The notes: a model not told the origin generated them from the letters alone. DNA of 64,000 nt from Anthoceros angustus (GCA_010909165.1 MU008176.1:1-64000), one strand, 5' to 3'; shown: positions 1 to 64,000, counted from the stretch's first letter. Numbers and translations are program-made.

Positions 1-329
1 TTGGAGTTCCCGTTGCTCCCCGGCTCCTCTTGGTACTGTTGGGGCCTTAGCAAGCTAGTTGCCTTGTTAGCAACCATGGTTGCTATAGCCAGTCACATTC
101 CTTTTCATGGACACTTGGACTTCTCACCTTCACTCCCGGTGCCCTTTGGAGATGGCCTCTTCCTCAGGCTCCTCTTTGGGCTTCCTTCTTTCAAACCGGC
201 CTCCGAGAAATGAAAGGTGAGACCATCTCCATTCCCTCCAGCCGCTTTGGCATGGTCAAAAACGTGGATTAAGAGGAGATGAGTGAGGGGCTAGGTGATG
301 GTAGGGTCAAGTGGTCCCTCTCACACCTG

Positions 330-770
330 TCATAGAACATCTGGCCCAATCTATCTTGGACCCTCTCACCACCTCATAGAGAGAGACAGGAAGTCTTGTT
401 TTCTTCGGCCTCCCGCACCATCATTTGGGCGTAAGAAACAAACTTCCACAGCCTTATCCTCCTTTGACCCGAATATAAGGCGCTCACCGATGCACAAGGA
501 GGCCGAGTGGAGAGGCTTTTGGATTGATCAACTGAGCTCAGACGGGACCTACACTTGTTAGTGATAAATATGAGCGCCATAGCCACAGTGTCAAACCCTA
601 GGTTTCATGCTAGGACTAAGCACATGAGTTGTATCACCACCATACGGGGCAGTGGGATCGTCAAAGTAGAGTATGTTAGCACAAGAAAACACTGGATATT
701 TACTAAGGCAAAATCCAAACACTTTCAGACGCATTTGGGGCTCAGTTCAACTATCCCTAGCTCTGTCATC
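330..770 (+). pseudogene. Ty1/copia RNase H fragment (degenerate)
   Basis: ORF 555-806 has SAIATVSNPRFHARTKH..IVKVEYVST. Upstream bases ~450-520 read as a frameshifted LSS..EYKALTDA.KEAEW. These are typical copia RNase H motifs. Confidence 0.75.
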
Positions 771-1754
771 TTCAAAGATTTATGCAGGACTATAACTTGT
801 CTCTAGTGTTTGGCACACCACACAAAATGGGTTTGCACCTTGGTGGCTTCCGCCACATCTTCCTTTAGGCCCTTCAGTCTTCACGTGATGCTGCCTTGGG
901 CTCATAGCCTTCCTGCACGTGTCACAGCACAAGGTACAGGTTATGTGGCTGCCTAGTGGATGAAGCATACAGAGATATCCAAGCGTAAGCAGCACACATG
1001 TGTTAGGTTTCCTTTCCTTACCGCGTACAGGCGTTTTCCACACAAAGGGCACAGCTGACTCCTGAAGGCACACACACGCTGCGCCTACTGGACCACGGGC
1101 GCCTGGCTGCATCACTTCTATGTCGTCAAAGGCTTGGTCGGCGGTTGCGGCTCTTTCCACGATTCTTCAACAAGCGAAGCTTGCACAGCCACCTCGCCCG
1201 CTTCACATCCGTGTTCTCCATCTCGGCAAGCGTTGCAAACATGTCTTCCACGATCGGCTAGCGAGAGGAGGCGGTGGGGTCCTCCGAGAGCTCTGACGAG
1301 GGCCTCGCCACCTCATCCTCCTCATCGAGTTGAGTTGGGCTCGGGATCCAAATTGTGATGCTTGGCTTTGATGCCCGGGAGAAGTGATTCAAGGTCAGCC
1401 ATTGAGCTGGGTTTCGGCGAGTGGTCACCGGAGCTGGTGGTTGGAGGCTGAGACAGTGCAGCGGCTGGGTTTCTTCTCCGTGTGGCTGTCGCTCCTGCCC
1501 GTCACGACAGCCCAGCGCTTGCTCTTGCAGTGCTGCGCCTAGGGCCATTGGCTGCAGAGTCACTTTGTCTGAGAGCTGGCGGGTCTTCATCCGTCGTCGG
1601 CGATTGCATGCCTAGCGGGAAGCATGCGGCTTAGAAGACCGTAAGCAGGGGCTCCATGTCTGCATACTAGGTTGGGTCTTGAGTAGCACAGGCGTAATGT
1701 TACGATGATGCTCGTGCAACCACATATGGTCATTTATATAAGCCATCAAGGTTT

Positions 1755-1986
1755 AGTGGGAGTGTTACGAATATGAAACCTTAGCATAGCTTATATAGTT
1801 ATCTAGTTTACTCAAGTTAAGTCATTAACCCAAGAGTCACCAGTTTTGTATTTAAAGAGACATCATTCACATTTTTTAATTAATTCAATGCTTTTGTCTA
1901 AGCACGCTTCCGCGTTTATCAACTACGTTCCCTCGACGAAAAGAACTTGAAGTCCAAGGATGATTCTACGTAGCGAGATGAGGTCA
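1755..1986 (+). mobile_element. candidate LTR preceded by polypurine tract
   Basis: AGTGGGAG (1755-1762) is directly followed by TGTTACG, and an AT-rich segment ends in ...GGTCA at ~1986. No second copy was found in the window. Confidence 0.3.
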
Positions 1987-2489
1987 TTGGTCTCGCCATG
2001 CTGCCAGGCGCATGGAGCTCCTCATGTACGAGAGGATGCATTGGCTTCTTGGGGTCATGAGACACCGTAAACAACTCGATCCCGTGTTAGGATCGGGTGA
2101 GCTTGGGCGGGCGTGGAACCCTCCTCCTTTGGTGGCCCACATGCGTGGTACAGCAGGCTTTGGGGCTGCGGCATCTCCCGAGGAGGAGGGTGGGCGGTGC
2201 CATCCCATCAACCGCATGATATGCTGCAAACTTCTTGCAGTGGCACCACCTAGCCACGTGGATGTGAGCCATGTGCAAGAAAAGGAGCATCACGCCAGCA
2301 ATACATTTAGGGGTTCTCTAGCCTTACTTGTGGGTGATCGTTCCTGACAAGCCCGATGACAATGTCCCCAAGCAAAACCTGAGACAAAGCAAACAAGTCG
2401 GCATCACCATGGTCAGCAAGAAATGGGGATGAGGTTAGTAGTGCTTGCGCGGCATGGTGAGGGGCCCCGATAGTGGATGCCTCCTCCCG

Positions 2490-2830
2490 CTACCCGCCCG
2501 CTTTGGTGCCTCGTCCACCCCCATTTCGCCCCTTCGCCTCTATCGTGCGGCGGGTTGGCCCGCCACCCTCTATCGTGCGCCCGTGACCCGCCCCACCACC
2601 CTCATGCTGCCGGGTCAAGCCCGCCCCGCCACCACCTCGGCAGGGCCTCGCTCGCCCGCCACCCCTCGCCGTGGCGCCCGGTCGGCTCGCCCGCCACCCT
2701 ACATGTGCGGCCGGGCCACCACCATCGTCTTGGCCCGCCCGCCACCCTACATCGCTCATGGGCGGGCCACCCTACATCGTCGTGACGGATCACCCTTACG
2801 TCGGCGGGGTCGGCCCTCCCTTCAGGTGCC
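2490..2830. repeat. degenerate GC-rich minisatellite built on CCCGCCACCCT
   Basis: About 10 recurrences of (G)CCCGCCACC(C)CT at ~25-35 bp spacing. This explains the overlapping Pro/Arg-rich ORFs. Confidence 0.55.
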
Positions 2831-4044
2831 CCTCGCCTCACCCGCCCGCCTCATTGTGTCCGTCGCCCTGCGAGCTGCGTGCCTACTGGATCTGGGGCCT
2901 CCATACTCGCCTTGAGTGTGGGCCTACAGGCGTTGCCCCAACTACACTCGGTGCCTTTTGTGCCTACTACGAGTTTGTGCTATATGCGGACCCATGTTCT
3001 ATCTTGTGCATGGGGTTGTTTGGCTCCCAAGTCCTCCCTCCTTCTCTCTCCCCTAGACAAGCTGCCTCATGTCCGTTCTGGCACTTTTTGCCCGCCCGAC
3101 CATAGGCTGCTTTGTTGGTTGCTCCACTCCTATCCTCCCTCTGCTACCCACCTCTTCCACTCCCTTGCATTGTTTTCACTGTCCATACTCAACACATGTC
3201 TGCTACTTGCTGGTGACAATACACTCGCCCTTCTTTGTGCTACAGCACCCGGATCTGGCCCTCCAAACACATCCCTCCTACCATGCACTAGCCTTGTCAC
3301 TCCCTATTCACCCAAGACCCTGCCCTACTAGCATCGCCTTCTCTAATGTCACATCACAGTTTGGTTACGCATCAAATAAAATTTTGAGGTAGGAAATCAT
3401 AGCATGGAATGGGTGTTGGCCTCACTCTTGCATTGCCTATACATGTACATGAGACCCGCCATTCTTCCATCGCCTTCCCAACTGCTTTCGCATTGCGAGC
3501 CTCCGTGCCTCAGCGTCTGGGGGCCTTCGTGCCTCGCCCGGCAGCCTCGCGTGCCTCGCCCGCTGCGCGTCCAGGTCGCCTCGCCTGGTCGTGCCTGTCG
3601 CCTCGCCCGCCTGCGTGCGGTGGCACAATACTGCCCGCCACCGCCCGCCTACGTGCTCGCCCGACCGCTGGATCGCTGCTGCCTGGGCGTGCTTCCCTGC
3701 TTGGATGCACCTGGACGCGCCTCCTCTGCTGCCGCACCGCTCGGTGAGGTTACTAAAGCGGATCTGAAAGGCGTGTCTTTGTGAAGAATAGTTTTGGCGA
3801 AAAGTGCCCCTCCCTCTGTCCTTTTTGGTATGCCATAGGTGACAACGGTGGTAATTTTCATGGTAAAGACATGGTCAGGATATTTTTTGTAGAATAAATT
3901 ATCAAAAAATAACTATTATTCGCCAGAAAAGGGTGAAAATACCCTTTTAGGGGTTAAAATATCATGGCGCGTCGAAATTTTTTTTTGCTTGCCAGCTGAA
4001 GTGGACACACTCGAGGAGCTGGCGCCGGAGGAGTAGCCTCAGAC

Positions 4045-4871
4045 ATGGAGTGCGCAGTGGAAGGCCTCATCGAGCAAGAGCATGTAGCTGCGTTGGAGGT
4101 TTTGCTGCAGGCTCTTTCTGGCCGCACCAAGGAAGTCATCAAGTCACACGAAATTCGGCTAAAGAGTGGGCCGAATTTAGGAGCTGTGCCGTCTGAAGTG
4201 CACCTTATCTGCGATCTCGCACAGGGCGAGGGAGTGTGGAAAGGTAGATGTAGAAGTCCATTTTTCCTCGAATTGGGTTTCTGCGCTTGCGAAGCAGGTG
4301 AGATCCCGGACCCTGCTCACGGTGATCTGCTGTTGTGAAGTCCGGCATGTAGGAGGCGCTCTCAGGGGAGCAGGAGCGGAGCAGCTGCCCGCTCTCGTGC
4401 GCCATGTGCTGGAGGCCAAAATAAGTCCTAACGCCCTGCGCTTTCTATATGTCCTGGGATTCAAGCTCGACTCTGAAACGCTCAAAACCGGCTCCTTGTT
4501 CCGTTTTTTCAAAGGAGTGCCAATCACTGCCTCGGTTACAGCAGTGCACAAGATACCTAAGTTGCATTCCCTTAGTGATGCCAGTCAGTGCAATCCAGGT
4601 GTGATACGATGCCGAATTAATTTTCAGAGGCAGCGAAAGGCGGTGATCTGACACCTTGATGCTTGATTGTGTGTTTGCAGGAATTTACTTGGTTGAGGTG
4701 AGAGCCACTTCCACCGTGGAGAATTATAACGAAGCGGTGGCTGCAATGTCTGCTTTTGCCGAGCTCGTAGCTCCCCTCATAACCTTATCCAAGCCAGGGG
4801 TAGTATCTGCATTTGTTCCAACCGCTACTACTGCTGCAGCTACACTCATATCCAGAGAGGCCATCAAGTAG
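4045..4871 (+). CDS. MED18: Mediator of RNA polymerase II subunit 18; exons 4045-4243, 4341-4598, 4681-4871
   Basis: The spliced product MECAVEGLIEQEHVAALEVLLQALSG..KSGPNLGAVPSEVHLICDL..W-K-VRHVGGALRGAGAEQ..SPNALRFLYVLGFKLDSE..ENYNEAVAAMSAFAELVAPLITLSKP..VPTATTAAATL matches plant MED18 along its length. GT-AG introns keep the frame. Confidence 0.95.
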
Positions 4872-5040
4872 AGAGGTGATAAGTGACGTTCATGAAATGT
4901 GATCTTGCGATGTTGACTATGCCCATTCAGCACTTTTTTTTCACACTACGAAGGGTTTACACTGACTCCGAAATACAAGGTACACGCGGGTGCACCATCC
5001 TCCGGCCCAATCCAGCTCATTCGAAACCCAGCAGCATGCT

Positions 5041-8000
5041 TCAGCTGTCATGCTCGGCTTCCTGAAGGAGGATCTCATAGATATCTGTGCGGATTCTCAG
5101 ATCCTTGTCGCGCATGATCTCCAAAAAATCAGACTGCTCTTTCGCACTCAGGACAGACTTCAGCTTCTTGAACCCGTCCATCCACAAGGACTTCGACCTG
5201 CAACGAACATGGGAGAAACAAGAGGATACTCACTGAATTATGCAGCCCTTGACCAAAAATTCCAGATCATGATTTGAGAGACAAGATTCAGAGCCTTGCA
5301 CTGCCATCAAAAGCATCCTCAGGATGGGTTTACCAGGGGCACGCATGAATTGCTCGAAAGAACACCCTGCGTGCAGCATCTGGGTTGCGGGCTACTTGAA
5401 GCTCGTATGCCAGGTATAATCTCCACAGAACAACAGATTGTTCGGTTGGGCTGCGCTCAAGTGCTCTTTCAAGGAAACCGAGTATCCTATGCCCTGAAGT
5501 GGATCTTCCAAGCTCACAAGATATCGCAAAAAGCCCCAGTATTGTCGATGGAGTCCTGCAAAGAATCAATATACTGTTCAGCTGCCACTGGAAAATAGGA
5601 GAGTAGAACGCACTGCCAGCTAAGACAAAGGCAGAGAGCAACCCACCTGTTCATTTCATCATCAAAGAACCTACGGAGGTTGCTTATGAGACCACTGTGG
5701 CGAACATATACACCCAGAAGCCTCGGATTGAGAGGATACTGTACAAGTCCTCGTAACGCAATTCGACGAACAAGCGCTGGCTTCACAAGCTGTTTGCTAC
5801 CTTCTAGCATCTCAGCATAGCGTACAAAAAGCTTTTCACATTCCAGGCTATCTTGTCTTTTAACTGCAACAGACCGCAATCAGCAATTGGTTGTGACTGC
5901 GGATTTGTGCTAAGTGTGCAGTAAACAACTCCACTGGTTCAAAGAAAGGGATGAGGAATTACCCGGTAGGTTCATTGCAAGGCTGTCCTCAAATATGGAC
6001 GAAGCAGCTTCCCAGCCTGACCTGACGTGATCAAACATGGCAGCACAAGTGATGAGAGCTGCTCCTCTTTCTGTCAACTCAGCTCCATGACATGACTGTC
6101 TTATCATGTGGAGCTGCTCGCTGTATCCCCTCCGAGCCCTCAGTATGACTGCACCTGGTACTCCACCAGATTCAGAGAAGGGGGTGAACGTTCCTCCAGC
6201 TCCTGCAGAGCAAAGTAGATGCAAAACACGCTGATTGGCAGTGGGTAACCCTTGCCATATGTCCTGACCAGCCAGCTGAGCCATCTCGATTTCCACATAG
6301 GAGAGATATAAAATGGGAGCATCCAGCTGGGCCTCCTGTACAGACCAAAGTCAGAAGTGCAAGAGACAAGAGACAAAGGAGGCCATGGCCTCACATCACG
6401 TGAAACAAACACGTTACTGTGAAAAAGGATTACCATTGAAATGGCAGGAAGGGATGAAAGAGTTGTGTCAAACACGCGTCGTGCCACTTCTATGTTTCCA
6501 AATGAGGCTTCTGTGCGGCCATATACACCCAAAAGCAGATGATCCTGCCATTACAGAACATGAAAACAGAATCAAATTCTTCCACCCCGCAAAGTTGTCC
6601 ATGTTGCCTCATTTCATCCGCCAAATGAGTATCTCTTGCCTGGCGATGTGTTTTGAGCAGCTTCTTGGCTAAGGCCCGTGTAGAGATTTCAGCGTTCTTG
6701 ACATGTCCCTCGGCTGCTGCGGTTGCTATGCCTTCAAATTTGAAAAGCAAGTGTTGTATGCCCTGATGATGAGAGCAGAAAGGCCTGAGAAGCTTCAGGC
6801 AATTGCATACAAAATTAGCCCGTCCTTCACCCTGCTGAAACCAGTCAGCATTTCCAACAAGATGTTCCAGCAAAACATCCTCTGACTGCGTGTTTCCTTC
6901 ACCAGCATCAAACCCTCGGAATTCCTTAAGTAGAGCGAATGACAGACTCTCAGTTGCTTCCCATCTACCCTTGAAAGATACAGAGTTCGTACAGCACCTG
7001 CACAGAAGACTGGAAACTCAGTGTTCCTCTGTGCCATGCATGATCATCTACAAACTATCATGAAGAACTATCTCTGTGTTCACTCACCACTGAGATAGAG
7101 GCCCTCCACAGAAATCAATGAATTGTCCAACAAGGCTGAAACGAGCCTGCTCAGTTTCCAGTGAAAAGAGGCTCTCTCTAATATCCTCAAACAACACCAT
7201 GCTTTCTAGTTGCTCATCCTCGGCATTCGGTTCATCAACTGCTGCGCCCTTCCCTGCTCTTCAATGGCAAAAACTTTTCAATCACAGTTGAACCATAACA
7301 CATGCACACAGGGTTCTGCCACACAATGTACACAGAGAACGACCACAACAGCGTTTTTTGACAAACACACAAACAGGCTGACTTCAGCGTTGCTGACCTC
7401 CAAATAGCACACACGCATGGCCAAAACAGCAGTTGCAGCAATGGTCCTTCTCAGCAATGCTAAGGTAACCCTTACCAAGATTTTTCCTGACTGGTAACCA
7501 TTGTAGACTGCCTCGTCTTGTTTCTTCCTCTGACCACCTCTCCCAAACAATTGGATCGTCCACTGGAACCTCCTTTGATAAATCTAAGCTCAAACCTAAT
7601 TTCTCAAGTAGAGCCGCTTCATCCTGTATGGCATTCGCCTCCATATCTTCCAAATTATTCCCAGTCGTGTCTAGTTCTTCATCAGGAGCCCTTCTTGACA
7701 GGCCATCCCCTTCAGCTATGCTGGAGACTTCAGACCAGCCTGTCCAACCACCAACGTCGTGGGCTTCCTCATCTGCTTCTCTCTTTTTGGCTGCTTGGAG
7801 CTGCTCCTCTTCCTTCTCCAACCACAGTGCCCACCCTAACGCACCATCCTCGCCAATTCGTGAGGCACCACTGTCCCAAAATGCCTCAAACAGCCTTTGC
7901 TTACTGTGCTCACTTAATTGAATAGGAGGTGCAAAAATTGCAAACTCCAGCTGTGCCTGAAACATGCCAATCGCCAGCTCATGATGGCCTGTTTGCCATT

Positions 8001-9908
8001 CAAACCGAGCTAAGTCCAGAAATATGGACACCATTGCTTGTTCAGAATCCACATGTTCTTGACTGCTGGCAGTGTTTCCTGCTTTCTGCGAATGCGGACA
8101 TGTTTTCCATCAATGTCTGCATGTACATCTGCTTGCCCACTGTCTCAACAAAACCATTAAAGGGCTTACCTTAGAGCGCAGATGGTTGTAGACAGCAGAT
8201 AGAGCATGCAGAGCTTCAAGGTACCGCCTTCGCATTGCAGAGGCGGAAAACTGAGAAAACTGTGCTTTGTGAAAGCACAGATATTCCCTCCACATTCGAT
8301 AACTTCCTGGATGCCTTCTTACAGCCTGCTCCCACTTGGATAGCAGCATAGAGGTATCTAAACGTTTTCTGCAAGTTTCCAAATAGAGAAGCAAAAGGTC
8401 TTCACTTTCTGGATGTTGCTCAAGAGCTCTCTCCAAGATACATATCTTCTTGTCAATGGCTTGCTGGATGGCAGCTTTTTTGTGAGCAGACTGTGCAAGT
8501 TCGTCCTGCCAAAAGGATCCAAGCCGCATCCTGCGTTACGTGTCTATTGCAACTTGTATTATCATAACCACCACTGCAAGAAAGTCAAATGATACCTGTA
8601 ACAGTGCAAAGGCAATCCACACAGATTCGTCATGTGGCTTTTCACGAGTCAGCTGATTGAATTCCTTGGTCTTTCGATTCAAGGATTCCTCCCAGCTCTC
8701 CTTCACCTCACACCTGAGCTTCTGCTCATCTTCCACTTCCAAAGAAACGTAGGCATTCTCTACAAAAGTCCCCTGAGTCTTTCCTGCTCCTTGTGTTGGA
8801 GGCGAGTAAATACGGACACGTTTAAGATTGCTCTGTTTCTCGAGTGCCACAATTTTTGGATAGAAATAGCGAGTCACAGGTTTCAAAATGCCTTCCAGAT
8901 CAAAAGAATTTTCATCCTCCTCCGTAAAATCGAACTTGCGCTTTCCAGCCGAAAGCTGAGTTCCATGTGTAGCTCCATCAGTCCAACGACGTCGGTAGTT
9001 GGCCACATCCATCCTGCATGAAGTGAAGAGACACATAAGTTTGTATAACTACAGGAGATTACACAGGGCAGCACACATGTGTAGCATTGGCGAACTAAAA
9101 ATCCTACCTATAAAGAGACCCAAAGGCAAGATTGTCCCTGTCCCCCCGGATATCAAAGTAGTATTCTTTCTGAGCAACAATCTTCGAATCAGCCCAAACA
9201 GAAACGGCAGTTTTCCTCTCCACAGAGGTCCCTTGCAAAGACCCAATGGCTTTTTCATCCACGTAGCTGACGCCCTTCTTGTGTCGAGCAGACCTTTTTT
9301 CCTCTTCTCTCTTCCGTCTTCTCCCTTTTCTCCTTTTATGATGCCGACGATCCTCTGCTTCATCGCTATCATCCTCCGAAATCTGCTCCTGTAAGCCATC
9401 AGCTGCAGCAGAAATTTCACCAGCTTGGACTACACCCTCAACCTGTCCTAGACTCTTTGCAGGCACAGATGGGGCAGGGACAAGGGTCTCCTGGAAGCTG
9501 AAATTCCGAAGCCACTCCGGAACATCTTCCTGGGATAAACCAGCTCCCTGATGCACGCAACCAATCCTTCAGTTGTCATCCCAGCCATCGACAACCTAAC
9601 CTAAAACCATCCACCCTGCCACTGACAACAATTCTCGAGTCTCAAACAGCATTGCAATCAAAGGCTCTGAAGAAACAGGACAATTCACTTACAGTTGCAG
9701 AGGCCGGAAACAAAGATGAAGCAGCAGCAGCAGCTGCTGGAGCTGAAAAGGACAAGAAAGATGAGAATCTGACTGCACCCGAATCCTGAGGTGGGTTCGC
9801 AGATGCGTTGCCTGTTTCTTGCGGCCGGGACACGATAGGGAACAGGGACGGCACTGCCCCCGCTTCCGATTCCGCGCCGGGAGTGCACTCGCCATCTCCA
9901 GACGCCAT
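5041..9908 (-). CDS. NRDE2: nuclear exosome regulator / NRDE-2 homolog, multi-exon
   Basis: Exonic motifs PSLFP (exon 1, 9693-9908), EWLRNFSF, KEYYFDIRGDRDNLAFGSLYR|MDVANYRR, KTKEFNQLTREKPHDESVW, KKICILERALEQHPESEDLLLLYL, HELAIGMFQAQLEF..FEAFWDSGASRIGEDGALGW, RRVFFRAIHACPW|SKSLWMDGF..EIMRDKDLRIRTDIYEILL. Stop TGA at 5043-5041. Confidence 0.93.
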
Positions 9909-10112
9909 AGCCTCCAAACACAAGAGTAAACGTAATTACCGGGAAGTACATTGCATGGGTGTAACGTGGACGCTTACGAATGGTCGGAATCGGTGAGTGG
10001 CATCCAAGCGTTCTGCCGGCCTCGTGTTCCCCACTGGAGCGCTCTCCATTTGTCCCTGTCAAACAGACTTCACCATTGTTCATGGCTGCAAGATTGAAGG
10101 AGAGACCTTGAA
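9909..10112. promoter_or_regulatory. putative bidirectional promoter NRDE2 / VTE4
   Basis: Only ~204 bp separate the divergent start codons at 9908 (-) and 10113 (+). Confidence 0.6.
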
Positions 10113-11683
10113 ATGGCTGCCAAACTGGGCTCTGTAACCCACTCTGGAGCCTATAGGCAGCCAATTGTCCCGCGTGCTGCCTCTCAGCGCCTGCGCAGAT
10201 ACTCACGAACAGCCAGAATGGCGGGCTCACCTCGGGGTAACCGGAGCTTGGTGAGCACCCATATCCCCAGAGCTGCTGCCTCGGAGATGGGCACTACCTC
10301 GGACCTCAATGCGGGGATTGCCAAGTTCTACGACGCTTCCACCCCGGTTTGGGAGGACATGTGGGGAGAGCACATGCATCATGGGTACTACGACACCCAG
10401 TCTTGGTCCCTCACCAGTTTTTCTGCAGCCGATAGCCGGCAGGCCCAAGTTCGAATGATTGAGGAGACTCTCACCTGGGCCGGCATATCAGGTGGGATGT
10501 GGTAGTTAGTCATGTACGATTGATTGGAGAAGGTGGATAAGTTGCACTCGGTGCTTATCATTGTTGCAGTGTGACGCACAGATCAGGAGGGAGAGAAGCC
10601 CAAAACGGTGGTGGATGTGGGTTGTGGAATTGGTGGCAGTGCCCGTCATCTGGCAATCAAGTATGGTGCTACCGTGAAGGGTATCACGTTGAGTCCAGTC
10701 CAGGCACAAAGAGCCACTGATATTACTGCCTCCCAAGGGCTGGCAAATCAGGTGTGAGCTGGGGACTGTCTTGCTGAATGATGGGTGGGTTCATGCTGGC
10801 CTGACAGAATTTTTCTGGTTTCTTGCTGCAGGTTTCCTTTCAGGTGGCTGATGCATTGAATCAGCCTTTTCCAGATGGGCAGTATGATCTAGTTTGGTCC
10901 ATGGAGAGCGGAGAGCATATGCCTGACAAGCAGAAGGTTGGAGCTCTTCCTCCAGAGGTGCTGCCATGCTTTCTATCCTGATTCTGACACCTAGCGCTAC
11001 AGTTTGTTCAAGAGCTAGCACGAGTGACTGCACCTGGTGGGAAGATTATTATCGTGACTTGGTGCCACAGAGACTTGCTGCCTTGTGAAGCATCCATTAC
11101 AGCGAGTGAAAAGGTAGGTTTGAAACATGACTCCAGCATTTGGCTCCTGGCTCCTCTTATCCAGAACTGCGATAATCGTGGTGGTCTTTTGGTTGTTGCA
11201 AGTAGGCCTTGCTCGACAAAATCTGTGATGCGTATTACCTGCCTGCCTGGTGCTCAACGTCAGACTACGTCAAACTTGCCGAAAGCGCAGGGTTGTTGGT
11301 GAGTGGCCGACCTTGAGTTCGTATCGCCGTTCTCCTGTTGAGGCTAGCTAATGCTGTTGCATCATCCTCACAGGAGGTCAGATCTGCTGATTGGTCTGAC
11401 AAAATCACACCTTTCTGGCCAGCCGTAGTTGCATCTGCTCTCACCTTCAGAGGCTTCGTGGGTCTTATCAAGTCAGGTTAGGCCTCACCTGTTGCCCCTC
11501 GCTCAACCTGTCAGAAAATTCAAGCTTTTTGAAACATTCATATTATCTTCCAGCTAAGGCTAGCACACTGCTCCTGCAGGCTGGACCACGATCCGTGGTG
11601 CCATTGCCATGGCCTACATGATTCAAGGCTTCCAAAGAGGGCTCATCAAATTTGCTCTCATCACAGGGCAGAAAGCACAGTAA
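10113..11683 (+). CDS. VTE4: gamma-tocopherol methyltransferase; 7 exons (10113-10491, 10582-10751, 10832-10936, 11003-11113, 11206-11298, 11374-11476, 11580-11683)
   Basis: Transit-peptide-like N-terminus, then GIAKFYDASTPVWEDMWGEHMHHGYYD, VVDVGCGIGGSARHL, GITLSPVQAQRA, VADALNQPFPDGQYDLVWSMESGEHMPDK, APGGKIIIVTWCHRDL, LLDKICDAYYLPAWCS, FWPAV, GWTTIRGAIAM..GLIKFALITGQK. GT-AG introns are in frame. Confidence 0.95.
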
Positions 11684-12309
11684 TAGAGGGCACAAGATTG
11701 CTGATGTCTCACCCCTGTTCTTCAAGATTCTGCAACTGGTATGAGTCCCTATCTTGCTCCCGGACAGGACAGGAAACTTACATTCATGCTAGGGATATGC
11801 CGCTGCTACTCGAAGTACGTCTACTTGCCACCTAAGATGCAAGGTCGTGGAGGTAACTCATGAGAAAACAGCACATGTACGCAGCATTTGGAAACAGACA
11901 ATGTGATAGAGCCCTTTTGAATCCAACTTTAATTGGGAAGGTGGGCCGTCATACACATTAAACCGGCGAGTGCCAATTCAAAACTCTGGCCAGGACAGTG
12001 AGAGCATAGCTGCAGTCCATGTCTGCGACTTCAACAAACCTTCCCTCGAAAGCATGATAGCGTCATGGCCCTTGAATGCAGGAGTAGCTTTCACAATGAA
12101 AGCAACAACCTGCCGTGACAACCATGACACCACGATGCGGTTGGACCACGCCTGACTTTGACAGAGCATTGCCGATGGGAGCTAATACATTGAGTTAGGC
12201 GGCACTCTTGGGAAACCGCGAAACATGTACGATTATCATCCATTCGGCCGCAGCGGATTAGAACGCGTCTCAAACTCGATTGAAACGACTAACATCTCTG
12301 GCCATGCGT

Positions 12310-12552
12310 TCGCCATCCATGCGCCACCCATGCGGTAACCCATCGACATGTCTTCGTCATCCATGCGCTTGGCGACGAACGCGGAAACCCATGCACATGC
12401 CTTCGCCATTCATGCGCCATCCATGCGGAAACCCATGGATAGGCCTTCGTCATTCAAGCGCCACCCATGCAGAAACCCATGGACATCACTTCGTCATCCA
12501 TGCACCACACTTGCAAAAACCAATGGCATGCCTTGGGCATCCATGCATCTTG
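12310..12552. repeat. ~44 bp tandem minisatellite, ~5.5 copies
   Basis: Unit approximately TCGYCATCCATGCGCCACCCATGCGGAAACCCATGGACATGCCT, repeated with substitutions. Confidence 0.75.
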
Positions 12553-12559
12553 AGCAACA

Positions 12560-13330
12560 ACTTACGTAGCCCTTGTTTGATGGTCTGAACAAGTCGTTCA
12601 GCCAAACCATCAGCTTGAGGATGGTCTCTGCTAGTGCATCGGTGATGAAATCTGATCTACACATCTTGGAATTCTCCCAGATTACAGTGCCTTGATCCGT
12701 CAAACACTCGCTTTTGACTACCAAAGCGAGAACATCTTTGCAAGAAGGTGAGAAGTGCCGGATGACTTGTCCGGTAGAGCCACAATTTATGCCCACTTGG
12801 AAAAATGTTCCACCATCACCATCACGTACACGTTGCCGCGAGGCGTCCTGGGCAAATCACCTATAAGATCGCAAGACCATCTGTAAAACAAGCCCATAAT
12901 GGGTAATGAATGCAGCTCGGCGGCTTGATGTTAAAGAAGACTTCTCATCGCCTTTATTCGCGACAAGCCACCATATCACGCACTTGAGCATACATCCCAA
13001 ACCAATGGAAATGAGGAGACAATAAGCTATATGTTCTCTTGACCCCAAAGTGGCCCATGTCAGAATGAGCACGCATGACCAAAGCTACTCGATCATGTGG
13101 TGCAGGAACGGTGACGAGCCCGTGAGACAAAGTGCGGATCAAATAGCCATCTTTCCAACGATCTGCCGCGCCGTATCGATCTCGTTGAAGTGTTGTGCAA
13201 TCAGCGAAACAATCCGTTTGAAGAAACGTCTGATGTGATCATCTTCCCATATATCACGCATGTGCCCGAAATCAGCAATAGGTTCTCCATGTCCCACACA
13301 TAGATTCCGCAAACATATTGCGGCTGTATA
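12560..13330 (-). pseudogene. Ty3/gypsy integrase relic (zinc-binding region plus core)
   Basis: VPAPHDRVALVMRAHSDMGHFGVKRTYSLL (12954-13142), CLTDQG, and ADGLAERLVQTIKQGLRK (~12565-12620). Upstream linker RDIWEDD (~13230-13270). Confidence 0.8.
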
Positions 13331-13539
13331 AGAAACTTGACCTGTGACCTCGTCATGGTCCTGCCTAGCGCACGTCTCATCCTCATCACAGAGCCGGGGA
13401 CCTCGAGATGTGAACGATGTGCAAGATGTGAAGGTTGTACAAGCGGTTGTTGCCAAAACTGAATGAATAATACAATTCAAAATGTTCACAAAAATGTGTT
13501 TAAATACTCATGACCTAGAGTCATGTTATTTCACTTCAA

Positions 13540-14320
13540 CTAAACATATTTAATCTAAATTAAATATATACAACCCTAAGTGTGACAGAGCTTGTTATCT
13601 TAACACTCCCTCTCAAGCTTCACGCTTAGGTATCGGTTTGTCCAAAGCAGTCTCCACAAAACAAAACAAAGCAAATAGTCCACCAGCTGCCAATGATTCT
13701 CCATGCATGAGGCGTCCTCCACTCTGTAATAGAAAACACATGTGCAGGCGTAGTTCTGTGCAGTTGAATTTGAAGAAAACTTATGAACAAACAACGAGAT
13801 AAATAACTCACATGGTTTATGCATGTAGCTTCATCCACTAAGTTATCGCTCCACAATAGCATTGAATTCATATCTTGAGTAATCACTGACCTAAGCCATC
13901 CATATGCTTATAGTGTTTTGGCTTTGAAAGTGCTTTAGTTAGAATGTCGGCCACATTATCATCTACATTCCAACAAAGCTAACCTTTGTTACCCCTCTAT
14001 CCTGACATCCACGATGTAGTGATGGGATATCTCTATATGCTTGAGTGCTTGGCGTGGGCGAGGGTTAGCAACCAAGGCAAGAGGCGACATGTTGTCGCAT
14101 GAAAATATGGGGTAGGATCACATTGTATACTTTGTCACCGCAAGAACCTCCTCTCCCATTCAGCCTCCTTGGTGGCTTCAGTGAGAGATTTATACTCTGC
14201 CTCCGTTGAAGACAAAGATATAGAGGGTTGTTTCTGTCGGGGATGGTGGAGCAGAAGAGAGCATGAAACTAAACATAAATTATGCATAAAAGAGAATGAA
14301 TAAAAAGTGTTGTCCAAGTG
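13540..14320 (-). mobile_element. Ty1/copia 3' fragment (RNase H, PPT, LTR edge)
   Basis: LSSTEAEYKSLTEATKEAEW (ORF 14135-14317) and degenerate DNVADILTKALSK near 13930-13960. The LTR/PPT junction TTAACA|CTCCCTCTCAAG is at ~13600-13617. Confidence 0.8.
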
Positions 14321-16250
14321 AATATAAGCCTATCCGCTAGGCTACGCACCCCTTCACTAAATAACCCAAACATAACTAACCTAGGGTAAACCTAAGCGAG
14401 TGAGGTTACCCCTCAACACCCTCCCTTAAGCGAGACGAGCTTAGGAGGCGTAAAGCGGGGGAGGCACAGGGGCTTGTGGCCAGTGGAGGGGGTCACAAGG
14501 CGGAGGCAGACACGTAAGAAATAACCAGCAGCACTCATCACTGCGAGGACGTGAGCTGGAGCAAAAGGAGCCTACTACAAATCTTAGCGGCCATATGCAC
14601 AGCTCCTTGTGATCGTCTTGGCGAGCAAGCGGCAGTGATCCTTGAGTGCGATGATACCGACCAAAGAAGAGGCCAGGCGCAGGGAGCAAGCACCGGCCCA
14701 AGGAGTGGGAGGTCCCACATTCGGGACTAACTTGAAAATCGGTGGTGGAAGGTCTTTGACGATATTTATCTTGAGCCGAAACCTGCGAAAGGCGTGGCTT
14801 GTCAGAATCTTGGAGATGAGGCCGGTTACTAAGGCCACTTGAGGAGGTCCAGCCCGGCGTGGGGCTGCCGATCAGAGAGGAAGAAAAAGATCACCGGCAT
14901 CCGGTGATTAAAATGTCGTGGGCTTCATCCACAGCTTACGGCATAGCAGCATGTTGTGGAGCTAACCCTCCCTGTCGTAGAACGCAGGTGCTGAAGACTA
15001 AGGAAGGGGGCCTACTAACATACATGCCGGGGCGTGAGCCTTACCGTGAAGTCCCACGATGTCCTGCAGCATATCATGTTTTGAGTCTAAAATAGGGTTG
15101 GTAGTTCATCAACCCTAGGCTCTGCATATGTTTTTGATGCTTGTCTTTAGATAGAGCCTTGGTCAAGATGTCTGCTGTATTATCATCAGTAGGCACATAG
15201 AGGATTTTAACTAGGCCCCTCTCAGCAACATCTCTGATATAGTGGTGGTGAACTTCAATGTGTTTCGTCCGAGCGTGGAAGCGGGGATTGGCAACAAGAG
15301 CAATGGCAGATTGATTATCGCAGTACAGGTGAGTAGGACCTGTTTGTGTCTGCCCAAGGTCATGGAGGAAGGACCGCTCCCATTCCACTTCTTTCGTAGC
15401 ATCCGTCAATGATTTATACTCAACTTCCATTACTTGAGGCGGTGCACAAATACATTTTCTGACTCTAATTGATGGTGGCCTGCTAGAATAAAACATATGT
15501 GGAGAGACTCTTGCGGGAGTCACTATCCGAGGCCCGATGCATCCGTGTACCCCCTCAAGCACAAGGTGAGGACTGTCCTGCGCTTATAGCATAAACCAAA
15601 GTAGTGTGTGCCTTTAAGATAGCGAAAAATTCTTTTCACAGCTGTCCAATGGGCACGTCCCGGATTGTCAAGAAATTGTGAGACGACTAAGTCACGAGTC
15701 TCGATCGATTCTTGTGAAGATCGGGCTATAACTGACAATAGGGCACATCGAGCATGTCCTGCTTATCGGAATCTGTTACAGGAGACTCGTATCTGGTAAG
15801 TTTCGTGCCTGCAGCACCTGGAGTAGGGGCTGGATGGGCCTGTCCCATGTTAAATCGATGTAGAATTTCCGCTATATACTTGTGTTGATGTATGATAAGC
15901 AGTCCCTCTGATCGAACCCTCAAGACCTGGATTCCTAAACAGAATAACAGGTCACCACTGTCAGTCATCTCAAAGGTGTTCCTTAATAGTGTCTTGACGT
16001 GTGACAGTATGGCAGGGTTACTGGCTGCAAGTATCACATCATCGACGTAGAGTGCTAGGAGAACATAGGAAGATCCATCTCGAAACACATAAACATTCGA
16101 GTCAGCTTTGCACTGTGTGAAACCCAGAGACTTCAGGGCAGTATCACATCTTTTGTACCAGCGTTCAGCACTTTGTTTAAGTCCGTACAGGCATTTGATT
16201 AACAAGCGGGTCGTGGTCGGGGTATTCCACGGTCAACGATTATAGGAACT
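14320..16250 (-). mobile_element. Ty1/copia 3' half (RT-RNase H-3'UTR-PPT-short LTR), apparently nested in the previous copia
   Basis: KCLYGLKQSAERWY..LALYVDDVIL..LGIQV (15726-16205), GRAHWTAVKRIFRYLKGT, EYKSLTDATKEVEW..LYCDNQSAIAL..TKHIEVHHHYIR..ADILTKAL (15074-15562). The LTR/PPT junction TCAACA|CCCTCCC is at ~14413-14425. Confidence 0.85.
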
Positions 16251-16254
16251 ACAA

Positions 16255-18320
16255 ATCTACATGACATGCTGGGCTCCTTGTGATCGTCTTGGCAGGAGCC
16301 CAAGCGAAGTGATCCTTGAGTGCACGATGCCAAAGAAGATAGCGCAGGCGCAAAGGGCACAAGGGCCAAGGAGGAGTGGGAGGAGTCCCACCTGATCGGG
16401 ACTAGCTTGAAAATCGGTGGCTGGAAGGTCTTTGTTTAACGTGTGTATCTTTGGGAAAACCTGCGAAAGGAGCGTGCTAAGCATCCAAGATCGGAGATGA
16501 GGCCAGTTTGCTAAGGCCACTTCAGGAGGTCCAGCGACTGTTGGGGCTGCTTAAGATACTGCAGGAGGAAGAAAAAGATCACCAGCAGCATCCAGGTGAT
16601 TAAAATGTCGTGGAGCTTCATCCACCTGGCTTACGGCATAGCAGCATGTTGTGGAGCTAACCCTCCCACGTGAACGCAGTCAAGACTAAGGAAAGGGGGC
16701 CTACTAATCATACTGGCGTGAGCCTTACCCAGTAAGTCCCTGATGCATCCAAGATATCATGTTTTGAGTCTAAAATAGGGTTGGTAGTTCATCAACCCTA
16801 GGCTCGTATATGTTTTGATGCTTGTCTTTAGATAGAGCCTTGGTCAAGATGTCTGTGCATCATCGGTAGGCACATAGAGGATTTTAACTAGGCCCCTCTC
16901 AAAGAACATCTCCGATATAGTGGTGGTGAACTTCAATGTGTTTCCGGTGGGCGGGGATTGGCAACAAGAGCAATGGCAGATTGATTATCGCAGTACAGGT
17001 GAGTAGGACCTGTTTGTGTCTGCCCAAGGTCATGGAGGAAGGACCGCTCCCATTCCACTTCTTTCGTAGCATCCGTCAATGATTTATACTCAACTTCCGT
17101 ACTTGACAGAGCAGTACTCGTCTGTTTTTTACAGCTCTAATTGATGGTGGCCTGTGCTAGAATAAAAACATATGTGGAGAGACTCTTGCGGGAGTCACTA
17201 TCCGAGGCCCAGTCTGCATCCGTGTACCCCTCAAGCACAAGGTGAGACTGTCCAGTGCGCTTATAGCATAAACCAAAGTAGTGTGTGCCTTTAAGATAGC
17301 GAAAAATTCTTTTCACAGCTGTCCAATGGGCACGTCCCGGATTGTCAAGAAATTGTGAGACAGTACTAATAGGTCTTTGCACATCGTCTCGATTCTTGTG
17401 AAGATCGAGTTTATGACGACAATAGAACTGTCGAGCATGTCATCCTTATCGGAATCATTACAGGGGCTCGTATACAGTAAGTTTCGCTGCGAGTAGTGGA
17501 TGGGCCTGTCCCATGTTAAATCGATGTAGAATTTCCGCTATATACTTGTGTTGATGTATGATAAGCGATCCTACCGATCAGAACCCTCAAGACTGGATTC
17601 CTAAGCGAATAACGAGTCACTGCTTGTCGATCATCTCAAAGGTGTTCCTTAATGTATATAGCGTGTGATGATGGCGAGATTCTTGGCTGCAAGTATCACA
17701 TCATCGACGTAGAGTGCTAGGAGAACATAGGAAGATCCATCTCGAAACACATAAACATTCGAGTCAGCTTTGCACTGTGTGAAACCCAGAGACTTCAGGG
17801 CAGTATCACATCTTTTGTACCAGCGTTCAGCACTTTGTTTAAGTCCGTACAGGCATTTGATTAACAAGCAGACGTGGTCAGGGTATTCACGGTCAACAGT
17901 TATAGGGACTTATCAAAATCCTGTGTCCTGACTTGTTTTTTATGTGTCAGGTCTTAGTCTCTGTGGCCACTCATGTTATTCATCATGAAAGCAGACCCCT
18001 GCACAATGTCAGCACTGAACTGAGTTTTTCCCATATGGTCCGCGTTCCTGAAGTTGAGTTGGTATTATCGAGTTCCTTGGTTGTAGTCTGGCCATGTTGG
18101 ATGATCTTTAATCTTATGGGTTTTATTCTTGGTGGGAGGCATGGGGTTTTGGTTGCAAACATACCTCCTGAAAGCAGTGGCCAAGGCATCCAGATGGATA
18201 CTAGCAGACCAATGACAGGGTGTTCTTGTGAAATTCCATATGTTGACAAGGTTGATTCTTTGGCTGTTTGTTTGTTTTCATTTCTTTTGGAGTTTCCTGA
18301 TTGTGTTCATCTTGGCAGAT
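16255..18320 (-). mobile_element. second, tandem copy of the same copia RT-RNase H segment plus integrase-RT linker
   Basis: 16270-17900 parallels 14600-16250, with the same KCLYGLKQS/YVDD and YTDADWASDSDSRKS motifs. 17930-18320 resembles a copia integrase-RT linker. Confidence 0.85.
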
Positions 18321-19437
18321 TCTGAATCCTTCGACTAGTGTAAGCGTATACATCCCTCATTTCAACATTGATCGGCTGAGGGAAGTCGATCACGGTGGCC
18401 CTGTGGGAGGGCATTGTGCAGAGTGAGTGTGATCAGTCATCGAGAGTTAACCGGGGAATGTGGCTAACACGATAATATTTGTTGGTGAATATACTGGCCG
18501 CTTTCAAACCCCGGACCAATTTGATTCATGCATCCCAAAACCCATGATTCTTAATGTTCTCGGTTTACGCATTTGGGTCTTATTCTTGTCGCGGTTTGGT
18601 CCGTTTGGACAAAATTTTGCCTCCGGTATGGTGCACGCAGGCGCATGTGTGTGGGCGGCGGCATGCGCTAAAAGAAACTCAACTTAACTAATATAAAACT
18701 ATAATTGGATCTCGAACTCGCGATCTATGATTCTTAGAGTTTTTACCACTTTACCAACTTTAGGAGACAACAAAATTTTATGATATGCAAATAACATATA
18801 TCAATGAAGGTGCCAATATGCTAGCACCCTATGCTCTTATGCTCCCTCCATAGGGGGCGCGTCCTTAAATAGGTTTTCTATGGCAGGTGCTGCGTTGCAT
18901 TAACACTAGGGCTTACAACCACTTGTCACGCACCCATGCACATTATGACTTACATATATTAGGCCACGATCGCTTGCTTGCGCAAGAGAATGAGAAAAAC
19001 ACACCACCTTTCACACTTCCGATCACGGCGACCTTGGTCGCTCACAAAGATGGTGTCCAACATACAAAAACGTATTCAATTGCTATGACCTCTGTAGAAA
19101 GATAGTCGCGGCCTACGGAGCTCGAGAATAGGGAAGAAACTTGGCGTGTCATGTCTCTCTTCTCCATTCCGATTCAAGTGAAATTTGAGATCATGAATAT
19201 TAGGGCATGGGTAATTTCAAGCAGTGCTTAGAAAACCTTTGAAATTTAAAATAATTTCCATGATTTTGAGTTCAAGTATACAAATTATTAGAATAAGGAA
19301 TTTAAACCAAACCAATCACTTTTACAACACATACTATGCTCTCATTTCATACATATATTAATATATTACCTATTCTACACAACATGAAAAGTCACATTAC
19401 CTATTTCACAAGATGCTCTCATTTCACACATGGCACA

Positions 19438-19505
19438 GCGCCCACCTAGAAGACTTGAACTCAAGACCTCTTATTTCCAACTTTAGGGCTTACCACTCCA
19501 TTAAC
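19438..19505 (-). other. tRNA-like head (degenerate tRNA-derived SINE or tRNA pseudogene)
   Basis: The reverse complement reads TGGAGTGGTAAG (A-box-like) ... GAGTTCAAGTC (B-box-like) at tRNA-like spacing. The cloverleaf stems are not intact. Confidence 0.35.
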
Positions 19506-19996
19506 TTTCCATGTACAAATAATTGAGGGACAAAGTATATATGTTGAAATGAGGCGCCGGCCTCATCCCTCATTTTTCTTCTTCTTCTTCATCATGCCCT
19601 TATGCTCCCCATGCTCCTTGTTTTTGATAGCCATGGAGAAGCCATCACGTTCGGGTTTCTTAGCCACTAGCCTAGGGTGTCTAGCATGTTGAGCGGTCAG
19701 GAGAAGCCATTACAGTTCGTAGTTTTCGGCGAAGGAAGTGTTTGTTGGACGTCCGGTCATTGCCAAAGGCCATGAATCTTGGCGCCGGCATCGGCGCCCA
19801 CGTAACCTTTGAGCATGACTTGGGCGCCGGCATGGCGCCTAGGTGTGTCACTTACGGCGTGTTTAGGGTCTTCACGCCCTCGGTTTGTACACAATGACAT
19901 CGACCGTATGCGGATTGGATGTATAGCACGCATATAGAAATAGCCGTATGCATTCCCTTGATCTTCTGCGAGATGGTCGCCCATGTTCATTTCTTG

Positions 19997-22900
19997 TTGT
20001 TTAACGAATGGCATGCACTAACGACATGGGCATCATTTCCATTGAAAACAATGGTCTACCAGAGGTCAAATCCTTCGCTCTACCATTGTAAGCCGCTAAA
20101 ATATATAAAATTCTCTCGACACCCTAATTGTGTGCCTTCTTGCGGTATGCTCAAATACACATTTCAATGCCATCGAAACCCGTTTGCGTATATTCACGTC
20201 AAAAGCCGCTTGATGTATATTCAGCCGCTTCAAATATTATCTTTGTTAGGTAGGTAGCACCTTTGGATATCGTATTGCGACATGTAGCAAATGGAAATGG
20301 AAGTGGCTTTGAGGCGGCTTCTTGAGATCTCAGTGCAGGGGTGGAGTATGATAGAAAGAAAATGGAGCATAAAAGTTTGGGCAACCAGCCCAAAAGAGCC
20401 AAGACGAACCGGTTTAATTTTTTTTGGCTAAAAGCGATTGAAGGGAGCATGTCAGAAATTTTAAGGAAGCTTGGGTTGGAGTTGTAGGATATTGTTAGGA
20501 AGCTACGGACGGATATCCCGGGAGAGAGCGGGTCGAAACGACCCCCAGGCGGGAAAGGCGGTCAGAAGATCGGTGGGGGTGGGACTCTGGCCGTGAGGGG
20601 CGTGGGGGAGAAAGGAGGCGGACTACGGCGGTGGCGGAACTACATGACAAGCTGACGAAATCTCGGCTAAAAAGGGAAATTAGAATAGAAGGGGGATATC
20701 CACTATATATGCTCATCAATAAGGGAATAAATATATAAGGTAATTAAGCGATTAATTAGAGATAGTAGGCAAAATAGGAAATAGGCAGCATAGATAGGAT
20801 TAGGATTTTGGAATGATGGGCTGATCTAGGGTTGTGCGGCCTCGGTGCAGCCATCCAAAGAAGGCAAAGTGCGTTGGGCGGCAACTTCCTCTTGAGGCGT
20901 CCTCACTCCATGTTGGAGGCCGGAGGCGTAAGGAGAAGGAGAAAAGCGGACATTACTGGCCTTGTGGAATGGGGTTTGCATCCAGAAGATGCAAGAGGCC
21001 ACATTACCCTCTGTCGTTATAGTCCTAAGATTCGATCCCAAGGGAATGGTTTTGTGCCAAGATGTTCTAAAACTATGGACTCTAGCCCTACCACGATCGA
21101 TCACTACCCCTCCTTATTCATGCCCAAATCCACCACGTGGAGACAACCACCGTAGTGGGTGGTTCAACCTGTGGCGGGCCCCGCAGTCGCCCTCGTGTCG
21201 GGTGACTATATTGTCACCGGCTTCTAGCCTTGATCCTTGGGGCTATGGACATACACACACCATGCACCCTTGGCCAGGGTGGCGATCGGATCTTTTCCGG
21301 GGTTATGCCACGACCTCGAATGCATGGCGCCTTCCGCCGCTAGTTCCCCAGTTCCGCCACTCTTCCACTCTTCGCTCATTCCCATTTCCCCCACGCACAC
21401 AATCCCTTGGCGCACTCAACTCTCCTTTGGGACCTTCCACTCCCAAATAAATCTTCTCTCCCCTCCACCTTGGGCCACAGACCCCTCTCGGGCCCTCTTG
21501 GGGACCCCTCTTGGGCCACCAGACCCCCTCTAGGAATAAAACACGCTGGGCGGCTTGGGAAGGAAGAGCAGGAAGAAAATAGTGGTGCGCGTCCGGCGAT
21601 TCGCCTCGACCCTCGCGGCAATTCCTACCTCTTCCGTTGTTTAACGAATGGCATGCACTAACGACATGGGCATCATTTCCATTGAAAACAATGGTCTACA
21701 GTAGGTCAAATCCTTCGTCTACCATTGTAAGCCGCTAAAATATATAAAATTCTACGACACCCTAATTGTGTGCCTTCTTCAGGTATGCTCAAATACACAT
21801 TTCAATGCCCATCGAAACCCTGCTGCGTGATATTCACGCTAAAAGCCGCTTGATGTATATTCAGCCGCTCAAATATTATGTCGTGGTAGCACCTTTGATA
21901 TCGACAAAGATGTGATGCAAATGGAAATGGAAGTGGCTTTGAGCAGCGGCTTGCTGAGATCTCCCGAGTACGGGAATTGGAGTATGATAGAAAGAAACAG
22001 TGTGGAACGCAAAAGTTTGGGCAACCAGCCCAAAAGAGCCCGAAGACGAACCAGTTTAATTTTTTTTGGCTAAAAACGATTGAAGGGGAGCATGTCAGGA
22101 AATTTTCTGGGAAGCTTGGAGTTGGAGTTGTAGGATATTGTTAGGAAAGCTTGACATCCCAGATAGAGAATCCGGTCGAACGACCTGTGCGAGAGCGGGA
22201 AAGGCTCCAAAGATCGGGGCGCATCACCGCCGTAGGGTTGCCACCCCTCACGCCGGTAGGTCGAGAAAGGAGGCGACTATCACAGTCGCGACTACCGCGG
22301 TAGGTCACTCAAATCTCGCTAAAAGGGAAATTAGAATAGAGGGGGGATATCCACTGTATATGCTCATCAATAGGGGAATAAATATATAAGGTAATTAGAA
22401 GGCGATTAATTAGAGATAGTAGGCAAAATAGGAAATAGGCAGCATAGATAGGATTAGGATTTTGGAATGATGGGCCAGATCTAGGGTTGTGCGGCCTCCA
22501 GGTGGCAGCCATCCAAAGAAGGCAAAGTGCAGTTTGGGGCAGCGCCAACTTCCTCTTCGAGCTGAGGCGTCCTCACTCCGCGAAGAGCTGGAGCTGGAAC
22601 TGGAGCGTAAGAGGAGAAGGAGAGAAAAGCGGACATTGCGCGCTGTGGAATGGGGTTTTGCATCCGAAGATGCAAAGAGGCCACATTTACCCTCTATGTC
22701 GTTATAGTCCTAAGATTCGATCCCAAGGGAATGGTTTTGTGCCAAGATGTTCTAAAACTATGGACTCTAGCCCCACCACGATCGATCACTACCCCTCCAG
22801 ATTCGCCACCATGCCCAAATCCACCACCGTGGAGACTCAACCACCGTAGTGGCTGGTTCAACCATCGTAGCGGGTCCACCCATGCGCCTGCGGTCGCTGG

Positions 22901-23250
22901 GTGACTATTTGTCACCGGCTTCCGCGCACCCTTGGGGCTATGGACATACACACACCTACATGCACCCTTACTGGGCTCGGTGACCGCGATCGATCTTCCT
23001 TTATGCACCACGACTGAATGCCGCAATGTCCACTAGTTCCCTCGCTCCCACTCACTTCCACTCTTCTTCATTCCTGATTTACACGCACACACACAATCCT
23101 CATCACATTAATTAATCCTCCTTTCGGGACCTTCCACTCTAAATAAATCTTCTCTCCTCCACCTTGGGCCACAGACCCTCTCTGGGCCACACAGACTCTC
23201 TTGGGCCACATGACCTCTAGGAATAAAACACGCCTGAGGCGCACTTGGGA
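19997..23250. repeat. ~1.64 kb tandem duplication of an unassigned TE-like segment
   Basis: TTGTTTAACGAATGGCATGCACTAACGACATGGGGC occurs at ~19997 and ~21637, and the two units stay collinear (e.g. RFDPKGMVLCQDVLKLWTLA at ~21030 and ~22715). Confidence 0.85.
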
Positions 23251-23449
23251 AGGAAGAACAGAAGAAAACACTGTCAAGGCTTTGGCGATCCGCCTCCGCC
23301 TCCCAGCCTCGCTGCACTTCCACCTCTGCCGGCGCCTGCCACCTTCCACCACCCATCGTGGAGCTGGCCACCCGGCCTCACCACCTGTGATCTTCCCGCC
23401 TCTTGTGACGAAGGCAAGCAGATCACACGAGTTTGAGACCGGGTCTCGA

Positions 23450-25460
23450 TCGCCTCCAACCAACCTCGCGCATTAGCTCAACAGCACCCCTACCAATCCC
23501 AATTCTAAAATTGTCCTCTTAAGAGAGACACCAAAGGGTCTCTTTCATCTAGTCCCTGCCGCCACGCCTCACCAGAACCGGCGCCACATCGCCTGCCACG
23601 CTATGCTCAGGTTTCTACATCCAAGGTCCGCCTCCTCCTCACTGGACAACCATAGCCTGCAGTTCTCCTCCATGCTCGCCTCCGCCGCTCATCTCCTCCA
23701 AAGACCACTATGAGGGTAGGCGCCAGCCCTATTCAAGGAACCACGTAAACGCCTGTGGCGGTCAAGATGTGTAGCCGAGTTTCCGCCCCTCTGTCCCAAC
23801 AACCATACACGCTAGAGTGAGCACCCACCACCATGCAGTGGCTGTGACATGAGCATCCTCATCCGACGCCGCAAAGACAATACGCCTTCCGACATGTAGG
23901 TCCTTACCTCTCCTCCTGGACAATCCTGGCCGGCCGCCGGGTTTGTGGATCTGCCTCCCATCTGCATCTTGCTTGGCTTCCCCACCTCGGTTCCTCCTTC
24001 CGCGACGGTGGTTTGGCTTAGCCACCGTGGTGGTTACTTCCCCACGGTGGTTGCTTCACTGCTACCGGATGTTGCTGCCTTCTCTGCTTACGCCTCTCTT
24101 GACTCGGCCCTAGCTTCGCCTCTCTCCCGCTTGTATCTCTCCGCCAGCCTTCTTGAATTTCTCCAGGCGCCATTGTTTCCACTGCCTCGGACTCGCGAGA
24201 CCTCATCTTGAAGCTCCTCAATTGTAGCATGCGCCTTGACCTCGATTCACTAAGGCCTCCTGCTGGGTGGACATGGCCCTTAGCCGCCTCGTGCCTTGCA
24301 TAGGGCCGCCTGACTCCGCCCCCTCCGCCACCTTGTTCTCGCCTTCCAGGCTCTCCAACTTTCCTTGAGCGAGTTTGATCGTCGCGTCTCCAACCAACCT
24401 CGCGCAGCTTCAACACGGAAGTTCACACAGATTATGCATTAAGAGACTCTCAAGGGTCTCTTATACATGTGTGGTTCCACGACTCACTCTCGATGTCTAG
24501 AAAATTGGCTCTACCACGGCACCCCTACCAATCGGCAACTCTCTGCGGGTCCTCAAACATCCTATCCCCTAACCCCAAAAGCCCGGACCTATGATGTCGC
24601 TCCCTAAAATCAGTTCGCCTCATGATTCTTTGCCTAGCTCTACCCCATAGGGGTCCCTCGCTCTCTGCGCCTCGATCCGATTTTCCCCAAAACCTCCACC
24701 TCGCTCTCGGCTGCTGCGGTTTCCCGCGCCTTCCATGGGCGTTGCGCGCGGCCTCTACATTTGTCCGCTCCTCCTCCAGCAGCCACGTGCTCCTCCTCCA
24801 TGCTCGCTCGCTCATTTCGCTCATCTCACCACTTGGGTAGGCCCAGCTCATTCGGAAGAACCCAGTAGCGTGGCAGTCAAGATGTGCAAGTTTACGCCCC
24901 TCTGTCCCAACAACCACATACACATTTAGAGTGAGCACCGCTCACCATGCGACGGCCGAGGACATGAGCATCCTCATCGCCCGCGCTGTCGCCCTTCTCT
25001 GGAGGTCCTTACCCTCTCCTCCCGTGGACAATCACAGGCGGTGCTTGGGTTTCGAGGATCGCCTCCCCATGCGGTACTCATCGGTGGCTTCCCCACCTCG
25101 GTTCCTCCTTCATGGTGGCGGTTTAGCCACCGTGGTGGTTCCCCCAGTGGTGGCTTGACTCTGCGGTTGGATGTTGCGCCTTCTTGGTTTGGCCTCTCTC
25201 TTGACTCGGCCCTAGCTTCATCTCTCTCGCTTGTATCTCTCCATGACTTCTTGAATTTCTCAGGCGCCATTGTTTCCACTCCAGGACTCGCGAGACCTCA
25301 TCTTGAAGCTCCTCAATTGTAGCATCGCCCCTTGACTGATTCACTAAGGCCTCTGTTGGGTGGACATGGCCCTTAGCCGCCTCGTGCCTTGCATAGGGCC
25401 GCCTCGCATTCCGTCTGCGCTCCTCACCTTGTTCTCGCCTTCCGGGCTCTCCAACTTTCC
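23450..25460. repeat. ~1.0-1.1 kb diverged direct repeat
   Basis: GTCAAGATGTG..CGCCCCTCTGTCCCAACAACCA at ~23762 and ~24877. Collinear through CTTGAAGCTCCTCAATTGTAGCAT (~24207 and ~25302). Confidence 0.8.
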
Positions 25461-26049
25461 TTGAGCAACTTTCCTGTTGTCACTCGGCCGGTGAGAGCCA
25501 TGGTCGCTCGGTCGAGGAGATCACTGCGTCGAGCCATGGGCCAAGTCGGGGCTGCAGATTCTTGGGCTGCCCGTGCCCATTCCCTCCACAACAATTCGCC
25601 GCGGTGTCACTATCTCCGCCCGGTAGGACGGGTCGGTGAAATGTCGCCAAAATGTTCCGATCCGTCGCGACTTGGCTATTAACCCCTCTTCTTCTAGGGG
25701 TTGGTTTGCCACCGCCTCCTCCGCCTCCAATCTCTCCTAGCGCCGACTCATCCTGCACCGAGAGGGGAACAACTTGTGCTTCCTTTATTTTCTCCTCCTT
25801 CACCTGCCGATTTCGACCGGTGACCCTAGGTGTAGTCAGGTTCCTCTTCTCACGGCCGCCCTTCCTTCTTCGCCGACCCGCTCGCCGCCTCCGCTTCTTG
25901 CCCTTGGAAACCTCCCCACCTTCATCCGAATCTTCTAGGGAGGCGATTCCCAACCGCTAGAATCCTTCCCTAATCCTTACACTCCTCCTCCTCTACCTTG
26001 AGTTCCCCGACCGCTTCCGCCTATGAAGGGCGTATACGCCCAACTCCGT

Positions 26050-26500
26050 TAGACACTAATGCACATGAATTAAAAAGGTGAAATCAAGGAGGGCCGAAGG
26101 GAGAGCAAATTCGCCTTCTCTCATGTGCTCTTTCAAAGATCATCCTCCCCAATCGATTTGTGTACCCTTAACCACCTCATGAAGAAAGACCAGAAGTGGT
26201 CCGCCATATGATCCAACTTTGCTCAGAACACAAAATCCACTTGGCCAATCCCACCCACCCAGATACACGAGTTGGCGAGTCACCCATCCATTGTTCACCC
26301 TCACTTCTTCATGAGCGCAGCTGCAGCCTCGTGGTCTTCTTTCTCTGGGGTCAATTACCAAGCTCCCATCCTCCGATGCTTCGCCATACATCGAAAGAGC
26401 CCCAAATCCCGCTTTATGCCTCTTCCTCTTCTGACTGTTCTCAATTGCCGACTTGCACCAATGCCGGGCCGTCAGAACACCATTTCTTCTCCATAAATTC
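26050..26500 (-). pseudogene. retroelement-associated unknown ORF, homolog 1
   Basis: VLSKVGSYGGPLLVFLHEVVKGTQIDWG, then after a frameshift RMIFER...FLIHV. Confidence 0.55.
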
Positions 26501-27979
26501 TGTGCCCAGCCTCCGCACCAGTCGCCTCACCTTCCAAAGGTCCATGTTGGGCCACCGCAGGTGGATTTCAGCCGGGCGCCATCTCCTTCTCCTTGTTTCC
26601 CAGAAAGAACTCGACCCACCGCAGACGCCGGGTCAAAAAGGGAACACCACCCTTGCACGCTTCCACTCTCGCTGGCCCTCTGCCTCGCCGCCTTTTCCTC
26701 CTTCCCTTCGCCACGCCTTCCTTCCTCCGCCGCCACCGCTCTCGACGACGCCTTCTACTCCCAGCAAATGTAGACTCGCCCAGCGTTAGCTGCGCGCGCC
26801 TGCCTTGTCAGCCCCGCCCACGCCGCCCGCCTCGAAATTATGACCTCGCGGCCGTGTGTCCGTCTCTCGCTTGCGCCCGACTGCCCGCCCGCCACTAGGG
26901 TTGTAAACTCCTCGTCTCAGACGTCTTTCTTCGCCACTGGTGGAACTGCCACCTCCCTTGATCACAACTGTGTGGGTGTAGCTCTAGCATATAGACACTT
27001 TCTTATTTCTAAAATTACCAAAACCCAAGGACTCTATTTCCGACATACCTATCCGGGGTCGAAACCTAAGGTCCGAAAACAAACAAACACACCCAAAACA
27101 AAAAAAATCGTTTATCCCGACACTTCAGAGGGGGGTTAGTGCACATGTGGTCTTCCACATGCGCGCCATCGCCACCACAACTAAGCTTGGGTCCACAAGG
27201 GAGCTGGGCACATGCTTGAGGCAGAAGGAGGAACCCTAGCTACGTTCTGAGCTTGAAGCCAGAGGGAGAAGGAGCGCAAGAAGAAACCGCTGAAGGTCGT
27301 TGAGCGTGAAGGAACTTGAGACCACGAGGGTGCTGGAGTCAGCCGCCAACGCCAGGAGAAGAAGCACCGAGCTGAAGCGCCGGCGAAGTAAGGACACAAA
27401 AGGAGACCTCGCGAGCACTGGCCTCACCCCGGAAGGAGGAGCGGTGAAGAAAATTGACAGCAGCCGGGGAAGTGCCACCAGGACTAACATTGCTATTGTG
27501 TCTTAGGTTGGGGTTGTTGTCAGTGGCAAAGGGGTGAGAACCTGGAAGTGAAGCTCTGAGGATTGCCAACTCCGGAAATTGGGAAGTAATTCACTCCCCT
27601 AGACGCGCTTGGATTGGAAAGCCACCATGCCCCGAGCAGGAAAAGGCAAGGGGAAGGAACCACTTGCCAAGGGTTCCTCCTCGCGAGGTGGAAAAGGGAA
27701 GAAGGCAGCAAAGTGAGGTTGCCGCCACTGTGAGGGGTGAGGTCGAGATGCCCTCAATTTACATGTTTATGGCAGCTCAACTCCACGATTTGCTGATTTT
27801 CTGCGGAAGAGGAGAACATCCAATTGGGATGGGTATGGCGGTCGCCAATGGGCCTACACCAATTTGGAATTGAGGAGAGTGCTACATCAATCTCCATCAA
27901 TCGGAGGCAGCCCTTGTTGCCGCATTCCGGAAAGGAATGCCCGGACCGATCCCCGCCGGACGGTCCGGAGCATTCGAAG

Positions 27980-28400
27980 GTGTGTATGGAGACTGAGGAG
28001 GAGAGCTCAGGGATTGCTCTCCTCGAGAGGACAAATGGAGGGAAAAGGATTGCCCTCTCGGAAATTCCTCAGGAAGTTCTTGATATGATGGATGGAGGAG
28101 TGAAGGCCCATGCCAAGAATGGCCGGAAAACGGACAGTATCAGGGAGCTGAAGTGGAGGCTCTTTGCGAAGATTGTATTGGGATTAGTAAATTACCAGCG
28201 AACCTCTTACTTCAGCACCAATTTCCTTCAGTTCTTGTGGAAGATTTCAAGAGGAGCTAAGCCGATTGGGGGACGATCATGTACGAAGCTTACATACACC
28301 ACAGGGAAAAGCTCCTCCGGCCAAATTCAGTGGATGAGGAAGGGCCAAGGCCCTGCTACCTTAGCACCTATTTGGTGCACTTAGGAAACGAGACTTCACA
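27980..28400 (+). pseudogene. retroelement-associated unknown ORF, homolog 2 (more distant)
   Basis: WRLFAKIVLGLVNYQRTSYFSTNFLQFLWKISRGAKP, then after a frameshift DWGTIMYEAY...PCYLSTYLVHL. Confidence 0.45.
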
Positions 28401-29869
28401 AGCAAGGAGTTGGAAGATGCTTGGCATCCTTCGGAGATAATCCATCTCCACCAAGTTTGGAAAGGCCTTTGCCTTTCGCCTTGAAGAAAACAATGGGGGG
28501 TCAGACCTCCACAAGCACGCCAGGGCCAAGGGCAGAAGAAGGAGCGGCAACAAGGTTGCCGGAATGGGAAGTCTTTCCTTCCCAAGAGCGTGGGGAGGAG
28601 GAAGAGCAAGGTCCGGCCGAAGAGGGCCGAATGGTAGTCTACGAGCGGAGGACTGCCACAGGAGGGGTGATAGCCCCAAGGGTGGGGGGAGTCCCCACCA
28701 TTTCATCTGCGGTAGCAAGGAGCCACTCCCCCGCCCCACCACCCAAGGGTAGGCATCACCGTGTAGGCGCTCAGCCACCACTGGGAGGGTGGGGCAGTGC
28801 CACCCCTCGGTAGGTAAAGGCACCTGGGGAGCAAACCAATCATGTAGGCAAGCACCCCACGCCTGTGCAGTGCCCATGCATGGGGAAGGTGTGAAGGGAG
28901 GCACTGAGATACGTCATGGACAACACGCAGGCCACCCCTACCTCCGCTACCAAAGGGAAGGGCGATGTAATACAGTGAGAGGGGCCTCACCACTGCTGCC
29001 GACAGTCGAGGAGCACAAGGAGCCGGAAAACTCCCAAAGAAGAAGCGCAGGGTATGTTTTCAAAGCATCACCTTAACTACGTTTAAAAGCCAATAATCGC
29101 CTTTGTTTGTAGGTTTGCATTGTTGTTGAAGCGAGTTCAATCTATTCTATTTACTCTTCATTAGTTGAATAGCTGACCAGATTTATGCTATCGGATATGT
29201 TCATTAGGAAGTTCACAAAGAAAAGGTTTCTTGTTGGTTTTTGTATATCGGATCCATGAATATTATTTAACGAAAATGTTTGTCAGTTAGCGATTTTGGT
29301 GGGATTTCTAGAATGAGCTTCTACTAGGCAATTTGTGTATTCACTAAACATTAGTCATTTCTACTCTAGTGCTACATTTTTCTACCTGATGGTAGATTAT
29401 TTTCACTTGCCACATGGCTCTACTATATTGTAATGAATTTTACTGTTGGGTAAAATAATGACCAAAAGATCAATTCTCTCTCTAAAATTCACACTACCCC
29501 GAAAAAAAATCAACTCAAGCGTCGAGGCCCCGTGAGACGAGGCCGCCTTGACTTTTATACTCTCCGTTCCTTGAGTGAGTTGCGCCCAGCGTAGTAGATC
29601 GGATGATCCCCTTCGGATTTGATCGTCCTTTTGGGTGAGCACTACTCGGAGTGGCAAACGCCTGGCACACACATCCACACATATGCGAAACCCGTCTTCC
29701 CCAATCCGGGCCCTTTCTTGATCTGGGGAGCTGCACCTACCAAGGTAGTACACCGTCAACGAGCCAACTCTAGATTTCGGGTCAATTCCTACCTCCTCCT
29801 TCCGAGTACGGTGGCTTTTGCTGAGAGTCCTTAATGAACTGGGTCAGCAGTAACCCACCAGCCCGAGGA

Positions 29870-32800
29870 GAATCCTCACAACTCCTTTAGATTAGGTGGC
29901 GGCTGCGAAGAGCGCACTGACTCAGACAGCTCGTTTTGGTTCACCTCTAATACCCTCTGTCCCCCGATGGCATTACGACACCCGTGCTCACAGAATTTTA
30001 CTAAAATCATTCGAGTAGCATTTCTCGAGGTGCACCGAGGGCGGTTTGAGTCTCCCTGCCTGGCGCTCCGCATAGTTCCGTAGGTGGCCAATGTGCTTGT
30101 CCTCCTCCCCATGCACACAAAAGTTGTCGAGGAACACCTCCATGAAGTCCCCTCGGGAAGTTCCAAAACGCGTTGGTCACCATCATCGCATGAAATCCAC
30201 GGTGCTCCGTCATCCCAAAGCTCCTCCTCTTGTAGGCGAACGTCCCCCACTCCGTCGTGAACGTTGTTTTATCCTAGTCCGACTCCCTCAAAAAAGGTGC
30301 GAGTTGGTTATATCGAGAGTATCCATCTGTGGCGAAGGTGAGTAGTACTTTAGCCCACCACTTGTCCAAAGATTATCATCCACGAAAGCGGCATGGGAAA
30401 TGGTCCTTCTATGGGCGTGAGTTTCACTCAATCGTGGCGGGGCGCCGTCATCCGTCAGGTACTCCGTCTTGGGTACTGCCACCACAATGGGTGCCACCCG
30501 TTCATTTGTTACAATTGGAAAGATAATGCTCCAGCCTCCAAATACTTGTCGAGGACCTCCTTGACTCTTCAGCAGTGTTTGGGATTGATTTGTCTTACGA
30601 ATCTGGCTAATCCGGACGGGCACCATGCCGCAACCGAGGTCTGTCCGGTGTCCATCCTATGTTCTCCCCATTGTTTAAGAATACCCTTCTTCATGTCCGG
30701 TGACCTTGAAAAGTTAAAATACTTGTTTGAATTCCCCGGCAAGAACAGGTAAGCTCACGCCTCAACTCCGTTGGCATCCCTTTCCGGAACTTTAAGGGCT
30801 TACAATTAGTAGCATCACTCCACATCTTCCACATATCCGGGTTGATCGCTCTCCCTCTCCGCGCCTTGCTGCTTAGCTACGTCCTGAACCCCTCGTCCTC
30901 CGCCCGAGGGTCATCTTGCGGTGACATTCCCCACTCCCGTGAAAAGTTAAATCCGGGGTGAGCGGGTCACTTCTTCAGGGCTCCTAGCCCGTTTCGTCCT
31001 CCATGAACCTCCTCTCTTTGCATCATTCCTCCTGACATCTTCCGTCACATCCACGAGGAAGCGATCGATGACCTCCCATCTCCGAGAAGTCGCCCCTCCC
31101 AGATAGTCCATCTCCTCCTCGAGACTATGAGATTTTGGGAAAGGATAAGGCCGTCCGTTTCCTCCGTTAAATGCGTCCACACTATCTCGGGCGGAGATGT
31201 ACTCAAGAAAGTATTGCTTCTGCAGTTCCCCCACGGTCGATGTCCTTGCTCTAGGTGATACGCCACCCGTCCTTGAACCTCCTTTATCTTGATTCGACCC
31301 ACCGGTTTTAAAGTGGATCTCCTCAATAGGCAAAGTGTAGCTTGCCGTTTAGGCGAGTCACGAGCCAAGCGTCCCCAGCAACACCTCATACCCCCTAAGG
31401 GTCTGCGGGCTTGATGACCACGAGAATCCGGCATGTGTATGGGCGCTGCTATGTTGGCTTGAACTCGGATGCGGACATCTCCGCGGGCGCCGCGCCTCGG
31501 CCAGTCCGCCATCCTCCCGAGGGGTTTTGGTTCACTGCGTTCGGAACGCAGTGAACCCCAAGCGCCGTGGCCTCCGTGATGGGGTTGACTCCGAACCCGT
31601 GTCTAGGGCATGCGTTCTTGATGACGCATCCGCGATCTGCACGAACTACCGGGCGCCTCCCGGGTCCGTGTGGGGCTTACCACTCTTACCTTCCACCGCG
31701 GTTTGGTCTTCCTACGAGGCGGGGTGCCTCGTCGTGGTTGTCTCCTTGATGGCTCATGCGGACCTCACAGCTCGGTACTTGACCATGGCGGCGTGTCTCC
31801 CTCCGCCTTCCAAAGAAACGGCCCGGGACCGGCTTACGCAGCACGCTTCCGGAGCTCTCGCCCCTATTCCCATTCATTCCCGGCGAAATAGCTCGCGATC
31901 GTACCCTTCAGGCGGTGTCTGGCAATTCAGGCCATTGGGCTCATTGCTTCATCCAAGTCCTTCTCCATTTCGGCGACGTCCTACTCCTTGTTCCGTCGCC
32001 GCACCTCTTCCGCCCTCCAACGGAGCTGGAGCCGCTCTATCTCCTGCCTCGTGGTCCGCACGGTGAATTATAGCCTGGAGGCTGCTCGTTCAAGCCATCA
32101 ATCGTTTCTCTTGGAGCTGCAGTCCACCAAGGTCTCCCTTCACGCAGTCCTCCATCTCTTGTCGCCGCTCCTCCGTCCCTTGCAGCTGTGCCCGGAGATC
32201 CTCCATCTCGGCTGTTGCTTGGCCTCCTCTCCTACACTGCATGGCTTGTCCGGTGCACACTTTCTGCTACGTCTGTCCGGCCTTCAAGTTACGGTAGGCG
32301 GCCGCACTCCTCGCCATCTCTCCACCCGCCCGATTGGAATCACATGGCAGTAGTGGTCCCGTCTCTGTTCGCTGGCAACCCGGCTGCCCGCTTCGCCTTC
32401 ACACAGGCCTCCCGGGCTTGGTGTTGCTCTGCCAGGCCCGGGTTTCTGGGCAATGTCCCCCAGCCCTCCTTGCCTTGGTTTTTCCTCCCTCCACGGCTCC
32501 CTGAGGCTGCCCCTCCGTTGCAAAGGTCCTCCGCCTTGCTTGGGCCTCACCGCTTCTCGAGCATGTTCAGACAACAAGGATCTTGGTCCGATCTTGTTGA
32601 AGCCGGACTCGACCTCCTCCTCCAGCCGCCCGGCGCTTCTCTCCTCGAGTTTCTCGACTGAGGGACTCCGCCTTCTTCTTGGCATGCAGACCGCCTCCAC
32701 CGTCCACAGGCATCCACCCCAAGCGGCCTGTCCGTCTCTGGTGGCCTCTAACTTCCAAGGAGGTCCTCCCTGCCCGTTCTGTGAGGGCCATGCACTCCGT

Positions 32801-33300
32801 CCATGGCCCAGTTTGCGACAATACTACCGCTGTGGTCTCCTCTCCCCAGCCGTGCCCAGATAACACCGAAGGAAGTCCACCGTTGTGGGTCGCGGGCATC
32901 TCCCGATCCGTTAAAATAAGGACCGCCAAAGCGTGCAGTCCGGAGGAGTCCGAATTAAGGCTCTCCAGTTCTTCAATGAGGACCCTTAGGTCCACGAGTG
33001 TTCTCGACATGGTCCTCGGGACCTTCCACCTCCTTGGCCCTGCAGGCTTCAACTCTCCTTCTCCGCCCGCCTTCTTAGGGCGTGAGGTGGTGAGGGGGTC
33101 TCGAGGTTTTACTCTACCGGGATGGGATCAAGCTGTGCTGGCCGCGACTGCCTCGCCTCCTCAGATCTCGCCCGCCTTTTCTACGCCTCCGCTTCCCCGC
33201 CACTCCCGGTGAGGCAGTAACCGGCGGGGTCTTAGGCGCTACAAGGATTGGTGGGGCCGTTTTCCGCCTCTTGGCCACTCCTCCTCGTCCATGGGGTTCT
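29870..33300 (-). mobile_element. Ty3/gypsy gag-PR-RT, degenerate; RNase H and integrase missing
   Basis: Protease ALDTGS at ~31575-31600 and GYEVLLG at ~31375-31395. RT motifs FATDGYSRYNQ..DKTTFTTEWGTFAY..FMEVFLDNFCVHG at ~30100-30340. Gag-like coding at 32.0-33.1 kb. Confidence 0.8.
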
Positions 33301-33949
33301 GCACTGGACCGCTGGCGCCATTGGCCATGACCCGCCTCTTCCCGTGGGCGCCTTTCCGCAGGTGCCTGTGACTACTGAGATTCCCTTGGGGTTAAAAAAT
33401 AAGTAGGGTTTTGTTTTTTTAGTAGGAGGCAGTGGAAAGGAGGAATAAGCATGGATAGCACTCCGTTGGACTCGGAGTGGCAACGTACCGGACCTACTAT
33501 GGCGACAGGGCCCGTCGAGAAGCAGGATAAGTCCGGACCCACTCCAGGTCAAAAGCAGGATAAATCGCCCGATAACTTAGAAGTTGAGCGTGAGACGGAC
33601 TAGCGGCGCCACGTGGGCCACAGGTGGAGGTCGGGCATGCAGTGGCAGGCCGTAGCCTGCAGGCCGTTATAGCAGTATTCACGCGGGCTGCAGAGCGTAA
33701 GTCTGTGGCGGCGTGGGCAGTAAGCGGGCGTAGGTCGAAAGCCATGCGGACCTCAGCGATTCACAGACGAGGCGCCTTCCAGCCAGTTACTCCCAAAGCG
33801 GCCGAAGGAAGGTCATTTTGCGACCTCGAGACAATTCTCGATCTCTTGCGCTCATAACCCGGCTCTCTGGCGCTATCTCTTTGAGCGCCCAAGCACCTCG
33901 TGGTTGTTCACCGGGGTTGGAGCGGTGAAGCGGCGAGGAGGCGCATCGT

Positions 33950-34600
33950 GCCGGTCCGATCGGCGGCTACGGACAAGAGGCAGGCGATGGCACCCAAAAG
34001 CTGCGGAAGTTTGGGAGCCATGGAACCTCGTAGGCGCAACATTGTGACCGGCGCTATCTCCGGACTTTGGGCCACAGGTGGAGGCGGGAGAATTAGTTGA
34101 GGAGTGGCACTGGATGTGTTCGGGTGATGCGGGCGTTCGGCAGTCACTCTGGTCAGGAGTTCGCCGGAAGATGTTGGCGGCCACAAGGAGGTTCGGTCAA
34201 GAACCTCGGGAGGACCGGCGATGGACCTTGGAGGGAGGTCTGAGGCTAACCGCCCAAAGGAGGAAGAAGGGGTGGTGCGAGCCCCTCAAGGCGAAGGAAG
34301 ATAGGGCGGCAAGCAGCGATCTTTGAGGCACAGGCAGAGGACCACCAGCGGGTTGATATCCGACTCTTTGACGGTAGGAGTAAGGCGGTAGCCGGATCAT
34401 TATCCATTGGAACACTCACCAAGGTGGATCACCTTGGTGATAACTGATTTCTGCATGCGCTTCTGGCGGGGAAGAGGCGGGCGGGAAGGATTATCTTCGC
34501 CCGGTTAGTCGAGGCAAGCTCGAGGCGAGAAGCCTCGCCATCAATTTGTCCCCACGTATCCATGTGGGGACATTTGAACTCTGAAGGAGGGAGAGCTGAG
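33950..34600 (+). pseudogene. retroelement-associated unknown ORF, homolog 3
   Basis: DNA is collinear with the reverse complement of 43.4-44.1 kb (e.g. CATTGGAACA-CTCACCAAGGTGGATCACCTTGGTGATAAC at ~34406-34445). Frameshifted. Confidence 0.6.
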
Positions 34601-36297
34601 CGGGCGCCCGGAAAGGACCGGAGGCCCGCCGAAGTGGAGCGCAAGGGCGCCCGAGGTGGGGGGCCGACAAGGCCAAACGGACCCGGAGGAGGACGACCGG
34701 AGGGAATTGACTCCATACCTGAACGGACCCCTCACCACCTGTGGAAGTATGGAGGAAATCCCCGCCTCCTCCCGGTGCCCCCCAAATGAGCAGCCAAGGC
34801 AGCAGAGGCGGCCCGACTCCAATAGCCCCCACCGCCCACAACCATACCAAGGAGCCCCGCCGACCCGAGGGAACCAAGAGACGCAAGATGGCTCCAACGC
34901 AGACCTCAGACGGTGCCAAGATTTACCCCCGCCTACCTGAGTGGCAAGAAGAGGAAGCAGAAGGAGGGCGTAAGGGACGCCCAGGAGCAGGAGGTCACCG
35001 GCAGCAGACTCGGAGCCGGTCCTGCCTCCGACAGAAGAGGCAAAGGGCTTGCTCCCGACCCCTCACCTCCGAGCCCTGTGAGAAAAAGGGCGGAGAAGGA
35101 GCGGCCAAAAGGGCCAAGGAGGGTGAAGCCCTGAGCCAAGACTGTGACCTAAGGGTCCCGATTAGGTCCGAGAACCCCCCGACTTACTCCGGATCAAGGG
35201 TATGGAGGTCCTCGGATCATGAATGCCGCCTCCCACTACGACTTTGTGGGAGCCTCACTGGCGGCCGTGGAAGAAACACTCAAGTTCCGCTACCGCCATG
35301 GACGATGCTTTGGGGTCTCGGGATGGCCGAGAAGACCCAGGAGGTAGAAGCCACCCGAGGCGATGGTACCTCCGTGAGCTGGAGGGGCCCAGAGGCAAGG
35401 AGGAAGGCTCAAGCCTCGGCCGAATTGAGGAAGGGAAACGCCGGAGGCCGAGAGGGAAGTCTCGTCCATTCAAGGACCGGACTAAATTCTTCACCGGAGG
35501 AGCACCAAGTGCTAAGGAGGCCAAGCACCGAGGACCTCCGCAGTGAGAGGGTAGCGCAGCAGAGGCTAAGAGGCCCGGCAAGTGAGAGGGCTCGGATCTG
35601 AGGCGGCCCGACCACTGAGCCAAGCCGAGAAGCCTGTGAAGGTGGCCAGGAGGTTACCAAGAAGCGACCGCGATCACTATCCATGCTGATCGAACCGGTG
35701 AGGGAGGCGCCACGGGCCAATCAAGACCGAGCAGCAAGAGAGCAAGCACGACGAGCCTGCAGAACACTGAGGCCAAGACCGGAAATCGGGACCCTGTGGC
35801 GCACCGCAGGAGGTAGAAGGGAGGCGCGGTGAGCCGGAGGATGAAGGACACCTTGGAGTTACAACCCAAGACGCTCTGAGCAAGGGGTTCTCAACGAGAG
35901 TCCAAGACTTGAGGAGATAGAGCGCCCCTCAAGATGGAGCAGGAGGCGGCGGAGCGCGACCGCCCAGCCTGTGAAGCTCATGACAAGGAGATGGAGGATC
36001 TCCTGACTCACCGTGAGGTGGAGCAGGAGATGGAAGACCGCAAGGAGACCTTGAGTCAGAACCCAAACTACCATTGAGAGGAATGGTAGTGCGGGGCACA
36101 TGGTCGCGAACGCCGTGAAATAGGCCTCCGAGCTCATTGTTGGAGACGGAGGCGCTGGCGATGCAGGCAGGAGCGGGGACGTCGCCGAAATGGAGAAGGA
36201 CTGGCGGGGAAGCCCTTGATCAGGAGTGCCAGGCCATGACGGAGAGGAGATGGCTGTTAAGCCAGTAATGGACGGAGAAGCAAACACTTTCCAGAAG

Positions 36298-36540
36298 TGA
36301 AGGATCGTGGGGCCATGCTGGTGGAAGAGGAGAGGAGGAGGCAAGAGTAGCTCTCTCATTGAGATGAGGCTTGGAGGGTATTTATACCTCCAATAGGCTC
36401 CCTAGGAAGCTCCACAAGAAGCTCCTAGGAAGGAGCACAAGAAGCTTCCTAGTGATTAGCTTAAGCTAAACTAATGATATCGACACCTAACTTAGACTAA
36501 GTGTATTAGTCTAAGTACATTGGGCTTTAATACCCTTACA
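36298..36540 (-). repeat. 3' LTR of the copia element
   Basis: TGAAGGATCG...CCCTTACA, near-identical to 41306-41557 and adjacent to PPT ACCTCCC. Confidence 0.9.
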
Positions 36541-39500
36541 ACCTCCCACTTAAAGGCCAATTTACCTTCGTGGGAGAATGGACTATCTCATGCCCATCGT
36601 TAGAGCTTGTGCAAATTGCTCGTAGAGTCCCTTGGTAAGAATATCTGCGGGGTTGGCGGTGAACCTTGACAAGTTGTACCTCTTGTCCAACACCTCTCGA
36701 ATGAAGTGATACTCACATCCACATGTTTAGTCTTCGCATGAAACATCGGATTCTTTGCCAATTGATAGCACTGCTATCACAATGCAACACCGGCACTCAA
36801 CCTTGATCCCCAAGTCTCCCACTAAACGAGCAAGCCATATGGCTTCCTTGCAAGCCTCGATTCGCAACATACTCGGCCTCTGGTAGATAGCGAATGCACG
36901 ATCGCAAACGAGATCGCCATGAGACCCCTCCGTGCGTGAAGACATAACTCGATGTGGACCTCCTTTGTCCATATCCCGCATAATCGGCATCTGTACCCAA
37001 CCACATGCATCTTCACTACCAAAACATATGCACAAAGCTTTTGTACCATTCATACCTCATAACTCCTTTTATCGCCTCCCAATGCTTCTTGCCGTGGTTT
37101 GACATAAACTCGCTAACCACTCCCGCAAAGGCAATGTCGGGCGTGTAGCAATCATTGCATACATCAAACTCCCTACCGATGAGTATGGGACCTTCTCCAT
37201 TTCAGCTTTGTCCTCCTCGTAGCTTGGGCAATCCGCTTGAAAGTTTCACATATGGAGGCAATGGAGTACCCAATGGCTTCCCTTCTCCATGTTGAAACGT
37301 TGAAGCACCATTAATGTATTAAAATGCGAGACAAATAAAGCGACGCTTATGTCTGCTCCGACGAATACGCATGCCAAGTATATGGCTCGCCTCCCAAGTC
37401 TGTCATTTCAAAGTGAGCATTCAACTTTGACTTTGAAATCTCATCGATCTTGTTCGAATTAGCATATCATCCACATAGAGGATCAAAATGAGCAAGCTTT
37501 GATCCTTAGCTTGCTTCAGATAGAGGCAATGATCCTCATCGCCACGCTTGTAGCCTTGAGAAAGCATAAATGAGTGGAACTTGTGATACCACTCTCGGGT
37601 GCCTGCTTCAAACCATAAAGGCTCTTCCTCAACCTCGCACACCGATGCTCTTTGCCCTTCTCAACAAAACCTTGGTTCTTTGCATGTAGACGCCCTCTTG
37701 AAGGTCACCATGCAAGAATGCCGCCTTGACATCCATCCGCATAAGTTCCATATCATCCACAGCAACCAAAGCAAGAACACATCGCAGTTGTCATTTTGAC
37801 TACCGGTGAGAAAATCTCATCAAAGTCAATGCCTGTTGTTGCTTGAAACCCTTAGCAACCAATCGGGCCTTGTACTTTGGTTTGCCATCAAGGTATGACC
37901 TTCATCTTGTACACCCATTTGCAGTGGTGCCTTCTTATCCTTAGGCAACGAACCAACTCCCAAGTTTGGTTCTTGCACGTAATTCATTTCGATCGCATGG
38001 CCTTCTCCCACTTGTCTTTGTTACTCGTTGTGAGCCTCTTTGTAAGAAGAGGGTTCCCCTGTCAATCGACATAACATAATCCGAGATGGATCATACATCG
38101 GTCGTGTAATCCCACTGAAAGCTGCACCTCTATAGGAGCTTGTTCGACTCTTGGTTCATCTACCGGTGGAGGAATGTGCTCGCACATTACCAGTTTCAAC
38201 ACGCCCATGATGATCATGTCCATCTTCTTGAAGATCACCCTTCGCACCTCCACGCTTGGAGTAGGCTTCTGCATCTTGTTCTCATTGAAGAACACGTCGT
38301 TAGTACGAACAACCTTTCTAGCCTCGGATCCCACAAACGGTATCCCATCTCACCGAATCACCATAGCCAAGAAAAATACATTTCTTGGACTTAGGTGCCA
38401 ACTTGTCCCGAAACTCTTTTGGAACATGGCAAGATGCCTCATACCAAACACTCGCAGATGCTTGTAGGATGGTTTCTTTCCGCACTATAGCTCCTCCGAA
38501 CTCGCTCATCAACACCTTATTAGGAGATCATTAATAAGATGGTAGAGACACGCTTCCCCAAAACCCATTAGGCAATCCGAGTTTGACAACAACCACGATC
38601 CTCTCCTCGAATGGTTCATTCATCCGCACCCACACCATTTTGTGGAGAGTATCTGGGATCAATTCTCTTTGATTCCCTTGGAATCACGTAATGACCGAAA
38701 GCTGAAACATACTCGCCACCATTATCGTCAGACACTTCAATCGGTGGCGGTGATTCTCTACAAGGGTGACAAATTTCAAACACCGTAACTTCATCCTTTT
38801 TCCTCAAAGGATAAACCCACACCTTGCGTGAGAAATCATCTATGAAAGTGACAAAATAGAGGCACCGCCTAATGATGCAGAGGCATAGGTCCACATACAT
38901 CACGTGAACCAACTCAAGAGGTTTACTTCTACTTTTACCTCGTGTTCGATGTGATGATTTTATGCTTCCCATATAAGCAGTGCTCACACATCGAGAGATC
39001 GAGAAGTTAAGAACAGGATATAACCGTAACGAGATAAAACCTTCATTCCCTTCTCGAGACATATGTCCTAACCGCAATGCCACAAGGAAACATTTGGGCT
39101 TTCATCACACGATCACATGATCTTTGATGTTTACTCAAGTGAGTACAAAGTGCCACACTTCGATCCACGAGCTAACACAAGAGAACCTTTGGAGATCTTC
39201 CAAGAGTGATCCCCAAACCAGTGATGGTAACCGGCATCATCCAACCGTCCCGCGCTAATCATGCTCTTGTCAACTTCGAACATGCCTAACGCCCTTCAAA
39301 GATGAATGAAGATCCGTTGTCAAACTTGAGTTGCACATCACCCACGCGCGATCCGCATGCATAGTTATTTCCAAGCCTAACGATCCTTTCCTTGTAGCAT
39401 CATACGTTAAACCACTCTATGCGGAGTAACATGGAAAGATGCACCGAGTCAATTATCCAATTGCGAGAATAAATGACTATCCACGGTAATTATGCGACAT

Positions 39501-40439
39501 TCAAGTAAGAAGAGATAAGGACATCTCCGTCCTCAACAGTTTAACTCTTCCAACTCGATGCATTTAAGTCGCCTTCTTGTCTCGCTTCTTCTCTTTCCTT
39601 GGTCCTTTTGAACTTCTTCTCTTTGAAGTGACCCTTTGTGACAATAGTGACACTCCACATTCTTGTTACGACTACGAGATTTGCTACGAGAAAGCATCCG
39701 TTGCTTCCCTTCGCAGGGACCTCCCTCTCACTATGAGGGCACCGGAACCTTTGGAAGGTTCCATGTTTTTCCTGCTCACCTCCTCGTTAACAGCTACCTT
39801 CTACATTTACAATGGTAAGACCACTAGCGAGGCAATTACTCAACATGCAGTGTCCCAACTCTCCGTAATGTGACCAATGAAACATAGCTCTCACGGAATC
39901 AGGAACGTGATACCTTGAGATGAGAGTGGCTGAAAATGGTATTGAAATCATTCGGATGATCGGACATCCTCGTCCCTTCCTTCATCTTCAAGTCCACCAT
40001 TTGTTTCAACCAATACACCGAGAAGCCGCACTTTGCTTCTCATACAGTCACTACCACGCCCGCGATCAGTAACTCGTGGTCTTATCTTTCACATTGAAGT
40101 ACACTGCTTTTGACAATGTTAGCATGATAGTAGATCTAGCAAGCTCATCCAGTCCCGCCACTCATCCCGTCATACTATCCGGTTTGACGCCTAACAACTT
40201 TATGGGCTTGATGCTTTTTACACTAGAACATTATACACTTGTTCTTTCCGAGCGGGAAGTTAGTACCATCTAACTTCTCGATATTGAACATGACGCTCGA
40301 CGATGAAGACATCATGACTCAAAAATCGATACATTAAACACTCAACTCGCCTTGTTAGAAAAGTCAAAGAAAAGCGATCCGTGCGGTCGTATTTTGTCGT
40401 TGAGTATTCCACCCGAATGTCGGCGAATTTTCTCGCCAC

Positions 40440-41190
40440 CGCCCGCTGGCGCGCCGCGGGCGCGCCGCGCTGCGCGCGCCGCGCCGCGCGCCGGGCGCCC
40501 GCGCGCTGCGCCGCGCGCCGCGCCGCGCGCCGCGCGCGCGCGCGGCCGCGCCCGCGGCCGCGCGCCAAGGCTGCGCCCGCGGCGCGCAAGGCCGCCCGCG
40601 GGCGCCGCGCGCTGCTGCACGCGCGCTGGCGGCGCCACGCGCTGCCAAGGCCGCGGGCGCTGCGGCGCGCCGGGCTCGCGCGCGCGCGCGCGGCTCGCGC
40701 CAAGGCGCGGGCGCGGCTCGCGCTGGCCGCGCGCCGCTGGCGCTGCGCGCCAAGGCCGCGGGCGCTGCGGCGCTGCGCGCTGCTGCGCTGGCGCTCAAGG
40801 CGCGGGCGCGCGCGCTGCGGGCGCGCTCAAGGCTGCGGGCGCTGCGCTCATGGGCCTCGGCGCGCGGGCGCCAAGGCGGCGCCGCGCCAAGGCCGCCCGC
40901 TGGCGCGCCGCGGGCGCTGCGCGCGCCGCGGGCGGCTGCGGCCGGCGCCACGCGCTGCGCCGGGCTGCGGCCGCGCCGGGCGCGCCGCGCGCGCCGCTGG
41001 CCGCGCCCGCGCGCTGCGCCGGGCGCTGCGCCCGGCCGCGGCCGCGCCGGCCGCGCGCCGCGGCTCGCGCCCGCGGCCGCGCTCGCGCGCTGCGCCGGCG
41101 CGCGCTCGCGCCGCGGCTCGCGCCTGCCCGCGCGCGCCGCGCTGCGCGCCGCGGGCGCGCGCGGCCGGGCGCGCCGCGCGCTGCGCGCGC
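40440..41190. repeat. extreme GC low-complexity tract in the copia 5' UTR
   Basis: About 750 bp almost entirely of GCGC/CCGC/GCTGC with a few CCAAGG islands. It lies between the PBS and the gag start. Confidence 0.85.
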
Positions 41191-41305
41191 GGTCTTGCCT
41201 CGCCACGCCTCATCTCGCCGCATCCGCAGCCTCGCCGCGATCCGATCACCCGCAGCCTAGAAAATTCTAGCATCACAACACAGCAAACCAAGGCTCGATA
41301 CCGCT

Positions 41306-41557
41306 TGAAGGATCGTGGCAGCCATGGTGGAAGAGGAGAGGAGGAGGCAAGAGTAGCTCTCTCACATTGAGATGAGGCTTGGAGGGTATTTATACCTCCA
41401 ATAGGGCTCCTAGAAGCTCCTAGGAAGCTCCACAAGAAGCTCCTAGGAAGGAGCACAAGAAGCTTCCTAGTGATTAGCTTAAGCTAATGATACTTAATCG
41501 ACACCTAACTTAGACTAAGTGTATTAGTCTAAGTATATTGGGCTTTAATACCCTACT
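41306..41557 (-). repeat. 5' LTR of the copia element
   Basis: Matches 36298-36540. It follows GCTCGATACCGCT, the reverse complement of a TGGTATCAGAGC-like PBS. Confidence 0.9.
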
Positions 41558-43429
41558 AAGGTCACCGGGTCCAGTTGAGGAAGGCGGAAGGGAAGCGTAT
41601 GGCCGGTAAGTCAGCTGGAGCGAAAGCGACGGAGTTGGACTGTGGAGCAACAACGGGCGGAGGTGACCGAGGCCCGCATCAAGTGACTATATCAATATCA
41701 AACCTGGTAGGAGGTGGTCCAACAAGCGGGCAGACTCGGCTCCGGCACCTATGGCGAAGGAGTATCAGATGCTCGGGCACGTGGAAGAGGCAATTCAACA
41801 AGTGGATTCGGACTTTGCCTATTACACGCCGAGCTCCTGGCAGAAGCCTCCCGCAACAGAAGACGGACTGGAAGGCTCAGAGGGGGAAGAAGGGCATGGG
41901 GACAGCACGGGGACTCTAGTGGCCCTGTTTGGAGACGACGGCAGCGGGGGAGAAGAGCCTCAAGAGGAGCGAGACGCAACGGACCTCAGGGTAAGTTCAC
42001 CGCAACCTGCTCGGGAGAAGGGAGGTGACGGCCCTGAAAGGGGCGCAGAAGGAGGGAGCCAACCCGACCCAAGACAAGGGTCGGGGGGTAGGGATGAGGA
42101 CCTAGCAGTACGAGGTCCACAGATAAGGGGTCCCGAGTTTGGGGACCGACCCCTGCAAGTCGGACCGAGGTCCGAACCCTCAGAGACGAGGCCGGACCCA
42201 GGACCCGGACCGGAAATAAGACGGACTCGAGCCAGACCGGAGTCGAGGCCTGACCGAGGTCCTGGACCTGCAAGAAGGAGGAGCCCCGCCGGCTTACGCT
42301 GGGAATGGCCGGTGGCCCCACCGGAGGGCCCACGGGAGGCCGTGGAGGATGACGTTGTGGTAGCGGTCGTCGGACCGCCCAGTATGTGACGGGATTCGGG
42401 AGAAAGGAGGGGTCCCGCCTCACGGATCATCCGATTAGGTGCCGCAAGCTGTCGGGCGGGAGATTGGACCACCAATCCCAAGGCGGAACCCGGGACCTTC
42501 CCGGCCCACAGAGCGAAGGAGATAGGGGAGGAAATAGGATGGTAGGCGGCGATTAGGGTATCTTGGTGGCCATCACCGTAATAGGTGTAATAAAGACGCC
42601 AACTCGGGCGTAGTATAAAGTGAGGCTGCCACAGATAAATCATCTTTCTCTTGGTGTTGATGCCGCCTGCACTTGTGTGTCTTCTTGCTAACGTGAGTCC
42701 CGCATCGAGGCAGGCGCCCTCCGGAGATTGATCGTGGTTCGTGACGGACCTAACGTGTTGTGGTGTGTGGAAGGGTGACCGGGATCCGTGCTCGTCTGCA
42801 GCCGCGCCCCGAACGGACCGAACGTGAGCCGAGGGACTCGGAGGGCGTCAGCCCACGGAGGCCCGGCGTAACGACGGATAAGGTCCGGACTGTAGCCCGC
42901 GCGGCCTTCCCTAAGACCGATAAGTGTAGTGAGTGGAGAGGAACGGACTAGAGGTGCGAGTGACGAACGCCTATACGGACGCGAACGGTCCTTAAACGCT
43001 TGGCCACACCGCCCGTAAGGTGAACGCTGGTAGTTAGACGCGAATCGATGAATGTGCGTTGAGACCGAACGGACGCAGTAAGAGAACACGAACGCGGCAA
43101 GCAGACTGTCATTCCCTTGGGAACGGACTCCTTCCTACAACGACACGGGATTGTGCGCGCCCGGCTGGCCGTCAGCGAAAGACGCGCCACATGCTCCGCT
43201 GAAGGAACTAAAAGGAGGGAGGCAGGAATGTCTTCCCACACTTCTCTGGGTGGCGAGGGGGTCCGTTCCAAACGTATGGAGTCCGGGATCCCCTCCCAAT
43301 CGTCCTCCTCCCGGACCCGCTTGGCCCTGGTCGGACGGCCTTCTGCCTCCTGCGTTCTTCCTTCACGCTCTGCTTAGGGCAGGGTCGCCAGTCCCTTCCG
43401 CAGCGCCCGCTCTTCTTCTCCTTCCTTCA

Positions 43430-44100
43430 GGAGGTTCATATGCCCCCACACATGGATAATAAACGGCAACAACGCCGACGGGGGTGGCTTCTCACTCCTC
43501 AACTTCCTGGCCTCCTGGTTGATTCTGGCGAAGATGATTCTTCCCCAGTCGGCCCGTTTCCCCCTCTACAGGGCGTGGAGGAACACCAATAGGTTGTCAC
43601 CAAGGTGGTCCACCTTGGTGAGCATGTTCCAATGGACGATGACCTTCGCCACCGCCCTCACCCGCCTGTCCAGCAGGTCCGACATCAACCAGCCGTTGGA
43701 GGACCGCGGCGTCCCCGGCCTCAACAGCGCCGCCCTTGCCGCTTCTATCTTGTCCCTCACCTTGAGGGGCTCCGGAACTATGCCCCCAATTTCTTCAACT
43801 GGGCGGTTGTAAACCGCCCTCAGGACCTGCACGGTCCACCTCCTGGGGTCCTGCCTCAGGCTCTTGGAGCGGACATTTTCCGAGCGTATTCTCGTTAGGG
43901 GTCGCTGGGTTGGTCCGTGATGTGAAAATATCCAGCGCCTTCCACCGCCTCCTCCGCCTCCGCCAACCAAGGTCCAAAGTCTGGGTAGCGCTTGGTGACG
44001 ATGTTCCGTTCCACTAGGCGCCAGGGCTCCCACACTTCCGCCGCCTTCTTGGGCCCCATTGCCTCCTTGTTCCAGCTGTTGGGGGTCGAGGCTCAACAAT
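43430..44100 (-). pseudogene. retroelement-associated unknown ORF, homolog 4
   Basis: ORF 43566-44321 ends VIVHWNMLTKVDHLGDNLLVFLHAL. After a frameshift it continues EGGKRADWGRIIFARINQEARKL..PSALLPFIIHVWG. Confidence 0.6.
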
Positions 44101-44327
44101 CTTCCGCTCTCGTCACCGGCCGCTTCCAACCACGAGGAGGAACCGCTCGCAAGGGTGCTTGGGCGCTTGAAGAGACAACGCCAGAGAGAGCCGGTGTTGT
44201 GCCGAGAGATCGAAACCGCGAGGTCGCTTGGAAGAATGACCTTCGCCCGGCCGCAAAGATCGAGAGTAACCGTAGCTGGAGGGCGCTCTTCGCTGCCCAT
44301 AACCGCCGTGAGGCCTCGCATGGCTTA

Positions 44328-44430
44328 CTAGCCTTACGCCGCGCATTTAGCCTCTTGCCACTGCATTTAGCCTTACGCCGCCGCGTACTCTAGCCTTACG
44401 CTGCCGCGTACTCTAGCCTTACGCTAGCGC
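44328..44430. repeat. ~22-23 bp tandem repeat (TAGCCTTACGCCGCCGCGTACTC-like), ~4-5 copies
   Basis: Read directly from the sequence. Confidence 0.7.
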
Positions 44431-44849
44431 CTTGTACTCGGAGCGTGAATACCTGCCTATAACGGCCACTGGCAACCCTACGGCCCTGGTCCGCTGCATG
44501 CCTGTCCACCTCTCAGCACCGTCCATGTGGCTCCTTCTGCTCAAAATACGCTCCCAACTCCCAAGTTACTTTACTTGGCGTTCTTATCCCGACTTACTCC
44601 GTAGCGTAATTCGGACTTACCGTGGTGTACTCCGGAGTGCGGGCCGATCATCCGGAAAAGTAGCCTCCCGAGTGCGGTCCGAGCCTTCTCGCCTACTCCG
44701 GAGTGTAGTCCGGAGTACTCCGACCTTATTTCTCCCTTTCCGCCTTATTTTCTACTCCACACCTACGAAAAAAAACAAAACCTAGCTTATTACCTACCCA
44801 AGGGAAGAGTCCGTAGTCCACACTCACAATTCCTCTAGGATGCTCCCGA

Positions 44850-45620
44850 AGATGATGTTGAGGTAACGAATGCTCCGCACCCCAAGCATGGGTTTCTCCA
44901 TAGGTAGTAACCTGTTGGCCCCAAACACCCGAGAAGTCCTGTGAGGAATCTCACCCCTGGCCACTGCCGCCGCCAGAATGAAGAGCTCCGAGAAACCACT
45001 AGAAGGATCCTCGGGAGCAAAGTAATCTCGAAGGTGATCATAGACTGTCCCAAACATACCACCTGAAGAAAGCCGTGGGGCAATGGAAAGAGCCCTACCA
45101 AAGACCATCGAGACAAAAAGGCTCCTCTGGCATGTAATCCAGGAGATCCTGTGGAATGAGGTCATCTGGGGCCGGGTGAAGGGCACGGAGCGTAGAGATG
45201 GTGTCCTTGGAGGCTAGCGCCACCGGCTCCGGGCAAAGTGCCGGGGCAGCCTTGGTATATTCCCCAGCACAGCCTAACAAGAGACACTCTTGAGTCATGC
45301 CTTGGTAGGGTCTTGACAGACCCAATCCACCTTGGCAACCTCCACCTTGGATCTCAGTGCGCGCCCCCCCTCCTCCTGCAGAGCTTTCCAGTCCCCGGCC
45401 CGAAACCGACGGAGACAAGACGCCACCTTCCTATGGCCGGAAGAACCATCCCTAGAGTGACGAAGACGTAAGGCGATCTGGAGGAAGTCGGTAGGCAAGG
45501 CGAACGTCGTCATGCAAGCGCCTCAGGAGACACCGAAAAATGTAGGGTCCCGGAAAACGTGCTTCGAATAGGGTGAGTAGACGATCCAATTGCATTCACA
45601 ACCACTGCTAGGACTGCGGT
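44850..45620 (-). pseudogene. CRE-clade (RLE-type) non-LTR retrotransposon fragment, pre-RT and RT N-terminus
   Basis: LRRFRAGDWKALQEE (45295-45513), GEYTKAAPAL..DTISTLRALHP (45095-45418), SSGGMFGTVYDHLRD..VARGEIP..FGANRLLPMEKPMLGVRSI (44824-45186). These follow the CRE/ZEPP pattern SAPGPSG..EHL..G.LP..A.RL.AL.KP.GGVRPI. Confidence 0.7.
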
Positions 45621-45819
45621 GGGCCAAGGGGAGCATCCAAACTCGGAGCTAGATGTATAGCCCCACTAGAAGGGGGCTTATCCATGGTCACAATCATTTT
45701 ATTATCACCCTTTTCATGCAAACACCACACATATTATAAGACTATTAATTAGTATTTAAACCTCATATTTTAATAAAATAAACAATAAATTATTTATATA
45801 GCAAAAATGAAAAACATAC

Positions 45820-46090
45820 TGCATTATTAGTACATCCAAGGTATTATATTGCATTGAAAAAATCATATATATATATTTTAAATAAAATAAGAAAACAATA
45901 CATTATAGTGCATCCAAACCAAAATATTGTTTGTATATCATAATCAAGAATGCAATGCATTATATGGATCTAAAAGCTACATATTACACCAAAACAAGTA
46001 GACAAAGCATTATAATGCATCCAAACCAAAATATGTAAACATGGCCAAAACCAATAGGCAATCATTATAATGGACCAAAATCTAAAAAAT
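45820..46090. repeat. AT-rich dispersed repeat CATTATA(A/G)TGCATCCAAACC-like, ~5 copies
   Basis: Copies near 45821, 45900, 45957, 46008 and 46062. Confidence 0.5.
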
Positions 46091-47812
46091 GGTTCGGCCA
46101 AAAAAATAGTTAGTGAATGCTATTGTGTTATTGTAACACTTATAAACACACCTAAATCAAATCTGTGGGAAAATGAAAAGTACCCATAAGTGGCGGTGAG
46201 GTGGGTGCACTTGCAGGCTCAATGTTTGAGGTGGGCGTCTTCATGCTAGCTTTCCTCGACTTCTTTGTCCGATTCTCCTGGTGGCATCATGAAGAAAATT
46301 TTAATATAGGTAGCAGGGTTTGAAATTAGGGTTGTATTATTTACTTGAGTTGGACTCTTCCAGCCTTTCACGCACACAGCTTTCTTGAGCTCCTTAGTTC
46401 TTCCCCAAATTTGATCTAAGGTAAATAACCGAGCTTTCAACTACTATTCCTTGGTGGGCATCCCTTCTTCCCTTGTAATCCCTTTAAGCTCCTCCCATTT
46501 TTCCGCGACTGTTACAACATGCCTCTTTTGGGCATGTTCTCGATTCTGATGCATCTTTAGAGTCACCGTGTTGGTGATTGTCCCAGGGAGCTTGTCATGA
46601 TAAGAATAGCGCAAGCACGCGTAATCGTACTGCAGCATCTTGTGGACTCTCAATGTCGCCATCTTATAGTGCACATCGAGCTTAGCAACTTACAACTCAA
46701 AATTGGAAGAAGCCATTCTAGCACATACAAGGAGACCAGTATACCTAAAAATAAAAAACCAAAATGAATGATTGAAATAAGTTATAAGATTAAAAAATAA
46801 CGATAAATCATTAGAAATAAATATTAAAATGAAAATACATACCTTGAAATGAGCCTCCCCACGCGGAAACCCTAAACTCAAGCCCTTAAAAACGCTCCCG
46901 AACGAGACGCCGTACTCGAGCTCCGAGAAGTGCGCAGCCGTCCATACTGTAGCCCCGCTACTAAATCGATGGTTTCCGGGCCATTTGTGCCCGAATGGTT
47001 TGTAGGGAGAGAGAGCGGAAACCGGGACCCGATCCCTCCAGGGGCCATCGTGGCACCTAAAAGGCGGGCCCGCCGGGGAGCGAACGCCCTGGAGGGCTGC
47101 TATGTAACAGGGCCTTCGAGCAAGGGTCAAGGAGTGGTTCAAGGCAGTCTACAAATCTCTGTCCCAGCTTTGCACATTTGGGAAACCTCTGGACAAGGAA
47201 ACGCAAGAGGTTTTCGAAACGTGCTGCCACAAAAGACATCGTGGCTTTGAAATTGGAGCAACATTTGTGAAGGAGCATGCCATCCAACGAGCCTAATTGA
47301 CCCGGATCCAGACTGAAACTTTCAGCAAGACAAAAGCGTGGCTCAGGCACATTCCTCATATTGAGCTACCCTTAACCTTGCAAGCCTCGCATTCACGGCT
47401 TCCTTGAATGCTTGTTTGACAGACCATGGGGCCCAGGCCTGGCATAGCTCCGATTTCGTGGAACCACATGCTGGCAATCAGTTTCCTGACTAGTAGGTTC
47501 GTGAAGACGAGCTTACTACATTCCAACGTGTCACAGACCTGAGGTTTTTCAGAGAGATTGTACAACTCAGCATGGACCACATTGAGGTTTACTTGTTACA
47601 GGACTGAGACACAGATGGCAACATAACACGTTCTTCTCGGATGTGCTTTTGTTCCGTGCACGTAGTGTACCGATCAAGTAATGTTGCACAGAACATAATA
47701 GGTAGCAGATTTCCATTCAACGAGCATGTAATGTACAATTGGCACCTTTGATCACGGTGGTAAGCTGCCAGGAGAACGATAAGAATCTGGAGAACAACAG
47801 AAAGCCCTACAC

Positions 47813-48610
47813 TTAAGCGCCGGGGGTGAAGTTGGTGGCATAAGCCCAAGCATTGTTGACAGTGGGATCAGCCAAATGGTCAGAAAGGTTCTCGATGGGG
47901 CCCTTTCCAGTGACGATGGCCTGGACGTAGAAACCGAACATGGAGAACATGGCCAGCCGCCCGTTCTTCAGCTCCTTCACCTTGAGCTCAGCGAAGGTGT
48001 CGGGGTCGTCAGCCAGACCCAAGGGGTCGAACGAGCCTCCGGGGTACAGGGGATCGCTCACATCACCCAACGGTCCTCCAGCCACACGGTAAGCCTCCAC
48101 AGCTCCCATGAGGATCACCTGGGTAGCCCAGATTGCCAGAATGCTCTGAGCGTGAACCAGGCTCGGGTTCCCCAGATAATCCAGCCCGCCCTCAGCGAAG
48201 ATCTGAGACCCAGCCTTGAACCACACGGACTCTCCGAAGGAAACCCCGTTCCTGGCCAGAAGCTCGGGGGTGACGCAACCCAATGTTCCCAGCATCGCCC
48301 ACCGAGCATGAATCACCTCAAGCTCCCGGTTCCTGGCGAATGTCTCAGGATCGGCGGACAATCCAGCAGTGTCCCAGCCGTAGTCGCCGGGGAACTCTCC
48401 CTTCAGATAAGATGGCGTCTCGCCGGAGAAGGGTCCCAGCCACAGAGGCCGATCGGCCCCATACCAGATGCTGGAGCTGGAGCCGGCCGACTTCCTCATC
48501 TGGAGCTTGGACTCAGCGCTGCCTGCAGCATTCAGGATCTCGCTGCGCTGCCTGAACACAGTCTGCCCGGCGAGGGCAGCACTGGAGGCGCATGCTGTGG
48601 CGGCCGCCAT
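47813..48610 (-). CDS. Lhcb: major LHCII chlorophyll a/b-binding protein, copy 1, intronless, 265 aa
   Basis: Intact ORF with [51 protein letters not shown] and [29 protein letters not shown]. Confidence 0.98.
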
Positions 48611-50128
48611 TGCTACTGAGCTTCGAAATTCGAGGGATGGGGGGAGCTTGGCTAATGAGAGAACCGGCAGAGGGGAAGGACAGAACTGTTTGCTCCCTCA
48701 CGGAAGCCTCTGTATGTGTACTCACTCTTGGTCTCGCCTGATTCGCTGCCGGTGGATAGGATAGGGCTGATATTCTTCGCATCAGATAGCGCTCCGGGAT
48801 TGGGCATTTCTAGCATCGCCACGCTTGCCGTTTCCCAGGCTCTCAGACCCTGCTAGACTGGTGGCTCCCAGGCTCCGAGCATGTGGAATCTCGATTCGAG
48901 CGTGTCGAATTTTTACATACCATCAAAACAAGAGAAGAAGAAGAATTTTATTGAAGTCCACTAAGGACAGATTTCCGTCAAGGGACTTGGAACTTAACAA
49001 CTTGTACCCTGGTGTGCCTAAGCTACTTGCACCAATGGCATCCACTCCCTTTAGCCACCCCATCTAACTACCGATCTAAGCTCAGGATGCTTAATCACCA
49101 GGTTCTTATAAATGTGTGTCCATTTGGACACACATAAGAGTATCTACCCTGTACGCATCAGTTGCATGATTATTTAGTTTTTGAACTAAGGTCTTCCAAG
49201 ACACGAATGAGGAAAGGGGTAGGTAGTCAGATTAATGTGTTCATGTGTGCATCCATGCGCATGGCTTGGCATGGATATGTGTCCCCATAAGCATGTGTGA
49301 TGTGTGTGTGATGTATGTGCGGTGTGCATCAAGAGGGCAAACCATCTGTGAGTCACGGCGGTATTATTGCCCAATCACCGGCAACGGGCGATATGGCGCG
49401 ATTCGGAGTTGAGCGTCACGGCGCCCGATGCGGACACCCGCGATTCAGCAAGAACGCCGAGTGCGTGGGTAGATAAAGGGCTAGAGGCCGCGTAGGAAGT
49501 TGGATTGCTGATGTTTGTTCGATTGAACAGCCATACGGATCCCGGGGTTCTTTCATGGTGCGAGCTCTAGTAAAGGGAGAGTGAGGGCTTTTTGCCAAGA
49601 TTCAGGCGAGAACATATTTTCAGATCAGCAATCCCTTTTCGGAGCTTAGCCTGGCAGCTGCATCAAAGAACGGCGGATGACCCAGGCGGAACGCCGACGG
49701 AAGGACCGTGACACAACCAAGATAAGTCAATGGTGGAAGTTTATGAGAATGCTATAGATTATTCTGTGTTGTCTTATGCGGGTCGATCCATTCTTCACCT
49801 GGCCGCCTTGGCGGAACTAGAACCTGCGTATCTATGGCAGAGACTGTGGGACGAAGTGATTGACAAGCTGGCCTGGCTAACGGACTGGACTCAAGGAGGC
49901 ACCAACACCGACTTTGATGGAATGCCGTACATAGTCTCTCACAGAGGAAGAGAGTGAGAGGGTGATGGTGTTTCTACGCTCTGGTTGGACAAACGAAAGA
50001 CACCCATTCAAGAAGCTCGCAGTCCTACTGTCCAATATCCCTCAGTCTATAGGCTAGGTGGTCGGTTTGAGTGGAGTCAAAGCCCCATCCGCTCCATCAC
50101 ATTTGAAGAAAGTTGTGGCGGAGCAAGA

Positions 50129-50860
50129 ATGGAGTACGAGGCAGCGCCCAGCAAGAATGATGTGTTCACCGGTCGGCATGGTAGCATGTCACTTGCCGAC
50201 TTTGAAGAGAAGTTCAGGTGGGCAATCGATGAGATGGTGCTCAAATACAAATCTGAGTTCACACCCGAAATGGCGTTAAGAAAAATGAGCACCTTCCTAG
50301 AAGGGGAAGCGCTGACTTGTTACAGGGACTGCAAGGATCAAATCTTGCAAGATACACGGACTTTGGCGAGGGCAAGAAGGGCCAAGAAGATGTCAAAGGG
50401 AAGTGAAGAGGAGGAGGCGTCCAGCTCTATGCAAGGTGATGCAATCACGTATCTAGTGATGAAATGTTTGCCAAGTTTGGGGAGATGTTTCCGGTGTCCT
50501 CCATAGAAAAGATCCAAGAACTGTCAAAGTTCGTCATCAAGCCCAATGAACCTCTCAGGTCCGCCTACCAAGTTAAGGCAATTGGTGAAGGATACACGAG
50601 TGAAGACGATGCGAGAAGCTGCCCAGATATACATAGCCGCGCTTCCGGGCAGACAAAGGAGAGTGATCGCCAATTTCCTTCACATGATGCACGGTGCTGA
50701 TTATGAGTTGGAGCAGGCCTACGAGATGGCTGAAAAGGTCATGAAAGGTGATGCTGTGACCAGCGCGTACCGGGAAGAACATAACCTAGTCAGGACACAT
50801 CAACCTGCCTCGAACACACACCGGTTCCAAGGAAGAAACATGCCTCGTGAGCCGACGTAG
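50129..50860 (+). pseudogene. gag-like region
   Basis: VFTGRHGSMSLADFEEKF..STFLEGEALTCY..FGEMFPVSSIEKIQELSKFVIKPNEPLRSAY..YIAALP..LEQAYEMAEK fits the retrotransposon capsid pattern. Frameshifted. Confidence 0.6.
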
Positions 50861-51449
50861 GCAAGCGCTATGCGAAGGAGTTCACCCACTAAGGAGCGCC
50901 AACGATGACGCTGAGGCAACGGTAAAGTGCCTCACGTGGGGCCGATAAAGCCTTCGAAATATATCGACTCGATGGAGCAAAGGAAAAGGAGGCATGCAGA
51001 GCCTATGCCAAGACAGGGCACACGGAGGCAAAGATGTCGGCAGGCACCCCAATTCAAACCTAAAGCATCTGAGGCGGGTCGCGACAAAGCTAAGCCGATG
51101 TGGTTATACCCGGAAAGCGTTTAGCGGCGCACAGCCGCAAGAACCGGCAATGGGCATGAGTGCGACAGGGAGTCCAAGTGCGCCTATCGAAGAATATGAC
51201 TCGGACACGGAGGTATACGCATTGATGGCCCCAAGGGCAGCGGCTGGTGAGAACGTCAGCACGAGCTTGGGAGATTTTATTCAAAGGAAGAAGTCTGAGG
51301 AAAGAAACTTCGTGCAAGCCTGGATGAGGAAGGAGTCTCTGGGAGGAGGCGTGGTACCTGGACTTGTTAGTTTACGAGGTGATCATCTAAAACCGACAGC
51401 GTGAGGCAAAGGAGGCATCGCCATGGTGAACAATCGTAACCGGAAATCA

Positions 51450-51720
51450 CCGCGATGGCTTCGCTGTATCGCTTGGTCGACACCGTGTGGATCCGGCAAG
51501 GCGGTGGCAGCAGCGCCAACCGTATGGAAGTAAGTCGGGTTAAGGCGAGGTGCGATCACCACCTCCGCAGGGACTAAGGAGCAGGTGATTGGCATAACTC
51601 GCGATCCAGTACGAATCGAGCTCAAACTAGGCACCGAAGACTCCACTGTCATTGAAGTGCGATGCTTAGTGTCTGATGCCAGAAATTACGACGTGTTGCT
51701 CGGTGCTGACGCCACTCATG
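51450..51720 (+). pseudogene. aspartic protease domain
   Basis: LVDT(G) at ~51471-51485 and VRCLVSDARNYDVLLGAD at ~51655-51710. Confidence 0.7.
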
Positions 51721-52121
51721 GTCCGGCGATGGGGGTGGACCCATTGCACCCGTAGCCTTACACCACGATGGCAAGGAAGGAGATTTCACATGTGGCGAGG
51801 ATACCATTGGACATGCGCGGCGGATGAATAAATGTTATGATGGCACTTCACAAAGATGTGGCGCAGAAGTGCATCAAGTGAGGTATGGGAGGAAAACCAG
51901 GACCTGATGAGGGAGGAAGTACAGGACGAACGACAAGTCGGAAAATGCATGCATGTCAAGACAACTCCTATGTTGTCGCTGCATTGGCAAGAGGCGGTTC
52001 GAAAGGATGCCCAAGGCATGGCAGTGGTAGTGGCGCTTGGAGGGCTACTTGTCACCGCACCCCCGAATAAGGCGGACTGCGAATCAACAATGATGTGGTA
52101 CGATGGCAGGCGGACACACGT

Positions 52122-53045
52122 GGGATTCACCTCATGGAGCTATGCTCCGGCATCAGCAGCGGGCTTGAAGCCGTGTTGAAAAGTGGGTTGCGGGTGAGAA
52201 AATACACGTGTGTTGAGTTGGATGAGAAGGCACGTGCGGTGGCCAGATCAAGGATCGTTAGACTGCAAAGGAAGTATGCTGGATTGATAAGCATCGAAGC
52301 AATCAAGGGTTGTCAAAGCAGATTGCCTCCGGACATCATGTTGGTAGGGAAACGACAGCTTGAGGCAATCAGGTGTACTGTAGACATGCTAATCGCAGGA
52401 TGGGAGTGCCAGACATTTTCCAGAGCCGGTCGCGGTTATGGTAACGGTGTAGAGATGGCCGCGGAAGTGATCCGAATCCTAAGGGAAGTACAGTTGATCA
52501 ATCCAGATTGCTGGTACATTTTGGAGAATGTGTGTGGAGCGTTTGATAGGCGTGAGAACGTCAGAAAGGACTATGAGCGGCTCAGGAGATGGTTGGGTGA
52601 AGGATTCATCATCAATGCAGCACAGACTGGGTCGTATGCTCACCGAGTATGAAGTTTTTGGACAAACGTGGCCGGAGTGGAAGTCCTTAAGCAGCATCGA
52701 GCATTGACAGTGCCAGTAGAATAGTGTGTGGATGAAATTCTGGAGGCAGGTCGATGCTCACAGCCAGTGCACAGAAAGGATAGACCGCCACACTTTCCAG
52801 TCAACACGGTGGGTACTACAAGAAAGGCGTGACCCACACTGGTAAGGACTGCACAATCATACGCGTTTCAGAGAGGCGGAGATGGCATGGTATTGGATAT
52901 GAATGGAAATGAAATCGGGAGCCCATGATAAGGGAACGAACGAGCTATGGATTCAGCGGTACCTTCACGCACGGTGTCTCCGAAGCATACCGGTGCAAGC
53001 TGGTGGGACAGGCATTTGATCTCACCTGCTTGCAATGGCTATTAA
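52122..53045 (+). pseudogene. C5-cytosine DNA methyltransferase domain inside pol
   Basis: Motif I LMELCSGISSG (52131-52163), II CVELD, IV MLIAGWECQTFSRAG (Cys 52407-52409), VI YILENV (ENV 52524-52532), VIII AQTGSYAHRV*SFWTN, TRD ..PTLVRTAQSYAF, IX P.IRER..AMGF, X KLVGQAFDLTCL. In-frame stops at 52650, 52722 and 52830, and frameshifts near 52920-52950. Confidence 0.9.
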
Positions 53046-53299
53046 TCAGGGGCATGGCCACCCATGGCCGGGATAGCGTCTTTGCAACGATTGTCAAGAC
53101 GACGCTTTCGAAGCAAAGCAAGGAGCTGCGCATGAGTGCCGCAAGTAGACGCCATCACGGGACAGAAATAATCTAAGGGAAACGCATGAGTGGCGGTGAC
53201 GGTGAAGAATCGGAGGAGGTCGATCGAAAAGATTCGAACATGTTGCAACGACAACCGGCTTTTGATTCACCGAATGAGCCGGGCGATATGACAAAGTAA

Positions 53300-54075
53300 A
53301 GTTCAAGATCACCACCACCACCAATGAGCTCATATTCCGATGGAGGCATAAGTTGAGTCCCATGGAATGGGAGATTGTGGATAAACGATGCAAGGAGTTG
53401 GCAGCGGCTGGGTTGATCACGAAGTCAACTTCTCAATACGCTGTTGCCATGGTGTTACCATTGAAGAAGGACGAAAATGGTGAATGGAAGGACAGGCGGA
53501 TGTGCGGGGACTATCGTGCACTGAACGAAGTCACGCCCATGGAACGGTACCCCATGCCCACTCCTGATGAAATTTTTGATGCCATAGGGCGGGCCAAGTA
53601 TTTCACCACATTGGACTTTCGATCCGGATTCAACCAGATTGTCATTGAGGAAGGAGACAAGTGCAAGACAGCGTTCTGGGGTAAGGATCAGCTTTGGGAG
53701 TGGGAAACGATGCCGTTTGGCTTGAAGAACGCATCTATATATTTTCAGCGGGTGGCTGACTTAGAACTGCAAGGACTGCCATTCGTGAGGTGCTATATAG
53801 ACGATATCCTGGTGTTTAGTAATACATTGGAGGAGCATCTTGAACACCTGGAAGTCCTGCTGCAGAGACTGGCCAAATCGGGGCTGAAAGCACACCCAAG
53901 AAAATGCAAGTTCGCCTATAAAGAGATAGAATATTTGGGACATAAGATTGTTCCAGGTGGGGTGCTGCCTCAGTTGGCCAAGGTGCAGGCGGTGAACCTC
54001 ATGCCCAGACCCAAAGATGTAGCCACCTTGAGGGCCTTCCTAGGGCTTGTCAACTACTATCACGTTTCAATGTAA
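53300..54075 (+). pseudogene. Ty3/gypsy reverse transcriptase
   Basis: RRMCGDYRALN..YPMP..FTTLDFRSGFNQI..KTAFW..WETMPFGLKNA..FQR..CYIDDILVFS..KCKF..EYLGH..LRAFLGLVNYY. Confidence 0.97.
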
Positions 54076-54099
54076 ACATGAGTGGAACTCGCAGCGCCG

Positions 54100-55424
54100 T
54101 ATGAACCGCTCAAGAAAGGTGCACGGCAAAGGGTCGCAGGAACAAGCATGGCAAGAGCTAAAGGACCAGTTGACGGAGAGGCCAATTCTCAGAAGGCCCA
54201 ACTTTGATAAACCCTTCATCTTACATACGGACTGGAGTACCGGATTGGAGCAAAGGCACAACAGATGAAGAGGGGAAGGAGCGAGTTGTCGCATACGCAA
54301 GCAGGTCCAATAATGCAGCAGAAGCAATTTATTTATCTTATGAAGGCGAATGCTTAGCAAGGCATGGTGTTGCATTTCGAGTAGTATTTGGCCTCGAAGC
54401 TTTTGTTATGACCACGCCACCACATCGCTAATGACGAACATGAAATTAAGCGGAAAGCTTGCTAGATGGGCGCTTTTGCTTTCAGAATATGATATGCAAA
54501 TCGTGCACCGAGCAGGCAAGGTGCATCTTAATGCTGATGGGCTCAGCAGGAACCCGGTGTGCAACGAGGGAGACATGACAGAAGCAAGACATGACTTGGG
54601 ACTCACCCAGAATCTGCCCAGCTTGTATATGGCACTAATGTCCATTGAAGAAAAAGATGAAGGACAACTGGCTGAAGGAGGACGAGACATATGGAAAAAC
54701 AAGCAAGCCATACAGCTGCTGCAACAGGGGCATGTGGCTGGTTTGGACACAGCTGCGCTTAGAAGGCTACAGCAAAGAATAAGCCGATATAGTTACACAG
54801 GCGGCAAGGTATTTGTGAACAATCGTGGGATTCTCAAAGAAGTGCCACCATTGGAGGACAGGAAGCAGCTGGTGACCAAGGTGCATAAGACGCTCGGTCA
54901 CTTTGGTATCAAACGAACGCATCATATGCTCAAGAATGCATACTCGTCGTATGTATCGACGTTGAAAAGGTAGTTATGCGCTGGTCAGATGCGAAAAGCC
55001 GATTTATGCCCAAGATGTGATGCTGCACTCACTGCCTATCAGAGGGCTTTTCTTCAGATGGTCCGTGGACTTGATGCCTGAGCTGCCAGTTACCAGACAG
55101 GGCAATCGACATTGCATGCTAATGATAGAACACTTCTCGAAGTGGGTGGAGTCAGCCTTCCTTCCGGTCAGAAGCTCACAGTACACTGCTCTAGCATTTT
55201 TGCAATGTGTCCTTAGTAGATATGGGAGTTGTGCCGAAGTGTTGACAGATCAAGGTAATGAATTCAGAGTTTTCATTGACCGTTTAGCCCCGATTGATCA
55301 CAAAGTGACACGAGACCATCCACAAGCAGATGGGTTAGCGGAACAGTTGGTTCAGACCTTCAAGGATTCGCTTCGCAAGTACTGTACCGAAATTGAGCCT
55401 CGAATCCCGGTAGGGACATTATAA
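54100..55424 (+). pseudogene. RNase H and integrase, integrase C-terminally truncated
   Basis: PFILHTDWS, VVAYASRS..YEGECLA, KLARWALLLSEYD..HRAGKVHLNADGLSR, HKTLGHFGIKRT, RWSVDL..IEHFSKWVE..VLTDQGNEF..HPQADGLAE. Confidence 0.93.
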
Positions 55425-56359
55425 ACGCCGCCATCTTGTACAAACAACTTAACGTCTACCACTTTTTCCCATTGCGTTTGGGTTTATTCTAAACACCGAA
55501 CATAATGACTTTCCCTGTTACTTGCCTGCACTGCAGACATTAGGAACTTAACAACGTTTTTATGAAGAATGGTTTTATATGGTCGGTGACTGTAATGCCT
55601 GAAACGGCCTCCATGGAAGGCTAAGACGTTCCAACCTATCGAATGCTGGAAGGAACCTTGCCTTCTTTCATTTCCTCCACCACCGTCCAACCTCGAAAGA
55701 CGCCCAACAAAATGCTTCGCGCCACTCACTGCATAGACGACGCCGATGTCACCAGAGTGCTTACTAACGCCGCCATCGATGCGTTCGTGCACATGTTCTC
55801 ATTCCCCTGCTTGATTGTGCATACATCATGGATGGTGAGGTTCAATCCCAATATGAAAGAGAACTTCCTGAAGTGCAACGGACGAGGAGAAGAGCAGACT
55901 TGAACGCCCACCGGGCGCGCCAGACAGCCACATAGATATCATCAGCCTCCCACGAGGCACGGGCGGCCAAGGTGTGCTTACTCACTTGCATTCTCATGGA
56001 GGTTGGATTTGTGAATTTAATCATCGATCAGAAGTCTATGGCATACCCGCACTGACATCGACCGCCGACATCGCCGGCCATCGGCCTCCCTACCATTCCG
56101 AGGTGCCTGCCACGGACATCAAGAAATCTTAACCCAGATGCCACCTGAGGGATCCCCATGCAAACAACGAGTGAGCAAGCGCGCAAGAAACCAAGCCACT
56201 CACAAAGTTGCTCAATGCGAGGCTTGTTCACCGCGGTGGAGTCCTAAGATGCACCATCGCACGATCAAGAATGCGGCAATACGAATGAGGAGGCGACGAT
56301 TTTAGCACTTCAAGATCGGCGACCGCCATCTTATCACCCCAAACCAAAGGAGTGAGACT

Positions 56360-57991
56360 TTGTCCGCATACTACGAGTCGTGCCAAAAGAGGCGAAGTGG
56401 AGTCCCAATGAGGAAATGTGAAGTGGAAAGCATCAACATTGATTTCGAAAAGGCATGTTGCAATCAGATGTGTCTCTACAGATTGACAAAAGAAAGGTTT
56501 CGTGAACAACGGTATTGCTCTTTACGGATGGGGAGGCAGGAGCAAGAAACATTTTTGGAATCCCTGATACAGGTTGTACGACAAGAGCAGGGTAACGCCA
56601 AAGTTATTACTCATCTGGGCCGGATCCTTCCGGCGTCGCTATGCGCCTTCGTAAGAGTGTATTGCCTACCACAGTATGAAGAGTTGAAGAGTAGAGTCAT
56701 CAATGCACTGTGATGCCATGAGGTCAATCCAAAATGCAGCCTCACCATGCCTTAAGTGCAATAGCCCGGATGGACAATGCTTTCCCGAACAACATGGTAG
56801 AGACTTCCAAATATCGAGGTCTTCAACCTACCCGACACATACACAAAACTAAAAATTTGGGGTGAATATAGGCGGCATTGTGAACAAAGAGGACAGCGGT
56901 ATGTGACTTACGCCTGGTTCTTGAAGCTATGGAAAGGGCACTTCAACAGGGTAAAGATTCCAAAGTCCAACAGATTCTCTACTTGCTCGCTCTGCGCTGG
57001 ATTGAAAACAATTATACGAAATACAATCTCAAAGGTTGATCAAGGTAAGTAACATTCTTTTCCTTATCCCATGTTTTCCAAAGATATCGAGGGTGGTTGA
57101 CCGCGTAGGCCAAACCCTCAATGGCACAGTACTGTGTTATGTCTACTATGTCAATATGCCCCCCCGCTTCCAGTGACAGGTGCCGAGGTGGACGCCGGCT
57201 GACCGGCGCCCACCATACGTCTCTTACCATACGTCCATAGCATTATGTGTGGACGGGTCCCCTGGTCATGAGGGTGCCGGCCGGCCGACGCCCTGCTCGG
57301 GTAACCCATGCATGTGCCTATCACATTGCTTGGGCCCCGCCATGCCGAAGGCCCGTCGGCTATTACCCTGTCGAGCTTGCAGTAATGAGGTCAGGTCCTC
57401 GCGAGCGCCGGCTGGCCGGCGCCCCCAACCACATTACAAGTATTCTTTGCAGACTACGAGGAAGGCGGATATGCTCATCGGTTCGCCCAGGCCTTGTATC
57501 CTGCCTTCCCTGCATTTGGAAATGCCTAACAAATATGTTCCGCCCATTATATCCTTTGTGGTCGATCATAGGGAGAGTGGGGAGGGGTGAGGAAGGTGAA
57601 GTTGGCGTTGTCAATGCCGTAGGCACATCCCGCAGGGTGATGCTGGCAACGTTGATTGCTGGACATCATACTGTGTTTTTAATCTTGGAAGTTGTCAACT
57701 TTAAAGGGACTCAAATACTATGGTGTGAATATGTTATGTGCAGAGAAATATCAAACAGCATTGGACGCCCACCGCAAGTGACTTTTAGCAGAGCGTGCGA
57801 AGATGACAAAACACCGGAGCAAGAGTTATGTGGAACCACATAAGTATATGTTACTATGTATCGATGGCATGGACCAGAAGAAGACAGAGATACCGCACAT
57901 GTTGAGGTGGCCAAAAAACCTAGACGAGGAATGTCGCATTTTCGTTCACGTGGTCGGTTGCATGATCCACAACTATACCCACAAAGCTTGA
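56360..57991 (+). pseudogene. DNA-transposon transposase (DUF7869/Sola-like, family assignment inferred), with intron 57045-57743, C-terminally truncated
   Basis: KACCNQMCL.., then PDTYTKLKIWGEYRRHC..VTYAWFLKLWKGHFNRVKIPKSNRFSTCSLC. The splice CAAG|GTAAGT...GTGCAG|AG keeps the frame into EKYQTALDAHRK*LLAERAKMTKHRSKSYVEPHKYMLLCIDGMDQKKTEIP. Confidence 0.7.
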
Positions 57992-58803
57992 GTCGTTCGT
58001 ATGGGACAAGACAAACATGAACAATGACAGGGGTGGATTTGAGACTGTGGAATACATAACTATCGGTTGGGGTGTGAAGGATGGGAGCAAAAAGGACAGA
58101 ATTGCAATGCTACCAAATGCTATGCAGGGAACTTTCAACAATGGAAGGTCCGTCATTGCTCATGACACAGTTGTCAAAAAACAGGTTTACATGTCACATG
58201 ACAAGTTGGTGGTCTGCCCTTACCAGAGACCACTTGGGTTGATGATGAAACTCATTAAAACCTTCTCCAAAGAGGGAGATTGGGTTCTGGATGCATGCTG
58301 TGGGAGCCGCAGCGTTACTTACAGGAAGGAATTGTATCGCCATCGAGGCTGACTTGAGATGTGCAGGTTATATTTCACAAAGAATTCATGGATTTGAGGT
58401 GCTTCCAGACGTAGTTGAAGAGTTGAATTTTGAAGCTCACCGGAGAGGACTTGCACAGTTCTGAGCAAAGGAGGTTTGCATTAGCGAGAAGGACTCCTTG
58501 AAAGCACAAGTGGTTTCTTTGAGTGCCCGCCGGAATAAGACCAGGACTGGAAATTTGTTGGAGGCTGGCCAACAAACACTAGATAACGCTTGGCAGTCTG
58601 GGGCGGATGTTAATGATGAAGAAACATATGGGAACGAGGACTCGAGGGCTTTGGTTGAAATCGACAATTTCGATGAGGAAGAACTTGAGCGGATACGAAA
58701 CTTGGCTGTAGTTTATGATTCGGTGTCAGCGCAAGCACCGGTTGAGTCACAAGTTAGCCCAGACGTGTTGAGGTTTGTAGCTATGAACTGTTGTATGTGC
58801 TAG
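57990..58803 (+). pseudogene. beta-class N4-cytosine/N6-adenine DNA methyltransferase, C-terminal half, with acidic tail
   Basis: ESFVWDK..EYITIGW, then CPYQRPLGLMMKLIKTFSKEGDWVLDACCGS. After a frameshift at ~58306 it reads AAALLTGRNCIAIEADLRCAGYISQRI. This parallels HPxQKPxxLxxxLIxxxSxxGDxVLDPFxGSGTTxxAAxxxGRxxIGIE. The frame continues through TGA 58462 into the acidic ORF 58498-58803. Confidence 0.8.
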
Positions 58804-59235
58804 TGGTCAATTTTGGCGGAACCTTAAACAGGGATGATCTCCAACTTGCTTGGAGACAGCCGTACCCATACCTAGTTCTTTTGTGTGATTACTAGGCCTT
58901 TTGTCAGTGTGAAAATGGATCAACGTACAAAACGCACTTCCTATGACCACTGAAGGCGCCGGCCGGCCAGCGCCCTTAACCCTTTCTTCCAGTTTTCTTT
59001 TTTCACAAACTGCGCATTCAGCTCTAGGAATCATTGTCCATGGTATGGGACACCTACAAACCCGAAAAAACACGGTTTTTGGAACCATGTGTTATTAGTG
59101 AAGGAGGTTTCGTTCAACCAAAAGGGGGTTCAGAGATTCACCCCCTTCACTGAATAGCATGTTAAGAGCTCCCATGGGAGGAGAACCCGTCTCGGAAGGA
59201 CGAAGAACAGGGATGACTACACCGGAAGGAACCTT

Positions 59236-59314
59236 ACCTACCACTGTAGGTTAGATACCTACCACAGTAGGTGATAGACCTACCATGGTAGGAGAGATAC
59301 CTACTGGTGTAGGT
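59236..59314. repeat. four 21 bp tandem units, each a mini-palindrome ACCTAC-N4-GTAGG(T/A)
   Basis: ACCTAC at 59236, 59257, 59278 and 59299. The + strand frame encodes (E/D)(I/R)PTxVG with one TAG. Confidence 0.85.
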
Positions 59315-60011
59315 CAGCAAGAGGAAGCAGCAAGTGAAGGGGCTGTGAAGGGAAGTGCAATGCCAAGGGAAGCAGCTTGATTCTAAAAAGATTCCCAGCT
59401 TGATTCTTCTTAGAATCAAGCTGAGATTCTTCAACACTTAGTTTTATTAGCACAAGGCTACCATAGTCTTTTGGAAAAAGTAAAATTTTCTATCACCAGA
59501 TTGTCTAAGAAGATCCTCCAGAAAAATACATTAATGTAGTAAATATTACTATGCATTATGATAATATTTACTGCATTATAATATTTACTACAGTGATACA
59601 TATGCAATTGTACAGATAAAAAAATTTGTTGAAAACAGCCTAACCTTTTTATGGGAGCCACTATCCAATGAAAAATGATAGGTCTCATGTGCCAAAATCA
59701 AACGCTCATCCTCTTTGGACAAGAAATAACACTCAAGGCCGTTCTCATCTACAATACCGCATAAAGGCAGCCTGAGCACAATGAAAAATCCCATGAAATA
59801 CGTTGATGACACGTGTAGCAACCCCGAGCCGACATACATTTTCGCATTAGGATGTGGTTGAACCCACGGACAAAAGACATAAACCCAACAGCAATACAAC
59901 AAAACGAGCATGAGGAAACTAGAAGGCTAAAAATCATCTATGAATTTCTAGGCTGAATGTATGAATGAAAATGAAAAAAAATCAAAAATTAAAATTTAAA
60001 ATTATTGGAAC

Positions 60012-60105
60012 AACCAGGTCTATTTATTCAAATTAAAAAATAATTATTTATAACCATTCACAAATAATATGGAATTTGAATAAATCATCATAAATGGACC
60101 TGGTT
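60012..60105. repeat. short imperfect inverted repeat (MITE-like or hairpin)
   Basis: AACCAGGTC (60012-60020) and GACCTGGTT (60097-60105), plus internal ATTTATTCAAATT / AATTTGAATAAAT. Confidence 0.5.
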
Positions 60106-60538
60106 ACGGCTGGCTTACAAATTCAGCCTAGAAAGATGACTGCGAAAGGAAATCCCCACCCAGTTTGCGCATATGGCACAGTCCTTTTCCATTGGCCCGG
60201 ACGCCAGTGCTGCTCGGAAAGCCACAAGACGAGAATCTTGCTTCGTGTGGTGCGAATGCCAGAAAGCACAAATCTTCCTTTCACCACTATGTTGCAACGT
60301 TGCCTGATAGGCTATCGGAGATGAAATTCATTCACGAACACAAGCCTCCTGCTGTTGCTGATGTTTTATCCTGGTTGGATAGGACTCGGAAATCTCGGGG
60401 CCCGGTTTTATCACATCGGGCCCGTATAAAGTGGATGCCCATCCCTTCAAATTGCAGTACACTTGTTGCCTTGTACCCCGGCTCTCCCCCTCCCTTCCAC
60501 TGCCATCCCCGTGTCCGCTCCCTTCGAGCAACGCAGCC

Positions 60539-61431
60539 ATGGCCGCCGCTACAGCGTGCGCATCCAGCGTCGCCCTGGCAGGGCAGAGCGTCTTCAGGCA
60601 GCGCAACGAGATCCTGGAAGCGGCCGGCGCCGGCGAGGCGAGGCTGCAGATGAGGAAATCGGCCGGATCCAGCTCAAGCATTTGGTGGGTTTGCTTCCTC
60701 GGTCTCGGTTTGATAGAAATCTCGTTTTGGGCGATAGTGTGATTGCCAATGCTGACCGGCATTGCTTCCGTCTGTGCAGGTATGGTGCTGACCGCCCTCT
60801 GTGGCTGGGACCCTTTTCTGGCGAGACTCCATCTTACCTGAAGGGAGAGTTCCCAGGCGACTACGGCTGGGACACTGCCGGATTGTCTGCCGATCCCGAG
60901 ACATTCGCCAGGAACCGGGAGCTGGAGGTGATTCATGCTCGGTGGGCGATGCTGGGAACGTTGGGCTGCGTCACCCCCGAGCTTCTGGCCAGGAACGGGG
61001 TCTCCTTCGGCGAGTCCGTTTGGTTCAAGGCTGGGTCTCAGATCTTCGCTGAGGGCGGGCTGGATTATCTGGGGAACCCGAGCCTGGTTCACGCTCAGAG
61101 CATTCTGGCCATCTGGGCTACCCAAGTGATCCTCATGGGAGCTGTGGAGGCTTACCGTGTGGCTGGAGGACCGTTGGGTGAGGTGAGCGATCCCCTGTAC
61201 CCCGGAGGCTCGTTCGACCCCTTGGGTCTGGCCGACGACCCCGACACCTTCGCTGAGCTCAAGGTGAAGGAGCTGAAGAACGGGCGGCTGGCCATGTTCT
61301 CCATGTTCGGCTTCTACGTCCAGGCCATCGTCACTGGAAAGGGCCCCATCGAGAACCTTTCCGATCACTTGGCTGATCCCAGTGTGAACAATGCCTGGGC
61401 ATATGCCACCAACTTCACCCCCGGCGCTTAG
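60539..61431 (+). CDS. Lhcb: major LHCII chlorophyll a/b-binding protein, copy 2; exons 60539-60684 and 60780-61431, 265 aa
   Basis: ATG at 60539. A 95 nt GT-AG intron (60685-60779) splits the Trp codon of SSIW|YG. The rest is nearly identical to copies 1 and 3. Confidence 0.97.
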
Positions 61432-62150
61432 GTGTCGGGCTGTCCTGTTGTTCTCCTGGCTGCCTACCACCAGTATCAGGGCTGCCAGTTGTACATTACG
61501 TGCTCTTTGAATGGAAATCTACTAGATTGTGTTCTGTGCCTTGACGATCATTCTGTGCAACAAGCAAAAACACATACGAGAAGGTGGTCATGTTGCTTTG
61601 TCCTAGTCCTGTCTCGCGCAGACCTTATTGGTGTCACTCTTCGGCTGCATACTGATGAAACTCTTCTTTGACTCGCTATAGTGTAGAGGGCCTACCTTTA
61701 TGTCGGCTACTGGTCCTTGATCCCGAGGCAGTCAGTTGTTTGACTGTCATACATCAGTGAAAGCACGATCATTCAAGGAGGGCGTGATGTGAGGCTTGCA
61801 AAGTGAAGGCTACCTCAATGGAATGTTCCTGAGCAACGTTCTTATGTTGATGAGAACTCCCTTCCCACTACGATTCGTTCAGGCTTGCTGAATGCCATTA
61901 TCCTTCACAAATGTTTCTCCAAATTCAATGCCACAGTGTCTGCTGTGCCAACACATTTTGGAAACCTGTTGAGTTTCCTTCTCCAGAGGTTTCCGAAATG
62001 TGCAAGGGACAGATTTCTGTGACCGCAGACTTGATTTCTGTAACCACTCCTTCGCCCTTTTTGATCGAACGCCCTTTCACATATGGCTTCAAGGCTTGAA
62101 GTGTGCACTACAAGTTTGTCTTCGTGGCCTACCATTTGGACAGCACATGT
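61432..62150 (+). repeat. conserved ~700 bp 3' flank shared by all three Lhcb copies (also 63419-64000 + and ~47098-47812 -)
   Basis: Shared blocks such as GGAATGT(T/G)CCTGA, GCAGCAC(A/G)TTT..GAAACCTCTTGCG, TCGAAGGCCCTGTTACATA and GCTTGAAGTGTGCAC. Confidence 0.85.
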
Positions 62151-62404
62151 GTAAAAAGAGAATCTGCCATTAAATTTGAGTCAGTCGAGAGACGGACATG
62201 GGCACCAAATGGCTCCGGACGTCGCTGCCTCTCTCAGTTCCAGTGGAACTGGCAAGGACCACAAGGAAGCTGCAGGTCCGCTGACCCCACGATTTTTTCA
62301 CAACCAAGCTGGAGAAGACCAACAAGACGAAAGAATTTACCGTTACTGTACGTCGGATCAAAGGATAACACATGGCGATATATGCGCTTGCAGTACTGAA
62401 TGCT

Positions 62405-62451
62405 GATAAGAGTGGGCGCCCATCTCATCAACTGCAGATTGAGCAGCCAAT
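62405..62451 (+). promoter_or_regulatory. I-box (GATAAG) and CCAAT upstream of Lhcb copy 3
   Basis: GATAAG at 62405-62410 and CCAAT at 62447-62451, about 165-210 bp upstream of the ATG. Such boxes are typical of light-regulated Lhcb promoters, but short motifs can occur by chance. Confidence 0.4.
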
Positions 62452-62614
62452 GAGGTGGTGGAGAGAGGAGCAAGCCCGGTTCCCTGCCGCGTGGCTCACT
62501 TTGGCGAGCCAGCCTACAAAGCATCCAGGACCAGCCCATTTACTCAACGCTTGCGTCCTCCGCTCTTCATCTCTCCTCTATCTGTTGCTTCTTGCACTGT
62601 TAAGCTCCAGAGCC

Positions 62615-63418
62615 ATGGCTGCGACAGCCACAGCATGCGCCTCCAGTTCTGCCCTCGCAGGGCAGACTGTCTTCAAGCAGCGCAGCGAGATCTTGAATGC
62701 CGCAGGCAGCGCTGAGTCCAGGCTGCAGATGAGGAAGTCGGCTGCCAGCTCCAGCTCCAGCATCTGGTACGGTGCCGACCGGCCTCTGTGGCTGGGACCC
62801 TTTTCTGGCGAGACTCCATCTTACCTGAAGGGAGAGTTCCCGGGCGACTACGGCTGGGACACTGCAGGATTGTCCGCCGATCCCGAGACATTCGCCAGGA
62901 ACCGTGAGCTGGAGGTGATTCATGCTCGGTGGGCGATGCTGGGAACACTGGGTTGCGTCACCCCCGAGCTTCTGGCCAGGAACGGGGTCTCCTTCGGCGA
63001 GTCCGTGTGGTTCAAGGCTGGGTCTCAGATCTTCGCTGAGGGCGGGCTGGATTATCTGGGGAACCCGAGCCTGGTTCACGCTCAGAGCATTCTGGCAATC
63101 TGGGCTACCCAAGTGATCCTCATGGGAGCTGTGGAGGCTTACCGTGTGGCTGGAGGACCGTTGGGTGAGGTGAGCGATCCCCTGTACCCCGGAGGCTCGT
63201 TCGACCCCTTGGGTCTGGCTGACGATCCCGACACCTTCGCTGAGCTCAAGGTGAAGGAGCTGAAGAATGGGCGGCTGGCTATGTTCTCCATGTTCGGCTT
63301 CTACGTCCAGGCCATCGTCACTGGAAAGGGCCCCATCGAGAACCTTTCTGACCACTTGGCTGATCCGACTGTCAACAATGCTTGGGCTTATGCCACCAAC
63401 TTCACCCCCGGCGCTTAA
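62615..63418 (+). CDS. Lhcb: major LHCII chlorophyll a/b-binding protein, copy 3, intronless, 267 aa
   Basis: ATG at 62615 ([17 protein letters not shown]) aligns with the starts of the other two copies. Intact to TAA 63418. Confidence 0.98.
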
Positions 63419-64000
63419 GTGTAGGGCTCTTTTGTTCTCCGGATCATCTCGTTCTCTTGGCAGTTACCACCATGATCATGAGCTGCCAATTGTACACTAC
63501 GTACTCACTGAAAGGAAACTTGCCGGATTGTGTTCTGTGTATGTTCTTTGAAGGACCCTTTGTGCAGCAAACGAGAAGAACAGCATGTAACTTGCTAGAA
63601 CCTACAAGGCTTTTACTTCCATGTAAGCTACCGGTCCTGTTGTCAGTTGTAAGCAGAGATGTGAGGCTTACAAAGGAAAAGCGAGCTCCATGGAATGTTC
63701 CTGAACCACCTTCTTATGTTGCTGAAAATTGCGTGCTGGCTACCGGTCGTTGAGGCTTGTTGAATGGCATGATCGTTCACATACGTTGCTCCGAATCCAA
63801 TGTCATAAAGTCTTCTGTGGCAGCACATTTTGGAAACCTCTTGCGCTTCCCTTCTCCACAGGTTGTCAACATGTGGAAGGGACAGATGAATTCTGTAACC
63901 ACGGGCAATCTTTCTCGAACAACTCCTTGACCCCTTCTTGATCGAAGGCCCTGTTACATACATACAGCTTGAAGTGTGCACCACAAGTTGTCTTCGGGGC

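Follow-up and report, generated by a model that had tools for sequence, protein, structure and literature searches.

Positions 50129-55403 of the window (the whole 64,000-nucleotide stretch of DNA analysed) very probably hold a Ty3/gypsy retrotransposon copy on the + strand, in the order gag-protease-DNMT-reverse transcriptase (RT)-RNase H-integrase, with a DNMT3-like cytosine methyltransferase between protease (PR) and RT. The copy is dead and 3′-truncated, because its DNMT region is interrupted by three in-frame stops and one shift of frame and the 3′ end is missing; it is thus a fossil, contributing a host record rather than a mechanism. Our overall explanation, which we consider probable, is that of a dead Gypsy copy with the PR-DNMT-RT arrangement in a likely seed-free land plant, whose intact family members would likely methylate their own cDNA. 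Gypsy-borne DNMT3 is known from Klebsormidium; what would be new is the extension of the host range to a likely land plant. In the portion of the literature searched, the Gypsy-DNMT case in print comes from one alga and is regarded as a lineage-specific capture. No paper on land-plant DNMT-bearing Gypsy elements was found in that literature, in keeping with the statement in a preliminary description of this DNA that they are not recognised in embryophytes.

The protease-RT-RNase H-integrase order of Ty3/gypsy Pol is present in this copy by Pfam, tblastn, HMM and alignment evidence, and the PR, DNMT and RT-RNase H-integrase motifs named in the preliminary description were all found on the + strand where it had placed them. 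The region at 50129..50860 is capsid-like, has frame changes and stops, and contains motifs, read by eye, that we take to be Gag-like; it gave weak tblastn matches to Gag of the homologues P0012, P0101, and P0071 (E 0.03-0.6) and no Pfam match. A degenerate CCHC zinc knuckle, also read by eye, lies at 50995..51040, and intact relatives have a zf-CCHC at the matching position. The aspartyl protease (51473..51815) likewise had no Pfam match, but its C-half (51552-51815) scored 45.6 bits (iE 1.7e-15) against an HMM built from 18 homologous proteases, and tblastn matched the protease to P0012 at 1e-8. Its LVDT motif (51473-51484) and the C-half, with NYDVLLG at 51684-51704, are in different frames. 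Beyond the DNMT domain (52098..53071), the RT (53281..54072; RVT_1 1.7e-30) is an open frame that retains YIDD; the RNase H (54101..54500; RT_RNaseH_2 1.7e-9, RT_RNaseH 1.8e-5) is spread over several frames with several breaks; and the integrase (54840..55403) comprises an H2C2 zinc-binding part (Integrase_H2C2 4.8e-5) and a core (rve 4.1e-8) with the 3′ end cut off. From DNMT through RT and RNase H to integrase, the copy is collinear with the intact 2188-residue polyprotein P0024, with 450 of 1062 aligned residues identical (42%; 47.5% in RT). The alignment stops at residue 2081 of 2188.

A search for an LTR pair, TIR, other terminal repeat, PBS, PPT, or TSD gave no candidate that held up; a terminal-repeat pair is not expected because the 3′ end of the copy is missing. 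Just 5′ of the element is a short, very high-copy repeat (48933..49127, no strand assigned) whose summed contig depth reaches ~36,000 at 48991, versus ~10 in the flanks. It has no partner copy downstream, and LTR status is not supported. Rfam and tRNA scans were empty, and viral contigs searched with the element's RT gave no match. Metagenome contigs searched with the DNMT yielded a single locus, L001, which we rejected as a family member: it is a chance match in bacterial-looking DNA, with no hits from 181 family-search proteins.

The DNMT domain matched PF00145, the check proposed in the preliminary description, at 27.6 bits (E 2.5e-6) against a curated cut-off of 22, and the Pfam and HMM matches, in order on one strand, bear out the placing of a C5 methyltransferase between protease and RT. 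A family HMM built with the window excluded scored 52098-52949 at 268.6 bits and 52910-53071 at 13.5 bits, whereas none of 20 codon-shuffled versions of the DNMT region exceeded 0 bits. C5-methyltransferase motifs I, IV, VI, VIII, IX, and X occur in order: ELCSGISSG from 52137, AGWECQ with the catalytic Cys at 52407 (kept, as had been reported), ENV with its Glu at 52524, motif VIII, which runs into the stop at 52650, and LVGQAFDL at 53000-53023 in a second frame. The other in-frame stops are at 52722 and 52830. All three stops had been noted before, along with several frameshifts, of which the alignment needs only one, near 52914. As read, this copy is therefore unable to encode a whole methyltransferase.

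The AlphaFold model of the domain (pLDDT 87) had DNMT3B/3A as its best structural matches with both Foldseek and VIA-align. VIA-align gave Z 17.0 for DNMT3B (rmsd 2.9, 224 aligned), versus 14.1 for M.MpeI, 12.4 for HhaI, 11.4 for MET1, 11.3 for ZMET2, and 10.6 for DNMT5, and profile searches against PDB ranked DNMT3A (95 bits) above DRM (64), HhaI (44), and DNMT2 (26). The modelled domain thus appears nearer to DNMT3 than to DNMT1/MET1, CMT, DNMT2, DNMT5, or bacterial enzymes; the Z values and profile scores rule out a MET1, CMT, or DNMT2 identity. Motif IV lacks the Pro-Cys dipeptide and has Glu-Cys instead. The preliminary description had read WEC correctly, yet the reading is not peculiar to this copy: the residue before Cys is Glu in 106 of 175 homologues and Pro in 56. 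We therefore reject WEC as a lesion specific to this copy; as the commonest motif IV among these sequences it is the family norm. The catalytic Cys is present in 173 of the 175 homologues (the other two have gaps), the motif VI Glu in all 175, and the two Arg of motif VIII in 172 and 170.

Homologues of the domain make up a large family, counting 865 clusters at 50% identity and using two domain orders, whose members include Klebsormidium, Closterium, Chlamydomonas eustigma, and the likely land-plant copy described here. P0024, P0295, and P0300 are intact single ORFs with the order zf-CCHC-PR-DNMT-RT-RH-INT. The second, larger arrangement is RNase H-DNMT-integrase-PHD and includes C. eustigma; among 181 rows, 41 read RT-RH-DNMT-INT-PHD and others also bear a PHD finger. 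In an RT tree of 67 rows this copy groups with eight PR-DNMT-RT rows (SH-aLRT 99). In the DNMT tree one branch separates the two arrangements, with this copy on the PR-DNMT-RT side (SH-aLRT 99), and a second DNMT tree supports the same split (99/97); these trees comprise retroelement homologues only. Of the broader tree proposed in the preliminary description, the Klebsormidium type fell on the same DNMT side as this copy, and MET1, CMT, and DRM were compared by structure and profile. Named members of the PR-DNMT-RT group are K. nitens GAQ93235.1, placed by its DNMT since its RT is absent from the RT set, and five Closterium clusters. The RT and DNMT of this copy thus share descent with the Klebsormidium/Closterium group, and the element is no separate land-plant invention. 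Among the 150 homologues listed of the 865 found, 20 had their names checked, and none of these was from a named land plant. The preliminary description had envisaged a land-plant lineage of retroelements; a seed-free land plant does seem the most likely host, but the group also includes Klebsormidium and Closterium.

Collinearity with an intact polyprotein, and the grouping of both RT and DNMT with PR-DNMT-RT elements, indicate that the DNMT is a domain of the element family and not a chance insert. In the contrary case, the DNMT would have entered an ordinary Gypsy copy on its own, either by capture of a host DNMT3 or as a recently acquired gene of bacterial or phage origin; such a separate insertion had been raised as what might undo the first description. 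The case draws on weak matches to phage methylases (best 59 bits, 29% identity), but retroelement homologues reach 169 bits, on which ground we reject a fresh phage or bacterial transfer. Moreover, the domain is intronless, has no detectable ends of its own, and sits at the same position in intact polyproteins, and the RT and DNMT trees are concordant. Judged on these sequences the separate-insertion case is already largely refuted, and we regard it as highly improbable. The host is, on sequence evidence, very likely a land plant, with a hornwort somewhat favoured. Its NRDE2 is 44-50% identical to that of seed-free plants, the same as among those plants, and its branch length (0.67) does not exceed theirs; Marchantia and Riccia rank first among its matches, and the best 120 of 173 matches include no algal protein. 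NRDE2 thus indicates, as the likely host, a seed-free land plant other than the mosses, liverworts, and ferns sampled. The bryophyte host proposed earlier fits these matches and identities and is likely, but is not proven, as AU tests on a tree without an algal or hornwort row rejected no position. The element might otherwise belong to a streptophyte alga, or lie in a foreign block (49.1-60 kb) joined to the Lhcb region, where an intact, intronless Lhcb (LHCII) host gene is found at 47813..48610 on the − strand (PF00504 2.2e-51). Its nearest named relatives are algal, and in an NRDE2 tree lacking an algal outgroup an alga would join at the same deep point. The assembly also seems to carry indel errors: seven of eight long pieces from the public run X1 differ from the contig by 21 gaps and 3 substitutions (the eighth, with 9 substitutions, was left out). 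Set against this are the NRDE2 matches, identities, and branch length, level GC across the junctions, and X1 itself, whose contigs are near-identical in the flanks, including the Lhcb flank, and also contain diverged relatives of the element's gag (spanning 50164-50886), protease, RT, and integrase. We therefore think a host other than a land plant improbable. Only two public runs, X1 and X2 of one sample, match part of the region, and no RNA run does. Even at 80% likeness no X1 contig covers 51851-53296 (the whole DNMT) or most of 49.2-57.7 kb, none spans the DNMT, and X2 has none on the element. Such holes prove nothing; they would be compatible with absence of the insertion from that sample or with many local relatives that have no DNMT.

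DNA methylation is the main plant defence against transposons, so that an element with its own de novo methyltransferase reverses the usual relation. In intact family members, the DNMT would be made one-to-one with RT and integrase and would enter the virus-like particle within Gag-Pol, where the protease may free it or leave it joined to RT. It could then add 5mC to the cDNA ahead of integration, with CG as the likeliest target if DNMT3A and SymbioDIRS-Dnmt3 are a guide, and a new copy would thereby be already marked on arrival as host-like or self-limiting. We give this cDNA-methylation step about an even chance. De Mendoza et al. 2018 (PMC5890265) report de novo CG methylation in yeast by SymbioDIRS-Dnmt3 domains, the only retroelement DNMT shown active there. 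KnitGypsy-Dnmt3 had no activity in yeast, a result called inconclusive because DNMT3B failed too (PMC5890265). The present element sequence shows no CpG or CHG depletion as a sign of self-methylation; its CpG observed/expected ratio is 0.59-0.94, versus 0.46 for host NRDE2, and with no special CpG loss there is no footprint of self-methylation.

That lack of depletion, the negative yeast result as described (PMC5890265), and the prevalence of Glu-Cys (106/175 homologues) would also suit a domain that is kept without being a working cDNA methyltransferase, one that serves to bind DNA or SAM or to shield cytosines, or that depends on a host partner, with Glu reflecting a changed role. We judge this unlikely, as the catalytic Cys, the Glu, and both Arg are near-invariant across the 175 homologues. 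In addition, the DNMT tree implies 15 or more interchanges between Glu and Pro (counted without a shuffle control), so both look like tolerated states of motif IV. The K. nitens type tested was probably Pro (FPC in GAQ93235.1), and the negative yeast test therefore says nothing on Glu. Similarly low is the probability that the DNMT is active but acts after integration on chromosomal DNA, be it that of the element itself, of competing elements, or of host loci, and not on particle cDNA. The PHD finger behind integrase in the sister arrangement points towards chromatin, and self-limitation is raised as an option by de Mendoza et al. (PMC5890265); on the other hand, the position in Pol links the DNMT to particle stoichiometry, and no PHD or chromodomain was detected in intact PR-DNMT-RT polyproteins. 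The breadth of the family makes it possible to test, in green algae as well as bryophytes, whether retroelements methylate cDNA of their own, and supplies natural Glu-Cys variants of a motif commonly held invariant. More tentatively, and on balance doubtfully, one Gypsy lineage may have taken up a DNMT3 before the chlorophyte-streptophyte split and since held it at two Pol positions, which would be after RNase H in chlorophytes and before RT in streptophytes. It would have come ashore with plants, with this copy marking hornworts as a lineage that kept the DNMT, and the enzymes would be active cDNA methyltransferases whose catalytic loop is mostly Glu-Cys instead of Pro-Cys. If true, the genomes of early land plants would have had a source of de novo 5mC that has gone unnoticed.

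The closest published system is KnitGypsy-Dnmt3 of Klebsormidium nitens, described by de Mendoza et al. 2018 (PMC5890265) as an intronless, unrearranged Dnmt3-type domain in Gypsy Pol, with a DIRS-like arrangement of terminal repeats. It resembles this copy and its intact relatives in having the domain within the Gypsy Pol ORF, and differs in that this copy is dead and truncated and its host is probably a land plant. GAQ93235.1, presumably KnitGypsy-Dnmt3, shares the zf-CCHC-protease-DNMT order and 32% identity with this copy over 272 residues, but has FPC where this copy has WEC; both fall on the same side of the DNMT tree, and a sister relation is unsupported. The Closterium proteins GJP34393.1, CAI7886383.1, CAI5973665.1, CAI7911866.1, and CAI7859113.1, with P0024 and P0300, all unannotated database PR-DNMT-RT polyproteins, share the domain order, WEC, and RT group (SH-aLRT 99). 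With ~43-48% RT and 33-39% DNMT identity to them, this copy forms a long separate branch. C. eustigma CEUSTIGMA_g13882 (RNase H-DNMT-integrase(-PHD)) and similar polyproteins belong to the same DNMT family (30-40% identity, mostly WEC/WPC), but place the DNMT behind RNase H, in many cases together with a PHD finger, and form a separate group in both RT and DNMT trees. SymbioDIRS-Dnmt3 and SymbioLINE-Dnmt of Symbiodinium, compared here by their published description (PMC5890265), also carry a cytosine methyltransferase in a retroelement, though of other classes (tyrosine recombinase and LINE, respectively). Of the cellular enzymes, human DNMT3A/B gave the best structural and profile matches and share the unrearranged motif order, unlike plant DRM, which is permuted and scored lower than DNMT3A; this copy is only ~21% identical to cellular DNMT3, has no PWWP or ADD, lies within Pol, and carries Glu-Cys.

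Frame reading placed gag, protease, cytosine methyltransferase (DNMT), reverse transcriptase (RT), RNase H (RH) and integrase (INT) in sequence, as fragments, on the + strand at 50129-~55403. The N-terminal DNMT frame (52071-52649, +; 193 residues) matched PF00145 at 27.6 bits (cut-off 22). A DNMT family HMM built from 175 homologues, with the window left out, scored 268.6 bits at 52098-52949 and 13.5 bits for the C-terminal piece at 52910-53071; the top score among 20 codon-shuffled versions of the region was 0. The frames 3' of the DNMT matched RVT_1, RT_RNaseH, Integrase_H2C2 and rve in Pfam. The protease in the window element had no Pfam match, but an HMM made from 18 related proteases gave its C-terminal half 45.6 bits. 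The PR-DNMT-RT-RH-INT order on one strand claimed in the preliminary description is thus borne out by Pfam and HMM matches, gag being the least supported part.

The first 285 DNMT residues, modelled with AlphaFold (X at stops, 39 homologues in the alignment), had a mean pLDDT of 87. All 35 Foldseek rows shown were DNMT3A or DNMT3B (TM about 0.5-0.6). DNMT3B also ranked top in a structural comparison with 48,161 representative chains (Z 17.0, rmsd 2.9, 224 aligned), with lower Z scores for M.MpeI (14.1), HhaI (12.4), MET1 (11.4) and ZMET2 (11.3). Family profile scores fell from DNMT3A (95 bits) through DRM (64) and HhaI (44) to DNMT2 (26), and phage methylases scored ≤59 bits. By predicted fold and profile the domain is unrearranged and DNMT3-like, the trees described here covering retroelement homologues only.

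A search among 50% cluster representatives (E up to 0.001) found 865 relatives; the best 150 of these, plus 31 from further searches, gave 181 proteins for classing. RNase H-DNMT-integrase order, often with a PHD finger, was seen in 97, one of them from Chlamydomonas eustigma, and protease-DNMT-RT order in 21; the remaining 63 were 57 too short for classing and 6 cluster members without a DNMT domain. Three database homologues (P0024, P0295, P0300) each encode zf-CCHC-protease-DNMT-RT-RH-INT in one open frame, and the window shared 450/1062 identities with P0024 residues 968-2081. The RT tree (67 rows) grouped the window with all eight protease-DNMT-RT rows (SH-aLRT 99). A single branch of the larger DNMT tree (174 rows, domains >160 residues) split the two arrangements, with the window on the protease-DNMT-RT side; the careful DNMT tree (39 rows) gave support of 99/97, with the window's sister unsettled and the bootstrap not fully converged. 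Since the RT and DNMT trees agree on the window's group, the two domains descend together, which indicates that the DNMT belongs to the element, as first described, and is not a separate insertion. Because both trees are unrooted, the family may reflect either a single capture with relocation or two captures. Names looked up for 20 of the 150 listed relatives gave six clusters with organism names, five from Closterium and one from Klebsormidium nitens (GAQ93235.1, zf-CCHC-protease-DNMT); no land plant was among the 20. Another homologue, P0027, has a family DNMT right after a Copia-type Gag domain (PF14223, E 1.6e-17); this DNMT is identical to that of P0026, where a protease lies 5' of it, and P0027 is either a nested insertion or a chimera.

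The catalytic Cys was present in 173/175 homologues (the other two being gaps), the motif VI Glu in 175/175, and the two motif VIII Arg residues in 172/175 and 170/175. Glu preceded the catalytic Cys in 106/175 homologues and Pro in 56/175, with at least 15 Glu/Pro switches on the DNMT tree (a count without shuffle control), and WEC occurred in 16 of the 21 protease-DNMT-RT proteins. The motif IV reading of WEC, shared with the Glu-Cys majority, therefore stands, but not as a peculiarity of this copy, since WEC is the family norm. That the other catalytic residues are conserved suggests that intact family members encode a working enzyme.

The DNMT frame of the window copy contains the in-frame stops noted initially, at 52650 (within motif VIII), 52722 and 52830, and breaks near 52914. 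From DNMT through integrase, alignments require 5-10 stops and 7 frame breaks, by reference used. Integrase homology stops ~100 residues short of the end; no terminal repeats were found for the element, and the copy is 3'-truncated. Seven of eight long flank contigs from X1, one of two public sequencing runs of one sample, showed 21 gaps and 3 substitutions relative to the window (the eighth, with 9 substitutions, was excluded from the count), so the assembly may have introduced some of the frame breaks. The copy is dead, since stops and truncation remain even so.

For host placement we used the NRDE2 gene (5047-9541, -; short introns). Its best matches were Marchantia and Riccia (54-55%), followed by a conifer, Selaginella, ferns and mosses; the 120 matches listed of 173 included no alga. 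Over 1060 columns its identity to seed-free plants was 44-50%, against 41-58% between groups of these plants, and its branch length was ordinary (0.67). A tree of 14 of the 120 listed matches, with no alga or hornwort row, put it outside the mosses, liverworts and seed plants sampled (100/100 for each) and outside the ferns (100/99), and AU tests on this set retained every deep sister position (p 0.13-0.43). The bryophyte-like character first ascribed to the flanking genes is likely. Window GC is near 50% and NRDE2 has four intron-like gaps of 25-33 codons; similar GC and intron size also occur in some algae. The GC and gap lengths in the window agree with the hornwort figures in the available part of PMC7027989 (49.6% GC, mean intron 173 bases). 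Three near-identical Lhcb genes, two of them intronless, lie at 47813-48610 (-), 60535-61431 (+; intron after the transit-peptide region) and 62615-63418 (+), with ~11 kb of transposon DNA within the cluster. Against PDB single-domain chains, Lhcb matched 8htu, which we take to be moss, at 487 bits (top) and 6kac, presumably Chlamydomonas, at 411 bits. X1 contained near-identical contigs over the flanks and, over gag, protease, RT and integrase, diverged relatives of these regions (55 contigs aligned, 42 of them <95% alike), which suggests that the element family lives in the same organism as the flanks. The host is very probably a land plant, with a modest leaning towards a hornwort.

A second Gypsy integrase fragment (~12500-13240, -), related to the DNMT-element family (107 tblastn hits from homologues), has no DNMT beside it and shows an 81% nucleotide match to 55312-55363 over 52 bases. 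Within a Copia-like element (terminal repeats ~36401-36536 and 41419-41554) lie ~800 bases of almost pure G + C in GCGC-rich units (40400-41230), which are either a genuine satellite or an artefact of assembly; tandem duplications at 15132-17869 (in a Copia RT region) and 19996-22804, period about 1.65-1.68 kb, are likewise either real or from assembly. A short repeat at 48933-49127, with thousands-fold contig depth in X1 and also present in the second run, X2, is possibly a MITE or SINE. On the 3' side of the truncated Gypsy element, a broken intron-bearing gene (56306-57988, +) with a Cys-rich stretch and an IDGMDQ motif, and no Pfam match over cut-off, is presumably transposase-like. Directly 3' of this remnant is the C-terminal half of an N4-cytosine/N6-adenine DNA methyltransferase (57966-58460, +; PF01555 31 bits, cut-off 26.7; Atlas 0.96), 31-35% identical to phage methylases, frameshifted and without the catalytic motif. 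Its position suggests that it may belong to a mobile element carrying a methyltransferase of a second type, and it may be multi-copy because its X1 contig depth is several times that of the flanks. Any link to Marchantia DN4MT1 (bioRxiv 2021.02.12.428880) is putative. Short GC-rich palindromic repeats lie at 57187-57425 and 58951-58976, and hairpin arrays at 59215-59597.

Ty3/gypsy elements package Gag-Pol, which their protease cleaves, and cDNA synthesis takes place inside the particle. The DNMT would travel with RT and integrase and could methylate the cDNA ahead of integration, most likely at CG, a site proposed by analogy with SymbioDIRS-Dnmt3 domains, which methylate CG in yeast (PMC5890265, in part). 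Against cDNA methylation count the lack of methylation by KnitGypsy-Dnmt3 in yeast, a result its authors call inconclusive in the same portion of that paper, and the absence of unusual CpG loss in the window copy. The DNMT might instead have a non-catalytic role, or methylate after integration.

As the preliminary description held for embryophytes, no published land-plant case was found, nor any from hornworts, Sphagnum or Closterium, in a search with most subscription journals outside its reach. The accessible portions of PMC10952607 (hornwort chromatin) and PMC8075897 do not mention DNMT-carrying Gypsy elements, and that of PMC12344493 only repeats the K. nitens Gypsy-Dnmt3 report. The occurrence of both arrangements among green algae, the predominance of Glu-Cys in motif IV and land-plant presence seem to be unpublished, and would open the self-methylation idea to testing. 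The element is a real, dead member of a streptophyte protease-DNMT3-RT Gypsy group, here likely with a land-plant host; a K. nitens Gypsy element with Dnmt3 in Pol was termed an acquisition of that lineage in the available text of De Mendoza et al. 2018 (PMC5890265).
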